Virus genome (UHGV): UHGV-1370948
DNA length: 64,000 bases
Source: a virus
Strand: one strand, 5' to 3'
How positions within the stretch are numbered: the stretch's first letter is position 1; the number at the start of each line of letters is the position of its first letter. The notes under the pieces were generated by a model that worked only from the letters and a program-made list of their open reading frames with translations, ran no database searches and was not told where the DNA came from. Shown in pieces: positions 1 to 64,000 of this stretch. A program made the position numbers and the translations under genes.

Positions 1-2
1 TG

Positions 3-224
3 AATGCTGCCTACATTAAGGATGGTTCAATAGGCAGTGCTAAAGTTGGGGATTTGATGAGTTCGGGTTTCCAAGAAAACGTTAGAGGCTGGCGAATCTC
101 TCGCGATGGAACGATGAATATAAATGGCTCAGGGCCGGGTAGTTCCAGAACGGTAATTACAAACGGTAAAATCGAAGTCTATGATTCAAACAACCGTCTC
201 CGTGTGAGAATGGGGATTTTCTAA
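3..224 (+). CDS. 3' end of upstream tail-fibre-like gene (partial, runs off window start)
   Basis: Open frame from window edge to TAA at 222-224; Gly/Ser/Asn-rich beta-strand-like sequence typical of fibre distal parts. Confidence 0.35.
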   Translation, partial: NAAYIKDGSIGSAKVGDLMSSGFQENVRGWRISRDGTMNINGSGPGSSRTVITNGKIEVYDSNNRLRVRMGIF

Positions 225-271
225 AACTAAAGCCGCCTACAGGAAGTGGGCGGCATCTCAAGGAAGAGATA

Positions 272-1813
272 ATGAGTATGTATGAAGTAGGCACCGTAAC
301 TGGTGCTGCAAATCAGGCGAAAGTGACCGGTGTAACGACTAAGTGGTCGCAGACCGCTCTTGGCGTTCAACAGGGTTCCATTCTTGTCGTGTATCGGAAC
401 GGGAGCGCGGACTTGTACGCGATTAAATCCGTCGACAGTGACACGCAGCTGACTCTTACCCGAAACATCACGACAGCGTTCTCTGGGGCGTCCTATGGCA
501 TTATCACATCAGAGACAGCCAGCACCTCCGCATTTGCAAACCAACTCGCCAGCGCCTTTTCTCTGTGGCGGAGTGTTGTTGAAGGATGGTCGACCGCGCT
601 GACGTCGACAGGTAACATTACAATGACTGATCCTATTACCGGAACGTCAGTTACTGTTCCTGCTATTAAGGGAATGGCGAAGCTTGCCGGAGGTAATAAT
701 TACACCGGCACACAAAGCCTGGATAGCGACGACTCAGGCTTCATTCTTGGAAAGAACGGCGATATTGGTCTGGTCAAGAAGAGCGGCACTTATGGGAAAG
801 TCATGGTTGGAAAATCATCTCGATTCTCAGTCGTTCGAAGTGATCAAGACCGGATATCGGCAACTGATGGGCAGACTGAAATTTTTGGCGTTGAAGCTAA
901 CGGTGACGTCAAAGTCGCGAATTCACTTTATGCCAAAGGCATTCTGCAAAGTGATTATCAGGTTAGATCGCAAAGTATCGAGCTTTCATTTTCCACGCCT
1001 TACATCGATTTTCATTATGGGAATAGCGCAGCCGACTATACTCATCGAATTATTGCGGATGATCCTGTGGCACTTGGTTTTGAATGCAGTATAAGAGTTT
1101 CCAAAAATATAAGAGCGCAAGAAGGTATAAAAGCAGATAAGTATGTACGCGCTGCGAGTAGAGCTGGTTTAATTGCGCAATATGACAGTGACCCCGGCGG
1201 AAATATCGGTGATATTCGAGTTGCCCCAATCTTGTGTAGCCAATTCGCAACTGTAGGCTCTGATGGAAACGGGAACGCTGGCGCGAATTTTTGGTTTGAG
1301 GAACACATAGGTTACAACCACCGTCTCGTTACCCAAGTCAAAGGGTATGGTGCATCCGTACAATACTGGCATCATCTCAGCGACGGAATGATCTGGAATA
1401 GTCAGCGAGGTGATGTAGCGTGGGCCGCAACTTCAGACAAAAACCTCAAGCATGATATTAAACCCACAGATGGATTACAGTCGCTGAAAAATATCAATGC
1501 CATGAAACTAGTTACTTTCATCTATAACGATGACGAGAGAGAGCGCCAGCGTCGAGGTGTGATTGCTCAGCAGCTTCAGAAAATTGACCCGTGCTACGTG
1601 AAGGTGAGTAAAGGTGTGGTAAACCGCCCAGCCATAAAGGATGATGAAGGTAATGAAATTGAACCAGAACATCAGGAGGTAATTGAAAAACTTGTGCTGG
1701 ACTCCAATCCTTTATTAATGGACGCTCTAAGTGCTATCCAGGTATTGTCGCGGGAGATTAGTGAACTCAGAGCTGAGAACAGAGATTTACGCGCATTTGT
1801 TCATTCTGAATAG
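272..1813 (+). CDS. tail fibre/tailspike protein with C-terminal intramolecular chaperone (peptidase S74-like) domain
   Basis: 513 aa; C-terminal segment (DKNLKHDIKP..LKNINAMKLVTFIYND..RQRRGVIAQQLQKIDP) matches the auto-cleaving chaperone module of endosialidase/L-shaped tail fibres. Confidence 0.7.
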   Translation: MSMYEVGTVTGAANQAKVTGVTTKWSQTALGVQQGSILVVYRNGSADLYAIKSVDSDTQLTLTRNITTAFSGASYGIITSETASTSAFANQLASAFSLWRSVVEGWSTALTSTGNITMTDPITGTSVTVPAIKGMAKLAGGNNYTGTQSLDSDDSGFILGKNGDIGLVKKSGTYGKVMVGKSSRFSVVRSDQDRISATDGQTEIFGVEANGDVKVANSLYAKGILQSDYQVRSQSIELSFSTPYIDFHYGNSAADYTHRIIADDPVALGFECSIRVSKNIRAQEGIKADKYVRAASRAGLIAQYDSDPGGNIGDIRVAPILCSQFATVGSDGNGNAGANFWFEEHIGYNHRLVTQVKGYGASVQYWHHLSDGMIWNSQRGDVAWAATSDKNLKHDIKPTDGLQSLKNINAMKLVTFIYNDDERERQRRGVIAQQLQKIDPCYVKVSKGVVNRPAIKDDEGNEIEPEHQEVIEKLVLDSNPLLMDALSAIQVLSREISELRAENRDLRAFVHSE

Positions 1814-1894
1814 TTAGTAAGTATTTACTTACTTTTATTTTGAACTGTGATATAACCGGGCGGATTTAGGTTTGACAGTCATGGAGGATTAACA

Positions 1895-2209
1895 ATGTCA
1901 AACGAGACGCCCGGTGTGAGCCACAAGGAAGTGGAACGCATTGCTCAAATCGTCGCACGAGAGGTTCTGCAAGGACTTCGTGACGAGGTTGGGGAAGAGG
2001 TGGATAAGCGACTGAAAGCGTACCTGGGAGATATGACCGCGACCCAGCACAGCATTCAGCACGCGAATCTGGACAAGCTACTGAACCGAATGGACGCCAT
2101 CTCAAGTGGGTTCTTCGGCGGTGTCGTGTCCAAAGTTACTTCTTTCCTGATCACCGCCTTGCTGCTGGGACTGGCAGCGTATGGCGTAAAAAGCGGCATT
2201 GGAAACTAA
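1895..2209 (+). CDS. small membrane protein (single C-terminal TM), possible holin
   Basis: 104 aa, strong RBS GGAGG, hydrophobic C-terminus; first gene of a lysis-like cluster. Confidence 0.3.
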   Translation: MSNETPGVSHKEVERIAQIVAREVLQGLRDEVGEEVDKRLKAYLGDMTATQHSIQHANLDKLLNRMDAISSGFFGGVVSKVTSFLITALLLGLAAYGVKSGIGN

Positions 2210-2912
2210 GGGGAAAAGGATGACTCCAAGAGGAATACGCAACAACAACCCAGGCAATCTGGACAACACGAATCCGTGGCAAGGTCTGATAGCTAACCCG
2301 GCAGAAAGTCGATTTGCTACCTTCAAAGACCCGACATGGGGTGTGCGTGCGCTGGCCGTTACGCTCATTACCTATCACGACAAGCGCAAAGCAAAAGACG
2401 GCTCACGAATCGACACGATCCGCGAAGTCATCGAACGCTGGGCGCCGCCGAGTGAAAACGACACCGAGGCGTATGTTCAGGCTGTCGCCAAAGCGGTAGG
2501 CGTTTCTCCTGATATGGAAATCGATCTGCATCAGTACGAGATTATGCGACCGACCGTTGAGGCAATCATTCGCCATGAGAACGGCAAAGGCCCGCTGCGA
2601 ACTGATAACACCTGGTACAACATCGACGTCATTGACGAAGGGTTGCGCCGGGCTGGTGTCGTTAAGCCCGTGAAGACCACCGCATCCATTCCGGTCACTA
2701 AGGAAACGGCCGGCGCAACCGTCACGGCAGGTATCGGTCTGGCGCAACTGGCCGACGTTGCTCCGCAGATCAGTGCGGCAATGGATAAGGCTCAGGGCAA
2801 TATTTCGAGCGGGGATACTGTTCGCATTGTCTTTGGGATCGCGACAATCGCCGTAGCGGTATTCATCGCCATAGCCCAGGTGCGGAAGTATCAGCGAGGA
2901 GTTGCGCAATGA
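2199..2912 (+). CDS. hypothetical protein with N-terminal GIRNNNPGN motif and C-terminal TM helix (candidate lysis/peptidoglycan-associated protein)
   Basis: 237 aa; translationally coupled (ATGA overlap) to downstream spanin. Confidence 0.3.
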   Translation: METKGKRMTPRGIRNNNPGNLDNTNPWQGLIANPAESRFATFKDPTWGVRALAVTLITYHDKRKAKDGSRIDTIREVIERWAPPSENDTEAYVQAVAKAVGVSPDMEIDLHQYEIMRPTVEAIIRHENGKGPLRTDNTWYNIDVIDEGLRRAGVVKPVKTTASIPVTKETAGATVTAGIGLAQLADVAPQISAAMDKAQGNISSGDTVRIVFGIATIAVAVFIAIAQVRKYQRGVAQ

Positions 2913-3160
2913 TTGAAGGCTTAATTGCCCGTATCAAAGCGTTCGTAATGACGGCTTCGGCCGTCATTGCGGTACTTTTTGGGGCGTATATTTTGGGTGG
3001 CCGCGCAGCTCGTCGATCGGCGGAGATTAAAAATCAACGTGAAGAGAATAAGCGGCTAAGCACGACTATTGAGGTAAAAAATGAAACGACTGATAAGATC
3101 AGGCGCATGGGTGATGGCGCTGTGGACGATGAGCTTTCTGCTAACTGGATGCGTGATTAA
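2909..3160 (+). CDS. i-spanin (Rz-like)
   Basis: 83 aa, N-terminal TM helix then charged coiled-coil periplasmic domain. Confidence 0.5.
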   Translation: MIEGLIARIKAFVMTASAVIAVLFGAYILGGRAARRSAEIKNQREENKRLSTTIEVKNETTDKIRRMGDGAVDDELSANWMRD

Positions 3161-3314
3161 GCAACATCAAAGCCTTTCATTCTGTGAGACGGCCAGTCCG
3201 ATATACATTTCCCGAGACGATGTGCTGACTCAGGAGACCAAAAGACAGATTCTGGCGCATGACGTCGTCGGTGAGCGTGTTTGTGGATGGGGGAGAAGCA
3301 ATCACACCAGTTAA
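3081..3314 (+). CDS. o-spanin (Rz1-like lipoprotein), out of frame and overlapping the i-spanin
   Basis: 77 aa, lipobox LLTGC, starts inside Rz-like gene in +1 frame - classic Rz/Rz1 architecture. Confidence 0.5.
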   Translation: MKRLIRSGAWVMALWTMSFLLTGCVIKQHQSLSFCETASPIYISRDDVLTQETKRQILAHDVVGERVCGWGRSNHTS

Positions 3315-3320
3315 AGAGAA

Positions 3321-3350
3321 AACGCCCCAAAATCGCTTAGGGGCGTTTTT
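3321..3350 (+). terminator. rho-independent terminator
   Basis: aacgcccc..ggggcgtt hairpin followed by T-run. Confidence 0.6.
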
Positions 3351-3477
3351 AACATAGACCAGTATACGTCCAGTTAGTTGAATGGTTTTTGTTGTCACTA
3401 TACCTTGTTTGTTTTAGGCTATAAGAAACATAAGAAAACATCTTGTTTTCAAAATAAACAAACTACAAGGCATAATC

Positions 3478-4146
3478 ATGGAAACCAAACTCATCATCGT
3501 CGGCGGGACGAAGGGTGGGCCGGGTAAGTCTACGGTCGCCCAGCAGGTAGCAGCAGGTCTGCAACTGAAGAGAGGTAAAAAGGTTCACATTACCGACATC
3601 GACATCCAGCAGACGACAACCTCATGGTGCGAAGAGCGCCGCAATAATAAAAATCTCGATCTCATCGCCTTTTCTTACATTGAGAATGACATTGTAAAGC
3701 ACCTTCAGTCTTTGAATGGCCGGTATGAGTACATCGTTGTTGATGCTGGCGGCTTCGACTCAGAAATTCAGCGTGAGGCCATGCTTATTGCCGACATCGT
3801 TCTGCTACCGCTCAGACCAAAGCGGCGCGATCTGAAGTCACTGCGAGATCTGGACACTGTGCTCGAAAGCGTAAAATCATCAAACCCGGAAGTTCAAATT
3901 CGTGCCGTCTTGAATCAGTGCCCGTCACTGCCGTCTCAGGTGTCGCGTATCCTTTCGTCCAAAGATATTATCGAGTCTTTCGGCATTAAATGTGCTCCAA
4001 CCAATATCTACACTCGTAACGTGTATGACGATGCAGAAGAGGCTGGACGGTCTATCTTCGAAATGAAAGGAAAAGACCGCGATAAAAAGGCGGAGTCGGA
4101 GATTGAAGAGTTGGTTGATTATTTGATGAGTCTGGAGGCGCAGTAA
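3478..4146 (+). CDS. parA: ParA/MinD-family partition ATPase
   Basis: Deviant Walker A IIVGGTKGGPGKST at N-terminus, 222 aa. Confidence 0.75.
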   Translation: METKLIIVGGTKGGPGKSTVAQQVAAGLQLKRGKKVHITDIDIQQTTTSWCEERRNNKNLDLIAFSYIENDIVKHLQSLNGRYEYIVVDAGGFDSEIQREAMLIADIVLLPLRPKRRDLKSLRDLDTVLESVKSSNPEVQIRAVLNQCPSLPSQVSRILSSKDIIESFGIKCAPTNIYTRNVYDDAEEAGRSIFEMKGKDRDKKAESEIEELVDYLMSLEAQ

Positions 4147-4147
4147 A

Positions 4148-4513
4148 ATGAAAATGGGTGATCTGGCTAAAAAGCCACAAGCCGCGGAAGAAGTTTCGCA
4201 ATCCACGGAGTCAGAAGTAAAACAACCTATGCGCTCCCCGACTCGACCACAGGGAAGACCTACTCGTGGGAAGTCCAGTATCAAGAGCCGGACGATGAGC
4301 ATCGAGGATGAGTTCATCAGCCTTATCTCTGTCATGGAGAACGTTGACCGCTGGAATCGCTTCACGCGTTCAGACGTTATTCGTGCCGCCATCATGAATC
4401 TGGCCAGCGAATCGCCTGAGCGTATTGCGGAAACCATTGCCGTGCTTCGCGAGACTCCAGCGTCTGAAGCAGAAATGCGCGGCGAACAAATCCGCCGTGA
4501 GCTGGAGAAGTAG
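4148..4513 (+). CDS. small ParG-like ribbon-helix-helix partner protein
   Basis: 121 aa, disordered basic N-terminus, C-terminal RHH-like segment (RSDVIRAAIMNL), directly follows parA. Confidence 0.4.
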   Translation: MKMGDLAKKPQAAEEVSQSTESEVKQPMRSPTRPQGRPTRGKSSIKSRTMSIEDEFISLISVMENVDRWNRFTRSDVIRAAIMNLASESPERIAETIAVLRETPASEAEMRGEQIRRELEK

Positions 4514-4620
4514 ATCGGCGATCCCCCCTTTATCTTTTAAAGACTTTAAAAAGCTATTAAATATATATAGGAGCCAGGCACTGTTTTGACTCCTAAAACT
4601 CCCAGAATACTGAAAGAATC

Positions 4621-4648
4621 AGGCGCTTTCAGCGCCTTATTCTTTGTG
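4621..4648 (+). terminator. rho-independent terminator inside repeated ~100-nt module (copy A)
   Basis: aggcgc-tttc-agcgcct + T-rich tail. Confidence 0.5.
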
Positions 4649-4842
4649 TCTGGGGTGTTATTTGAAAGCCTTGCTCTGGTAGTTATTATATATCTCTTCT
4701 TTGTTTTTAAAACATAAAGGGGTATGACGGAAGCCAGAATCACCGCCTTGGGCCTCAAGCAAACAACCTGTCTTTTCCGCTTTCAAAACCCCACGCCAGC
4801 GTTTATCATCTCCCCAAAAAGTAAGTAAGAGCTTATTTAGGT

Positions 4843-5583
4843 ATGGACAGATTATTAAACACACCAGACGGCGAAAAGTACGCGTTCATGCAGGAGATGA
4901 CAACCTCAGACATGGACAGATGGGTATCCGAAAACATTGGTCTCTCTCGCTGCTCAGGTGAGACGGAGTTGTTTGCGACAAAGTGGTTCGATTACCGCAA
5001 TATGCATCCGCTGGTTGCCACCTGTCTTTTCTCTGAAATCTATAAGATCGAGTACGCACGCATCATGCTGACTCACGGTCGCGACGACTTCCAGCGTGCT
5101 CCGTATCGTACCGGACTAAAGCGCGTCGCCTATCAGGATCACGGAATGGGGGTAAAAACCTCGCTGTGGCGTGCTCGCCAGTTTGCGGACAAGTATTGCT
5201 GTTCGTATGAGTATTACATCTCAACGATACTGAGCATCGCGGCGCAGCGCCTGTGGGCTAATCTCCCTCGCCCCCAGCATCTTTGGCAAGACGATCTTGT
5301 TGAGATATTTGAGCAGAAGCTTTCCCGCCGCTCTCAGATCCGCATCGATGACAGCATCTTCAGCTACCACAACATGCCGCAGTTGGTGGCCCCGGAAATG
5401 CAGAAAGATTACTGCATGTGGGTCATTAAGCACATTGACGCGATGAAGCCTTCGTTGCGTGTCAATGGTGTCCTGTCAGCCGTCTATCTCCGTCGTCTTA
5501 TCCCGGAAGCTGTGGCAGCAAAGCGGTATCCAAAGCTTATTCAGGATGCTCAAGGCTTGTATTTGAGCGCCTGCGAAGATTGA
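4843..5583 (+). CDS. hypothetical protein
   Basis: 246-aa ORF, precedes helicase. Confidence 0.4.
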   Translation: MDRLLNTPDGEKYAFMQEMTTSDMDRWVSENIGLSRCSGETELFATKWFDYRNMHPLVATCLFSEIYKIEYARIMLTHGRDDFQRAPYRTGLKRVAYQDHGMGVKTSLWRARQFADKYCCSYEYYISTILSIAAQRLWANLPRPQHLWQDDLVEIFEQKLSRRSQIRIDDSIFSYHNMPQLVAPEMQKDYCMWVIKHIDAMKPSLRVNGVLSAVYLRRLIPEAVAAKRYPKLIQDAQGLYLSACED

Positions 5584-5627
5584 ACATAATTAAGAAAACA
5601 AGTTGTTTAAAACAATAAGGAAAGCAC

Positions 5628-6989
5628 ATGACCACTACCTCTTCAGCGCTTGAGACGCCTGTTCACACAGGACGACCGCTATCGGAAGAATTTGACGCTG
5701 GGTTTGAAGATCGCCTGACTGCGTACTACTGCCGAGACAGAGAGTTTCTGATCAGAGCCGGCGATCTGGTTCTCCCTGAGCAATTCTCCAACAAGGCAAA
5801 TGGATACCTGGTCAGCATTGTGGCCGGCTATTTCCGCTCGTACAAAAGCTCCCCGTCGAAAGAGTTCATCATCGACATGATTAAGGAGGCGAAGAAGCGC
5901 GGAAAGATTCGAGAAGAGTTCGTGCCTGAAGTCGTTAATGCGATGAAGCGTATTTTGACCGAGAAGCTGGAAGACACCGGCTACATGATTGACCGCGTCG
6001 TGACTTTTGCGCGTTCGGTTGCTTTTGATGATGCGTTCATCAAGGCGGCGGAGCTGAAGGAGAAAGGCGAGTTTGAGCGTGCGATGCAGGTCATGCAGAA
6101 GGTGGACATGGTCGGCGCATCCGATATGGATGACGTGTACAGCTTCTATGAACGTTCCGGCGAACGACATGAGCGTCGCGAATACGAGGCGTCCGATGAC
6201 TTCGTACCTAACAGCGTAACAACAGGCATTCCGTTACTGGATAAAATGCTTCACCAAAAAGGCTGGGGGCGTAAAGAGCTGGTTCTGTTCATGGGCTTCG
6301 CAAAATCGGGTAAATCGACGGCCATGGGTGAGTTCGGCATCAATGCCACGCTGAAAGGCTACAACGTCCTGTATGTCTCACTGGAGGTACATAAAGACAT
6401 CCTGTCAGATCGCTGGGACGCCCGTATCTCCGAAACAGAAATGTCAAAACTTATTGAGCGCCGCGATGATATTGCGGAAAAGCTTCGCTCTGTGGGTGCT
6501 GATGGGAAAATCGGAAGCATGTGGATTGTTGAGCGTCGCGCCAATACATTTTCACCTGCAGACCTTGACCGCTTACTCAGCAACATGAAAGTGAATGGCA
6601 TGATACCTGACATGGTCATTGTCGACTATGCGGATCTGATGCGTGCCACCACGCCAACCAAAGACCCGCGCAATGATGTGAAGGACATCTACACCGACTT
6701 ACGTGCTGTCATGGATAAGCACGATGTGGCGGGTATGACAGCGTCCCAGACCAACCGTGAAGGTGGTTCCTCTGAAGTTGCGACGATGATGCACGCCGCG
6801 GACAACATCGAGAAGGTGCGTATCTGTGACCTGATTATCTCAATCAACAAGACCGAAGAGGAAGAAGCTAAAGGCGAGGCACGTCTGTATTTTGCTGGTT
6901 CTCGTAACCAGAAAGGCGGCGTTAGTTTGCGAGTGCTTCAGGATCTGGAACAGATGCGATTCATTAAGCGAATCATTGACGTTATGTAG
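5628..6989 (+). CDS. DnaB-family replicative DNA helicase
   Basis: Walker A GFAKSGKST, Walker B MVIVDYADLM, RecA-like C-terminal domain. Confidence 0.75.
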   Translation: MTTTSSALETPVHTGRPLSEEFDAGFEDRLTAYYCRDREFLIRAGDLVLPEQFSNKANGYLVSIVAGYFRSYKSSPSKEFIIDMIKEAKKRGKIREEFVPEVVNAMKRILTEKLEDTGYMIDRVVTFARSVAFDDAFIKAAELKEKGEFERAMQVMQKVDMVGASDMDDVYSFYERSGERHERREYEASDDFVPNSVTTGIPLLDKMLHQKGWGRKELVLFMGFAKSGKSTAMGEFGINATLKGYNVLYVSLEVHKDILSDRWDARISETEMSKLIERRDDIAEKLRSVGADGKIGSMWIVERRANTFSPADLDRLLSNMKVNGMIPDMVIVDYADLMRATTPTKDPRNDVKDIYTDLRAVMDKHDVAGMTASQTNREGGSSEVATMMHAADNIEKVRICDLIISINKTEEEEAKGEARLYFAGSRNQKGGVSLRVLQDLEQMRFIKRIIDVM

Positions 6990-6999
6990 GAAAAATGAA

Positions 7000-7028
7000 G
7001 GCGTTCCAAAGCGGAACGCCTTAATTTC
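7000..7028 (+). terminator. rho-independent terminator
   Basis: ggcgttcc..ggaacgcc hairpin + T-rich. Confidence 0.5.
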
Positions 7029-7079
7029 AATACAGAAATTCAAGCTTTCTTTTGCTAATAAAACCACAAAAGAAAACAC

Positions 7080-8243
7080 ATGTACTGCCATATTAATCTA
7101 TGGCCGGCTAAATGCAAGGTTTATCAAATGTCAGAATTAAAAGAACTAATGAAAGAATTCGACTTTGAGCAGTGGCTTGATACAGAGGGGATCTCGTATC
7201 GTCGTGGCTCAAGGACTTCAAAGGGGCGTGAAGTCAACATCCGTGAATGTCCGTGCTGCAAAAGTAGTAAGTGGAAGGTTTACTTCAACCTGACTACTGG
7301 CCTTGGCAAGTGTTTCGCCGGTGATCACCCGGAGGAGGTGCAGTTTAACAAGCTGAACTTCATCAAATACCATACCGGCGAATCATGGCGCGGATTGCAG
7401 CGTTACATCCGCAACGAACTGATGCAGCAAGGCTGGCGCCCAAAAGAAGAAGAGATTGAGCTAAAGTCGGATGTTGAGCTGACGTCTGAAGTTATCCTGC
7501 CTCCACATTATCAGCTGCCAATTGAAGGCCAACTTCCAACGTATCTTGTTGATCGTGACATCTCCCCGGAGCTGGCGACCTACTTTGATCTGCGGTACTG
7601 CGTAGAGGGTACGCACGTTTATCTCGATGAGCGAAATGGACGACCGCACGTCCAGTCTTTCGATATGCGCATCTTGATCCCCATTTACGATTTGGACGGC
7701 AAAATGCGGACGTTTCAGGGGCGCGACGTTACTGGTGAGTCAGATCGTCGTTATCTCTTTCCAATATCACTGCCGGCATCTGGCAAGTTCCTCTACAACG
7801 GACACAATGCCATCGGGAAGCGCACTGTAATCGTTTCTGAGGGCGCTTTTGACGTTATGGGCATAAAGCGTGCTCTTTTTGCTGAGGAATCGCTGAGAGA
7901 GTATGTGGAGCCGATAGGAACGTTCGGTATGCACTTGTCCGGCACGCTGGATGGTGAAACCGAGGATCAGCTTGGCGCATTCTTGAGATTGAAGCAAAAG
8001 GGATTAGAGACGGCCGTCATGATGTGGGACTCCGAAAAACAGGCAATACACAACACGTTTGGCGCAGCCAAGCGATTAGCCGGCATCGGGTTGCGTGTGA
8101 AAATCGCGTGTCTCGGAGAGGAAGGCTTAGACCCAGGCGATGCGACAATCGAGCAGGTTCTGAAAGCCTACTATCGAGCGAAGCCATACACCAAGATGCT
8201 CGAAATGATGGCGAAACTACACGGTATTAAAGCACTTCTCTGA
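7080..8243 (+). CDS. DNA primase (zinc-ribbon + TOPRIM)
   Basis: CPCC..C zinc motif, TOPRIM VIVSEGAFDVMG. Confidence 0.7.
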   Translation: MYCHINLWPAKCKVYQMSELKELMKEFDFEQWLDTEGISYRRGSRTSKGREVNIRECPCCKSSKWKVYFNLTTGLGKCFAGDHPEEVQFNKLNFIKYHTGESWRGLQRYIRNELMQQGWRPKEEEIELKSDVELTSEVILPPHYQLPIEGQLPTYLVDRDISPELATYFDLRYCVEGTHVYLDERNGRPHVQSFDMRILIPIYDLDGKMRTFQGRDVTGESDRRYLFPISLPASGKFLYNGHNAIGKRTVIVSEGAFDVMGIKRALFAEESLREYVEPIGTFGMHLSGTLDGETEDQLGAFLRLKQKGLETAVMMWDSEKQAIHNTFGAAKRLAGIGLRVKIACLGEEGLDPGDATIEQVLKAYYRAKPYTKMLEMMAKLHGIKALL

Positions 8244-8305
8244 CCGTAAAAAAGATAAGCACTTACTTATCATTTTGTATAAGATTCATAAAAAAAGGAG
8301 AGCAC

Positions 8306-9217
8306 ATGTATATCAAGAGCATCGACGAAGCCGTCAGAAAAGCCATTAGCGAAGCGGCGCACATCTTTAAAGATGGAGATGTAGAACGGATAGTTAAAGA
8401 GGCTTGTGAAAAGGCGAATCAACGCATCAGCATTAAGATGCCTGTCACTATATCCACCCCTAACGAGCCTTGGATTTACATTTCGTCAACTTTAACGGCT
8501 GATCGGAACTTCGAGCTGTTCGTCATCGTCAACCTTACTGACGTCGCCGAGGACTATCTGAAGGCGAAGGTGTTCCAAGGTATTTTTTATGCAGGAAGCC
8601 CGCGGCCGGCGATGTCACTCTACGAGAAGTCGATAATGATAAAAGCCGAGGATTATGAATCATACGTCGGCCCTGCAGCGGTAAAAAACTTCGCTAACTA
8701 TATGCTGGAAAGCGGCGTCCTGCAGGCTCCAGAGTTTGATCGTGTCCTGCGCTCACTTAGGGCTACGATGACGACAGAAGTTGTCTCAATGCCGAAGATC
8801 CCTAAAATTGTAGATGATACACCAGAGACTGCTGCCATTACGGCCGTGCATTCGAGCGCATTCGAGACGCCAGGCTATTCTCGTGCCTTCTCACTTAAAG
8901 CACCTGGCGGCATCATTGACGCGATCCTAGACCAGAAGTCGTCTCAGGCAAAAAACCGTTTCAATGAAAGCATTGAAATGCAGCTCTTCAGCGAATACGA
9001 CGGGGAAATGGATGAGATTGAGTCGGTTAAGGCCGTGTCGAAGTGCTTCGGCGGTCTTTTCGCAAGACCTGGTGAAATGATTACCCGTCTTGGTTATGAC
9101 AAAGCTGCCATGCTCTCAGAAGGCAAAAGCTACGCTCTCGCTCACGTCCGTGAAGCGATAAAACATGCAGAAGTACACAGCCTCGTCGCGGAAAACCCTC
9201 TTTGGGGTTCTTGGTAA
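8306..9217 (+). CDS. hypothetical protein
   Basis: 303-aa ORF. Confidence 0.4.
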   Translation: MYIKSIDEAVRKAISEAAHIFKDGDVERIVKEACEKANQRISIKMPVTISTPNEPWIYISSTLTADRNFELFVIVNLTDVAEDYLKAKVFQGIFYAGSPRPAMSLYEKSIMIKAEDYESYVGPAAVKNFANYMLESGVLQAPEFDRVLRSLRATMTTEVVSMPKIPKIVDDTPETAAITAVHSSAFETPGYSRAFSLKAPGGIIDAILDQKSSQAKNRFNESIEMQLFSEYDGEMDEIESVKAVSKCFGGLFARPGEMITRLGYDKAAMLSEGKSYALAHVREAIKHAEVHSLVAENPLWGSW

Positions 9218-9301
9218 CAATCCCCTCGTAAAAAATCTTTCAAGCCTGCGCCAGAGCATTAGACTGGCGCAATGATAAGTAAACATTTACTATAAGTATC
9301 T

Positions 9302-9757
9302 ATGAAAACCAACTTTAGCAAATTTCCGTCAATTAGCGGCAGTAATAGCTATTCGATGCTGTGCGAGGAACTTCTAATCAACGGATCGCCGACGCGCTCT
9401 TCCTATACGGTGTGTCAGCACACCGTACTGGCATTTAAAGAGAATCGACTCCCGCCTGGTTCATTCGATTCGTGCGCGACAGCCATTCGTGCCGGCAAGT
9501 GTCGTGCGGTCAAGATGATGTTGGAAGAAGTTAAAACAGGCGAGCGGATTTACTTCATCGATGGCCTCGAAGAGATGCGTAAGCTGAGAGAGGAAATTGA
9601 GAGTCGTGCAGCTGAAAGCGCAACGCGCAACAAGCGTGCTGCGACGTTTGGCTCAAGAGTGACGCCAAAGCCGGAAATCAAAAAACCAACCGTTCTCGTC
9701 GACATTTACGCCGAAGCGGTAAACGCAGAAGTTAATAAAACAGAGGAAAACACATGA
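9302..9757 (+). CDS. hypothetical protein
   Basis: 151-aa ORF, palindromic motif abuts start. Confidence 0.4.
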   Translation: MKTNFSKFPSISGSNSYSMLCEELLINGSPTRSSYTVCQHTVLAFKENRLPPGSFDSCATAIRAGKCRAVKMMLEEVKTGERIYFIDGLEEMRKLREEIESRAAESATRNKRAATFGSRVTPKPEIKKPTVLVDIYAEAVNAEVNKTEENT

Positions 9758-10224
9758 GTCAGTTCGAGCCACAAGTAGGCCAAGTATGCCAGATGATCTA
9801 CACTACCGCGGACGTTCCGCAATGGATTAATTGCTTGCCAAAGGCAGCATCGTCTCATGGTATTGCCGTGAGCATTGACGTTGTCAACGAAGGTGAAAGA
9901 ACACTCTGGTTCGACAGCTTCCAGATTAACCGCAACATCGTTTTCCGCCCGATCGTTCCTGAATGTAAGCTGTGGGCCGCTAAGGACTCTGACGACGTCT
10001 ACGAGATGGTGTGCCTTAGCAACGTGCTTACCGCCAAGCCCGGTTTCCCTTTGACTGTCATTTTCAAAAACAAAGAAAATGAGATTTTCTCCATGGACGC
10101 CGTCGATTTTCTTGATGCCTACGAACCAAAACCGAGTGATCTACCGATGGTAGAGCAAAGCGAACAGTGCGACATCCTCGATTCTCAGGATGAGCCTGTC
10201 GTTGTTGCGGGAGAGCTTCAATAA
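9754..10224 (+). CDS. hypothetical protein
   Basis: 156-aa ORF, ATGA coupling. Confidence 0.4.
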   Translation: MSQFEPQVGQVCQMIYTTADVPQWINCLPKAASSHGIAVSIDVVNEGERTLWFDSFQINRNIVFRPIVPECKLWAAKDSDDVYEMVCLSNVLTAKPGFPLTVIFKNKENEIFSMDAVDFLDAYEPKPSDLPMVEQSEQCDILDSQDEPVVVAGELQ

Positions 10225-11552
10225 TGGAAAAGTTGATTGCTCTGCGTGGAAAATTAGACGCCATTAAAGCTATGGGAACCAATGCCAAAAAAGTCGCCCT
10301 GGCTGAGCTGAACGAGTTTGAGCAAAGCATGGTGTCAATGATGCTCAACCCGTTCATCCGATTCGGGGTGAAGAAATACAGCGTCGCGGAGCCAGCGCTG
10401 GAGAATAAAATCCCTGATGAAGACGCTATCGATATTCTCAACTCCCTGGCCAGCCGTAAGCTCACTGGTAACAGCGCTATTGCGATGGTGGAGCAAGCTA
10501 TTTCAGACATGACAGAGGAAGGGCAAGACGTGTTCCGCCGCTTCCTGATTAAAGATCCGAAGGCCGGCATCGGTATTAGCCTGTGCAATAAAATCTTCGA
10601 CAACCCGATTCCGGTGTTCGAGGTTCAGCTGGCGACGTCGTACAAAGAAAAAGGCGACAAGTACCCGTTCAAGGAAAACCCGAAAGCCAAGTTCCCGATG
10701 ATTGCCAGCCTCAAGCTGGACGGGATGCGCGTCATTGCCGAAGTCATCGTTGACGAGGCAGAGGTTAACTTCCTGTCTCGTACCGGCAACCCGGTAACGT
10801 CTCTCGACCATCTGAAGCCAGCGGTATTAGATTTGGCGCGTATGACGCCGCATAAGCACATCTTCTTTGATGGCGAAGCGACGGCCGGCTCGTTCAACGA
10901 TTCCATCTCAGCGCTGCGTAAAAAAGGCGTATCAGCTATTGGCGCCGTATTCCACGTCTTCGATTACTTCTTGCCGGAATGGAAAGCCATTGCCAAAACC
11001 AAGGAGTACAAGAAAGAAGGCCGCAAGTTAAAAGACCGCCATATCGACTTGTGCAGCTGGACAAACTGGAAGAGCCGCCCGGACAGTCAGTACAAAGGCG
11101 ACGTGCGTTTGCATGACTTCCAGTTAGTACATAGTCATAAAGAGTTTATCGACTTGTTCATGGCGGCTCTGGACGCCAACGAAGAAGGCTATATGGCGAA
11201 AGATCCGTTCTCCGTTTACGAGTTTAAGCGCACCAAGAGCTGGTGGAAGATGAAGGACGAGATCGAAGCTGACGGTGAGATTATCGGCTTCAAGCCAGGT
11301 AAAGAGGATTCGGCATTCGCCCACACTCTCGGCTCGGTAACTATTCGCCTGGAGAACGGTGTTGAGGTCGAGGCATCGGGCATTAAGCACATGTACCTGG
11401 ATGAGATCTGGAACAACCAGGACAAGTACATCGGGCGCATCGTGAAGGTCAATGCCCACGAAGAGACGCCAGACGGCAGCTTGCGTCACCCTCGTCTGAA
11501 ATGGCCGTCCTGTCTGCGTGACACTGAAGACCGCATAGGGGATAAGGAATGA
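10224..11552 (+). CDS. ATP-dependent DNA ligase
   Basis: Motif I KLDGMR (KxDGxR), 442 aa. Confidence 0.8.
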   Translation: MEKLIALRGKLDAIKAMGTNAKKVALAELNEFEQSMVSMMLNPFIRFGVKKYSVAEPALENKIPDEDAIDILNSLASRKLTGNSAIAMVEQAISDMTEEGQDVFRRFLIKDPKAGIGISLCNKIFDNPIPVFEVQLATSYKEKGDKYPFKENPKAKFPMIASLKLDGMRVIAEVIVDEAEVNFLSRTGNPVTSLDHLKPAVLDLARMTPHKHIFFDGEATAGSFNDSISALRKKGVSAIGAVFHVFDYFLPEWKAIAKTKEYKKEGRKLKDRHIDLCSWTNWKSRPDSQYKGDVRLHDFQLVHSHKEFIDLFMAALDANEEGYMAKDPFSVYEFKRTKSWWKMKDEIEADGEIIGFKPGKEDSAFAHTLGSVTIRLENGVEVEASGIKHMYLDEIWNNQDKYIGRIVKVNAHEETPDGSLRHPRLKWPSCLRDTEDRIGDKE

Positions 11553-11749
11553 TAAGTGACATTATTGGCTTTGGTCTGTCGACCTTTTTGCTGGGCTTTG
11601 TTTTGGGTGGAATGTTTTTTGTGTCGATAAAGAAGGACAGTATCAAGGCTGGGGTTATGGAGTTCAGAGGTCGAATCTACCGAATTGTCGATGTGACCTC
11701 TGAGGCAAAGGGATTAGCTGTGGGAGGTGTAGATGATCCAGTTAAGTAA
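11549..11749 (+). CDS. small membrane protein (paralogue family A)
   Basis: N-terminal TM + conserved IKxGVxxFxGRxYRxV C-terminus. Confidence 0.4.
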   Translation: MISDIIGFGLSTFLLGFVLGGMFFVSIKKDSIKAGVMEFRGRIYRIVDVTSEAKGLAVGGVDDPVK

Positions 11750-11948
11750 GTTGGAAAAAAGCACGCTTCGAGAAATAAGCCAGTGGGAGAGTTTCTACGA
11801 ACACTGGCGCCCGAAGACTCGTGCAAAACTGGAGCGGATGGGATTCGTTGAAAATATCTCCCCTGAAGGGAAGCAAAAGAATTTTCAGCTGACGACCAGA
11901 GGCAGGGTTGTTCTGGCTGAACTTGTCAACGCAGGAGCTTTTAGTTGA
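11733..11948 (+). CDS. hypothetical small protein
   Basis: 71-aa ORF. Confidence 0.3.
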   Translation: MIQLSKLEKSTLREISQWESFYEHWRPKTRAKLERMGFVENISPEGKQKNFQLTTRGRVVLAELVNAGAFS

Positions 11949-11962
11949 TCCCATATCTTTTG

Positions 11963-12102
11963 ATGGGAGCTATCGCCGGGTTTCTACTCGGCGTAGTTGT
12001 TACCCACGATTTGATTAAGCAGGAAATTAAAACTGGCGTCATTTGCTTTGGGCGGCGCGTATATCGAGTGGTTCACTCAACTGACATAAGGAATGTTAAA
12101 TG
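11963..12102 (+). CDS. small membrane protein (paralogue of 11549..11749); not in supplied ORF track
   Basis: 46 aa MGAIAGFLLGVVVTHDLIKQEIKTGVICFGRRVYRVVHSTDIRNVK; TGA overlaps next ATG. Confidence 0.35.
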
Positions 12103-12351
12103 ACAGACTATATTTTGCTCGCATTTATTCTAGTTTGTATTTTTTACACCGTGACGAGAGCTGTATCTCGGATCGTCGATATGGTGACGGTTAAGTTTTT
12201 CGTTAATGACGACATGATGGAAAACGTCGTATCGAGGTTGATTAGCTTAACATCTCTCCGCTGGGATGGGATTCGAGACGATAGAAGTTATACTGTAACA
12301 ACAAAGGGTTACGTCGTAACCGTCAAAAAAAATAAAAACAAAGATAAATAA
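12100..12351 (+). CDS. hypothetical membrane protein
   Basis: 83 aa, N-terminal TM. Confidence 0.35.
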   Translation: MTDYILLAFILVCIFYTVTRAVSRIVDMVTVKFFVNDDMMENVVSRLISLTSLRWDGIRDDRSYTVTTKGYVVTVKKNKNKDK

Positions 12352-12407
12352 GTGTTTACTTATCTATAAGTTTTCACTAAGATTAACTCGTTTTCGACGT
12401 TAAGCAA

Positions 12408-12914
12408 ATGGAAGTCGACATTGTGGGAAGAAAGATACCAACACAAGAACGAGTTAGACATTTGTTTCGCTACGATAGAGATACAGGGGGGTTATTTTGG
12501 AATAACCCCACATCTCCAAGAGTGAAGCCTGGTGATGAAATCACCTATGTAAATGGTGGTTATCTCAAGGTTAAGTTTGATGGTCAGTTGCATTTGGCTC
12601 ATCGGGTTATGTGGCTATACGAAACAGGTCACTGGCCGCGCTACCCAAAAGAGTTGGTTGACCATAAGGACTTGAACAAATTGAACAACATATTTTCTAA
12701 TTTCAGGTTAACTGACCATGCTGGAAATCAGCACAACAGGCCACTGAATAGAAATAGTTCAACTGGGTATAAGGGGGTAACTCTCCGCAATGGAAAATAT
12801 CTCGCGCAAGGCCAGAGTTGCGGGAAGAAATTCTTCTTGGGGTCTTTTTCGACACCAGAGGCTGCGAGTGAAGCGTATGAGATTTTTGTCTCTGAGAGAC
12901 GTTCTCTTAGATAG
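12408..12914 (+). CDS. HNH homing endonuclease with AP2 DNA-binding domain
   Basis: HNH core VDHKDLNKLNNIFSNFRL; AP2-like GYKGVTLRNGKYLAQ. Confidence 0.65.
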   Translation: MEVDIVGRKIPTQERVRHLFRYDRDTGGLFWNNPTSPRVKPGDEITYVNGGYLKVKFDGQLHLAHRVMWLYETGHWPRYPKELVDHKDLNKLNNIFSNFRLTDHAGNQHNRPLNRNSSTGYKGVTLRNGKYLAQGQSCGKKFFLGSFSTPEAASEAYEIFVSERRSLR

Positions 12915-13232
12915 TAACGGGTGTTTTCGTCAGAGTTTGTGATTTTTGCGGGTTTTAGAAACTGACCAAAAAAATAATCGCTAACGATGATGTAGTTCTG
13001 ATGGCGGCTTAACAGCCTATAAGTCAGTGAGGTCTTCCGATTCCTCATTAACAAATTCGGCGCACTGATCCGGTGTGATTACTAATGGATAGCAGAGACT
13101 TGCTGGTGAATAGGCGATACTGACCCACGTACCCTTAACCACGCGATAGAGTCAGACGGCGAGTCTCTGCGAACATGGGTGATGGCCTTTTAGTTTGTCG
13201 ATTAGCTGTGCATAGCGTCGGCGAGCGAAGTC

Positions 13233-13326
13233 TGGTGACTTAAAGGTTTATTCCGATGCCTGATGTGTGAAATGCAAATAGCATATTTGAGGCTGAGGAT
13301 TGCGGGTTCGATTCCCGCGTCACTCT
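13233..13326 (+). tRNA. tRNA-like sequence (canonical T-arm GCGGG-TTCGATT-CCCGC, imperfect acceptor; oversized, possibly degenerate)
   Basis: T-arm seen directly; rest does not fold canonically by eye. Confidence 0.25.
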
Positions 13327-13732
13327 CCCACGTTTCAGCTGTTTGGGTGGTTAGGAGCATTTTCAATAACCATATCCCGGTTTCAGTCCGCAACTGACCG
13401 CCCAAACAGCTGCGTCGTGTGTGATTACTTAATGTCTCATTTCATCTTGGGTTAATTTGAAATTGCGACGCAGCGCCTTTCTCAAAGCGTGTAGAAGGTT
13501 TTGAGAAAGTGCGTGCTAACGATCGGACTTTCTTCTGCTATTGATAGACTCGTTTAGAGCTTGATATGTAGGCCATAGCCCAGCCGGAGGTGGCGAACAC
13601 CGGCAGACTGAGATGTTAGTCGATTGAAGAGGTTTTTTCATCGCCTCGATCTTTACTCCAGGCCATCAAATATGCCTCCGCTGTTTGGTGACAGGCTCAG
13701 TCCGTTTCCTCTTAACGATAAAAGAGGTGCAA

Positions 13733-13815
13733 GCAAACAAAGCAGTCTGGTTGACTGCGGCCGAGGAAGACGTCTTATCCGGCAGAGAGTGGTTCGATTC
13801 CGCTTGTTTGCGCCA
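13733..13815 (+). tRNA. tRNA-like gene with encoded CCA (7/7 acceptor stem, D-arm, T-arm AGTGG-TTCGATT-CCGCT); anticodon loop carries ~7 extra nt
   Basis: Acceptor gcaaaca/tgtttgc, D-loop tctggttga, discriminator G + CCA at 13813-13815. Confidence 0.45.
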
Positions 13816-13851
13816 ACCTAAAGGGCTTTTTCGAGAGTCCTTCAGATTGGA

Positions 13852-13925
13852 TACCCAATGCGACAAAACGGTAAGTCGAGAGGATGCTGAGTCCGATGAT
13901 GCAGGTTCGAGTCCTGCTTGGGTAA
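13852..13925 (+). tRNA. tRNA-like gene (7/7 acceptor tacccaa/ttgggta, D-arm cgac/gtcg, T-arm GCAGG-TTCGAGT-CCTGC), weak anticodon stem; no encoded CCA
   Basis: Folded by eye; anticodon loop tgctgag would give CUG (Gln) but position 33 is G. Confidence 0.4.
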
Positions 13926-14128
13926 CTTATCTAAGATGATGTGATTCCATACATCACTTAGTGTCGAGGTCTAAATGGTGCGGCCATCAACCGCATAAAC
14001 AGCCATTAGACCCGAGCCACAAGCCTCGTCTGGCACTAACGTAAAGTGCAAGTGACGTGAAATTCAGGTTGAACGGCCAGAAGAGTAGCGTTGCGAACCA
14101 TATAAATTAAACTACAAAGAGAAAACAC

Positions 14129-14740
14129 ATGTCTGAAGTCAAAAAAGTTATTACCGTAGCTGAGCGTTCCACTAAAGCACTGGTTAAAGTTGTTGCTGAC
14201 GGCCAAAAGCTGTTCGCTGATCTGGCCGCTCTGTCTCAGTCAACCGTAACTCTGACTGAAGAAATTGAATTTAAACAGGGTCAGTTGGCTGATATCGAAA
14301 ACCAGATCGCTGCCTCCGAGCGCGAATCCAAAGCCCAGCTGCGTCTGCGTGTAATCGAAAACGAAGACAAGGTTCTGGCCGAGCTGATGAAAGCACGCGG
14401 TTATGCCGTTATCACTCACGCTGATCTGGATGCACTAAACTCCGACCTGGTCGCGGCCAAAACCGACAACGAGTACGCAGTATCCGAAGCGCGTGAAGCT
14501 GGTTATCAGGCTGCTGCTGCTAAATTTGGCGCTGAGAACCGCGATCTGGTATCCCAGCATAAAGTTGAGCTGGCGGAGCACAAAGCCCAGGCTACTGCTA
14601 AAAACCAACGCATCTCCGATCTGGAAGCACAGGTTGCAGAGCTGCGCGGTCAAATTACCGCAGAGCGCGAAACCCGCCTCGAAATCGCCAAAGCTGATGC
14701 CGGTCGTGCAGGTGTTGTAGTTAACGCCGGTAAGAACTGA
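14129..14740 (+). CDS. hypothetical coiled-coil protein (Ala/Glu/Lys-rich), likely highly expressed
   Basis: 203 aa; consensus TIR; bracketed by hairpins at 14749-14768 and 14868-14888. Confidence 0.5.
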   Translation: MSEVKKVITVAERSTKALVKVVADGQKLFADLAALSQSTVTLTEEIEFKQGQLADIENQIAASERESKAQLRLRVIENEDKVLAELMKARGYAVITHADLDALNSDLVAAKTDNEYAVSEAREAGYQAAAAKFGAENRDLVSQHKVELAEHKAQATAKNQRISDLEAQVAELRGQITAERETRLEIAKADAGRAGVVVNAGKN

Positions 14741-14867
14741 TTGTGGCCGTAGCCTCTTCGGAGGCTACAGCTTAAAGACTGATGGCGACATTGGCCTTTA
14801 AGCTGTACTTCGACCCACAGCAACCATTGAGCATCACGATAGACACTTTTTAGAGCAGATAATTAAA

Positions 14868-14888
14868 GGAGCCTCGCGGCTCCTTTTT
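14868..14888 (+). terminator. rho-independent terminator
   Basis: ggagcc-tcgc-ggctcc + TTTTT. Confidence 0.6.
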
Positions 14889-14970
14889 GCTATTTTTAAA
14901 ATAAGTAATGATTTACTTATCCAATGCAGTTATATTTATTGCGACACCTAACCATTTGAAAGGAATCAAA

Positions 14971-15738
14971 ATGGGTACATCACGCAAACATGCGCGTAAG
15001 GTAGCGCGTAAAGCAGTAAAAGAGAATCGTGCGTTCCGCGGCCGTCGTGTTGATTACGTTATTGTCGATGAGCTGACCGACGCTCAGACCCCACGACCAA
15101 AGCGAGACAATACGCCAGTTGAGGCTCGTAACGAGGCTCAGGCGCATTATCTTATCAGCATCGAAAACAAGCCTCTGACGTTCGCCACCGGTGAAGCCGG
15201 CTGCGGCAAAACGTTCCTTGCCACGGCTGTCGCCGCGCAGAAGCTGTTGGATAAAGACGTCCGCAAAATCATCGTCACTCGCCCCGTATTGCAAGCTGAC
15301 GAAGATCTGGGCTTCCTTCCGGGCGATGTGGGTGAGAAGTTCGCCCCATACTTCCGCCCCGTCTATGACGTTCTCCAGAAGCGTCTGGGCGCATCCTTCC
15401 TCGAATACTGTCTCAAGCCAGAGATTGCCAAAGTAGAAATCGCCCCGTTCGCTTACATGCGTGGCCGGACGTTCGAAAACGCAGTGGTTATTCTGGATGA
15501 AGCGCAAAACGTTACACCGTCACAGATGAAGATGTTCCTGACCCGCATGGGTGAGAACGTTACGGTTATCGTGAACGGCGATGTGACGCAGTGTGACCTG
15601 CCTGGTAATAAAGAGTCCGGGCTATCCGACGCACTGCGCCGCTTTAAACCAAACGCGCACGTTGGGTTGATTGAGTTTGAAGCCGACGATTGCGTCCGCT
15701 CTGAACTCTGCAAAGTGGCTTTAAATGCCTATCAATAG
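14971..15738 (+). CDS. phoH: PhoH-family ATPase
   Basis: Walker A TGEAGCGKTFLA; start chosen at ATG 14971 after AAAGGA. Confidence 0.8.
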   Translation: MGTSRKHARKVARKAVKENRAFRGRRVDYVIVDELTDAQTPRPKRDNTPVEARNEAQAHYLISIENKPLTFATGEAGCGKTFLATAVAAQKLLDKDVRKIIVTRPVLQADEDLGFLPGDVGEKFAPYFRPVYDVLQKRLGASFLEYCLKPEIAKVEIAPFAYMRGRTFENAVVILDEAQNVTPSQMKMFLTRMGENVTVIVNGDVTQCDLPGNKESGLSDALRRFKPNAHVGLIEFEADDCVRSELCKVALNAYQ

Positions 15739-15748
15739 GGATATTGAA

Positions 15749-16270
15749 ATGACAAAAGTTAAATTACCGCAGTACCAAAGCATTAAAATCGTGGAAGCGG
15801 CTGAGATTGCGAAAATCGAGGGGCAGACAATGCTGTTATCCTTCCGCAAGCATGTGGCAAAAGTCGAAGTAGATCAGACTTATCTCGACAAGCATCAGCC
15901 TCAAGTTGGTGGATATTTCGTCCGCTATGAAAACGGTTATGAGTCCTACTCGCCAAAAGGGCCGTTTGAATCGGGCTATTTGTCAGTCGAAACCACTATT
16001 CACGCCGCCAGGGTAGGTGCATCTTTTGGCATCGCAATTGAGATGCTGAAAGACGGCCATCGCGTCGCTCGCAAAGGCTGGAACGGCAAAGGTATGTTCT
16101 TGCGCATGGTGTCAGGCAAACAGTACGACGTCGCTTGCGGCATTGCTCGTGATCTGGAGCTGGCGCCCTGGATTGGCATGAAAACAGCTGACGGGAAATT
16201 TGTGCCATGGCTGGCATCCCAGACTGACATGCTGGCCGAGGATTGGGTAATTGTGGAGATGGTGCCGTGA
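15749..16270 (+). CDS. hypothetical protein
   Basis: ORF 15725..16270 trimmed to internal ATG. Confidence 0.4.
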   Translation: MTKVKLPQYQSIKIVEAAEIAKIEGQTMLLSFRKHVAKVEVDQTYLDKHQPQVGGYFVRYENGYESYSPKGPFESGYLSVETTIHAARVGASFGIAIEMLKDGHRVARKGWNGKGMFLRMVSGKQYDVACGIARDLELAPWIGMKTADGKFVPWLASQTDMLAEDWVIVEMVP

Positions 16271-16512
16271 AAGACCAGCACACTAAAATCAAAGGCTATC
16301 GTGATCTGTCGGCCGAAGAGATCGCGCTGATGAACGAGGGAAAAGACCTGGCTCAGAAGGTAGGCGCCTTTATCGAAAAGCTAGAAGCCGCGGAGTTCGC
16401 ACAAACCAGCGATCAAACTCCAGACAAACGCTGGCTGGCCATCGGCAAAACTGACCTGCAGAAAGGCTTTATGGCCGTAATTCGCAGCATCGCAAAACCG
16501 ACCACTTTTTGA
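16243..16512 (+). CDS. hypothetical protein
   Basis: 89-aa ORF. Confidence 0.35.
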   Translation: MGNCGDGAVKDQHTKIKGYRDLSAEEIALMNEGKDLAQKVGAFIEKLEAAEFAQTSDQTPDKRWLAIGKTDLQKGFMAVIRSIAKPTTF

Positions 16513-16519
16513 GGCTGAT

Positions 16520-16729
16520 ATGACATCAGAGCAATTTGCATATTGGCTTCAGGGATTCGTCGAGCTGGGCGGTCAGATCCCAACGGAAGCACAGTGGGAT
16601 AGCATTAAAGATCACCTGAAAACGGTGTTTGAAAAAGTGACCCCGCCTGTTCAGACGTCTAGTATCGGCGTACTGGCGTCAATGCGTGGTGGCCCCATTG
16701 GTCAAAGCATCACATCTTTATCTTGCTAA
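16520..16729 (+). CDS. hypothetical protein
   Basis: 69-aa ORF. Confidence 0.3.
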   Translation: MTSEQFAYWLQGFVELGGQIPTEAQWDSIKDHLKTVFEKVTPPVQTSSIGVLASMRGGPIGQSITSLSC

Positions 16730-16737
16730 GGAAAAGC

Positions 16738-16983
16738 ATGAAAATCGTTATTTATGGAAAGGACAGCTGCTCTTACTGCAAACGTGCGGTAGAGCTGGCC
16801 AAGCAGTTAAAATCTCAGGGTCATGGTGACTATGAGTATATCGATATCGTTGAAGCTGGCATTGATGCCGCTGCGCTGGGTGAGTTAGTGGGGAAGCCGG
16901 TGCGAACGGTTCCGCAGATCTTCGTCGAGGGCGAGCCTATCGGCGGCTACACGGAACTGGTTACTTTAACCTCCATCCTGTAA
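16738..16983 (+). CDS. glutaredoxin (NrdH/Grx-like)
   Basis: MKIVIYGKDSCSYCKRA - CxxC redox motif. Confidence 0.7.
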   Translation: MKIVIYGKDSCSYCKRAVELAKQLKSQGHGDYEYIDIVEAGIDAAALGELVGKPVRTVPQIFVEGEPIGGYTELVTLTSIL

Positions 16984-16987
16984 GACA

Positions 16988-17012
16988 AAGGGGCCATTCG
17001 GCCCCTTTTTTC
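16988..17012 (+). terminator. rho-independent terminator
   Basis: aggggcc-attc-ggcccct + TTTTTT. Confidence 0.7.
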
Positions 17013-17078
17013 TTTGTGGACACACACAAAGAAAAGAGACTAAATTAGCTCTAAATTTAGCACTATTTAGAGGTGATT

Positions 17079-17330
17079 ATGTTTACTGAAACTGTTCTAG
17101 CCAAGCACACATCTTCCATTAGCGAGTTTAAAAAGAACCCTTCTGCCGCTATGAGCGAGTCTAATGGCGAGCCTGTGGCTGTACTTAGCCACAATAAACC
17201 TGCTTTTTACTGCGTCCCACCAGCACTGTTTGCTCTTATGATCGACCATATTGGCGACCAGATGCTTCTTGAGAAGGCCGTGGGTAGGCTGGACGATGAA
17301 GAGGTTGAAGTCAGCCTGGATCAGCTGTAA
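17079..17330 (+). CDS. Phd/YefM-family antitoxin-like protein (orphan)
   Basis: 84 aa; followed by a 12-codon ATGA-overlapped stub (17329..17367) where a toxin gene would normally sit. Confidence 0.45.
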   Translation: MFTETVLAKHTSSISEFKKNPSAAMSESNGEPVAVLSHNKPAFYCVPPALFALMIDHIGDQMLLEKAVGRLDDEEVEVSLDQL

Positions 17331-17484
17331 TGAGTAGTGGTTTCAAGGTAAAAATCATCAATGATTAACAGTCGACTCTATAGTTCTCACAATGTCCGCA
17401 TAATCGTAATATACTAATCCTGTTAGTGATTTAATCTACCTACCAAACCGTGGGCAACACATTCTATTAATCAGGAAAACGCAG

Positions 17485-19037
17485 ATGACCAGCCTGCAAC
17501 AACGCGCCGAATTACACCGTCAGATATGGGCTATTGCGAACGAGGTTCGCGGTGCCGTTGACGGATGGGACTTTAAACAATACGTCTTAGGGGCGCTGTT
17601 TTACCGTTTTATCAGTGAGAACTTCACCAGTTACATCGAAGCCGGTGATGACAGTGTTCAGTATGCCGGAATGGCTGACAGTGATATTGGTGATGAGATT
17701 AAGGACGATGCGGTCAGAACAAAGGGGTATTTTATCGCTCCAAGCCAGCTGTTCTGTAATGTGGCGAAGCGTGCCAATACGAATGACCACCTGAATGCTG
17801 ATTTAAACAGTATCTTTGTTGCGATTGAAAGCTCTGCATCCGGTTATCCGTCAGAAGCCGCCATTAAGGGACTGTTTGCTGATTTTGATACGACCAGTAA
17901 CCGGCTGGGCAGTACCGTTAAAGAGAAAAATATCCGGCTTGCTGCGGTACTGAAAGGGGTTGAGGGGCTGGCTCTCGGGGATTTTGATGCCCATCAGATT
18001 GACCTGTTCGGTGATGCCTATGAGTTTCTGATATCCAATTATGCCGCCAATGCGGGTAAGTCCGGCGGTGAGTTCTTTACCCCGCAGCATGTCTCTAAGC
18101 TGATTGCTCAGCTGGCCATGCACGGACAGACCTCCGTCAATAAAATCTATGACCCTGCGGCCGGTTCAGGTTCTCTGCTGCTTCAGGCCAAGAAACACTT
18201 TGATAATCACATTATCGAGGACGGTTTCTTTGGTCAGGAGATTAACCATACGACCTTTAACCTGGCGCGTATGAATATGTTCCTGCACAACATCAACTAC
18301 GACAAGTTTGATATCCGGTTAGGGAACACATTACTGGCCCCTGAATTTAAAGACCAGAAGCCGTTTGATGCGATTGTGTCTAACCCGCCGTACTCCGTGA
18401 AATGGGTGGGCAGTGATGACCCGACCCTGATTAACGATGACCGCTTTGCACCTGCGGGGGTACTGGCCCCGAAATCTAAAGCTGACTTTGCATTCGTACT
18501 TCACGCCCTGAATTACCTGTCTGCGAAAGGCCGTGCCGCGATTGTCTGTTTCCCCGGCATTTTCTACCGTGGCGGAGCTGAGCAGAAAATCCGACAGTAT
18601 CTGGTTGATAACAACTATGTGGAAACCGTGATATCACTGGCCCCGAACCTGTTCTTCGGTACCACCATTGAGGTTAATATTCTGGTGCTGTCAAAGCATA
18701 AGGCCGACACCAAAGTACAGTTTATCGATGCCAGCAGTCTGTTTAAGAAAGAGACCAACAACAACGTTCTTACCGATGCCCATATAGAACAGATTATGGC
18801 GGTGTTCGACAGTAAAGCCGATGCAGACTATCTGGCTAAATCTGTTACTGCTGAAGCCATTGCAGCTAATGATTACAACCTGTCTGTCAGTAGCTACGTG
18901 GAAGCCAAAGATACCCGCGAAATCGTCAACATAGCCGAACTGAATGCTGAGCTGAAAAAGACCGTCACCAGAATAGACCAGCTTCGTACTGATATTGATG
19001 CGATTGTTGCTGAGATTGAAGGTAGCGAGGTACAGGC

Positions 19038-19041
<4 letters not shown>
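17485..19041 (+). CDS. hsdM: type I restriction-modification methyltransferase subunit HsdM
   Basis: N6-adenine MTase motif IV VSNPPYS, AdoMet motif [10 protein letters not shown]. Confidence 0.9.
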
Positions 19042-20255
<1,214 letters not shown>

Positions 20256-20380
20256 CATAAACGCCCCTGCCAGAGAGAATATCTGGCTGGCAGGGTTGTT
20301 TGCATAGCTATAGCCCGATATTCACACTCTAAGGGCATCACCGTTTCATTCTTCGCAGCATAACGACAGCAGGGAGCAGC

Positions 20381-23300
20381 ATGACACAGCAGACCAGAAC
20401 CATCGCCGAATCCAATAACTTCATCGTGCTGGATAAATACGTTACAGAATGGGAAGCCGGTGACCGCTACCAGAGTGAGTCGGAGTTAGAGCGCGAGCTG
20501 ATTCAGGACTTGCGTAATCAGGGCTATGAGTTTGTGCCTGATTTAACCTCCCAGTCGGCGATGCTGGCGAATGTCAGGGTGCAACTTCAGACACTGAATC
20601 AGGTGGTGTTTAACGAAGGCGAATGGCGACGTTTTACCGAGCAGTATCTGGATAATCCGAGCGATACGATAGTCGATAAGACCCGTAAAATTCACACCGA
20701 TTACATCTGTGACTTTACCTTCGATGACGGACGACTGGAAAACATCTACCTGATTGACAAGAAAAGCCTTGTCCGTAACAAGGTGCAGGTTATCCAGCAG
20801 TTTGAGCAAACCGGCAGCCATGCCAATCGCTATGATGTCACGGTGCTGGTTAACGGCTTACCTCTGGTGCAAATCGAACTGAAAAAGCGGGGCGTAGCGA
20901 TTCGGGAAGCCTTCAATCAGATACACCGCTACAGCAAAGAGAGCTTTAATACCGAGAACTCCCTGTTCAAATATTTGCAGCTCTTCGTGATTTCAAACGG
21001 AACCGATACCCGTTACTTTGCCAATACCACAAAGCGGGATAAAAACAGCTTTGATTTCACCATGAACTGGGCGCGGTCTGATAACACCCTGATTAAAGAC
21101 CTTAAAGACTTTACCGCCACCTTCTTCCAGAAACACACCTTACTCAATGTTCTGTTCAACTACACCGTGTTTGATGTCAGCAACAATCTGCTGATTATGC
21201 GTCCCTACCAGATAGCAGCGACGGAGCGGATTTTGTGGAAAATCAACGGGGCTTATCAGGCAAAAAAATGGAGCTCCAGAGAGGGGGGCGGCTTTATCTG
21301 GCACACCACAGGTAGTGGTAAAACCTTAACCAGCTTTAAAGCCGCAAGGCTGGCAACTGAACTGGATTTCATTGATAAAGTGTTCTTTGTGGTTGACCGT
21401 AAAGACCTTGATTACCAGACTATGAAGGAGTATCAGCGTTTCTCACCTGACAGCGTTAATGGCTCTGACAGCACCGCAGGGCTGAAGCGTAATCTGGAGA
21501 AGAATGACAATAAAATCATTGTCACCACAATCCAGAAACTGAACAACCTGATGAAAGGTGAAGCCGATTTACCGGTCTATCAGCAACAGGTGGTCTTTAT
21601 CTTCGATGAGTGTCACCGCAGTCAGTTCGGTGAAGCCCAGAAGAACCTGAAAAAGAAATTCAAACGTTTCTATCAGTTTGGCTTTACCGGTACACCGATA
21701 TTTGTCGGTAAAAATGCCTTAGGGGATGAAGACACCGCCAGCGTATTCGGGGCAGAACTACACTCTTACATCATCACCGATGCTATTCGTGATGAAAAGG
21801 TGCTCAAGTTTAAAGTCGATTACAACGACGTTCGCCCGCAGTTCAAAGAGCTGGAAACGGAAACAGACGAAAAGAAACTCAGCGCCGCCGAGAATAAACA
21901 CGCTTTGCTGCATCCGATGCGGATTAGCGAAGTCACGCATTACATCCTGAAGAATTTCCGTCAAAAAACACATCGGGCATTCTCTGGTGCTACAGGCTTC
22001 AATGCCATGTTTGCCGTCAGCAGTGTGGATGCAGCCAAAGCCTACTATGAAGCGTTCAGAATCATACAGCAGTCGGCTGTTGAACAGGATAAGAACTACA
22101 AGCCTCTGAAGGTGGCGACCATCTTCTCCTTTGCCGCCAATGAAGAGCAGGACGCGGTCGGTGATATCAATGATGAAGGGTTTGATGTCACGGCGATGAA
22201 CAGCAGTGCGCGGGAGTTTCTGGAATCGGCTATCAGTGACTACAATGCCATGTTTAAGGTTAACCATAGTACTGATGGCAACAACTTCCAGAACTACTAT
22301 CGTGACCTCTCTGAGCGCGTCAAAAAGCAGGAAGTAGACCTGCTGATTGTGGTCGGGATGTTCCTGACCGGATTTGATGCCCCGACACTCAATACCCTGT
22401 TTGTGGACAAGAACCTGCGCTACCACGGCCTGATGCAGGCATTCTCCCGCACTAACCGGATTTATAACGCCACCAAAACCTTCGGGAATATTGTCACCTT
22501 CCGTGATTTAGAACAGGCCACAGTGGATGCCATTACCCTGTTCGGGAAGAGCAATACCCGAAGCGTGGTGATGGAAAAAAGTTATGACGAGTACATGGAA
22601 GGCTTCACGGACACGCTTACCGGAGAGGCGCGACGTGGCTTCACAGATATCGTGAGCGAGCTGGAGACGCGTTTCCCGAAACCCGCAGACATTGAGTCCG
22701 AAAAAGAGAAAAAAGCCTTCGTTAAGCTGTTCGGGGAATATCTTCGGGTAGAGAACATACTGCAAAACTACGATGAGTTTACCACGCTGAAAGCGCTGCA
22801 AACTGTTGACCTCAGTGACCCGGTAGCCGTGGAGGCGTTTAAAGCCGGGCACTATCTGGATGATGAGGCTTTCGCTGTGCTCCAGACAGTACGCTTACCC
22901 GCTGAGCGTAAAATTCAGGACTATCGCTCCAGCTACAACGATATCCGTGAGTGGCAGCGCCGTGAGCGTGATGCAAACACCAAAGATAAAAATAGCGTTG
23001 ACTGGGATGATGTGGTCTTTGAGATTGATTTGCTGAAATCGCAGGAGATTAACCTCGATTACATCCTGGGGCTGATTTACGAGCATCATCAAAAGAGTAC
23101 GGATAAAGAGACGCTGAAAGAGGAAGTGAAGCGCTTAATCCGGGCCAGTCTGGGGAACCGTGCAAAAGAGGGGCTGATGGTCGATTTTATCGAACAGACG
23201 AATCTCGATGCCCTGCCGGGCAAAGAGGGCGTCATTGAAGCCTTCTATACCTTTGCACAACAGGCTCAGCAGCGTGAGGCAGAAGCCTTAATCAAAGAGG

Positions 23301-23503
23301 AAAACCTGAATGAGGACGCCGCCCGGCGCTACATCAGAAATTCTCTCAAGCGCGAATATGCCACGGAGAACGGCACTGCGCTGAATGAAACATTACCTAA
23401 GCTCAGTCCGCTGAACCCACAATACAGAACCAAAAAGCAGACGGTCTTTCAGAAGTTCGTGGCCTTTATCGATAAGTTCAAAGGCGTCGGTGGAAGTGTC
23501 TGA
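20381..23503 (+). CDS. hsdR: type I restriction endonuclease subunit HsdR
   Basis: 1040 aa, helicase motifs TGSGKT and DEAH-box FDECHRS. Confidence 0.9.
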
Positions 23504-23598
23504 TACATCTGATATCACATGGGAGGCTTCGGCCTCCTGATTAAGTTCTCAGGATTTCTCTCCGCCATATGAAACCATACGGAATAGTTGTGCTGTAG

Positions 23599-23889
23599 GT
23601 GATTAAGTCATTTGCGAACAAGTGTCCAACTTATTTGCTAATAGGGGATCAGATAAATGCGAATGCACAGGTATTGGCAAAGCGTATGGAGTCTCTTGGT
23701 GCCTTGACAATGCCGAAAAATAGGCTCTCACTTAAACACAATTGCTACAAGATTAAGCTAAAGAATGACGGTTATCGTCTGGCCTATACGGTCAGAGACG
23801 ACGAGAACGGGGAAGTTAGCGTTGTTGCCGTGGATAGACGTGATGAAATTTACAACGAATTGAAGAAAAGGCTTGATGCTGATGTTTGA
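23599..23889 (+). CDS. HigB/RelE-family toxin-like protein
   Basis: MIKSF N-terminus; C-terminal GYRLAYTVRDDENGEVSVVAVDRRDEIY matches RelE/HigB beta-sheet core. Confidence 0.45.
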   Translation: MIKSFANKCPTYLLIGDQINANAQVLAKRMESLGALTMPKNRLSLKHNCYKIKLKNDGYRLAYTVRDDENGEVSVVAVDRRDEIYNELKKRLDADV

Positions 23890-24202
23890 TAGATTATCCC
23901 CAGAGCAAATTCGCGAGTTCCTGCTGGAACAAGGGTTTTTGAGAGTACGCCAGCTCGAAGACAGTAGTTGGATCGGTGTGCTAAGGCTTGCTTTTACAAC
24001 GTCGGTCTGTATGGATATTGACGAATTTTCGCCCTTTCGTTATCGCTGGTGTTTCGCTGACCCAGCAGAGGCAAACCACTTTTTCGAGACGGCCGTAGAT
24101 TATGACGAAGCGCCGACGAAGCGCGATTCGTTGAAGGGGCACCGGTATCGTGGTGAGCCGCTTCTGCGTGAAAAGGATGAGTTCGGCTTTGATAAGTGGT
24201 AA
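23876..24202 (+). CDS. hypothetical protein (possible non-canonical partner of HigB-like gene)
   Basis: Overlaps HigB-like stop; no recognisable HTH. Confidence 0.3.
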   Translation: MLMFDRLSPEQIREFLLEQGFLRVRQLEDSSWIGVLRLAFTTSVCMDIDEFSPFRYRWCFADPAEANHFFETAVDYDEAPTKRDSLKGHRYRGEPLLREKDEFGFDKW

Positions 24203-24285
24203 AAACTGTGGTTTTACTTGCACTGCGCTACAGTATAGAATGACAAGCGTTGTACATAGCCAGCAAAATGCGGGCGGTAAAAATT

Positions 24286-24810
24286 ATGAAAGAATCAATC
24301 ACAAAAATTGCAATGGTTTTGGCGCTTGCCTTATCCGGGATAACGCATGAATCGTGCGCTAAAGAAACTGTATGCGCTCAGCACATCGTTGCCCCTGGCA
24401 TCGGCGTATCGTTCAGCGAGGAAGTTATGTCAAACATCAATAAGATGAATGAGGTAACTGCAGAAGGTCGTGAACTTTACGCGAGAATTGATGAACTTGC
24501 AGAACGCGACTATGAAGCGGCAAAAATGGCTGCTGAGGGGATGCGTGCAGACATCATCGGAGCCTTGGCTATTGCTGAATTTTTATTCCAGGCACTGCCA
24601 GATGTTTCGGTGATCCGTTCATTCCCCAAAGACTCGATGCAGTACAAACTTTGCAGAGCGGTCGCAGAAGCACGACACAATGCAAAAAATCTGGACAACC
24701 TGTTAAATCAGATACTGAACGTCAGCCCGTATCGTGAGTCAAACATCAACCACGATGCACTGACATTACTAGCGGAACGTGGTACAAGGGCTGCGGCTAA
24801 ATGGCATTGA
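24286..24810 (+). CDS. secreted hypothetical protein (signal peptide)
   Basis: MKESITKIAMVLALALSGITHESCA signal-like N-terminus. Confidence 0.4.
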   Translation: MKESITKIAMVLALALSGITHESCAKETVCAQHIVAPGIGVSFSEEVMSNINKMNEVTAEGRELYARIDELAERDYEAAKMAAEGMRADIIGALAIAEFLFQALPDVSVIRSFPKDSMQYKLCRAVAEARHNAKNLDNLLNQILNVSPYRESNINHDALTLLAERGTRAAAKWH

Positions 24811-25217
24811 TTGTCGAATTTAACCCGGATACAAGATCCGAGTTTTTAGACCCAACTTTCAAAAAGTACCCCGATTTAGAAAGCCAACTCAAAGCCGAAT
24901 TTATTTATTGTAAGACGAAAAACGTCACAACGAATATTTTCGGCAACGATGCCATTTTCACTTTCCCCTCTTACGCAGTAGAGGCACAGTTGTCTCGCGT
25001 TCATATCAAGCTGCCGAGCGAAGCGCCGTGGCCCCACGGCATACCCGATCGTCAAAAGAAAAGTAACACTTACCTGGTTTACGCCCAGCATATGTGGAAC
25101 CTTTCGAGCTATTCCATTCTGGCTCTTGTAACTCCAGCGCATGACCTAATGAGTGCAGCAAACACTCAACTAATTTCTCGCTTTTCAGCCTACGCAGAGG
25201 CTTTTCACTCCCGTTAA
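24801..25217 (+). CDS. hypothetical protein
   Basis: 138-aa ORF. Confidence 0.35.
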   Translation: MALIVEFNPDTRSEFLDPTFKKYPDLESQLKAEFIYCKTKNVTTNIFGNDAIFTFPSYAVEAQLSRVHIKLPSEAPWPHGIPDRQKKSNTYLVYAQHMWNLSSYSILALVTPAHDLMSAANTQLISRFSAYAEAFHSR

Positions 25218-25324
25218 TCTGCAAGACAGAGTCCCATAAAGACCATCAGATTTCATCAAAACGCCCTTTTGTGATTCCATACCTATAGAGTATGGAATCA
25301 CAGGAAAAAAACGGTTATTCTGGG

Positions 25325-25372
25325 TTGACCTTATAGCTAAAATACCGTTAAATACTGTATATACATACAGTT
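25325..25372 (+). promoter_or_regulatory. sigma70-like promoter (TTGACC-17-TTAAAT) with near-consensus LexA box TACTGTATATACATACAGTT immediately upstream of integrase ATG
   Basis: CTGT-N8-ACAG SOS box at 25353-25372; -35 at 25325-25330, -10 at 25348-25353. Confidence 0.6.
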
Positions 25373-25374
25373 AC

Positions 25375-26421
25375 ATGGAGGCGGCGATGTTAAATTCGTT
25401 CGAGATCGATAAAGCTTTGGAAAATTGTTCTGCTGAAACAGTTCAATATCTCCAGCGCTGCCAAACCATGACCGGCTCACAAATGATGGCCATGGATGCC
25501 GATTCGAAATTCAGTGAAGCCTTTATGTTTTTCACGCGTTTATCACTCCTTGTGACTCGGCGGCGTCCTGAGCTGGGTGTTCACTGCATTCTCATTCACG
25601 CCATGCCGGTTATCGGCGACAAAAAAGTTTCGGACATCAACCGCCTCACAGTTAACAGACTAATTAATGCCTTGGTGTTGGATGGCAAGTTAGTACAAAG
25701 CCGGCGCGTTTTTTCTGTTTTAAAACAGTTCCTTGGGTGGTGTGAGTTCCAGGGCGTGATCGAGACTTCCCCACTTGGAGCGATGTCTCTTAACAAAGTT
25801 GCTGGCGGACTGAAGCCAAGACCTCGGGAGCGTGTGTTGTCGGATGATGAGCTGGAAAAATTTTGGCACATGTGGGACTTTGCCGATGTTTCAGAGAGCA
25901 CGCGTTGGGCCGCGCGTTTCGTGCTCTGCTCAGCCAGACGGCCGGATGAAGTGCTCCGGGCTAAACGAGCTGAATTCGATCTCAATAATGATGTATGGAA
26001 TCAGGGTAGTAGGAATAAGTCTGGTCGTGAACATTCACTACCCATTAGCCCCATAATGAAGCTGTGCATTAATAAAATGATGGCCGCAGCCGGGAATAGC
26101 GAGTGGCTAGTTCCCTCCCCAAAGAATGAGACGAAGCCTGCATCCAAGGTTCTGATAGCTCAGGCATCAAGAAGAATTATGAGTAGAGATTATCTTTCCG
26201 ATAACATCCCGGCCCCCTTCGAAATCAGAGATTTACGAAGAACGGCCAGAAGCACACTCTCTCGACTTGGTGTAGAGCAAGACGTGGCTCGTAAAATCAT
26301 GAACCACAGTCTTGAGGGAATAGATCGCGTCTATGACAGACACGACTATCTTGACCGAATGTCCGAGGCAATGTCAGCATACTCTGAATTCTTAATTGAA
26401 ACATGTAAGATCAATCAGTAA
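25375..26421 (+). CDS. int: tyrosine site-specific recombinase/integrase
   Basis: C-terminal catalytic R..HxxR..Y pattern (RDLRRTARSTL..HS..Y). Confidence 0.8.
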   Translation: MEAAMLNSFEIDKALENCSAETVQYLQRCQTMTGSQMMAMDADSKFSEAFMFFTRLSLLVTRRRPELGVHCILIHAMPVIGDKKVSDINRLTVNRLINALVLDGKLVQSRRVFSVLKQFLGWCEFQGVIETSPLGAMSLNKVAGGLKPRPRERVLSDDELEKFWHMWDFADVSESTRWAARFVLCSARRPDEVLRAKRAEFDLNNDVWNQGSRNKSGREHSLPISPIMKLCINKMMAAAGNSEWLVPSPKNETKPASKVLIAQASRRIMSRDYLSDNIPAPFEIRDLRRTARSTLSRLGVEQDVARKIMNHSLEGIDRVYDRHDYLDRMSEAMSAYSEFLIETCKINQ

Positions 26422-26716
26422 TACCTAACTTACTCTTCAGAGCATCATTTTCATTCTTTATTTTTTTAACAAATTCATAGATTTCGGGGAATCTCTCGGA
26501 TAAGTACATCATCATAAAATCGTCTGGCGGCGCACCAACAGCTCTCGCGAATGGGATGACCTTGTCTAACGAAAGATGAGCACGGCCAGATTTGATGAGA
26601 GAAATGTTGTTAGCGTTCTCAAATCCAACTTCTTTTGCAATCTGAGCTTGTGTTTTGCCACAGGTGAGCATCGCTGCGGTCATAAACGGACGGTAACGCC
26701 CTTTGGGTTCGTACAT
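26411..26716 (-). CDS. XRE/Cro-type helix-turn-helix regulator
   Basis: QAQIAKEVGFENANNISLIKSG HTH; convergent with and overlapping integrase 3' end. Confidence 0.55.
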   Translation of the reverse strand: MYEPKGRYRPFMTAAMLTCGKTQAQIAKEVGFENANNISLIKSGRAHLSLDKVIPFARAVGAPPDDFMMMYLSERFPEIYEFVKKIKNENDALKSKLGITD

Positions 26717-27322
26717 GTTATAGTCTGCCTTGTATTGAATTATTTTAGTAAGTAAGTAACCACATACTATTAAATCATTTTAGTAAGTAATCACATATTT
26801 ACGTATTGTTCAAGACTAAACCACTAAACCAAAAATGTAAACCCACACCGCCAACTTTGGGCTACGGCGCTAAATAACCACAAAATAGAATAAAAATCAA
26901 TAGGCTAAGTCTGCTTTTTTGATGCAAATTTGTTGTAATCTTAAAAAAATAATAGTAACTTTGACATGAATCATTTAAGACATACTAATAAGCAATAAAC
27001 TATTTAATGGTATTAACATGAATGCAATTTTGAACTGGATGTCGACGGCGACAAAACTATCAGCAATATCTTTGAGTGACCAAATCGGAGCCGACATCAT
27101 TTGCGAACTGGGCGCGAAAGATGGACACATAGCAGGCTCCGATGATCTTTTTTTCCATATTAATCATCTAGATAAAGATTTCGCTTTAGTACAGGGAATT
27201 TCGAACTACACTCTCATTTGCATTCACACCAACTAAGATTTACCCTTCCTTTTTGGCTTTATACTTTCATTGATTGTGATTATCATACCCATAAATAATA
27301 AGCATTTATTTATGGGTATGTC

Positions 27323-29311
27323 ATGAAAAAGACTTCAGTTAAAGATATCACTAAGTTTCGCGAGGCGATTAAAAACGTCGTTTCAATGCTGGTAGCACGC
27401 AACATCCCCGTCATAGAACGTGGAGATAAGGCATATGTTGAATACAACAAAGCCGGCGAACCTCTCTGCATCTGCATACCATCAATACCCGACGACGCCA
27501 GCGACAAGTTCCTGATGGCGGTACGCGGATTCATCGATCACGAAGTCGCTCACGTCCTTTTCACAGACAGTACGAAAGCCACCAGCTTCGTCTGGAACGC
27601 CGTAGAAGACACCTTCATTGAGCGAAAAATGGGGGAGATGTTCAAAGGCTCCAGAGCAAACCTCATCAACACACAAAAGCATGTCATCGATACGGTTTTC
27701 ATTCCTAAAGAAATGGAGGCCATTGCTGAAAAGCTGGGCGATCAGACCCGTATGTTTATGGAGTTCTATCTGGTTCCCGTGCTGCGTGCTTGGAATGATC
27801 AAACGCCGTTCATCGACTACATGGAAGACCGCTGGGAGCGCGTTAAAGAGCCTGTATCAATCCTGATTAAACATGGCGTCGATAAGATGATCCCCAAAAT
27901 ATGCAGCACGAGCGATAGTGTGGCAGTGGCCTCGCTAATTGTCCGACTACTGGTCGACAAGCCAATGGAAAGTGAAGACCCAGGTGAATCAAAGGAAAAT
28001 GGGGAAGGTAAAGGAAAGTCTTCAAGCGAATCGTCTAATGACGATTGCGGTGATGGCGATCTACCCTGGCATGGCGATGATGAGCCTGAAGATAGTGAGG
28101 AAAAGGATTCCCCAGGATCAGTTGATAACGAAGAGGGGGAAACCGAATCGGCCGACGACGGAGATGGCGGCTCTTCACAGTCAGAAGAAGACAAAAAGGC
28201 TGATGGTATCGGAGACGAACCTGGCGACCCGGAAAGCGGAGCGAGGGATATACCAAAACCAACGAAAGGTGATCTGGAAAAGCTGGAGTCAACCAAACTT
28301 CCAAAAGGCGCCATGGATATGTCTATGGAAGGGGCAATGAAGATGATTATTTCCAGCGAATCCGAATTGTCGACCGGCTATCGTCCGTATGAGCGCACTT
28401 ACGACTTTATGGGGAGGCTTGAGCACGCATCGGAGTTCTTCAGAAACGTTCTGGCCACTTCGCCGAAAGGGTTCCACATGTACGGTGACGCTGATAACTA
28501 CATGGTGATCCCAAAACATGAGGCCGTCTTCAATAAGAATATTAAGCCTCTAATTGGCGATGACATCGTCGCGACACTCGCTAAAGACCTTGAGCGAACG
28601 ATAGCCAGCCAGAACCGCAATCAGTTTGTTCCAGGTCAGCGTCGCGGCCGACTGCATGGCCCAAGTCTGTATCGCCTGTCCGTCGATGATGACCGAGTTT
28701 TTCGCAAGCTGGAGGTCAAACGCGCGGTCAACTCATGCGTGCAGATTGTTATTGATATGTCTGGCTCCATGAGAGGGCAAAAAATCAAGACAGCTTGTGC
28801 AGCAGCCTACACACTGGCGGATGCATTGGCGCGTATCAACGTGAAAACTATGATAACCGGCTTCACAACATCTTCTCTGGCGATGCCTGGGAAGTCCGAG
28901 TTTAACCGCTCTGAAGCGCTTTTTCTGCCAATTATCAAGGGGTGGGAGACGCCGATATCCAGCAAACAAACGATATGCAACCTAGGTGCTCTCGCAGGTA
29001 CGATGATACTGGCTGAAAATATCGATGGAGAAAGCATACTGGCCTTGCTTCAACATTTCTCTGGCCGCCAGGAAGATCGCAAAATCATGATTGTGCTTAG
29101 TGACGGAAGCCCAGCGGCTCAGGGGCGTGGTTTGACTGGCCACCTGAAAATGGTCACAAAACAGATTGAGCAGGATACCGATATCCATCTTCTAGGGATC
29201 GGGATTTTGACAGACGCTCCGCGTCACTTCTACCGCGACAACATCTGTCTGAACAATGTTGGTGATTTAGCCGAAACGCTCATCAAGCAAATGCAACGCC
29301 TACTTTCGTAG
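27323..29311 (+). CDS. CobT-like protein: acidic low-complexity middle + C-terminal von Willebrand A (MIDAS DMSGSM) domain
   Basis: 662 aa; D/E/S-rich region aa ~210-310; vWA motif VQIVIDMSGSMRG. Confidence 0.6.
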   Translation: MKKTSVKDITKFREAIKNVVSMLVARNIPVIERGDKAYVEYNKAGEPLCICIPSIPDDASDKFLMAVRGFIDHEVAHVLFTDSTKATSFVWNAVEDTFIERKMGEMFKGSRANLINTQKHVIDTVFIPKEMEAIAEKLGDQTRMFMEFYLVPVLRAWNDQTPFIDYMEDRWERVKEPVSILIKHGVDKMIPKICSTSDSVAVASLIVRLLVDKPMESEDPGESKENGEGKGKSSSESSNDDCGDGDLPWHGDDEPEDSEEKDSPGSVDNEEGETESADDGDGGSSQSEEDKKADGIGDEPGDPESGARDIPKPTKGDLEKLESTKLPKGAMDMSMEGAMKMIISSESELSTGYRPYERTYDFMGRLEHASEFFRNVLATSPKGFHMYGDADNYMVIPKHEAVFNKNIKPLIGDDIVATLAKDLERTIASQNRNQFVPGQRRGRLHGPSLYRLSVDDDRVFRKLEVKRAVNSCVQIVIDMSGSMRGQKIKTACAAAYTLADALARINVKTMITGFTTSSLAMPGKSEFNRSEALFLPIIKGWETPISSKQTICNLGALAGTMILAENIDGESILALLQHFSGRQEDRKIMIVLSDGSPAAQGRGLTGHLKMVTKQIEQDTDIHLLGIGILTDAPRHFYRDNICLNNVGDLAETLIKQMQRLLS

Positions 29312-29409
29312 CCGTTTTTTTGGGCAAGGATGATAAGTAAATACTTATTTCCTTGTCTGTTATATATAAGTATCATTGACACATCAGAACTACTTCAAAA
29401 GGAAAACAC

Positions 29410-30660
29410 ATGTCGGTCGAATTGCAGAACAAAACAGTCGCTGAACAAGAAAAATCTCGCGAGATCGAAGAAAAGCCTATTTTGTGCAAATGGTGTGGCG
29501 GCGAGACCCATCATGTCGGTTCTCATTTCATTGGAAAAAAATGCTCTAGCATCCCGAAAGAGCACGAAAACAAGACGCCTAATGAATTGATGAAAATCTA
29601 TGTTGCTGCATTTCCTGAAGCCCCGACTATGTCTGCAGCTGCCGCCAAACGTCTGAAAGAGCACCAGGTCAAAAAGAAAGAAGAGCCATCTGTGACTCAC
29701 GTCGGATATGCCGGTTTCGAAGACTACATGGTCGAAAAGGTTGCAGTGCATGAAATACTCGGTCTCGATGCTGACTTATTGAAGACGGCATCTGGCGAAC
29801 CTTTGCGCATCACCGTAAACATCAACAAACCATTCCCGGAATTCGTGCCAAAAGCGAATCCTGACTATGTGTTCGGCGACATCGAGTTGCTTAAAGACGT
29901 GCTTATGATGATCGAGATGCGTATCCCTGGGTATCTATGGGGTCACGCAGGAACCGGCAAGAGCACGCTACCAACTCAGCTTTGCGCTCGACTAAACCGC
30001 CCTATCATCCGTGCGCAGCACACCGCGTCCACTGAAGAGTCGCATATCTGCGGGCAAATTCTTGTGCGCAGTGGTGCGACTTATTTCGAGCCAGGTCTTC
30101 TGGCAAGTGCAATGCGTAACGGGTGGGTTTATCTGGCAGATGAATATGATTTCGCGTTCCCGCAAATCCTTGGCGTTTACCAGCCAGTGTTGGAAGGCGA
30201 ACCACTGATCATCAAAGAAGCGACCCCGGAGTGGCGCTACGTCGAACCGCATAAACGATTCGCTTTCATCGGAACTGGCAACACCAATGGTTCCGGTGAT
30301 GAAACTGGATTGTATCAGGGCACGAATATCCAGAACGCAGCTAACTTCTCTCGTTTCGGCATCGTCTCACACGTCAAGTACATGGACAGGTCTCATGAGT
30401 CCGCGATGCTGGAGAAAATGGGTTTACCGAAAGTGTACGCGACCATGCTTATCGATTTCGCAACCCGAATCCGTAGCGGGTATGAGGCAGGAAATATTAG
30501 CCAACCCATCGGGCCACGTGAACTGCGCAATGCAGCAGTGATTGGAATGGCGCACAAAAACTTCAAGAAAGGCGTGACGAAGTCTTTCATCAATAAATTA
30601 CCGTCCACCAGCGCGGTATCCGCAACCGAGATAGCGCAGCGCATCTTTGGTGATGAATAA
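29410..30660 (+). CDS. CobS/MoxR-like AAA+ ATPase
   Basis: Walker A GHAGTGKST, Walker B VYLADEYDF; adjacent to vWA partner. Confidence 0.6.
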   Translation: MSVELQNKTVAEQEKSREIEEKPILCKWCGGETHHVGSHFIGKKCSSIPKEHENKTPNELMKIYVAAFPEAPTMSAAAAKRLKEHQVKKKEEPSVTHVGYAGFEDYMVEKVAVHEILGLDADLLKTASGEPLRITVNINKPFPEFVPKANPDYVFGDIELLKDVLMMIEMRIPGYLWGHAGTGKSTLPTQLCARLNRPIIRAQHTASTEESHICGQILVRSGATYFEPGLLASAMRNGWVYLADEYDFAFPQILGVYQPVLEGEPLIIKEATPEWRYVEPHKRFAFIGTGNTNGSGDETGLYQGTNIQNAANFSRFGIVSHVKYMDRSHESAMLEKMGLPKVYATMLIDFATRIRSGYEAGNISQPIGPRELRNAAVIGMAHKNFKKGVTKSFINKLPSTSAVSATEIAQRIFGDE

Positions 30661-30841
30661 AGGTTGCTTTGGCTCAGCATTGACAGCCTCGGAAAAAAGC
30701 GAGATCTGCGCCCGATGTGGTGACAGATCTCGCTGTCATGATGAAGCCCGTAAAAACATTGAGGCTATGTTTGGGAAGTTTGTCGGATTCCCGATTGACA
30801 GCGTTAAAAATAAAAAAAGAACCACGAAGGAAAGCACATGA
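30653..30841 (+). CDS. small Cys-rich (zinc-ribbon-like) protein
   Basis: CxxC..C.H pattern, ATGA-coupled to dnaE part 1. Confidence 0.25.
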   Translation: MNKGCFGSALTASEKSEICARCGDRSRCHDEARKNIEAMFGKFVGFPIDSVKNKKRTTKEST

Positions 30842-33210
30842 AGGCATTAATGGTACGCACCGATTTTTCTCTTGGTGAATCGGCGCTGAAAGCAAGCCGC
30901 GTAGCGAAGGCTGCGAAAGAGTTAGGTTATTCAGCCATTATCAGCGCAGACACAATGAGTCTGGCTTCAATCATCCCGCTGCAGCAGTCGGCTGGTGATG
31001 ACCTGGCTGTTATTTGCGGCGTCCGTCTGGTCATTAGTGACAATCCGCTTTATGAAGGCATGGTCAGAAAAGCCAAAGAGGAAGGTACAGAGATTCCGGT
31101 ATGCAAGCCTGGTCGTCTGTACAGCTTCACAGCGTTGATAAAGAACGATGAAGGGTATAAAGATCTGTGTGAGCTGATGACGTTGGGCAACCGCCGCGAA
31201 CAGTTTTACTTTTTCCCGCGCATCTCGTTGGAGCAGCTGGCCGAAACGTATTCAAAGGGCAACATCCTTCTACTGACGTCTGATCGCGATAGCATATTTC
31301 ATCGGCAGGACTTCGTTAAAATCCTGACTAAATTGCTGGAGGTTGGTGGGCGTGGCAACTTCTACAGCGTTGTGTATCCGATTGCTACGCCTCTCTACGA
31401 TCAGTTGAACATGAAGGCGATGAAGGTGGCTAATGCGCTTAAAATCGCCCCTGTTGCGTTCTATCCAGCTTATTACGAGAAAGAAGAGGACGCAGACCTG
31501 CGCGACATTGCGCATATGGTTATCAATAACATCAAAACGGATCAGCCATATCGTTTTCACATCCCACACCAGCGCGACAACTCAATCCAGAACCGCAAGC
31601 ATTTGCTGGTTCGCTTGATGGAATTCTCGAAACGCATGGGTATCGAGGGTATTAGTTCCGCGATGGTTAACGAGACTCAGGACGAAATCATTGCGGCGTG
31701 CAGCTGGCGCTGGCATGAGATGCCGGTCAGTCTGCCAGTTATGGCGGAAGATGAGGGTGATTCGTTGACGCGAATGGCGGCAGAAGGATTGAAGCGTCGT
31801 TTAACAACGCTTGAATTTGGTTGGAAGCCACCAGCAGAGCAGTATCAGGTTTACATCAACCGTTTACGTTATGAGTTGAGTGTTCTGAAAAAGCTGGGAT
31901 TTTGCGGCTACTTCCTGATGGTTGAAAATCTACTGTCATGGGCGCGTAAACAGGATATCCCGGTCGGGCCGGGTCGCGGATCGTCCGCCGGTTCACTTGT
32001 TGCGTGGGCGATTGGGATCACCAACATCGACCCGCTACGCCACGGTCTCCTGTTTGAGCGCTTCATCAACCCTGAACGTCTGGATTTGCCTGACGCGGAT
32101 CTGGACTTTAGCCAGGCGCTCCGCCCCCGCGTTCTCGAATATCTTGAAGAGCATTACGGCGAAAAATATGTGGCTGGCATTCCAAACTTCTCTTATCTGG
32201 GTATGGCGTCGGCACTACGTGACACGGCACGTATCTACGGCGTGTCTACCGAAGATATGGCGGTATCTAAGCAGTTGAAGCAATTCGATGATGAGGGATT
32301 ATCTCTTGAAGAGACTCGTGAGCAGCTGGGCGCCCTCGACAAATACGCGAAAGCAAACCCGGAAGCATTCGACGCCGCGTGCAAACTCCAGTCACTGATG
32401 CGCAGCTATGGTAAGCACGCCGCGGGTGTCATCGTTTCTGGCGTACCACTGACTGAGCGAACACCAGTTGAATTACGCAACGGGGTGCGCTGTATCGCGT
32501 TTGACAAGCGTTTCTGTGAATCTATGGGGCTTATCAAGCTGGACGTGTTAGGGCTGGCTACGCTCGATCTACTGGCTCTCGCTAAACGCTACATCAAAGA
32601 GAACGAGGGGATCGACGTTAACCTCGACGCAATCCCTCTCGATGATAAACGCGTCCTTGAGGGTATGGCGTTGGGTGAAACAACTGGCGTGTTCCAGTTC
32701 GAGTCTGGCGGCATGAGAAACCTGCTTAAAAACCTTGGAAGCGGCATCAAACCAATGTCGTTTGAAATGGCCGTCGCCACTACCGCGCTATATCGCCCAG
32801 GCCCAATGCAGTCCGGCATGATGGATACCTACGTCAGCGTTGCGCGTGGTTATGAGGACGCTCACTCACTTCACCCAAGCCTTGACGAATTGACCAAAGA
32901 AACCAACGGGGTTTTGGTCTATCAGGAACAAATCATGAAAGCGTCGCAGATCCTCGCCGGCTTCTCTCTGTCGGAAGCAGATATGGTAAGGAAGGCGATT
33001 GGTAAAAAAGACATCGAGAAGATGAAAAAGATTGGTGCCGACTTTTCAGATCGTGCGCAGCTTGGTTGGTTGGAAGTCCAGACTGACGACGGCCAGATTG
33101 TCACTGTTCATCGCGCCGCGCTTCATCCGTGCTCTGATGGTAAGAAGCGCACTGTCGAGCAAGCCATGAAAGAAGATGCCGACATTATTGAATTTGACAC
33201 CTCTAAGTAA
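30838..33210 (+). CDS. dnaE: DNA polymerase III alpha (DnaE-type) N-terminal part: PHP + palm/thumb
   Basis: GPGRGSSAGSLVAWAIGIT and catalytic LPDADLDF motifs. Confidence 0.85.
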   Translation: MKALMVRTDFSLGESALKASRVAKAAKELGYSAIISADTMSLASIIPLQQSAGDDLAVICGVRLVISDNPLYEGMVRKAKEEGTEIPVCKPGRLYSFTALIKNDEGYKDLCELMTLGNRREQFYFFPRISLEQLAETYSKGNILLLTSDRDSIFHRQDFVKILTKLLEVGGRGNFYSVVYPIATPLYDQLNMKAMKVANALKIAPVAFYPAYYEKEEDADLRDIAHMVINNIKTDQPYRFHIPHQRDNSIQNRKHLLVRLMEFSKRMGIEGISSAMVNETQDEIIAACSWRWHEMPVSLPVMAEDEGDSLTRMAAEGLKRRLTTLEFGWKPPAEQYQVYINRLRYELSVLKKLGFCGYFLMVENLLSWARKQDIPVGPGRGSSAGSLVAWAIGITNIDPLRHGLLFERFINPERLDLPDADLDFSQALRPRVLEYLEEHYGEKYVAGIPNFSYLGMASALRDTARIYGVSTEDMAVSKQLKQFDDEGLSLEETREQLGALDKYAKANPEAFDAACKLQSLMRSYGKHAAGVIVSGVPLTERTPVELRNGVRCIAFDKRFCESMGLIKLDVLGLATLDLLALAKRYIKENEGIDVNLDAIPLDDKRVLEGMALGETTGVFQFESGGMRNLLKNLGSGIKPMSFEMAVATTALYRPGPMQSGMMDTYVSVARGYEDAHSLHPSLDELTKETNGVLVYQEQIMKASQILAGFSLSEADMVRKAIGKKDIEKMKKIGADFSDRAQLGWLEVQTDDGQIVTVHRAALHPCSDGKKRTVEQAMKEDADIIEFDTSK

Positions 33211-33280
33211 TAAGTAAAATGTGAAAACAAGTTGTTTTTTAGTTTCTGAAAACAACTTGTTTAATGACAAAGGAAAACAC

Positions 33281-34441
33281 ATGAAGATTACTAAAATCAT
33301 CTCAGAGAAGCCCGGACTCAGCGAATCAAAAGCAAAAGAGGTCTGGGATGCTTTCGAGAAATTCGGGTCGTATGGCTTTAACAAATCACACGCCGTGGCC
33401 TATACCGCAATCAGCTACCAGGCAATGTATCTGAAGACTCACCATCCGGCTGCATTCTTCGCCGCCGCACTGACAATTCAGGATGATGAAAAACACCGAG
33501 CTGTTGTAAAGGATGCACTGGCACGCGGCGTTATTGTGATGCCGCCAGACATCAATCTCTCAACTGACCGCATCGAAATAGTCGAACTGAAGGATGGCCG
33601 GGCGGCGCTATATGCCCCCTTCTCAGCTGTCAAAGGTTGTTCTGAAAAAGGCAGCTTAGCCATTATGCGTGCTCGCGAGCGTGTAGGTGGTAAGTTTGAG
33701 TCGCGAGCACAATTCAAGGAAGCGATAGAGGCCAGACTTTGCAATATCCGAGTTCAGGAGGCTCTGGAAGCCGTTGGTGCATTTGCCAGTATTGAGCCTG
33801 GCAGCGAACCGGCGATGGCAGAATCCCGCCGCAAGGCTCAATCAGAGCTGATGGGAAGCCTCATTATCGATGCGGTAAAAGTGAGTCGCCCGTTCGAGAT
33901 GAATCCGAAACGCCAGGCAGAAGTGTCGATGTTGATGGAAGAGCTGCGTAAAGAGGTCGGGGTGGGCGAAGATCTGGTTACTCCGCATATCGGCGTATCG
34001 CCAAAAATAATGATTATCCTCGACACAGCAAACGGCAACGATATCAGGACGGGGATCTTCATGGAGAACGGCTACGAAGATTTTAAGGCGAAAATGCTCG
34101 TTAATGGCGATCTGCGCATGAGCGAGGTGTACGTTACCGGCGTCATTAAGCAAGATAAGAAGTTGCCACTGTCCCGCGACGCAGAGAACACCTACATCGA
34201 GTTTATGAAGAAAGAGCTTGAGCTGGTTAAACCAACCTACGTCCTGACGTGTGGTCGCCTATCGGCCAGTCTCTTCAACGACAAAACCAAGGCAACGGAT
34301 TTGGTCGGACGTAAGGAATACTTTGGCGCAATGGACTTGACCGTGTTTTACGGATTCAATCCGGGCATACTTCACTTCAGACCGGAAGAAGGTGAGAAAT
34401 TGGAACTTATTATGGAAGACATTAAGGAAGCATTGTCATGA
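33281..34441 (+). CDS. dnaE: DNA polymerase III alpha (DnaE-type) C-terminal part: fingers/C-terminal domains
   Basis: FNKSHAVAYTAISYQAMYLKTHHPAAFFAA motif; own TIR AAAGGAAAACACATG at 33281. Confidence 0.8.
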   Translation: MKITKIISEKPGLSESKAKEVWDAFEKFGSYGFNKSHAVAYTAISYQAMYLKTHHPAAFFAAALTIQDDEKHRAVVKDALARGVIVMPPDINLSTDRIEIVELKDGRAALYAPFSAVKGCSEKGSLAIMRARERVGGKFESRAQFKEAIEARLCNIRVQEALEAVGAFASIEPGSEPAMAESRRKAQSELMGSLIIDAVKVSRPFEMNPKRQAEVSMLMEELRKEVGVGEDLVTPHIGVSPKIMIILDTANGNDIRTGIFMENGYEDFKAKMLVNGDLRMSEVYVTGVIKQDKKLPLSRDAENTYIEFMKKELELVKPTYVLTCGRLSASLFNDKTKATDLVGRKEYFGAMDLTVFYGFNPGILHFRPEEGEKLELIMEDIKEALS

Positions 34442-34860
34442 GCGAGGTTACAGTGTCACAGGAGTATATCGATAAGGCAATTATCGCTCTAAATAAGTCA
34501 GCATTCTGGGAGTTCGCAGACTGTCCCGTCACCATTCGTCTCGCTATGCGGCAGGCGGAGCTTGATGGGCGCCGAGCGAATAGCGCAGCACGTAGCGCAG
34601 CAAAGATAATTCTGAAGCGCGTGCGCGACCCGATGGTTCGAGATTATGTCGCTGTGATAGCTAAATCAAGCAATGTCAAAAAACACCTTGCTGAGTTTGA
34701 GGCTTATCGAGACCGACTGATATCAAAGGTTGCGGAGGAATTTGTCGAGGTAGGTAAAGCGGCCAGCGTCAAAGACTACCGTCTCCAGCGTGCTCAGCGT
34801 ATAGCCATTACCGGGCGGGGAGTCGGAAAAAGAACGCTGGCAGAAATGTACGTAGCCTAA
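34438..34860 (+). CDS. hypothetical protein
   Basis: 140-aa ORF, ATGA coupling. Confidence 0.4.
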   Translation: MSEVTVSQEYIDKAIIALNKSAFWEFADCPVTIRLAMRQAELDGRRANSAARSAAKIILKRVRDPMVRDYVAVIAKSSNVKKHLAEFEAYRDRLISKVAEEFVEVGKAASVKDYRLQRAQRIAITGRGVGKRTLAEMYVA

Positions 34861-34905
34861 TTGTTCGTGTTAATATTTAAGCTCAAAGATAAGTAAGGAT
34901 TTACT

Positions 34906-35070
34906 ATGGATTTAACCATTCCAATGTTCGTTTTAGCCTACTTAATCGCTGGCATCGGTTTCGCGAAAATCTGGTCTGAAGCGGCGAGTTGCGGTGATGT
35001 TGAGCTGAAGATAATCGGCTGCATCTTCTGGCCGATTGGACTGTTTGTTAGCGCTTTCTGGAGCTGGTAA
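34906..35070 (+). CDS. small membrane protein (54 aa) not in ORF track
   Basis: MDLTIPMFVLAYLIAGIGF..IIGCIFWPIGLFVSAFWSW; two TM-like segments; TAATG overlap with next gene. Confidence 0.35.
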   Translation: MDLTIPMFVLAYLIAGIGFAKIWSEAASCGDVELKIIGCIFWPIGLFVSAFWSW

Positions 35071-35510
35071 TGGATAAGGCGATCATCAAAGAAGTGATGG
35101 ATGACATCAGGCTTGATACGCATGATTTGGACGCTGTCTGGCGTCGTCAGCCGGAGCTTGTCGCCATTTATGGTTTTAAACAGGTTGAGGCTGAAAGCGC
35201 CGCGAATGCTGCAAAGCGAGATTTAGAATCCATCGAAGCACGTCTCTATTCGACGACGCGTGCCGGTCTGAGTTTCGACGGTGTGAAGATCAGCGAATCG
35301 ACGATTGAAGCCAAAATAAAGTCGTCTCCGGCGTATCTTTCGGCTCGCCAAAAGTACGATGACGCGAAGTATCTCGCTGAGTTTTACAAGCAGGTTGTAA
35401 ACGCACTCGGACACCGTCGAGACATGATCGTTCAGGCGTCTAAAAAGGCAATTTCCGAATACGAAAGAACAGGTGTTGAACGATTCAACGCCCCTAAAAA
35501 TGTATCTTGA
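35070..35510 (+). CDS. hypothetical protein
   Basis: 146-aa ORF. Confidence 0.4.
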   Translation: MDKAIIKEVMDDIRLDTHDLDAVWRRQPELVAIYGFKQVEAESAANAAKRDLESIEARLYSTTRAGLSFDGVKISESTIEAKIKSSPAYLSARQKYDDAKYLAEFYKQVVNALGHRRDMIVQASKKAISEYERTGVERFNAPKNVS

Positions 35511-35576
35511 TAATAAGTGATCGCTTATCTATCATAACCAAGTGCAATAAAAGCCATTAACAATAAAGGAAAACAC

Positions 35577-36554
35577 ATGTCCGCTTTAATGAACCTTCTG
35601 AAGAAAAGCCAAGAAGTTGCGAAAAACGCACGCGGCAATCGCGGGAACGATCTGCAAAAGATGCAACCAGGCGAAAACTACGTTCGCATCATCCTGAACA
35701 AAGACGACCCTGACAATATTCCATTCTCCCACAAGTACGGCATTCACTATGCCAAATCTAAAGGCGAAGATGGGAAGGACGTATACAGCGCTCATCTGTG
35801 CTTTCAGCATACCCATGATAAGCCGTGCGAAATGTGCGAAATGGTTATGGAAGCTAAAGCGAAGTACAAAGGCAACAAAGCCATGGAAAAAGTCATTGAC
35901 GATATGCGTGCCTCTCCGCGCATGGCTGTTGTCGGCATGTGGTCTCAGAAAGAAGACTTCAGCGACACCGACAAGACTTCTCTCATCGATATGCCTATGT
36001 CCGTGTTTGACGACCTGATGGACGCCATTATGCAGGATATGAACGATGAGATCGGCGAGCCGCTGAGCCGCGAAAAAGGTTACGCGTATCAAATTACTCG
36101 CACCGGCTCTGGTCTGGACACTGATTACAAAGTCAAACCGATGCGTAAAAACAAAACAGCCGTTCCGGCTAAGTTCTGGGATAACCAACCGTCTCTGGAA
36201 CAGTTTGTAAACCAGACCGATCCGACAAAACTGATGGCGACCTCCAAAATGATTGCTCGCGCGACCGGCATCGCACTGCCAGCGTCTATGGGTTCAAGCG
36301 CCGGCGCTCTGCCAACCCCAACCGGCAAAGCAGCTGCATCTCTTCCGGGCATGACCATTACCGGAGTTGATGACTCAACTGCCGAAGCCTCTTTGCTGGA
36401 TAAAGAAGTTGAATACGCGAAAGAAGCCGTATTCGAGCCAGAAGAGAAAGAGGTAAAAGAAGTAAAAGAAGCGCCAGCAAGCGAGCCAGCAGCTGAGCCG
36501 GAAAACGAAGATCTGGATGACATTTACGCGCAACTTAACGCGCTTTCAATGTAA
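35577..36554 (+). CDS. ssDNA-binding protein (T4 gp32-like zinc site, acidic C-tail)
   Basis: H-x-C..C-x-x-C cluster (HLCFQHTHDKPCEMCEM), acidic C-terminus EPENEDLDDIY. Confidence 0.45.
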   Translation: MSALMNLLKKSQEVAKNARGNRGNDLQKMQPGENYVRIILNKDDPDNIPFSHKYGIHYAKSKGEDGKDVYSAHLCFQHTHDKPCEMCEMVMEAKAKYKGNKAMEKVIDDMRASPRMAVVGMWSQKEDFSDTDKTSLIDMPMSVFDDLMDAIMQDMNDEIGEPLSREKGYAYQITRTGSGLDTDYKVKPMRKNKTAVPAKFWDNQPSLEQFVNQTDPTKLMATSKMIARATGIALPASMGSSAGALPTPTGKAAASLPGMTITGVDDSTAEASLLDKEVEYAKEAVFEPEEKEVKEVKEAPASEPAAEPENEDLDDIYAQLNALSM

Positions 36555-36572
36555 GCCAGCCGTTGATTTTAA

Positions 36573-36598
36573 AGGCGTCTTCGGACGCCTTATTTATT
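36573..36598 (+). terminator. rho-independent terminator
   Basis: aggcgtc-ttcg-gacgcct + T-rich. Confidence 0.6.
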
Positions 36599-36599
36599 C

Positions 36600-37577
36600 G
36601 TGGAGAACAATGCCGTGAACATTTTAATAATCGACGGAAATAGCCTCGGTTACTACCACCAGCAGCAACCAAAAAAACTCCATAGCGGCGATATGGAGAC
36701 CCACGCAGTGTTTGGTTTTATCACCAACATGCGCCGCTATGCTTCGCTTCTGAAGGCTCGACCAATAGTTCTGTGGGATGGTTTCAGCGATAAGCGTCGC
36801 GAGTTTTACCCGGACTACAAAGCCAATCGTGACGACAACGCAGAAATGAAACAGATGAAAGAAGGTTTTGCAGTCCAAAAGCCCTTCATCAAAAAAGCAA
36901 TCACCTCGCTGGGTGTTGATCAGATTACTGCAATCGACGGTGAAGCTGACGATTTGGCCGGAATTCTGAAGAAGCGTTATGTTGCGTCGAAAGACGTCGA
37001 GCACATCTACCTGTTAACCGCGGACTCCGACTGGATTCAGCTGGTTGACGAAAAGGTAACATGGGTCAGTTTGCGCGAGGATACTAAGCATAAGCGCATC
37101 AATATCGAGGCGTTCCCTGAGTTGACTGGCTACCCAACGCCACGCGGCTATCTGGAAGGTAAAGCGCTGCAGGGTGACAAGTCGGACAACATTCAGCAAG
37201 TCGGTGGCATTGGTGACAAAGGCGCGATGGATCTGATTAACGAGTATGGCTCCATTGTTACGCTGGTTAAGGGGATTTGCGATGGATCTATTGTCATGGA
37301 CAAAGGTCGCAACAAAACGGCAGTGAATAACCTGGCAAAGAACGCTTTCAATGAGAAAACCGGCTGTCGGATGCTTGAAGCGTTTATGCGGAATATTAAG
37401 TTGATGGATCTCATCGACACCAAATTCGCCCCGGAGAAGCTGGAGATTATTCGCGGTGAGCAAAGTCTGGAAGCATTTAAGCAAATCTGTATGCAGTTAA
37501 ATTTCCAGTCAATCCTCAGCGATCTGGATGTTTTTGTCGTGCCGTTCGTTAAGCGCTGCGGGTTGGTGGCTGAATGA
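36600..37577 (+). CDS. 5'-3' exonuclease / flap endonuclease (FEN, T5 D15-like)
   Basis: ILIIDGNSLGY N-terminal motif and GDKSDNI helix-hairpin-helix motif; GTG start. Confidence 0.8.
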   Translation: MENNAVNILIIDGNSLGYYHQQQPKKLHSGDMETHAVFGFITNMRRYASLLKARPIVLWDGFSDKRREFYPDYKANRDDNAEMKQMKEGFAVQKPFIKKAITSLGVDQITAIDGEADDLAGILKKRYVASKDVEHIYLLTADSDWIQLVDEKVTWVSLREDTKHKRINIEAFPELTGYPTPRGYLEGKALQGDKSDNIQQVGGIGDKGAMDLINEYGSIVTLVKGICDGSIVMDKGRNKTAVNNLAKNAFNEKTGCRMLEAFMRNIKLMDLIDTKFAPEKLEIIRGEQSLEAFKQICMQLNFQSILSDLDVFVVPFVKRCGLVAE

Positions 37578-37834
37578 TTGCGTCAATTATTACTGGAAAA
37601 TCCACTACGCCGACCGCGCTGGCGAAGGAGTTAGTCTTCACCTATGGCGAGTATGTCGTGTCTGATTTTAACGCGTGCATCGTCGGTCACAAAATCGCTC
37701 TGACAGCGCGTGAAGTAGATATCGTGAAAGGCCATATTCTCACCATCATTGAGCGATCCGCAAAAATGATGAACTGCGACACCATCACATTTAACCGTGA
37801 ACAAGCCGAAAAAGAAATCGGCTTAACTAAATAA
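37574..37834 (+). CDS. hypothetical protein
   Basis: 86-aa ORF. Confidence 0.35.
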   Translation: MIASIITGKSTTPTALAKELVFTYGEYVVSDFNACIVGHKIALTAREVDIVKGHILTIIERSAKMMNCDTITFNREQAEKEIGLTK

Positions 37835-37850
37835 AACCAAAGGAAAACAC

Positions 37851-38918
37851 ATGAAAAAGTCACCATTAGCAGTAGCCATGAAAAAACGTATCGGCGGAAA
37901 TGATGAGATCCAGAAAGTCGAGCAATGGCTGGACACCGGTTTTCCCCCGTTAAACGAAGCCGTTTCTGGTGATCTGGAAGGCGGTCTTCCTTGTGGGCGT
38001 ATTGTGGAGATTTTTGGACCTCCGTCTGCAGGCAAAACTTTCCTCGCAACCCGCGCGATGATTGCAGCGCAGAAGGTCGGAGGTATCGCCGTATTCCTCG
38101 ATCATGAAAACAGTTTTGACGTTGGTCTGGCTGAAGTTATGGGACTTCAATCTGATGAAGATGAAGGTAATTGGGTCTATAAGCAGCCTGACACCTTTGA
38201 GGATGCCATCGACTTGACCGGGCAAATCTTGTCTCTGGTTCGCAAGGAGAGTCTGATCCCAGCTGAAGCGCCCATCGTCATTGTCTATGACTCGCTGGCC
38301 TCAATGGTTCCGCGCCAGAAGTTCGAGAAGTTCGAGAAGATGGCGGATGGCACGGCCAAAGAGAAAGACGAGCTGAATATGAACGACAACACGGCACTGG
38401 CTCGCGCGACTTCGGCAAATCTCCCAACGCTGGCTAAGTGGGCGCAGAAGTACAATGCCTGCCTCATTTTCCTGAACCAGGTTCGTACAAAAATGGGCGT
38501 CATGTTCGGAGACCCTACCACTTCACCAGGCGGCGACTCCCCGAAATTCTACGCTTCCGTCCGCATCAAGCTGGGTGGCGGTCAGTTGAAAGAAGGCGGC
38601 GATCGTGTTGGTCAGCTGGTTAAAGCAGAGTGCGTCAAAAACAAGGTGGCGCCACCGTTCCAGAAATGTGAATGGAACTTCTACTTCGACCCTTCGCGTG
38701 GTCTGGACGTCGTAGAATCGCTTGTAGAGTACATGCTTGATAAGGGATACATTCCGAAGACGTCCACCGGGCGCATCGAGATTGGCGACAAGAAGTATAC
38801 AAAGTCCCAGATCGTCGATATGTACCGCGAGAAGGATTTGAGCGAAATCGTGAAGGCTATTAAGTCGATTCAGGCGAAGATGAAGTCAAAGGACGAATTA
38901 GAGCCAGCTGACGCGTAA
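37851..38918 (+). CDS. RecA-family recombinase
   Basis: EIFGPPSAGKTFLATRAMIAAQK matches RecA Walker A region. Confidence 0.7.
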   Translation: MKKSPLAVAMKKRIGGNDEIQKVEQWLDTGFPPLNEAVSGDLEGGLPCGRIVEIFGPPSAGKTFLATRAMIAAQKVGGIAVFLDHENSFDVGLAEVMGLQSDEDEGNWVYKQPDTFEDAIDLTGQILSLVRKESLIPAEAPIVIVYDSLASMVPRQKFEKFEKMADGTAKEKDELNMNDNTALARATSANLPTLAKWAQKYNACLIFLNQVRTKMGVMFGDPTTSPGGDSPKFYASVRIKLGGGQLKEGGDRVGQLVKAECVKNKVAPPFQKCEWNFYFDPSRGLDVVESLVEYMLDKGYIPKTSTGRIEIGDKKYTKSQIVDMYREKDLSEIVKAIKSIQAKMKSKDELEPADA

Positions 38919-38935
38919 ATCACCAGAGAGCGACC

Positions 38936-39661
38936 TCAGTCGCTCTCTTTACTTCCCTTTCTAACACCAACTTTAGAGAAATGACCATACATTGCGCCAA
39001 GGCTGGCAAATGGAAATTTTTCGCCCATTTGAGACCGAATGTCCTTGCCTGTATATTCGCCAGATGCCCACATATCAGTACATACAGCTCTAAGTTGAAC
39101 ACGAGGATTTACCGGTTTCGGTTTAGGGGGCTTCTCACGAGGTTTTCTCGGATGCTCAGGTACGATGCCATTTTTCTTAAACCAGCGTCTAAGTGCGCCG
39201 ACGTTTTTCATACCTAACTCGGGAGAGAGTTCATCAAAGATTTGTCGGGTTGTGTGCTGGCCGGCTTTCCTTAATTCCACGGCTCTTTCTCTCAAAATTG
39301 CTCGCGGATTCTTCGGAGCGTCGGTCGACTCCGAGTTTCTTACGTATCCATTTTGCCGGAACCAGAAAAGAAGAGATTCCTTGCGCTGTATACCCAGACG
39401 GCCTTTAAACATTTCAAGTAATTCGGGGGCGCTATACAGACCTGAAATCCATAACTCGGCAGCTTTATGCCTGTTTTCATTAATTTTTTCTTTGGACTTG
39501 GAGCCTCGGATCGTGCCTTGTGATGAAAGCCAATGAACGAGTTCAGCTGAAGAACTCATGCCCATTCGTTTTCCTAACACCATAAGGATCATGTCAGCAT
39601 CAAAGGCCCCATTCTCCCATAGCTCAATGGCTTTTAACCCCGCCAACTCTCTGTCTGTCAT
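38936..39661 (-). CDS. DNA-binding protein built of four ~45-aa helix-turn-helix-like repeats
   Basis: Internal repeats LW.SG.YS..EL...F..RLG....SL..WF..NG.V x4; one of only three minus-strand genes. Confidence 0.4.
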   Translation of the reverse strand: MTDRELAGLKAIELWENGAFDADMILMVLGKRMGMSSSAELVHWLSSQGTIRGSKSKEKINENRHKAAELWISGLYSAPELLEMFKGRLGIQRKESLLFWFRQNGYVRNSESTDAPKNPRAILRERAVELRKAGQHTTRQIFDELSPELGMKNVGALRRWFKKNGIVPEHPRKPREKPPKPKPVNPRVQLRAVCTDMWASGEYTGKDIRSQMGEKFPFASLGAMYGHFSKVGVRKGSKESD

Positions 39662-39783
39662 TCGTCTTCCCGGCCGTTAAAACGATCATGGTATGCAGGA
39701 TAAAAACAGGGTTCAACATGTTTTGCTTGATGATAAGTAAGCGCTTATCTATTATGTGTAAGCTTTTCAACAAGAGAAAACAC

Positions 39784-39996
39784 ATGACCACAAAACTGTA
39801 TTTGAAAATCTGCGTCACGATCGGGTTTGCGATGACGATGGTAGGGTTAGTTATCCCCTATCTCATCTCTCAAAAAAGCGACATCACTGTCCTGATTGGC
39901 TTCGTGCTGATGTTCGCAACCCCCTTCGCTTCCTATAAAGCGGCTAAAAGCATTATCCATCAACTAATTCTCTTCACGGCACATTCACAGAGGTAA
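39784..39996 (+). CDS. small membrane protein
   Basis: Two TM segments; consensus TIR at 39784. Confidence 0.35.
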   Translation: MTTKLYLKICVTIGFAMTMVGLVIPYLISQKSDITVLIGFVLMFATPFASYKAAKSIIHQLILFTAHSQR

Positions 39997-40120
39997 AAAA
40001 CAGTGACATTGCAGAGTAATAGGTAAGTAGAAAGATAATTCTGTGACCGCGTAACATTTTTGATTCACCTCAATTAAGAACATAAGATAACAACTTGTTT
40101 ATTACAACAAAGGAAAACAC

Positions 40121-40393
40121 ATGAAAGCCTTATTACACGTCCACGCTTCACTGAACTCTTCGTACTCCCCCTATTCCATTCTGGAATTTCCTGAAGGGAC
40201 GGACGAAGATCAGCTTCAATCCTTGGCCATTAAATTTCTTCCGTCTCTTTACGGTGACGAGGAAACCGTTTTCGTTGACGAGGACGGTGTTTGCTGGAAC
40301 AACGGAGAGTGTTGGTATATCGAGGACTTACGTCTCATTAGTGAAGAAGACGCGGCGCACTTGACCCGTATTCTGGGCATTTCCACGCTCTAA
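40121..40393 (+). CDS. hypothetical acidic protein
   Basis: 90 aa, consensus TIR. Confidence 0.4.
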   Translation: MKALLHVHASLNSSYSPYSILEFPEGTDEDQLQSLAIKFLPSLYGDEETVFVDEDGVCWNNGECWYIEDLRLISEEDAAHLTRILGISTL

Positions 40394-40427
40394 ATAATAA
40401 GTAGACATTTATTTAATGAGGTGTAAT

Positions 40428-40586
40428 ATGCCGCTCCTGTATTTGACCACGTCGATTTTTCTGCTCTTTGATAGTGTTTTTGTTGGGAGTTTTCGCAAAG
40501 CACTGGCTCCCGTGAATGGTCGGATCATAGACGTACTCGTGGGCGTTTTTCTGGCCATCGCTTTAGGGAAGTGCTTCGCATCATGA
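40428..40586 (+). CDS. small membrane protein (52 aa) not in ORF track
   Basis: MPLLYLTTSIFLLFDSVFVG..VLVGVFLAIALGKCFAS; ATGA overlap with next gene. Confidence 0.3.
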   Translation: MPLLYLTTSIFLLFDSVFVGSFRKALAPVNGRIIDVLVGVFLAIALGKCFAS

Positions 40587-40921
40587 AAAAGATTATTGCA
40601 GCCTCTATGATCCTCTTCTCATCCGTGGCGTTTGGAGAGAGTGAGACCGTCATGAAGTGCCAGATGAACATTATGCGTATAAGCAGCGGAAAAATGATCG
40701 GAGATCCGCATCAGTTGGCGGAGGCGATTCTGACAGCGGATACGCGACAGTTCTATGCTGTCATCGGTGAGCGAATCATCAGTTCACCAATACTTTCAGA
40801 GCAAAAAGGTGGTTTAGCCGCATACCAAGCTGGCGCCGCTTACTTTATGCGTAAAGACACCTTTGGTGTTATTTATGATGACTTCGGATATGTGTTTGAT
40901 GAATGTGAAAAGGTTGCGTAA
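40583..40921 (+). CDS. secreted hypothetical protein
   Basis: MKKIIAASMILFSSVAFGE signal peptide. Confidence 0.4.
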   Translation: MKKIIAASMILFSSVAFGESETVMKCQMNIMRISSGKMIGDPHQLAEAILTADTRQFYAVIGERIISSPILSEQKGGLAAYQAGAAYFMRKDTFGVIYDDFGYVFDECEKVA

Positions 40922-41136
40922 TGAACAACATCGCTAACAGCATGGAAATTGAAAAAATAAGACCATACTGGCGTGCAAAAGGATTTACTCGCCCGGAAGA
41001 CTTCTCAACAAGACTGGAGCGTGACGACTGCCAGATTGTGTACCGCTATCGTTCGTGGCAGATGATTGAAATCGGCGAGACAAAAGCAAAGGCTAAATCA
41101 CATCGCCTCTACAACCTTCTGTCTTCAATCACCTGA
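40921..41136 (+). CDS. hypothetical protein
   Basis: 71-aa ORF. Confidence 0.3.
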   Translation: MNNIANSMEIEKIRPYWRAKGFTRPEDFSTRLERDDCQIVYRYRSWQMIEIGETKAKAKSHRLYNLLSSIT

Positions 41137-41244
41137 CATTAGATAAATTGTTAGTGGTTACTAACCCTTTGATATCAACATCTCACAGGTTAGTAACCAC
41201 TAGGGGGCTAAATGGAACCCTCTAAAAATGAATCCTGATCGAAG

Positions 41245-41501
41245 TCACCGCTGACGGCATAGTGTACCGCTAACAGCATATCAATTACCGCTGGTAACAT
41301 ACATTGAGCCGCTGACAGCATATCCACAACCGCTGACAGCATACGAAATAAAAAAGCCCTCTATTCGAGGGCTTAAATTTGGTGTGAATAAACGATTCCA
41401 GACCTTCCTAATCACCGCTGACAGCATATCTAATAGTCAAATCACCGCTGGCAGCATACCATTTGCCGTTCACAGCATATATTGCACCGCTCAGAGCATA
41501 T
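41245..41501. repeat. nine direct iterons (consensus ~CACCGCTGACAGCATA) downstream of repA (incA-like)
   Basis: Copies at 41245, 41265, 41287, 41308, 41329, 41412, 41442, 41464, 41486; hairpin 41354-41374 splits the array. Confidence 0.8.
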
Positions 41502-42613
41502 CAAAGCAACTTCAGACCGTTACTAAGTATCTCAATTAGCTTTATATTCTCAGGCGTCAAATCTGCAGAAAGTTCAGCTATCTTCTTGATCATGTTTTGT
41601 TTTACGACGTCCAGCTCGCCGCTCTCTTGTGGCCCTTCCACTTGCTCTGCAGGCTTCTCAGGCTTCGACGGTTTCTCTTCACCAATGACTTTAAGTTTCG
41701 GGTTGCGTCCATGAATCTGAATAAATACAGAGCGACCACGCTTCACCTCTGAGTAATCGAGGTAGCCAAGCTCTTTAAGAGACTTCAGACCGTTTCGAAT
41801 GGTCTGATTTTGGGAGCTGATGCTTGAGCTATTCAGATTCAACCTCGCACGCAAACGAGCCAGAGATATTGGCGCCGGCCGCGCCGGAAGACTTTCAATG
41901 AAGGTGTATAGCGCCTGGGCGGTTTCTTTACGTGGAAGTTTGTTGATGACCTTCAGTTGGAGAAGAACTTTGTGGTCAAACCGGTATAGCTCTGACAGCT
42001 TTGGTTCGGCGTGAAATATGATGGTGTTATTTTTCTCATTGTAATCCACGCTATTCACCAGATGAACCATGAGCAGAGATATCTTGTTCGAGCCGTCCAC
42101 GTTCTTCTCTTCGTATGTGCGCTGGAACGAAAGCGTTGTGCGCATTATCTTCAGCAGGCTGTTCGTAATCCTGTCTCGCAGCGTCTTGCGTATCTGGGAA
42201 GATGGATACCCACAGAACTTGGCAAACTTCGTGATGCTTAGCTCAACGCGCCCACTGGCCTCCCCATACTCGGCAAGTGATCGGACGACACCAACCCACG
42301 TCTTGAAGTCGTGATCCATATCGAGACGTGGACCGGTTATTTTGATATCGGAATAACCCTCAGATCTCGCAACCTCCAGTTGCACCAGTTCTTTTGAGGC
42401 GTCTATCTGGTTGGAGTTATTTCGTTTACTATTCTTCGTGCCTTTGAGCGTGGGAACGAACAATCCAAGTCTCATCAACGCAATGGGTTGTACGGTATTG
42501 TTGCTGTTAGGGGTGAGGTCGCCTGTGAATAACGCCGGAACACTTTCGTCGATCGCGTCATCATCATCGATTAACGGTATGTTTTCTTTCTTCTTTTTTT
42601 TGCCTGTGGACAT
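41501..42613 (-). CDS. repA: iteron-binding replication initiator RepA (P1 RepA-like)
   Basis: NSNNTVQPIALMRLGLFVP and YTFIESLP segments recalled from P1 RepA; flanked by iterons on both sides. Confidence 0.65.
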   Translation of the reverse strand: MSTGKKKKKENIPLIDDDDAIDESVPALFTGDLTPNSNNTVQPIALMRLGLFVPTLKGTKNSKRNNSNQIDASKELVQLEVARSEGYSDIKITGPRLDMDHDFKTWVGVVRSLAEYGEASGRVELSITKFAKFCGYPSSQIRKTLRDRITNSLLKIMRTTLSFQRTYEEKNVDGSNKISLLMVHLVNSVDYNEKNNTIIFHAEPKLSELYRFDHKVLLQLKVINKLPRKETAQALYTFIESLPARPAPISLARLRARLNLNSSSISSQNQTIRNGLKSLKELGYLDYSEVKRGRSVFIQIHGRNPKLKVIGEEKPSKPEKPAEQVEGPQESGELDVVKQNMIKKIAELSADLTPENIKLIEILSNGLKLL

Positions 42614-42632
42614 GTGGACACCTCATTGCTTA

Positions 42633-42734
42633 AACCGCTGGTAGCATACTTCATTTACCGTTAGCAGCATACACAAAACAGTCCACAGCATATCGCACGC
42701 CGCTCGCAGCATATATTTTTCCGCTGACAGCATA
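42633..42734. repeat. five direct iterons upstream of repA (origin iterons)
   Basis: Copies at 42633, 42656, 42679, 42698, 42720. Confidence 0.75.
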
Positions 42735-42775
42735 CGCCAATGGTCTTTCAGAGCAGGCGTGGCGCGGGTTGCGAG

Positions 42776-42856
42776 GATCGGGGATCTCTTTTGATCTAAT
42801 GTATGATCTATATAGGGATCTTATTATTGGGATCTATCCAGTTGATATGTGGATAA
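42776..42856. promoter_or_regulatory. origin-like AT-rich region with six GATC sites in 59 bp and consensus DnaA box TGTGGATAA (42848-42856)
   Basis: GATC at 42776, 42783, 42793, 42805, 42817, 42831. Confidence 0.6.
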
Positions 42857-42929
42857 CTTTTCAAGGCATTTTAGTACGTGAGCCTTGTTTTTGGTTTAAT
42901 GTGATAAAAAATACAAGGCCAAGCATCAA

Positions 42930-43577
42930 ATGAATATCAAACAGTCGCGTTACATCAGAAGACTTGAAGATGGGACTTACACCATCAAGTCTGACTCTAA
43001 ACTGGTTGCTTCCAGGGACATGTGTGAGGTTTGCGGCATCAAAACCGCCTGCCCGATCTACAAAACCCGGGCATCACTGCTGGAACAAGGTGCGTCATTT
43101 GAAATCAACACATGCGCACGATACGTTCCACTCATTTCCTTCAGAAAACCTTATCTTGGCTTAAAGGAAGCTTACTTCAACACAATGCGCAGCGGCGTAA
43201 CCTGGGTCAACCGCGTCAGTGAAAATTCTGTCGTTTGTCTGGTTGGCGCTGAGAACGGCGAGATAATTCGCTTTGCTCGCGTCGCGAAGGTATTCTCTGG
43301 CCCCGTCGACAAAATGCTCAAGATAAACGCCAGGTTCAACCATCTGTGTCTCGGCGGCAAAACGCAGGATGAGGTAAGAACCGTTATTCAAAAGTCATAC
43401 GGTCACTTCTTAAAAGAAGACAGCTTGCTGACGGTGATCTACCTGAAAAGCCTAAAGCACGAGTACGATTGGGAGTATCATACCGAAGAAGAAATCCGAA
43501 TGATGGAGGACATCACCCCTCCAGATAACGTCGTGAGTCTCGATGAGTTAAGACGCAGGTTCGAAGAGAAGATTTAA
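42930..43577 (+). CDS. hypothetical protein
   Basis: 215-aa ORF. Confidence 0.4.
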   Translation: MNIKQSRYIRRLEDGTYTIKSDSKLVASRDMCEVCGIKTACPIYKTRASLLEQGASFEINTCARYVPLISFRKPYLGLKEAYFNTMRSGVTWVNRVSENSVVCLVGAENGEIIRFARVAKVFSGPVDKMLKINARFNHLCLGGKTQDEVRTVIQKSYGHFLKEDSLLTVIYLKSLKHEYDWEYHTEEEIRMMEDITPPDNVVSLDELRRRFEEKI

Positions 43578-43812
43578 CCGCGCATATTCCTCCCCCTCCG
43601 CTATTGTGAGGGGTTTTCTCGCCCAACCCAAACATTCCCCCAACTTAATCACAAAACCTCACTGAGAGCGTCTGGTGGCCTCGCTCCTTCCTTTATGATG
43701 AAAAATAGATAAGCATTTACTTATCTAATGGTGTTTAATATGCACCTGATGAAGTCGCTTGGTGGCCTGTTAACCCACTCTATCATCGAATAAAACAACA
43801 ACAGGAAAACAC

Positions 43813-44898
43813 ATGAAAACGATATACGGTGTGATTTCAGACCCACACTATCATAGCTGGTCTGCGTTCTCGACAATCAGCGTCAGCGGTCTGAATTCTC
43901 GTTTAAAAATTCAGCTCGATGCAACCATCGAGGCGGCAAAAGCGATCAAAGCTTCTGGCGCAAAATACATGTTTGTTGCCGGCGACACATTCCATACGCG
44001 CGGCTCTATAACGCCTTCCGTACTCCACTTCGTCACTGAAGCATACAAAACCATCATTAACGAAATCGGTCTGGAAGTCTGGATGCTGGCAGGCAATCAC
44101 GATCTGGAAACCAATGACTCAGTATTTTCGGCAAATGCGGCAGCATCATTGCAGTCAATTGGCGTAAACATCGTTTGTGGCCCGGCCCAGAGCGTGAAAA
44201 TTGATGATGTAACAGTCCACTTTATCAGCTGGCGTAACAGTCATGCCGAACTGCTGGCGGATATGAAATCGCTTCGTGAGAAAGCTGGTGCCGGAATCCA
44301 CGACATCGTGATCCACACAGGTATCAACAAAGCCATTCCGACAATGCCAGACGTTGGCATTGAGGCGAATGATTTGAAGGAACTCGGCTTCCGTCTGGTT
44401 CTTTCCGGCCACTATCACAATCACAAAGAGATAATCCCTGGTGTCGTGTCAGTCGGTGCGTTAACCCACCAGAATTGGGGCGACGTTGGTACGTTGGCCG
44501 GGTTCATGTTGGTTCAGGAAGACGGTTCATTCACGCAGCACGAAACATCGGCACCGAAGTTTGTATCTCTGGAAGGCGATGTGACTGAAGACGATATTCG
44601 CGGCAATTATGTTCGCTATCGCGCAGTCATTGAGAACGACGCCGAGGCAGTGCAAATAAAAGAGCAACTGGCGACGCTGGGTGCCGCGGGTGTTGTGACA
44701 AATCTCATCAAAAAAGCGTCGATGATGGCTGGAACTGCAAGCACCGAATCCACCAGCAAAATCGACAGTCTCTCTGAATCAATCAGTGCCTACTGCAAGG
44801 TTGTCCACGATACGGATGGCGGCTTCGATCTGGCTAAGCTCGACTCACTATGCAACGAAATCCTATTAGAAGCGGAAAGCGCGGGGACGTCTGAATGA
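43813..44898 (+). CDS. Mre11/SbcD-family nuclease
   Basis: Metallophosphoesterase motifs GDTFH, GNHD. Confidence 0.8.
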   Translation: MKTIYGVISDPHYHSWSAFSTISVSGLNSRLKIQLDATIEAAKAIKASGAKYMFVAGDTFHTRGSITPSVLHFVTEAYKTIINEIGLEVWMLAGNHDLETNDSVFSANAAASLQSIGVNIVCGPAQSVKIDDVTVHFISWRNSHAELLADMKSLREKAGAGIHDIVIHTGINKAIPTMPDVGIEANDLKELGFRLVLSGHYHNHKEIIPGVVSVGALTHQNWGDVGTLAGFMLVQEDGSFTQHETSAPKFVSLEGDVTEDDIRGNYVRYRAVIENDAEAVQIKEQLATLGAAGVVTNLIKKASMMAGTASTESTSKIDSLSESISAYCKVVHDTDGGFDLAKLDSLCNEILLEAESAGTSE

Positions 44899-46811
44899 AA
44901 TTCCTAAATCTGAAAGTTGAAAACTTTATGGTCATTGCTGAGGCCAGCGTTGATTTGGATAGCCGAGGCTTGGTTCTGATTCAGGGCATTAACGCCGCGG
45001 ACTCCAGTGCAGCGAGTAATGGCGCCGGCAAATCAACGCTGATGAATGCTTTGATGTGGTGTTTGTACGGGGAAACAGCCACTGGATACAAGGGCGATGA
45101 CGTTCTGAACTCAACGACGCCAAAGAACTGCCGCGTTTCCGTGACCATTGAAGACGAAGGTAAGCAATATGCGGTAATTCGTCACCGTGCTCACAAAGAA
45201 TTCAAAAATCGTCTCATTGTCCGCAGTGAAGACGGTGATTTGACCAAAGGCAAGGACACGCTGACTCAGGAACTGGTTGAGCGGCTGATCGGCTCTTCGA
45301 AAGAAGTATTCATGGCATCCATCTATGCCAGTCAGGAAGCCATGCCGGATTTACCAGGTATGACGGATAAAAACCTGAAGGCAATTGTTGAAGAAGCAGC
45401 TGGCATCGACCGTCTGACAAAGGCTTATGCTATCGCTCGCGACAGAGCTAATGCGATGAGCGCTCGACTGGACAGAGCAAACGCACAAGCCGAAAGCACA
45501 GTGTCGCTTATCACTTCGACAGAGACAGAGATTGAGACCAGTACAGCAGCAGCCGAGGCGTGGGAGAGAACGCGTTCCGTTCGTCTCGACGAAGCACGAG
45601 CTGAAGCGACTATGATCGAAGTCAAGGTAACAGAGGCCAGCATGGAAATGGCCGACATCCCGGCCACCATCAGCAAAATTGAGAATCAAATCACGGATGA
45701 AAAGAAAAAGCTTTCCGGCAGGGCTGAACATGATAAGAAAGTTCAGGCAGCGAACACAATGGTGGCTGATGCAGCGGCGGAGATCCGAGCGACTGAATCA
45801 GCCCGCGACAGAGCCGTTAGCGCAGCAAAAAAAGCCAAGCTGAATGCGGATAATGTCAATTCAAGCGTAGGCAAGCCATGTTCGACGTGCGGTAAGCCAT
45901 ACACTAGCGGTGATCTGTCTCACGTTCATGACAACTACGTCGGCGAAGTCCGTAAGTATGTAGGCGAAGCTAAATCACTAACAGCGGATTTAGCGGCCAA
46001 AACGGAGCGTCACGATAAAATCGTCGTGCTGCGTGATCGTCTTGTCGCCTCGACCCCCGACGTCTCCGCAATCACTGAGCGCATTTCTGAGCTTACCCGT
46101 AGTCTGGGTAACGTAAAGTCACGACAAGTTGAAATAAAAGCGGCAGAGAGTGCTCTGGCTCGCGCAAACGCACAAGTGAAAGCGATCTCGGAAGAAGTTA
46201 ACCCTCACAATGCAGCCATTTCCCGTCATCGCGAAAATCTGGCAATCCACAAAGAGAAGCTGAAAGAGATCCGACGCGAAATCGAAGGGATGAAAGATCA
46301 GGCACTGCTGCTTGAGAAGGCGCGTCAGGTTTACTCTCCGGCCGGAGTTCGTTCACATATTCTGACGGCGGTAACACCATTCCTGAACGATAAAACGGCG
46401 GAATATCTGAGCACGATGTCGGACGGCAACATCTCTGCCATCTGGTCGACGATGGATACCACGAAGAAAGGAGAGATCCGCGACAAATTCAACATTGCCG
46501 TTGAGAAGACCGGATTCAGTAAAGACTTCCGCGGTCTGTCCGGTGGTGAAAAGCGGAAAGTGCGTCTGGCTTGTGCGCTGGCTCTTCAGGATATGGTCGC
46601 GAACCGGGCCAGCAAAAGCATTCAGTTGTTTATCGGCGATGAGATCGATGATGCACTGGATTCGGCGGGACTTGAGCGTCTGATGGGGATTCTGGAAGCG
46701 AAGGCGCGTGAGCGTGGTACGGTGATGATCGTCTCGCACAAGGAGATGAAGTCGTGGTTCCGCGAAACGGTGACGCTGGAAGTCAAAGAGGGCCGCAGCT
46801 ATGTCGTTTAA
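44895..46811 (+). CDS. Rad50/SbcC-family ATPase
   Basis: Walker A NGAGKST, CxxC zinc hook CSTCGKP in coiled coil, ABC signature LSGGEKRKV. Confidence 0.8.
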   Translation: MKFLNLKVENFMVIAEASVDLDSRGLVLIQGINAADSSAASNGAGKSTLMNALMWCLYGETATGYKGDDVLNSTTPKNCRVSVTIEDEGKQYAVIRHRAHKEFKNRLIVRSEDGDLTKGKDTLTQELVERLIGSSKEVFMASIYASQEAMPDLPGMTDKNLKAIVEEAAGIDRLTKAYAIARDRANAMSARLDRANAQAESTVSLITSTETEIETSTAAAEAWERTRSVRLDEARAEATMIEVKVTEASMEMADIPATISKIENQITDEKKKLSGRAEHDKKVQAANTMVADAAAEIRATESARDRAVSAAKKAKLNADNVNSSVGKPCSTCGKPYTSGDLSHVHDNYVGEVRKYVGEAKSLTADLAAKTERHDKIVVLRDRLVASTPDVSAITERISELTRSLGNVKSRQVEIKAAESALARANAQVKAISEEVNPHNAAISRHRENLAIHKEKLKEIRREIEGMKDQALLLEKARQVYSPAGVRSHILTAVTPFLNDKTAEYLSTMSDGNISAIWSTMDTTKKGEIRDKFNIAVEKTGFSKDFRGLSGGEKRKVRLACALALQDMVANRASKSIQLFIGDEIDDALDSAGLERLMGILEAKARERGTVMIVSHKEMKSWFRETVTLEVKEGRSYVV

Positions 46812-47499
46812 TCCGACAGGCAATCAGTTTGGTCAGATCGTTACCTGCGTTGCTGCAGCGCGGGTAATGGCTATGCGTTTTGGCGGTATTGTAGACTTCG
46901 GTTCTTTCACAAGCCATTACAAAGACAAGCTGACACACCAGCGCATTGCCGAGACAAGCGAAGCTCTGTTTGACGCTCAATGGATAGGCGATTCATCGCT
47001 TGTTTACATGGGGAATGTATTTGGTGTCGATCATATGGGCGACAGCATCATCATTTCGAGCAAGGAAGACACTGATATTGTCTTTAACCCGGTGAAGTCC
47101 GTCAAAATGTCTGGCCGTATCCAGCATATGAGCGCAAGGATGGCTGTTCGCCGCGTTCAGAATGACATGGCTCGATTTGGGCAACGACATAAATCAAAGG
47201 CATTTTCGAAGGTGGAGATGCCGGTAACGCTGATTAGCGATGGTGTTCTGCACTTCGGCATATGCTTCGATGACAAAGTTGAAACAGGTTTCATCGTGTC
47301 GGCTGCTGACCCAGATGACGCAAATGAAAGCCTTCAGTACGCCAGTGAAACTATGAAAAAACTGGCCGTTTGTATCACTGAAATATGGCCCGATATCATT
47401 GCCGGCTTCTCAGAAATTCGGGCATCGGACTGCGAACTTGATGAATTTAGCGAGGTGAGAGAGCTTCGAAAAGCTAACCCCATTTGGGGAACGTGGTAA
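46801..47499 (+). CDS. hypothetical protein
   Basis: 232-aa ORF. Confidence 0.4.
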   Translation: MSFNPTGNQFGQIVTCVAAARVMAMRFGGIVDFGSFTSHYKDKLTHQRIAETSEALFDAQWIGDSSLVYMGNVFGVDHMGDSIIISSKEDTDIVFNPVKSVKMSGRIQHMSARMAVRRVQNDMARFGQRHKSKAFSKVEMPVTLISDGVLHFGICFDDKVETGFIVSAADPDDANESLQYASETMKKLAVCITEIWPDIIAGFSEIRASDCELDEFSEVRELRKANPIWGTW

Positions 47500-47515
47500 C
47501 AACAAAGGAAAGCAC

Positions 47516-48088
47516 ATGAGTAATAAAATTATTAAATTCGCCGGGTTTGACCCAAGTCTTCGCAACTTTGGGATCGTCACTGGCTCATTAAACCTCGATA
47601 CGTCAGAAGTGTCCGATGTGTCAATAAAACTGATTGAAACAGAGGCTACTTCAGCAAAAAAAACTGTTCGAACCAATAGCGATGATCTGCGTCGGGCGAA
47701 CGAAATATGGCGAGGCATTAAGCCAATCGTTGATAGCGTAAATATCGTGTTTGCAGAGCTGCCTGTGGGTAGCCAGTCTTCCCGCGCCCAAACGTCATAC
47801 GGCCTGTGTCTCGGCGTTCTGGCGTGTATCGATAAACCCATTATTCAGTTGACACCAAATGACATCAAAATGCATATCGGCGGAAAAAAAGACACCTCCA
47901 AAAACACCATCATTGAATGGGCGGTATCTAAGCATCCGGATGCTGGCTGGTTTACGAAGAAGGTTAAAGGTGAAGTGAGTATTGTCAGCAAAAACGAACA
48001 TCCGGCCGACGCATTGGCTGCGGTTTATACCGGACTGGAGACGGATCAATACCGTCAAGCTGTCTCTATGATGAGAGCATTCTTTTAA
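47516..48088 (+). CDS. RuvC-like Holliday junction resolvase
   Basis: FAGFDPSLRNFGIV, AELP, EHPADALAAV acidic/His catalytic pattern. Confidence 0.5.
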   Translation: MSNKIIKFAGFDPSLRNFGIVTGSLNLDTSEVSDVSIKLIETEATSAKKTVRTNSDDLRRANEIWRGIKPIVDSVNIVFAELPVGSQSSRAQTSYGLCLGVLACIDKPIIQLTPNDIKMHIGGKKDTSKNTIIEWAVSKHPDAGWFTKKVKGEVSIVSKNEHPADALAAVYTGLETDQYRQAVSMMRAFF

Positions 48089-48128
48089 GTTAGCTTTATT
48101 GATAAGTAAGAGTTTACTTATTACTATA

Positions 48129-48158
48129 GGCCACTACATTTAGTGGCCTTTTTCTTTT
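48129..48158 (+). terminator. rho-independent terminator
   Basis: ggccact-acattt-agtggcc + T-run. Confidence 0.6.
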
Positions 48159-48168
48159 GGATAACAAC

Positions 48169-50496
48169 ATGATTCGAATCATCAAACGGAATGGCAGTGT
48201 CGAAGCACTGTCTGAAGAGAAGTATAACCGCGTCGTTATGTGGGCAACGGACGGTGTTGATGGCGTAAGCGCCTCTGCCGTCGCTATGGGAGCCGCAGCG
48301 AGTATCGTTGACGGCATGACGACAAGCCAAGTACACGACGCTCTAATCAAAGCTGCCGCCGATCTTATCAGTGCCGACACACCTAACTACAGCCAGGTTG
48401 CTGCGCGTCTGAGTATTTTCAAAATTCGCAAAGATGCCCACGGCCAATACGAATACCCTGACTTCTACGAACACATCCTGAAGAACGTTACTCGCGGCGT
48501 TTATGATGACGAAATCATGCATAAATACAGCTGCGAAGAGATCGACGAGCTGGGCGCGTACATGAAGCCTGAGCGTGACGACAACTTCGGTTACGCGGCC
48601 ACGACCCAGCTGCGCGGCAAATATCTGGTACAACATCGAGTCAGCGGGGAAATCTATGAGTCACCTCAACATATCTACATGCTGGTGGGCATGTGTCTAT
48701 ATCAGGACTGGGCTGACGGTGATATGGGCAAAACACGGCTGGAAATGGTCAAAGGCTTTTACGATGTCACTAGTACATTCAAGCTGTCGTTACCTACTCC
48801 AATTATGGCCGGTGTCCGCACTCCTACTCGCCAGTTCTCAAGTTGCGTCCTGATCGAGTCCGGTGATTCACTGAAGTCCATCAATGCAACGACCTCGGCC
48901 ATTGTGGAGTACATCTCCCAGCGTGCCGGCATCGGCGTTAACTTCGGTTCTATTCGTGCGCTGGGTAGCCCTATTCGCAACGGTGAAGCGACCCATACAG
49001 GTGTTATTCCGTTCCTGAAGCTGTTCCAGGCGGCTGTTAAGTCCTGTTCTCAAGGTGGTGTCCGCGGTGGTGCGGCAACGGCTTATTATCCGCTATGGCA
49101 TCTGGAGGCGAATAGTTTGCTGGTGCTGAAGAATAACCGTGGTGTCGAAAGTAACCGTGTTCGCCACATGGACTACGGTGTTGAATTGAACCGCTTAATG
49201 TACCGTCGTTTGATCGAGGGTGGAGCTATCACGCTGTTTAGCCCTCATGATGTTCCCGGTCTTCTGAATGCCTTCTATGCTGACCAGGATGAGTTTGAGC
49301 GTCTATATGTTCAGTACGAAAATGACCCGTCAATCCGCAAAGAGTCTGTGCCTGCAGTGGAGCTATTCTCTTCGCTTATGCAGGAACGAGCATCTACCGG
49401 CCGTATCTACATCGCCAACATCGACCATATGAATACGCATGGCGCTTTCGATGAGGCTGTGGCGCCTATTAAGCAATCTAACCTTTGCGCCGAAATTGCC
49501 CTGCCGACTAAGCCGCTGGCATTTACTGACGATCCGAACGGCGAAATCGCGCTGTGTACTCTGTCCGCATTCAATCTTGGCGCTCTTGAGTCTCTGGCAG
49601 ATCTGGAAGAAGTAGCCTTCTACGCTGTCTCTGCGCTGGACTGTCTGCTTGATTATCAGGACTATCCGATGTTTGCGGCGGAAACACCAGCCAAGGCGCG
49701 TCGTAGTTTGGGGATTGGTGTAACCAACTTCGCTTACTGGCTGGCTAAGAACGGTGCAAAGTATTCCGGCGTTGATGGAAACAAACTGGTTCACGAAACA
49801 TTTGAAGCGGTTCAGTTCTATTTGCTGAAGGCCAGTAACCTGCTTGCATCAGATAAGGGAGCGTGCGAATGGTTTAGCCAGACGAAATATGCGAAAGGTT
49901 TGCTGCCTATCGATCACTACCGCAAGCAGCTGGACGCCCCAGAACTGAATGCCAACCACCCTCTTCTTCTGGATTGGGATGGGTTGCGAAAAGATATTGA
50001 GCGATACGGTCTACGCAACTCCACTCTGTCCGCTCAAATGCCCTGTGAGACCTCCAGCCAAATTACCAACTCTACCAATGGCATTGAGCCGCCGCGTGGC
50101 CCGGTATCCGTGAAGTCGTCCAAAGATGGTGTCGTGAAGATGGTCGTGCCGGAATTTTCTCGCATTGGCGACGCTTACGAGTACCTGTGGGACATCGCTG
50201 ATAACTTTGGCTACCTGACCAAAGTGGCGATCATGCAGAAGTTCATCGATCAGTCTATTTCTGCCAATACCAACTATGACCCGACGCGCTTCCCCAATGG
50301 CCGCGTGCCAATGCAAAAGATGCTGACTGATTTGCTGGATGCGTATCGCATGGGGGTGAAGACGCTTTATTACCACAACACCCGCGATGGCGCCGGCGCT
50401 CGCGAAGACGACAAGATCACACATCAGGCGCATCTTCCATCTTCGACCGAATTTGTCGAGGAAGAGGATGAGTGCGGCGGCGCTTGCAAAATCTGA
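48169..50496 (+). CDS. nrdA: ribonucleoside-diphosphate reductase alpha (class Ia) with ATP-cone
   Basis: N-terminal ATP-cone MIRIIKRNGS, C-terminal CGGACKI. Confidence 0.9.
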   Translation: MIRIIKRNGSVEALSEEKYNRVVMWATDGVDGVSASAVAMGAAASIVDGMTTSQVHDALIKAAADLISADTPNYSQVAARLSIFKIRKDAHGQYEYPDFYEHILKNVTRGVYDDEIMHKYSCEEIDELGAYMKPERDDNFGYAATTQLRGKYLVQHRVSGEIYESPQHIYMLVGMCLYQDWADGDMGKTRLEMVKGFYDVTSTFKLSLPTPIMAGVRTPTRQFSSCVLIESGDSLKSINATTSAIVEYISQRAGIGVNFGSIRALGSPIRNGEATHTGVIPFLKLFQAAVKSCSQGGVRGGAATAYYPLWHLEANSLLVLKNNRGVESNRVRHMDYGVELNRLMYRRLIEGGAITLFSPHDVPGLLNAFYADQDEFERLYVQYENDPSIRKESVPAVELFSSLMQERASTGRIYIANIDHMNTHGAFDEAVAPIKQSNLCAEIALPTKPLAFTDDPNGEIALCTLSAFNLGALESLADLEEVAFYAVSALDCLLDYQDYPMFAAETPAKARRSLGIGVTNFAYWLAKNGAKYSGVDGNKLVHETFEAVQFYLLKASNLLASDKGACEWFSQTKYAKGLLPIDHYRKQLDAPELNANHPLLLDWDGLRKDIERYGLRNSTLSAQMPCETSSQITNSTNGIEPPRGPVSVKSSKDGVVKMVVPEFSRIGDAYEYLWDIADNFGYLTKVAIMQKFIDQSISANTNYDPTRFPNGRVPMQKMLTDLLDAYRMGVKTLYYHNTRDGAGAREDDKITHQAHLPSSTEFVEEEDECGGACKI

Positions 50497-50502
50497 TAAC
50501 TA

Positions 50503-50527
50503 GGTGGGCGAAAGCCCGCCTTTCTTC
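50503..50527 (+). terminator. rho-independent terminator
   Basis: ggtgggcg-aaa-gcccgcc + T-rich. Confidence 0.6.
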
Positions 50528-50590
50528 TCTGTTTGAGAGCCTGCTAAGCCCACATACCATTACGTTACTGACAACTGAAGCGAATAAAAA

Positions 50591-50995
50591 ATGACTGTTT
50601 ACGATCTGTCTGAGTTCGAAATCAACATCCGCCTGGCGAAGTTGATGAAATTGCAGGTTCAGGAAATTGATGACAGCCGATCAACCGGCATGACGTCGTG
50701 GTATCACCACCAGATGCCGCATACAGTCTGGGTTACGGACGGCGAATCACCGTGGCGCCAGTTTTGCGCGACGCGTTCATGGGAAGACATTGGCCCGGTG
50801 ATAACAGATTTGCAGATCGCGCTTATTCCAGAAGCCCACGAAGGTCGTTTAGGCACTGAAGACTCTGAAATGTGGGGTGCAAACGTCTATTACTCTGGCG
50901 GCGAAGAGTTTACTACTCGATATGTCCAGCGACCTGAGCTGGCCGCGTCTATTGCCGCACTTGTCGCGTTAAGCGGCACTGAATTTATTAAATAA
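50591..50995 (+). CDS. hypothetical protein between nrdA and nrdB
   Basis: 134-aa ORF. Confidence 0.4.
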
Positions 50996-51008
50996 CAAAG
51001 GAAAACAC

Positions 51009-52151
51009 ATGTCATATTCAACCTTCCGTCTCGGCGCAAACGACGCGACGAAAGAACCAATGTTTCTCGGCAACTCCGTTAACGTTTCGCGCTACGACGT
51101 TCAAAAGTACCGTGAATTCGAAAAGCTGATTGAGAAACAGCTGTCATTCTTCTGGCGCCCGGAAGAGGTCGATATCTCGCAAGACCGAATCGACTACATG
51201 ACGAAATTGGCCGATCATGAGCGGCATATCTTCACCAGTAACCTGCGCTACCAGACACTATTGGACAGCGTTCAAGGCCGTAGCCCTAACGTTACGCTGC
51301 TGCCGCTGGCTTCCATCCCGGAGCTTGAAACGTGGATTGAAACCTGGGCCTTCTCCGAGACCATTCACAGCCGCAGCTACACCCATATCATTCGAGGCAT
51401 GGTTGATGATCCAAGCGAGATTTTCGACGGCATCGTAACTGATGAACAGATTATCAGCCGCGCATCGAGCGTATCGGCAGAGTACGACAAGCTTTATCAA
51501 ATGGTCTGCGCTCGCGAGCATCTCGGGGAAGATGAATTTGAGCGTCTGTACGCGTCTGAGTTCGGCGGGAAGCCATACCCGATGCAACGCCAGCTGTTCC
51601 GCACCCTCGTGTCTGTAAACGCGCTGGAAGCGATTCGTTTTTATGTCAGTTTTGCCTGCACGTTCGCGTTTGGCGAGCGAAAGCTGCTGGAAGGCAACGC
51701 GAAGATTATGCGACTGATTGCGCGTGACGAGGCGCTGCACTGCGAAGGCACTGAGCGCATGTTGCGAAATATGCGAAATGGTCGCGAAGGTTTGCTGTGG
51801 AAGCAGATCGCCGAAGAAGAAGAGCCGTTTGTCTACCAGACGATGCTCGACGTGGCCGAGCAGGAAATGCGTTGGGCTGATTATCTGTTCAAAGACGGCT
51901 CGATGATTGGTCTGAATGCGAAGATCCTGAAACAGTACGTGAAGTACCGCACAAATCTGGCGATGAAGCGACTTCATCTCAACCCTCTGTTTGACGATGT
52001 CACTTTCGATCCGCTGCCGTGGATGAACAGCTGGCTGTTCACCGACAACGTTCAGGTGGCGCCGCAGGAAACGGAGATCCCTTCGTATCTGGTGGGGCAA
52101 ATTGACGCAGCCGTTGATACATCAATGCTTGGCGGATTTGGCGATCTGTAA
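51009..52151 (+). CDS. nrdB: ribonucleoside-diphosphate reductase beta (class Ia)
   Basis: Long collinear match to E. coli NrdB recalled ([24 protein letters not shown]-terminal YLVGQID). Confidence 0.9.
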
Positions 52152-52225
52152 GCCTTTTAGTTTGTTTTTGTGACCTGGTTCGCTGGGTCACAATAATCAC
52201 ATCATTCAAATGCACGGAATTAAAA

Positions 52226-53092
52226 ATGTTAAAGAAAGTATTAGAGAAATCTCGCCTGAAATCTGAAGCCAAAAATGGTGCAGAAATCGACACGCTTTAC
52301 GAGATCTACCCTGGCGGCTTCGACATTACGATGAAAATCGGCGAGATGGTGTCAGAGTTTCATGAATTATTTCAGCATCCGATCGCGGTCGACGTCACGC
52401 CTGAGCTTTTAGAACTGCGGGCTGGTCTTATCCGTGAAGAGGCTGTAGACGAAGCTGCCGAAGCCGTTGAACGCCTGGACATGGATAAGGTTCTGGACGC
52501 TATGGCCGATGGTTTATACGTTGGTATTGGCACATTGATCAGCGTGCGTGGCGGTGTGGCTAACACCATGGCCCACTTCACAAAAGAGCAGAGCGAAGAC
52601 ATTTACACCAGCTATGTTCATGCTCATAGCAAAAAGCCGCAGGAAGACATCATCCTCGGGCTATCTCAGTTTGGTGTGGCCGTAGAAGAGCTTGAAATTA
52701 TTGCGGCCAAAATCCGATCTGGGTATGCGGATACCACCAGTCTGGCCGTGGACTTGCGTGGCGCAATGAATCGCATCTACGTGGCGTCACAGATGGTTTA
52801 TCACCTGGCGGATTTGATGAATGTCCCTGTTGTTGATCTGGTGGCCGAAGTCCATCGCAGTAATATGACTAAGCTTTGGCCGGCTGACGCCGAACTGCGC
52901 ATGAAGTTGGTTGCGAAGTGCAAATACGACAAAGATGACCTGGCATTCCGTGTTGCTGAAGGTCGGGATGGCATGATCGGATATCGAATTTCTGATGGCA
53001 AGATCCTGAAATCGCCGACATATGACTCGGCGGACTTGTCCCGGTTTGTTGATATGGCAATGAACTCAATAATCGGGCGTCACTTTTTCTAA
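52226..53092 (+). CDS. hypothetical protein
   Basis: 288-aa ORF. Confidence 0.4.
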   Translation: MLKKVLEKSRLKSEAKNGAEIDTLYEIYPGGFDITMKIGEMVSEFHELFQHPIAVDVTPELLELRAGLIREEAVDEAAEAVERLDMDKVLDAMADGLYVGIGTLISVRGGVANTMAHFTKEQSEDIYTSYVHAHSKKPQEDIILGLSQFGVAVEELEIIAAKIRSGYADTTSLAVDLRGAMNRIYVASQMVYHLADLMNVPVVDLVAEVHRSNMTKLWPADAELRMKLVAKCKYDKDDLAFRVAEGRDGMIGYRISDGKILKSPTYDSADLSRFVDMAMNSIIGRHFF

Positions 53093-53195
53093 AAAAGATG
53101 AATTATGCCTTGATAAGTAAATACTTATTGATGTATATTCTTTCCCGCCTTGTATTATTTTGTTTTGCTTAAACACCACCCCGTAAGAACCTTAG

Positions 53196-53228
53196 CGGTC
53201 GGCCATTTGGTCGACCGTTTTTTTTTCT
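53196..53228 (+). terminator. rho-independent terminator
   Basis: cggtcggcc-attt-ggtcgaccg + T9. Confidence 0.65.
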
Positions 53229-53287
53229 GCAATACCTCTTGTTGTTGTGTAAAATAAGTAAATCATTACTTACCAACGAGAGACGAA

Positions 53288-54379
53288 ATGAACGAACTAT
53301 TCGAAAACGGCCTTTTGACCGATTCATCCTACGCCTGTGTTCTCGCGGAAGCCGCCTCCTCCAACATTAAGTCAGACAATCGCACTGGAACTCCTACTAT
53401 TGGCACCTGCTATGTGAATTCACAGTATCCGCTCTGGGGCGCTGCCGTTCCGCTTATCTCCGCCAAAGCCGTCAATCTGAAGCCTCTACTTGTAGAGCTT
53501 GAGTGGTATTTGAAAGGAACCGGTGATGTCTCTTTTCTGCGCGAACACAACGTAAAAATCTGGGATGCATGGGTAAAAGAAGACGGCACGCTTGGCCCGG
53601 TATATGGCAAGCAATGGCGTCGCTGGAACGATACCCGGATCGTCAATCGATATGAATTCGTTAAAAACGGTCTGGACTATCGCAAGCGCGGCTACAAAGT
53701 CGAGGGTTATCTGGGCCACGAAGAAGATCGCGTCGTTCTCTCTCGTGAAATTGACCAGTTACAGCGCATCGTCGACAAGCTGCGAAGCAACCCGACTGAT
53801 CGTCGCATGATGATGAGCGCGTGGAATGTTGGAGAACTCGAAGACATGGCACTGCCGCCGTGCCACTTCATGTATCACGTTTGGAGCCGCGAACTCGGCT
53901 TTGAAGAGCGTCTGCGCCAGGCCAATGCCATCGGTGAGGTTCATGCAAAATATCTCCACGAGTCACGCTATACGGCTCTACTGGCCGAGATTGAGCGCCG
54001 CGGCGAAGCCAGCGAAGAAATGCTGGACTCATTAAACATCCCCCGCCGTGCGCTCTGTTCGGCAATGATTCAACGTAGCGTCGATGTGTTCGTCGGTATG
54101 CCATTCAATATCGCCGGCTACGGCATCCTGACGTCTCTGATTGCTCAGATCACCAACCACATGCCGATGATGTTCTCTCACTTCGGTATGGACGTTCACG
54201 TCTACGAAAACCACATGGACGGTGTTAACGAGATGATGGATCGCGACATCCCGGAAAATTCAGACCCGGTCGTCATTTTTCCCGAGTCGTGGAAAGAGAT
54301 TGATGACTTCTGCTGGCAGGACGTTCGCATCGAAGGTTACGCGCCGCATCCGTGGATCAAAGTGCCGGTGGCTGTTTGA
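53288..54379 (+). CDS. thyA: thymidylate synthase (ThyA-type, with insertions)
   Basis: Active-site ALPPCHFMYHVW. Confidence 0.85.
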   Translation: MNELFENGLLTDSSYACVLAEAASSNIKSDNRTGTPTIGTCYVNSQYPLWGAAVPLISAKAVNLKPLLVELEWYLKGTGDVSFLREHNVKIWDAWVKEDGTLGPVYGKQWRRWNDTRIVNRYEFVKNGLDYRKRGYKVEGYLGHEEDRVVLSREIDQLQRIVDKLRSNPTDRRMMMSAWNVGELEDMALPPCHFMYHVWSRELGFEERLRQANAIGEVHAKYLHESRYTALLAEIERRGEASEEMLDSLNIPRRALCSAMIQRSVDVFVGMPFNIAGYGILTSLIAQITNHMPMMFSHFGMDVHVYENHMDGVNEMMDRDIPENSDPVVIFPESWKEIDDFCWQDVRIEGYAPHPWIKVPVAV

Positions 54380-54380
54380 T

Positions 54381-54794
54381 ATGGCTAAGGGAATGTTCGC
54401 GCTCGTGGAGCTGGATGACGTAGTCGCAGACAGCAGACACCGCGCCTCCGTAGACATTGAAAAAGACCGCATCGACATGATGTCCGGTGACGAGCTGATT
54501 TACCCAACGAGCAGGATGCTGAAAGGCTTCTATCGCTCGGGTATTGAAATCGTGCTGGTCACAACCAAACGTCTTTTGAAAGAAGAGCGGGAAGTTACCC
54601 GGGCGTGGCTTTCCGCTCACGGCGTCAGTTACGACTATTTGGTTCAGGCCGAAAGCGTGGAGCATCTGGCTCGATGGATCAAAGACAACCAGCGGGAAAA
54701 TATTTTTGTCATGGCGATTTGTGCTGGCAACAAGCTAATCAGCATGGCGAATAACCACCCGCACAAGCCTCATATTTACCAGGTTCAACGATGA
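54381..54794 (+). CDS. HAD-superfamily phosphatase/5'-deoxynucleotidase-like protein
   Basis: Motif I LVELDDVVAD (DxD); trimmed from ORF 54300..54794 to ATG after thyA stop. Confidence 0.35.
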   Translation: MAKGMFALVELDDVVADSRHRASVDIEKDRIDMMSGDELIYPTSRMLKGFYRSGIEIVLVTTKRLLKEEREVTRAWLSAHGVSYDYLVQAESVEHLARWIKDNQRENIFVMAICAGNKLISMANNHPHKPHIYQVQR

Positions 54795-55273
54795 GAATGA
54801 TAGCGGCCGTTGGCCGAAATTTTGAAATAGGCAGAGGAAATGATCTGCCTTGGAAATGCCCCGCAGAACTGAGTCTCTTCAGACAGTTGACGCATGGGTT
54901 CACCGTAATCATGGGCAGAAAAACAGCCGAGAGTCTGGGTAAGGCATTGCCGGGTCGACGCAACGTAATGCTGACACGTTCACCAGCTGTAGTGGCGCCT
55001 CAAGGCATCCAGAACGCCTCAGTCGAACGCTGTTTGCGCGAGTTCCCCAATGCGTGGGTTATCGGTGGCGCCGTCGTGTATGAGGTGATGCTTCCGCATG
55101 TGACGGAAATTTGGCTGAGCCATATCAATATTGAAGTGCCGGATGCAGACGCTTTCTTCCCGTTTGAAGCAATGCGTCAGATGGGTTTTGAAGCGGTTGA
55201 TAAGGTGAATGAATTTGCTGGTGATGAGAATTCACCATCGTTTAAACAAATTGTTTACAGGAAGTTGAAATGA
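54791..55273 (+). CDS. folA: dihydrofolate reductase
   Basis: MRMIAAVGRNFEIGRGNDLPW, VIMGRKT, GRRNVMLT. Confidence 0.85.
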   Translation: MRMIAAVGRNFEIGRGNDLPWKCPAELSLFRQLTHGFTVIMGRKTAESLGKALPGRRNVMLTRSPAVVAPQGIQNASVERCLREFPNAWVIGGAVVYEVMLPHVTEIWLSHINIEVPDADAFFPFEAMRQMGFEAVDKVNEFAGDENSPSFKQIVYRKLK

Positions 55274-55920
55274 AAATTGGCCTTTGTGGTGCGCAAGGAA
55301 CGGGTAAAACGACGCTGGCGAAAGCTTACAGTGAAGTGTCAGGTATCCCATACATCGACGCTAAAGTCGGCGATTTTCTCAACGAGATAGACGTAGATTT
55401 GTCACGAAGCGATATGCCGATTGTTGAACGGATGAAGGCGCAATTAATGGTGGCCGGCCACATCGCGAGCATAACTGAGGCGCCAGATCTCCTCAAAACC
55501 GGGTTTATTATCGACCGCACGCCTATCGACGTCATGGCGTACACCCACGACATTGCCGTTCCACACTACAAAAATGATGAGGTGCTGGAGCTGTATGCTC
55601 AGACGCATATGGTATGTATGGACGCGGTCTCGGAGAATTTTAATCTGTGTCTCATGCTGCGCCCCGGTGTCCAGCTTTCCTCGCAAGACCATTACCGAAA
55701 GCAGAGAGCCTCACTGCAGCCGTTCTACGTTAACCACATCGATATGCTCATGGTTTCGATGATCATGTCGTTTTCAACGAAAGTGGTTGCCGGCTCACTA
55801 TCTCGATTTGCGTTTATGCAGGACGACGTTGTTGACCTGAGCCTCCGCGTCGATGCCCTGGAGGACATCGTGAGAAATATCGCTTTAAATTCTGTTACGA
55901 AGCGCGAGCCTTGTCATTGA
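55270..55920 (+). CDS. P-loop NTPase (dNMP kinase/NadR-like)
   Basis: Walker A MKIGLCGAQGTGKTTLAKAY. Confidence 0.4.
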   Translation: MKIGLCGAQGTGKTTLAKAYSEVSGIPYIDAKVGDFLNEIDVDLSRSDMPIVERMKAQLMVAGHIASITEAPDLLKTGFIIDRTPIDVMAYTHDIAVPHYKNDEVLELYAQTHMVCMDAVSENFNLCLMLRPGVQLSSQDHYRKQRASLQPFYVNHIDMLMVSMIMSFSTKVVAGSLSRFAFMQDDVVDLSLRVDALEDIVRNIALNSVTKREPCH

Positions 55921-55975
55921 TATTGATCCCCTGTTCGCATGAGTCAGAATAATAAAAAAAAACAGAGGAAAGCAC

Positions 55976-56383
55976 ATGTATAGCGCTGCCGAAGAACTTG
56001 ACAGAAAAGTTTCAGAAACCCTTGTGGACATAATCAAAAAGCAGACTGGCGGTTTGATGACGACGAATGAGGCGAAAGCAGCCATTCATTCGGTGTTCTG
56101 TTCTGTCATGGGTCTGGTAGGCCCGGATGTCGCCGAACTTCTAGAAGAGGCAATGAATACGATAGAGAAGGAGCGACCGTCGCCGTTCCCTCTCTATCTG
56201 AAAACTGCCAATGGCGTTTATATCTCGGTAACGCCAGACCCTATGATCAGGAGAGTTTTCGTCAGGGTTATGGCTGGTGAATATCGAACAATGAATTACG
56301 AGTGCGAAAGCGCAAGCAGCACGATTAAAAAGGCACTTGAAGTGGTGCAGTTACTTGTCAAACAGGGTGCAAAACGACTATGA
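55976..56383 (+). CDS. hypothetical protein
   Basis: 135 aa, consensus TIR. Confidence 0.35.
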   Translation: MYSAAEELDRKVSETLVDIIKKQTGGLMTTNEAKAAIHSVFCSVMGLVGPDVAELLEEAMNTIEKERPSPFPLYLKTANGVYISVTPDPMIRRVFVRVMAGEYRTMNYECESASSTIKKALEVVQLLVKQGAKRL

Positions 56384-56922
56384 CAGTTGCAACAGGTGTG
56401 GATATTGAGACCACTGGTCTCGATGTTTACTCAGGTCATAAAATTATTGAGATCGCTCTTGTCTCATATGAGTTAGAGACCTCGCGGAAAATTCATGAAG
56501 TGTCGCTGAGGTTCAACCCACGGCGCAGCATTGACGCGAAAGCCCAGGCAGTCCACCACATCTCGCTTGAGATGCTGGCCGACTGTCCACTGTTCGAAGA
56601 TAAAGCCGCTGCGCTGGCTAAAGCATTGGCAGCGGCGGATGTGTGGGTCGCGCACAACGGTCGACAGTTCGATATCCCCTTCATCACCAAGCAAATGAGT
56701 GATTGCGGCGTAGAGCTACCGCAGCGTCCGCTGGTGGACACCATGGATGCGCGGTGGGCATGTGAGAACGGCAAGATCCCCCGATTACAGGAACTAGCCG
56801 TCGCCATGGGATTCGTCTATGACGAGGAAAAGGCGCATGGGGCGCTTTATGATACTGACCTCATGATGAAGTGTTTTATGAAGGCCAGAAACGATTACGG
56901 ATTCTTCCCAATACCTTCCTGA
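56380..56922 (+). CDS. DnaQ-like 3'-5' exonuclease (Pol III epsilon-like)
   Basis: Exo I DIETTGL, Exo II HNGRQFDIPFI, Exo III HGALYDTD. Confidence 0.75.
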   Translation: MTVATGVDIETTGLDVYSGHKIIEIALVSYELETSRKIHEVSLRFNPRRSIDAKAQAVHHISLEMLADCPLFEDKAAALAKALAAADVWVAHNGRQFDIPFITKQMSDCGVELPQRPLVDTMDARWACENGKIPRLQELAVAMGFVYDEEKAHGALYDTDLMMKCFMKARNDYGFFPIPS

Positions 56923-56935
56923 TTACCACCACACC

Positions 56936-56962
56936 AAAAAGTCGCCGCCTGGCGGCTTTTCT
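56936..56962 (+). terminator. rho-independent terminator
   Basis: gtcgccgcc-tg-gcggc + TTTTC. Confidence 0.5.
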
Positions 56963-57064
56963 TATGCCTCAAAACAAGATGTTTACCTGATTGATTTATC
57001 TTTTATGCCTGCTGTCGCATGTCAAAATAACTTCATTGAAACGATTACAACAAAGGAAAAACAC

Positions 57065-57859
57065 ATGAGCGCTACACATTCAACTAATAAAGAAAACAGC
57101 AACGCAGACCTGATCGCAATGCTGTCAGAGCTAGATGGCTTAAACCCCATTGAAGAGCACGAAGAGGTTGCGGGTGAAGTTGTTGAGGTGAAAAAACCTA
57201 CGACCTACACGACTGATGATCTGTTCAGCGAACTCTTGCCGCTGGTCTCATCTGAAAAGCCCGTCAGAAGTGAAGAAGAGGCGATACAGGAGCTTCTAAG
57301 TAATATTGATGATGAAATTAAGCCGATTGAGAAATCGATAGAAGTGGTTGAAGAGCCGGTTGAAGCTGTTGCAGCGCCAGTAGCTGAAGAACAGGCATCG
57401 GATACAAAGTCAGAACCTGAAAAGCCGAAACGCTCACCATCTTCAACCGGCGCTCGCAAAAAACGGTTCTCAATGGATCAACTTTCAGACGAAGTCATGG
57501 CTGAGCTAGGTTTTGAACGCAAAGCCTTCATGGATGCATATAATGCTTGTCCGGTAAAAGCGATGGACAAGGTGCAGAACTTTATGGCCTGGAGTCAGGG
57601 GTTGGCTGAGCTTAGCGTATATACCCAGATATCGGTCACTCATCTCATTAACGCAGGCACCAGCGATACGGCAGGATTCCGTCTGGCTATGATGAGCAAT
57701 CCAACAAAGCCATACCCTTCATCGACCGCGTCAGCGCAGGCGGGGCAGATGATGAGCATCCTTCCGGTGTTGGGGATGGCGATCAAAGATGGTAAAACGC
57801 TCACGTTGAATGAAGATTCACCGTTGGTTAAGAAATTTAGAAGAGAAATACTTTTGTGA
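57065..57859 (+). CDS. hypothetical acidic protein
   Basis: Consensus TIR at 57065. Confidence 0.4.
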   Translation: MSATHSTNKENSNADLIAMLSELDGLNPIEEHEEVAGEVVEVKKPTTYTTDDLFSELLPLVSSEKPVRSEEEAIQELLSNIDDEIKPIEKSIEVVEEPVEAVAAPVAEEQASDTKSEPEKPKRSPSSTGARKKRFSMDQLSDEVMAELGFERKAFMDAYNACPVKAMDKVQNFMAWSQGLAELSVYTQISVTHLINAGTSDTAGFRLAMMSNPTKPYPSSTASAQAGQMMSILPVLGMAIKDGKTLTLNEDSPLVKKFRREILL

Positions 57860-58111
57860 AGAAACATTATCATGCATAGCTATTTTTCGGTAAAGTTACG
57901 GTTTTGCTTATGTCTGATGCTGTGATATGTACAATTCTTTTGAAAGGAAGTTGTGTATGTTTGAAAACACAAGCGGCCGCTTTCTTACCTTGTTACATGC
58001 TTTCATGAGTTATGTTATGCTGCTTGAGGTATCATAAGGCTAAGAATCTTAAGCACTTAGTCAGTGAATTGGTTAAGTTATCTACGATTTGTGTATTAAC
58101 AAGATGGATAA

Positions 58112-58546
58112 ATGAAAATGGTTGTAAAAATGAAAAAACAAATCATCGCATCCTTGCTGCTTATGGTTGGCTTTAATGCGTCGGCAGAACCTGTTTGTCG
58201 TTACGCAGCATTTCAATTAAATGATCCTTCGACAGAAGTATTGCTTTGTAAAAATACAACTGGAAATCTAATAATAGCAAGTAGAGTAAATGGAAGGATA
58301 GATAATCATTTTTGGGGCGTTCCAGATAAACAACTGAAAAAAATAGAAAAGATAGAAAACGGCTCAAATGTAAAGGGCTATCAAGTTACTTACTATAATT
58401 TATTGAATCATAAGGTGGTTGTTTCTCTCTTAGTTAAAGATAATAATGGAAAAATAACATCTGAAATGAGAAAGGTGAATAAACAAGAACATGTGGATGA
58501 CACTATCAAAATGAATCCAAATGGTATGACATTCAATTTTTATTGA
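58112..58546 (+). CDS. secreted hypothetical protein, low GC
   Basis: Signal peptide MKKQIIASLLLMVGFNASA (likely start at 58130); AT-rich codon usage. Confidence 0.45.
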   Translation: MKMVVKMKKQIIASLLLMVGFNASAEPVCRYAAFQLNDPSTEVLLCKNTTGNLIIASRVNGRIDNHFWGVPDKQLKKIEKIENGSNVKGYQVTYYNLLNHKVVVSLLVKDNNGKITSEMRKVNKQEHVDDTIKMNPNGMTFNFY

Positions 58547-58587
58547 AATGTCGTCGATGGGCAAGCCTATTAAAGGAATGATTTTCA

Positions 58588-59673
58588 ATGAAAGAGCAAA
58601 TAGACCTAGCAATAAAAGAAGATAAGATTTTTTTTCTTGGTAAAAAATTACAAGATGATTGGTATCAGGCTTTTGCTGAGTGGTCTGATATAGCCCGGAA
58701 GGATAATAATCCTGAAGCATATTTCAATATGGCGTATTGCTATTTAACAAGCAATGGAACCAAAAAAAATATAGAGAAGGCTATTGAATATTATGAACTT
58801 GCTGGCTCATTAGGTTTAAATGAAGCCTACACTCACGCTTACAAAGCAAGAGCGGAATATATTTTCAAGGATGACATTAATGATTATATTTCTTATCTAG
58901 AATCTTTGAAAGAAAAGGGTGTTTGGAGTCATGACCCTGACGAAAAAGGGTGCAGAACTTATTTTTCTTGTGAGCACGAAGCATTGCAATTTCAGGATGT
59001 TATGATACAACTCTCACTGAGATCATCGCCTGGCGATAGAGCGGCAAAAGCTAAAGAGCTGCGGGGAAAATATAAGGCCCACTACATAAATTTGGTTTTA
59101 GATCATTTCATTGCAATATCTGAAGTTTCAGCTGAAGTGGAGTACAGAGAATCAAAAATTAGCCACCTAGAACATAAAGGAAGAATACATAAAGGCAATT
59201 CATTGTTAAGCACAAGATATTCATATAAGGTTGAATATTTGGCTAAGCTAAAAAATAATGGCAAGGGAGATGCACATTTTGATTTTACATTCCGCGCTGC
59301 GAATATGGCAGAGATGAAGGCAGCACATGACAAAGACCCACTCAATGGGTTGAACAAGCTGTATACAAAAATCTCCAATATAATGTTAAAGCCAGGGGAG
59401 CAGGTAGAGAAAATATTGGTAACTGATTTGCCAGTAAAAAACCTGAGTTCAAACTGCGTAAACTTTTCTTATGATTTTAAAAGAAATTTTGAGAGGTATT
59501 ACGTGTCAAGTAGTTATAGAGGCTATATCACCTATGATTTTGACATCAAACCTGGGAGTATTTCAGTTGTCAGAAAGGCAAGTGAAACTGAAAAATATAA
59601 GATAAAGCAATTTATAGCTTATGCGGTAGTGATCTTGGGTATCTATCTCTACATAAAGCACTTATTGGGTTGA
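58588..59673 (+). CDS. Sel1/TPR-like repeat protein with C-terminal TM anchor, low GC
   Basis: Repeated A.Y..G.G....A..YY.LAG motifs; C-terminal FIAYAVVILGIYLYIKHLLG. Confidence 0.45.
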   Translation: MKEQIDLAIKEDKIFFLGKKLQDDWYQAFAEWSDIARKDNNPEAYFNMAYCYLTSNGTKKNIEKAIEYYELAGSLGLNEAYTHAYKARAEYIFKDDINDYISYLESLKEKGVWSHDPDEKGCRTYFSCEHEALQFQDVMIQLSLRSSPGDRAAKAKELRGKYKAHYINLVLDHFIAISEVSAEVEYRESKISHLEHKGRIHKGNSLLSTRYSYKVEYLAKLKNNGKGDAHFDFTFRAANMAEMKAAHDKDPLNGLNKLYTKISNIMLKPGEQVEKILVTDLPVKNLSSNCVNFSYDFKRNFERYYVSSSYRGYITYDFDIKPGSISVVRKASETEKYKIKQFIAYAVVILGIYLYIKHLLG

Positions 59674-59872
59674 ACACTCCTAGGCCGTTCCACTACTTTG
59701 CCAGACTTTCTAAAAAGCCCCATGTGGGCTTTTTCTCTTGACTAGCACCATCGCATCACTCACCACAGAAAAACGCGATCCCGAGCGTTACAGAGAAGAT
59801 CCCGATACGCCCTCTTGTCAGTTACAATTAATCCTGTAAAATAAGTAAGCATCTACCTATTTAAGTTATCCA

Positions 59873-60505
59873 GTGAACGGTTCTCAGAAAATAAAAAACA
59901 GAGAGCGCGATGGCAATCTACGCGACCTCTGGCGAACGCCTCTGTGGTTGTTTCATGCTTTCGAAGTTTATCTCGGCATGAAGTTCCAGGTCGACGTCGC
60001 GTGCAACAAAGACAATGCGATCCTGCCTGACTTTATCGGCGTAGAACGTGACGCGCTAAAGTCCAGCTGGTGCGAAGCCGGTACAATCGCATTCCTCAAC
60101 CCGCCCTACTCCAAAATCAAACCATGGATAGACGCCGCGGCGCGTGAACAGGTCAATGGTGTTACAACTGTCATGCTGGTTCCTCAGTCCCTCGACACTC
60201 AGTGGTATCTGGACGTTAAGCGCAGCGCGAATCAGACCGTACTTATTGTTGGCGGTCGCGTCGCTTTTATGGAGCCAGATACAACGCTGGGATTGGTTGA
60301 AGTTCGCGAGAATACTGGCGGTAGCATGTTGCTGGTCTTCCGGGGCTTCTATGGCGCTGCTGGACACCAGACGACGGAGATCGACATCGGCGTGATGAAA
60401 TTGTTGGGTGGCTATGATCCACTAACGGCGAAACGGAAGCCACGTAAGAAGCCTGTTAAGAAAGCATCTCCACCCCTTAATAAAAAGACTTTAAAAGCGC
60501 TTTAA
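59873..60505 (+). CDS. dam: phage-type DNA N6-adenine methyltransferase (Dam family)
   Basis: DLWRTP N-terminal motif, catalytic FLNPPYS; GTG start. Confidence 0.7.
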   Translation: MNGSQKIKNRERDGNLRDLWRTPLWLFHAFEVYLGMKFQVDVACNKDNAILPDFIGVERDALKSSWCEAGTIAFLNPPYSKIKPWIDAAAREQVNGVTTVMLVPQSLDTQWYLDVKRSANQTVLIVGGRVAFMEPDTTLGLVEVRENTGGSMLLVFRGFYGAAGHQTTEIDIGVMKLLGGYDPLTAKRKPRKKPVKKASPPLNKKTLKAL

Positions 60506-60538
60506 ATAATATACAGAGCCAGGCTTATTTAAGAGATT

Positions 60539-60569
60539 CAGGCACTTGCGTGCCTTAATCTCTCTTTTG
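60539..60569 (+). terminator. rho-independent terminator inside repeated module (copy B)
   Basis: caggcac-ttgc-gtgcctt + T-rich; homologous to 4621-4648 with compensatory stem changes. Confidence 0.5.
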
Positions 60570-60661
60570 TCTGGAGTGTATTCAAAAGAACCTCAAACAC
60601 CAGCTTTGTAGCCTGTTTAATGGCTTTAAGATGGCTTTAACAAAACGAAAAGGATCGCAAA

Positions 60662-60886
60662 ATGACTTATGAAACAAACATCGTCGCCCTGGCGGAGAAC
60701 GAATTTCTGGACAACACTCGGAAGCTGATGGAGAAGCGAGATACGGCCTTTAGTCTTTATCAATGGGTCGTTGATAGTCTGCGTGAAGGAAAACACACTG
60801 AAGAGATTGGGATGCTGGTTGGCGACCTGATTAACTCAAACTTTGCTCTTGAGGTGCAGCTCAAGGGTCGTTCTGAGGCTCGATGA
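60662..60886 (+). CDS. hypothetical protein
   Basis: 74-aa ORF. Confidence 0.35.
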   Translation: MTYETNIVALAENEFLDNTRKLMEKRDTAFSLYQWVVDSLREGKHTEEIGMLVGDLINSNFALEVQLKGRSEAR

Positions 60887-60936
60887 TAAGTAATTATTTA
60901 CTTATAAATATCTGGCATGTATCATTGCTGGGCTAC

Positions 60937-60966
60937 CAATGGTAGCCCAAATTTTTTAGCAGCCAA
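60937..60966 (+). terminator. rho-independent terminator
   Basis: gggctacc-aat-ggtagccc + aaaTTTTTT. Confidence 0.6.
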
Positions 60967-61365
60967 GCTAACACAAAATGGCAACGACACCAGTCTCTCG
61001 GTGAGAAACGGTCGGGACTGGTGGAGCAGTAAAGAACCTTGAGCAAGCGCTCTTGGGAAGGCCCAGACGGGATTTGTAGCATAGGGTCTGTATTGCCGGT
61101 GTGGACGCGAAGTGGTAACTCGCGTCGGTTGAGGGCAAAAGCTACAGGGCTGTGAGACAGGGGGAGCGACTTAGATACCTGACTCACAGAATAAAAGCTC
61201 AACCATTAAATTCTAAGAGGAACCTATACGAGTAAGCCCTTTCCACGAGAATGAAAGTGCTTACCAGTAGGGGGAGTTGCTGGACTTACGCCTAACTTTT
61301 TCGATTAAAAAGACACTGATTCGACCGAACCGTTAAACAATATGGGTCGAAGTTTTTTTAACGAA
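60966..61365 (+). ncRNA. candidate structured non-coding RNA (ORF-free, multiple stable hairpins, terminal hairpin+T-run at ~61323-61365)
   Basis: No plausible ORF on either strand; nested hairpins gacgcga..tcgcgtc, gtaagc-ctttc..gaaag-gcttac, ttcgacc..ggtcgaa+T7. Confidence 0.3.
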
Positions 61366-61467
61366 ATCGTTAGGATAAGTATGTCCAGCAGCCCCTACCG
61401 AGAAGATTAAAAACATCAGCGAAACGGCGAAACAGAGAAGCGTAAGGCAACGAACTGGAAAGGCGAA

Positions 61468-62037
61468 ATGGCGAAAAAACCAACAAAACAAAAAGGCATC
61501 AAATACAACCGGCAGAAACATATCTCTGACAAAAACATGGCGACAAAATTTGACCCGCGTTTGAAAGAGGTTGTTCTGTATACGGACGGATCATGCCTGA
61601 AGAACCCAGGCGGTGCTGGTGGAGTTGCGGCCATCGTTCGTTTTGGCGAACACTATAAAACAGTTCAAGAAGGTTTTCGCTCCACAACCAATAACCGCAT
61701 GGAAATGCTCGCTGCGATCCGAGGGTTGGATCTACTTAATCAAAAATGCAACGTGACGATCTACACGGATAGCCAGTACCTAATTAATGGCATTTCGCTG
61801 TGGATTAAAGGTTGGAAAAAGCGCGGCTGGAAGCTGGCGAACGGTGAGCGGGTTAAAAATGTGGATCTCTGGCAGGAGCTGGATGCTGCGGTATCCGGTC
61901 ATCGTGTCCGTTGGTGTTGGGTTAAAGGTCATGATGGAAACCCAGACAATGAGCTGTGCGACATGATGGCGCGATCGGCTGCTGAATCGCCAACGATGGT
62001 TGATCGTATTTACGAATCTATTTGTGCCTATAATTAA
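61468..62037 (+). CDS. rnhA: ribonuclease HI
   Basis: LYTDGSCLKNPGGAGG, TTNNRMEMLAAI, WVKGHDGNPDNELCDMMAR collinear with E. coli RNase HI; basic N-terminal extension. Confidence 0.8.
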   Translation: MAKKPTKQKGIKYNRQKHISDKNMATKFDPRLKEVVLYTDGSCLKNPGGAGGVAAIVRFGEHYKTVQEGFRSTTNNRMEMLAAIRGLDLLNQKCNVTIYTDSQYLINGISLWIKGWKKRGWKLANGERVKNVDLWQELDAAVSGHRVRWCWVKGHDGNPDNELCDMMARSAAESPTMVDRIYESICAYN

Positions 62038-62187
62038 TAAGTAAGTGTTTACTTATTCGCTGGCGTGTTGTATCTTTGGTCTGCAAGGATGATAGCGCGG
62101 TTAGCGCTTGTCTCATGGAAGAGACGACCTGTAAGCGGCTGAGTTTTCTCAGCCGCAACTATTTTAAGGCTCCTGTTAAGAGGCTTT

Positions 62188-62682
62188 ATGATTAATTACC
62201 TCTCCGATCTTCTTCGAAATAAGCGGTTTGAGCGAAATGTCATCTCAAATCTAAACTTCCTCGAAAGTCGTATCCAAAACCTCAATGAGCGAATCCGAGT
62301 GCTTGAAAGCACCGTAGTGTCACAAGCCAACACGATCACCTCTCTCACGAAGAGCAGTGATTCGACGCCGCGCCCCGACCCGTTCCCTGATAAAAACTTT
62401 GCCCATGGAAAATTACCAAAGAAAAAGACTACAGCCGCTGGCGCTTCTGGTTATCGGGCTGACTCTGTCACCTCTCGGCATCGCGCCAGTTACGCAGATG
62501 ATGCAGCCGGCGCTCAGCAATTCACGGAAAACAGAAGCCAAGTCCACGAGGACAGCGCATCTGTCTCCAGACATCACGGCTCATCCCACCACCACGACTC
62601 CAGTTCCTGCTACAGCAGCCACGGGGACGTTGGAGGGTATGACTCTGGATGCTCCGATTCGTCGTCCGGGTCTTTTGACTGA
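62188..62682 (+). CDS. hypothetical protein with Ser/His-rich disordered C-terminus
   Basis: 164-aa ORF. Confidence 0.35.
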   Translation: MINYLSDLLRNKRFERNVISNLNFLESRIQNLNERIRVLESTVVSQANTITSLTKSSDSTPRPDPFPDKNFAHGKLPKKKTTAAGASGYRADSVTSRHRASYADDAAGAQQFTENRSQVHEDSASVSRHHGSSHHHDSSSCYSSHGDVGGYDSGCSDSSSGSFD

Positions 62683-62750
62683 GTCATTAGCCTGATATTT
62701 AAACCTAAAAAACAAATTGTTTAACAGCATAAGAAAACAAAGGAAATCAC

Positions 62751-63176
62751 ATGTTTGGTATGTTTAAAAAGAAAGTCCGCAAAGCAGCCGTTGAAGTTAA
62801 GAAAATGGAGAACCGCGATGCTGTAGAAGCAACCGTATGGGGCGCTTATGCGATCGCCTATGCGGATGGCTCATGCGACGCGAAAGAGATCAGCGTTCTG
62901 GAAAAAACCATCTCCGCTCTGCCCTCTTTCTCCCCGTTTGCTGGCGAGATTGCCCAGATGAGCGCCAATATTCGCTCTCGCTACGAAGCATCCCCTCGCT
63001 CCGCAAACGCTGAAGCCATGCGCCAGCTGGCCGACGTTGCCGGTACAACCGATGCGGTCGACGTTTTATGTCTGTGCCTGGATATCGCTGATAACGACGG
63101 CATCGATGAGAAAGAAGAGGTGATGCTGAAGAAGATCGCTCAGGCGTTGCAGTTGTCGCTGGATCAGTATCTGTGA
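62751..63176 (+). CDS. TerB-like domain protein
   Basis: Two ADG..d..E..l..ia helical repeats typical of TerB fold; consensus TIR. Confidence 0.35.
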   Translation: MFGMFKKKVRKAAVEVKKMENRDAVEATVWGAYAIAYADGSCDAKEISVLEKTISALPSFSPFAGEIAQMSANIRSRYEASPRSANAEAMRQLADVAGTTDAVDVLCLCLDIADNDGIDEKEEVMLKKIAQALQLSLDQYL

Positions 63177-63331
63177 TGGCTCGCGTCAGCATTGCGCTGG
63201 CGCTGCTGGTTTTGTCTGTGCTGGTGGATTTCACCAGCCGGATTCTGTCAGTGGCCGCGGACGGTGTTTTGGTCATAACAGGCATAACTCTATTACTGCC
63301 TGCTCTGATTAAAGGTGCCAAGACAAAGTAA
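63176..63331 (+). CDS. small membrane protein (51 aa) not in ORF track
   Basis: MARVSIALALLVLSVLVDF..VLVITGITLLLPALIKGAKTK; ATG overlaps previous stop. Confidence 0.3.
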   Translation: MARVSIALALLVLSVLVDFTSRILSVAADGVLVITGITLLLPALIKGAKTK

Positions 63332-63351
63332 GGAGCTTCGGCTCCTTTTTT
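63331..63351 (+). terminator. rho-independent terminator
   Basis: aggagc-ttcg-gctcct + TTTTTT. Confidence 0.7.
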
Positions 63352-63471
63352 ATCGAACTGTGAAATTTCCGTAGTTTGTTTTTTCGCCCTGCTCTGCTGA
63401 GCGAGAATGTACGCTTCAATTATTAAAGAGTGAAAACGTTGGAAGACTTAACTCCTGCAGAACCTAAATCC

Positions 63472-64000
63472 ATGAAGTCAGTTGGATATATTTACGTCAT
63501 TGAAGATGTTCAAAGAGGGCTAGTAAAGATTGGGAAGAGCGTCGATCCAGTCGCCCGGATATCCAATATTGTCAACATCAGCGGAATTACCAAGATAAAA
63601 CAATTCATATCACACCGTATCGCTGGCTATAGCCAGGTAGAGCATCGAATGCATGTCATCTTTACAGACCATCGGGTACGAGGTGAATGGTTTCGCTGTG
63701 ACTTCGAGGAGGCTAAATCAGCCCTGATTTCTATCCTCCCCGCAGAGATAACCGAAGAGGAGGTTGTCGAGACGAGAAAGCGAGACATGGAGCGTTCCGC
63801 ATCGGCCTTAGAGACTATGCGTGAAAAGTTTTCAGGCTCATCAACCGATATACGGCGAACTCCAATGGACTGGACGCTCGAATTTTTGTCGTCAGCCCAT
63901 CAATTCGTTTTAGCTCAGCAAAAGCTTTATGGCGATGTGAGAGCGCTGGGCCGGCTTGGGGTCGTTTACGAGGGCTATCTCGAGTTATTTGCGGCCCTAG
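63472..64000 (+). CDS. T5orf172/GIY-YIG-like domain protein (partial, runs off window end)
   Basis: GYIYVIEDVQRGLVKIGKSVDPVARI..EWFRCD pattern; open to end of window. Confidence 0.45.
   Translation, partial: MKSVGYIYVIEDVQRGLVKIGKSVDPVARISNIVNISGITKIKQFISHRIAGYSQVEHRMHVIFTDHRVRGEWFRCDFEEAKSALISILPAEITEEEVVETRKRDMERSASALETMREKFSGSSTDIRRTPMDWTLEFLSSAHQFVLAQQKLYGDVRALGRLGVVYEGYLELFAAL

Follow-up and report, generated by a model that had tools for sequence, protein, structure and literature searches.

Anatomy of a predicted P1/RepFIB-family plasmid replicon in a Klebsiella SSU5-like phage-plasmid

The plasmid-prophage replicon of P1 (K02380; IncY) consists, in order, of tandem DnaA boxes, GATC heptamers, a GC-rich spacer, five iterons phased at ~21 bp, repA, and nine further iterons. 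A DnaA-type box is also found between the origin iterons and repA. The RepFIB replicon of F/P307 follows the same plan; in F, TTATCCACATATCCAG is succeeded by about 50 bp holding five GATC sites, and then come iterons, repA, and further repeats. Because F RepFIB has this layout, the design is family-wide and not specific to P1. Two groups of elements that are closer to the one described here have also been typed. The SSU5 supercommunity was typed as IncFIB (PMC7969092). The pKPHS1 group was defined as iteron-regulated, with membership in IncpKPHS1 requiring >96% nucleotide identity to pKPHS1 repA, and the pKPHS1 replicon was described as having four iterons and no known domain (PMC6735626).

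We found that the window, that is, the whole 64-kb stretch of DNA that we analyzed, is a Klebsiella pneumoniae SSU5-like phage-plasmid containing a replicon with the same order of elements as P1 (Table 1). The window is 100% identical to circular plasmids of ~110 kb, and the replicon is present at at least 95% identity in 24 complete circular, non-mobilizable Klebsiella plasmids of ~108-113 kb. It is the only typed replicon in both of the plasmid records whose typing we read (NZ_CP068974.1 and NZ_CP097685.1), and its MOB-suite class is rep_cluster_2469, not IncFIB. An initial annotation of this DNA had argued that the element can be maintained as a plasmid prophage, and the circular Klebsiella plasmids that carry the same DNA and are typed with this replicon bear this out. 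The sequence anatomy, the homology to P1 and RepFIB, the conservation among relatives and the occurrence in circular plasmids were all observed directly, and on this basis the region is very probably the lysogenic (plasmid-state) theta replicon of the phage-plasmid, built on the P1/RepFIB plan.

Table 1. Features of the predicted replicon and of other candidate maintenance functions in the window
Feature	Position	Strand	Remarks
Left-end DnaA box pair (predicted)	42839..42856	-	perfect box and abutting degenerate box
AT-rich block with six GATC (Dam) sites	42776..42834		mostly (A/T)AGATC(C/A) heptamers
GC-rich spacer, 63% GC, with CCGCGCCACG	42738..42775		between GATC block and iterons
Five origin iterons (incC equivalent)	42634..42735	-	spacing 23, 21, 21, 21 bp
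Tandem TGTCCACA TGTCCACA, DnaA-box-like	42603..42623	-	overlaps repA Shine-Dalgarno sequence and start codon
repA, predicted iteron-binding replication initiator, 370 aa	41501..42613	-	open reading frame, P1 RepA homology, Rep3_N
Proximal downstream iterons, four (incA equivalent)	41415..41500	-	directly after repA stop codon, inside repA transcript
Perfect TTATTCACA DnaA-box match	41383..41391	-	gap of downstream array
Intrinsic terminator of repA	41344..41374	-	AAGCCCTCGAATAGAGGGCTT then TTTTATTT
Distal downstream iterons, five (incA equivalent)	41248..41343	-	spacing 19-21 bp
15-bp perfect inverted repeat, 21-nt spacer	41152-41166 / 41188-41202		16th pair mismatched
Partition module: ParA ATPase, 222 aa (3478..4146), and 121-aa partner gene	3478..4513	+	profile matches
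Phage-type N6-adenine DNA methyltransferase, Dam family	59873..60505	+	PF05869, 4.8e-34

The initial annotation had placed an initiator gene on the minus strand with iterons on both sides, and we found the 370-aa open reading frame and both arrays. The reading frame is intact, with an ATG start codon and GAGG as the Shine-Dalgarno sequence. An HMM search and an alignment to P1 RepA had been suggested as checks on this protein. The HMM search gave a match to Pfam Rep3_N (PF01051, WH1) at residues 120-239 that was above the cutoff (37.2 bits compared to 22.4; E 4.7e-9), and the alignment gave 48% identity across 279 aa (E 6e-89), with homology spanning the whole P1 protein. Both of the motifs that had been attributed to P1 RepA, NSNNTVQPIALMRLGLFVP and YTFIESLP, occur in the protein and match P1 RepA in the alignment. 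The match to Pfam Rep3_C (PF21205, WH2) at residues 250-296 was under the cutoff (14 bits compared to 21.1; E 0.061); conservation between the phage protein and P1 RepA is good in this segment. RepA also matched phrog_775 (2e-129). It is 46-48% identical to RepA of P1, 47-53% identical to that of SSU5, and 48-53% identical to those of RepFIB/IncFIB plasmids, with more than 5000 plasmid records matching; P7 is also a match. Because of the 48% identity to P1 RepA, we regard the family of this protein as settled. Searches of the PDB with RepA alone and with a seven-sequence profile gave no meaningful match, no NCBIfam model matched RepA, and an hhalign comparison of the RepA profile to F RepE (2.7% probability) gave no tie to a solved WH1-WH2 structure.

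RepA has four parts: a variable N-terminal tail (residues 1-31), a core homologous to P1 RepA (residues 32-309), a variable linker (residues 310-335) and a conserved two-helix C-terminus (residues 336-370). A single-sequence AF2 model (pLDDT 39) was confident only at residues 332-369, which it shows as two helices. Relatives that differ by 17-25% in their DNA have 88-97% conservation of the core, including 88-89% in K. oxytoca, pKPHS1, pJN2-26 and PhiR41_1. Compared to P1 RepA, the phage protein is longer by 31 residues at the N-terminus and by about 60 at the C-terminus. Part of the C-terminal extension is shared with some IncFIB RepA proteins, which align to the phage protein up to residue 348.

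Only 20 nt separate the last origin iteron from the ATG of repA (compared to about 55 nt in P1), so the promoter of repA is expected to be in or upstream of the iterons. A consensus scan of positions 41000-43000 gave no sigma-70-like promoter, and no convincing -35/-10 pair could be picked out by eye among the iterons. The predicted terminator of repA divides the downstream array into four and five iterons. Its stem is kept in K. oxytoca with a different loop, and is not kept in pJN2-26.

There are 14 copies of one 15-bp iteron, RTATGCTGYNAGCGGT, flanking repA. Five are upstream and nine are downstream, as the initial annotation had stated, and all 14 share one orientation. The 14-mer core reads CCGCTGACAGCATA on the plus strand. 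Upstream cores start at 42635, 42658, 42679, 42700 and 42721, and downstream cores at 41248, 41267, 41288, 41309, 41330, 41415, 41445, 41466 and 41487. One copy, the third origin iteron (42679-42692), is degenerate, with four mismatches. When up to two mismatches were allowed, 11 of the 12 iteron matches in the whole 64 kb fell in the replicon region. Shuffled sequence had a mean of 0.58 matches, and none of 100 shuffles reached 12. The repeat that is the presumed target of RepA can also be written TATGCTGYNAGCGGT. We considered a lone, inverted copy with one mismatch at 40754-40767 as a possible fifteenth iteron and rejected it; it is outside the conserved design and is missing from K. oxytoca and pJN2-26.

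The number of origin iterons and the degenerate third copy are kept in relatives, which have eight or nine downstream iterons in the same orientation. In K. oxytoca, pKPHS1, pJN2-26 and PhiR41_1, both the layout (five plus eight or nine direct iterons) and the iteron consensus are kept. This is so despite only 75% nucleotide identity of repA (pKPHS1) and ~79% identity of the DNA surrounding the origin to a Klebsiella relative, which indicates selection on the repeats. The gene and the repeats occur together and are conserved together, and RepA is predicted to bind the iterons of its own origin.

The left end of the origin contains a perfect DnaA box, TTATCCACA (42848-42856, minus strand), found where the initial annotation had it, and a degenerate box, TATCAACTG (42839-42847). 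The two boxes line up with the tandem DnaA boxes in P1, annotated in K02380 as a DnaA binding site at 729-746, and their position is kept in K. oxytoca, pJN2-26, PhiR41_1, SSU5 and F RepFIB. At the right end, the tandem TGTCCACA is the counterpart of the left box pair. Each copy has two mismatches as a 9-mer, the tandem is 76% identical to positions 42838-42858, and it aligns with the right-hand box of P1, CTATCCACA. In K. oxytoca and pJN2-26 the right-end box reads GTATCCACA (one mismatch). All three of the perfect TTATNCACA sites in the 64 kb are inside the replicon (P about 5e-5); two of the three are not conserved in relatives. The perfect box in the gap of the downstream array is absent at that position in K. 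oxytoca and pJN2-26, and its role is therefore doubtful. A DnaA-box-like site that had been noted at 41321 is present (ATATCCACA, 41320-41328, one mismatch), but it too is not conserved in relatives.

Next to the left box pair are six GATC sites, starting at 42776, 42783, 42793, 42805, 42817 and 42831. As first annotated, there are six in 59 bp and the block is AT-rich (34% GC compared to 48% for the window). Nowhere else in the window are GATC sites packed as densely. A Poisson model predicts 0.009 clusters of this kind in 64 kb, and a count of six was not attained in any of 300 shuffles. In the alignment, the block falls on the Dam sites annotated in P1, and relatives hold five to seven GATC sites there. 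It is presumably both the region where the DNA opens and the target of methylation control. P1 and all four of the close relatives that were aligned have an identical CCGCGCCACG in the GC-rich spacer; SSU5 does not.

The likeness to P1 oriR that was claimed for this region held for the order of the elements and for the origin, which aligns nucleotide for nucleotide with P1 oriR over the DnaA boxes, the GATC heptamers and the CCGCGCCACG spacer. In addition, the downstream iterons of P1 begin 2 nt past the repA stop codon, and the phage array likewise begins directly after the stop. The likeness did not extend to the downstream iterons themselves. In P1, three are direct and six are inverted. 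In contrast, all nine in the phage replicon are direct, and they are split 4+5 by the intrinsic terminator. The iterons also differ in sequence (GATGTGTGCTGGAGGGAAA in P1 compared to TATGCTGTCAGCGGT here), as does the number of GATC sites (five in P1 and six here). The phage replicon has one consensus left-hand DnaA box, and its right-hand boxes are weak and overlap the ribosome binding site and ATG. Lastly, the virion is that of an SSU5-like siphovirus, whereas P1 is a myovirus. The iteron of F RepFIB, of the ATAAACTGTAGT type, is also unlike that of the phage replicon, and the downstream repeats of F are mostly inverted. F RepFIB adjoins a tyrosine recombinase in a conjugative plasmid, whereas the replicon described here is in a phage genome. 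Since F RepFIB likewise has tandem DnaA boxes and five GATC sites, and IncFIB RepA proteins are 48-53% identical to the phage protein, the label 'P1-type' is no apter than 'RepFIB-type'.

The IncpKPHS1/IncFIB(pKPHS1) elements (pKPHS1, pJN2-26 and p2 of Kp1604) have the same iteron consensus, 5+4+5 layout, origin organization and flanking genes as the phage replicon. The pKPHS1-type elements also have the same size and host, and the RepA core is 89% identical. Compared to pKPHS1, repA is 75% identical in nucleotide sequence (over 1029 nt) and 80% identical in protein sequence, and identity drops to about 35% in the linker and in the first 31 residues. At the nucleotide level, repA falls below the >96% threshold for IncpKPHS1, and megablast gave no alignment of repA to the pKPHS1 type, while the IncpKPHS1 iteron motif and an SSU5-like backbone are both present. 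The four iterons and absence of a known domain reported previously (PMC6735626) are an under-description; the pKPHS1 replicon has 14 iterons, and the RepA described here has a Rep3_N domain. Salmonella phage SSU5 has a RepA that is 47% identical and has a C-terminal extension, and its neighboring genes are syntenic on both sides. Its origin block shares the DnaA box, GATC cluster and iterons with the phage replicon. In contrast, the SSU5 iteron, AACCACTGTAGAGAG, is unlike that of the phage replicon, the origin block is tandemly duplicated, and the downstream repeats are partly inverted.

Based on the established biology of P1 and RepFIB, we infer for this replicon that RepA binds the iterons and represses its own gene, that replication depends on DnaA and Dam, and that handcuffing takes place. 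RepA monomers would bind the five 21-bp-phased origin iterons (42634-42735) and host DnaA would bind the boxes at both ends of the origin. Together, RepA and DnaA would open the AT-rich GATC block (42776-42834), and the replisome would be loaded there. The origin would fire only when all six GATC sites are fully methylated by Dam, and hemimethylation after passage of the fork would silence the origin for a time. RepA would repress its own synthesis, because the promoter is expected to lie in or upstream of the iterons. Because the consensus scan gave no sigma-70-like promoter, this proposed autoregulation draws on geometry and analogy. The nine downstream iterons (41248-41500) would keep copy number low by titrating RepA and by handcuffing with the origin iterons, and in trans this array would be expected to exert incompatibility. 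Partition would come from the separate small ParA module (3478-4513).

It is highly improbable that the RepA/iteron unit is an inherited relic and that the element is maintained from another origin using its own replication proteins. The window does encode a DnaB-family helicase (5628..6989), a primase-like protein (7080..8243) and Pol III alpha (30838..34441). Because of these genes a separate origin for lytic growth must exist, and in principle the plasmid state might draw on it too. The failure of the scan to detect a repA promoter would also fit with a relic. However, the analogous phage replication functions of P1 serve lytic growth only. Furthermore, repA is intact and its core has been conserved while the DNA of relatives diverged, the iterons, GATC cluster and DnaA box pair keep their number and position among relatives, and neither of the two identical or near-identical plasmids whose records were read was typed with another replicon. 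It is very unlikely that the nine repeats are a second origin or a centromere-like site and not a negative control of copy number. The downstream array lacks a GATC cluster, an AT-rich block for opening and a GC spacer. The tandem duplication of the SSU5 origin block, the lack of centromere repeats next to parA, and the presence in the array of the perfect TTATTCACA and the ATATCCACA site could be taken to favor such a role, but these DnaA-like sites are not conserved. The place of the array after the repA stop codon and the count of nine are as in P1 incA, for which a role in copy control is established. F RepFIB also has repeats downstream of repA, and these are incompatibility determinants.

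The nucleotide similarity to P1 oriR in the DnaA/GATC/spacer segment might also be explained by recent recombination with a P1-like phage, and not by vertical descent within the IncFIB/SSU5 group. We consider this explanation extremely improbable. F RepFIB also conserves this segment of the origin, the phage RepA resembles that of P1 no more than those of SSU5 or IncFIB plasmids (identities above), the iteron sequence is unlike that of P1, and the genes on either side show synteny with SSU5-group elements and not with P1.

Other genes in the window could contribute to maintenance of the plasmid state. The parA module that had been invoked in support of a plasmid prophage exists, but it is 37 kb from the replicon and is of the small type Ib ParA kind. 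That is, it is neither adjacent to the replicon nor of the P1 type, which is an adjacent type Ia parABS. ParA matched NF041546 (ParA_partition) at 3.6e-34, below the model cutoff, and phrog_164 (ParA-like), and the partner gene matched phrog_5111. A search of the DNA around parA gave no convincing centromere repeats. We also found no parA-parB-parS directly downstream of the incA-type array; small convergent ORFs are there instead. The Dam methylase that the initial annotation listed for the phage is assigned to the Dam family by PF05869 and TIGR01712 (109.2 bits; cutoff 97), and its specificity for GATC is putative. P1 likewise encodes an adenine methylase.

An inverted repeat, initially annotated as 16 bp and within the downstream array, exists but is 15 bp and outside the array. 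It is 46 bp past the last iteron and 16 nt past the stop codon of a convergent ORF (40921..41136). As DNA, 41152..41202 has a predicted folding energy of -13.6 kcal/mol (z -3.9). Both arms are recognizable in relatives, and pairing is kept only partly. We searched the rest of the window for its palindrome, GGTTASTAACC, as an operator or centromere motif and found none. We rejected the repeat as an intrinsic terminator (it is without a T-run) and as a Tus/Ter-like site (it does not fit the Ter core); in addition, the stem is not maintained in relatives.

The RepA lineages of rep_cluster_2469 and pKPHS1 have an identical iteron and an identical 5+4+5 layout at 75% nucleotide identity, and they diverge mainly in the first 31 residues and in the linker that precedes the conserved two-helix C-terminus. 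One could imagine, although we think it unlikely, that the N-terminus and tail set the specificity of RepA-RepA pairing such that the two lineages are compatible and, separately, that the inverted repeat at 41152-41202 is an undescribed cis element. If true, compatibility of the lineages would be an escape from incompatibility that bypasses DNA-binding specificity.

The replicon is a complete and ordinary iteron-controlled unit of the P1/IncFIB family, of a kind already known and catalogued, and it raises no new biological question. Its main value is in annotation: the window is a plasmid-prophage, and its maintenance in lysogeny very probably relies on a standard, iteron-controlled IncFIB/P1-family origin that is probably dependent on Dam and DnaA. 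For replicon typing, this variant misses both the 'IncFIB' label and the >96% criterion for IncpKPHS1, and recognizing it should be useful for predicting incompatibility among co-circulating Klebsiella phage-plasmids, some of which have resistance genes. Several existing annotations can also be corrected. Replicons of the pKPHS1 type have 14 iterons and not four, RepA has been wrongly named 'Replication helicase', and the 'attL/attR' sites annotated in pJN2-26 are iterons.

We confirmed the observed features and found support for their interpretation. The replicon is divergent but already catalogued; it belongs to a family that is very well known and occurs in a known phage-plasmid group. The ORF listing and a reading of the sequence showed that the minus-strand initiator gene proposed in the initial annotation is genuine, with an ATG start and GAGG just 5' to it (Table). 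The two P1 RepA motifs noted initially, NSNNTVQPIALMRLGLFVP and YTFIESLP, are both in the 370-aa protein. Pfam gave a match to Rep3_N above the curated cutoff (residues 120-239) and a weak match to Rep3_C. Rep3_N is the WH1 domain of iteron-binding initiators. By BLASTP, the protein was 48% identical over 279 residues (E 6e-89) to P1 RepA (annotated record K02380), which was covered nearly end to end. By tblastn, identity was 42-46% to P1, P7 and other P1-like phages, 47% to SSU5, and 77-79% to a group of SSU5-like phages from Klebsiella and E. coli. Matches in plasmids numbered more than 5000 records, chiefly IncFIB plasmids (48-53%). The match to PHROG 775 was 2e-129. The P1 RepA family carries the label 'replication helicase' in PHROG 775 and in RefSeq NC_005856.1, NC_050152.1 and NC_018843.1. 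This label is wrong; RepA is an origin-binding initiator and not a helicase.

Compared with P1 RepA, the protein has 31 additional residues at the N terminus and ~60 at the C terminus. In the C-terminal tail, a variable linker leads into a ~35-residue conserved segment (...LTPENIKLIEILSNGLKLL) that is common to SSU5-group proteins. Only this segment was confidently modelled, as two helices, in a single-sequence AlphaFold prediction of RepA.

Table. Coordinates of the replicon and of other features in the window
Feature	Position	Strand	Remark
repA	41501..42613	-	370 aa
Iterons downstream of repA (starts)	41248, 41267, 41288, 41309, 41330, 41415, 41445, 41466, 41487		nine
Iterons upstream of repA (starts)	42635, 42658, 42679, 42700, 42721		five
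Intrinsic terminator	41374..41354 + T-run	repA strand	good; between downstream iterons four and five
GATC cluster	42776-42834		six sites
DnaA box TTATCCACA	42848-42856	-	
DnaA-like site ATATCCACA	41320-41328		
Inverted repeat	41152-41166 / 41188-41202		15 bp, perfect
Iteron-like site TATGCTGTCATCGG	40754-40767	+	one mismatch, inverted; inside ORF 40571..40921
Small ParA	3478..4146		
Type I restriction-modification (M, S, R)	17485..23503	+	complete
YafO-family toxin	24801..25217	+	
Tyrosine recombinase	25375..26421	+	
662-aa protein, then AAA ATPase	27323..30660	+	ATPase 416 aa
Pol III alpha homologue	30838..33210 and 33221..34441	+	790 and 406 aa
phrog_2105 protein	42930..43577	+	215 aa

The nine downstream and five upstream iterons were found as initially annotated. 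The 14-nt core is CCGCTGACAGCATA on the plus strand, that is, TATGCTGTCAGCGG read in the direction of repA. A column count of the 14 copies gave a conserved core of RTATGCTGYNAGCGGT, with spacing mostly 21 bp; the copy at 42679 is degenerate (four mismatches). When the whole 64-kb window was scanned, 11 of 12 matches with two or fewer mismatches were within the replicon region. Dinucleotide shuffles had a mean of 0.58 matches and never reached 12. Because of the position of the terminator, the first four downstream iterons are the transcribed 3' end of the repA mRNA. There is also a lone iteron-like site ~480 bp past the array. It was not found in the K. oxytoca and pJN2-26 loci and is therefore probably fortuitous or lineage-specific.

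The six GATC sites are the densest GATC cluster in the window (Poisson expectation 0.009 per window; 0 of 300 shuffles reached six). GC content is 48% overall but 34% in this block and 63% in the spacer that comes next. The DnaA box TTATCCACA is present. The window has three perfect TTATNCACA matches, and none lies outside the 1.8-kb replicon (P about 5e-5). The DnaA-like site described in the downstream array exists, but its position differs from that first given and it is not conserved in relatives; it arises from an iteron-spacer junction. A second DnaA-type site, at the repA-proximal end of the origin, had been overlooked. This site, AGGTGTCCACATGTCCACAGG, consists of two tandem TGTCCACA units across the Shine-Dalgarno sequence and ATG, and is 76% identical to the DnaA box pair at the left end (repeat D8). 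It aligns with the P1 right-hand box CTATCCACA; the version in K. oxytoca and pJN2-26 is GTATCCACA.

The likeness to P1 oriR extends to base-level homology. The reverse complement of 42614-42900 aligned with P1 700-1005, including the tandem DnaA boxes (TTATCCACA-TATCAACTGG in the window, TTATCCACATTATCCACTGG in P1), and the homology also takes in the heptamer series (GGATAGATCC...AATAAT...AGATCC) and the spacer CCGCGCCACG. The order of elements is that annotated in K02380: DnaA boxes, Dam sites, spacer, five iterons, repA, and nine iterons. In both, five phased iterons follow the spacer, differing in sequence, and the downstream iterons start directly after the repA stop codon. In contrast to P1, which has three direct and six inverted downstream iterons, those in the window are all direct and are divided 4+5 by the terminator. 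In addition, the window has six GATC sites rather than five, its left-hand DnaA boxes are one consensus and one degenerate, its weak right-hand boxes overlap the ribosome binding site and ATG, it has no adjacent par locus, and its host phage is of another type.

RepFIB of plasmid F has the same layout: TTATCCACATATCCAG, then a 50-bp stretch with five GATC sites, iterons, repA, and further repeats downstream of the gene. Thus, the architecture belongs to the whole P1/RepFIB family, and the label 'P1-type' is accurate, not specific. SSU5 (JQ965645.1) differs in having an unrelated iteron (AACCACTGTAGAGAG), two tandem blocks of DnaA box, GATC cluster and iterons upstream of repA (825-1044 and 1200-1456), and downstream repeats that are partly inverted, as in P1.

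The iteron consensus and the DnaA-GATC-spacer block are the same in K. oxytoca pRHBSTW-00452_5, pKPHS1, pJN2-26 and E. coli phage PhiR41_1. These relatives have 5 upstream and 8 or 9 downstream iterons, every one in the direction of repA. repA is 75% identical in nucleotides to that of pKPHS1, and among relatives the RepA core is 88-89% identical and the N terminus and linker about 30-45%. Judged from these alignments, retention of iteron sequence, number and phase against the divergence of repA is good evidence of function. In pKPHS1 (NC_016838.1), the upstream iterons are at 200-300 and the nine downstream (4+5) at 1419-1684. The pJN2-26 record (MZ779062.1) has two 20-bp attR/attL 'phage attachment sites' (1378-1397 and 2648-2667) on either side of the RepB gene. 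They coincide with iteron matches (1380-1393 and 2650-2663), indicating that they are mislabelled replicon repeats. The RepB coding sequences of pJN2-26 and pKPHS1 are annotated about 40 codons too early and start inside the iterons.

The plasmid-prophage state proposed initially is documented as an episomal form, since the 1.8-kb segment matches public complete plasmid records. Two K. pneumoniae plasmids, NZ_CP097685.1 and NZ_AP024176.1, carry it at 100% identity, and identity is 95% or more in 24 Klebsiella plasmids, all complete, non-mobilizable and about 108-113 kb long. MOB-suite typing, read for two records, gave a single replicon, 'rep_cluster_2469', in each. Tail-fibre, helicase, primase, Pol III alpha, recombinase, nrdAB, thymidylate synthase and Dam genes are also in the window, in an order typical of SSU5-like elements, and SSU5, pJN2-26 and PhiR41_1 share synteny with the window in the genes on either side of the replicon. 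IncFIB accounts for most typable phage-plasmids, mainly of the SSU5 supercommunity (Pfeifer et al. 2021, PMC7969092), and SSU5 (IncFIB) replication genes are already in typing tools (2025 preprint, 10.1101/2025.09.12.675607). The paper that defined IncpKPHS1 (PMC6735626) described one iteron-regulated replicon, with no more than four iterons reported, all downstream of repA, and a RepA without a known domain. We found 5+9 iterons and a Rep_3 domain in pKPHS1, so that description is incomplete. Group membership requires repA identity above 96% (PMC6735626). By nucleotide identity (75%), the window repA is of another type than IncpKPHS1, with a shared iteron. What we add is annotation-level detail.

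By homology, the AT-rich GATC block would be opened by RepA monomers bound to the five origin iterons together with DnaA bound to the boxes on either side. Dam methylation would license the origin and hemimethylation would delay re-firing. The gap between the last iteron and the ATG is only 20 nt, placing the repA promoter in or upstream of the iterons, and bound RepA should therefore repress repA; a consensus promoter scan found no promoter in the replicon region. The nine downstream iterons would titrate RepA and handcuff origins, giving low copy number and incompatibility. The parA module, cited initially in support of plasmid maintenance, is present but 37 kb from the replicon. Partition would use the small ParA and a 121-aa partner, not a P1-like parABS.

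The inverted repeat near the downstream array is real, but has perfect arms of 15 rather than 16 bp and lies 46 bp outside the array. It is far above chance and folds well as DNA (-13.6 kcal/mol, z -3.9), has no T-run, and its motif occurs nowhere else in the window. In K. oxytoca, pJN2-26 and PhiR41_1, and loosely in SSU5, the two arms can be recognised, with pairing only partly kept. The repeat may serve as a protein site or as a barrier that separates the replicon from the convergent operon ending at 41136.

The phrog_2105 gene is transcribed divergently from the origin, and its product had no Pfam hit. Given the synteny between this gene and the replicon in SSU5, pJN2-26, PhiR41_1 and K. 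oxytoca, it could be functionally linked to replication. The 662-aa protein has an acidic low-complexity centre and forms a CobT/CobS-like pair with the AAA ATPase, which is called 'porphyrin biosynthetic protein' in pKPHS1. As an 'AAA family ATPase' the latter could be mistaken for ParA, but it is not a partition ATPase. The Pol III alpha homologue is in two ORFs in different frames, 10 nt apart, and is annotated as split elsewhere in the gene in pKPHS1; the split could be genuine or could reflect a frameshift or a pseudogene. The restriction-modification system, the toxin gene and the tyrosine recombinase are in the accessory part of the element, and the recombinase is a candidate for multimer resolution in the plasmid state.
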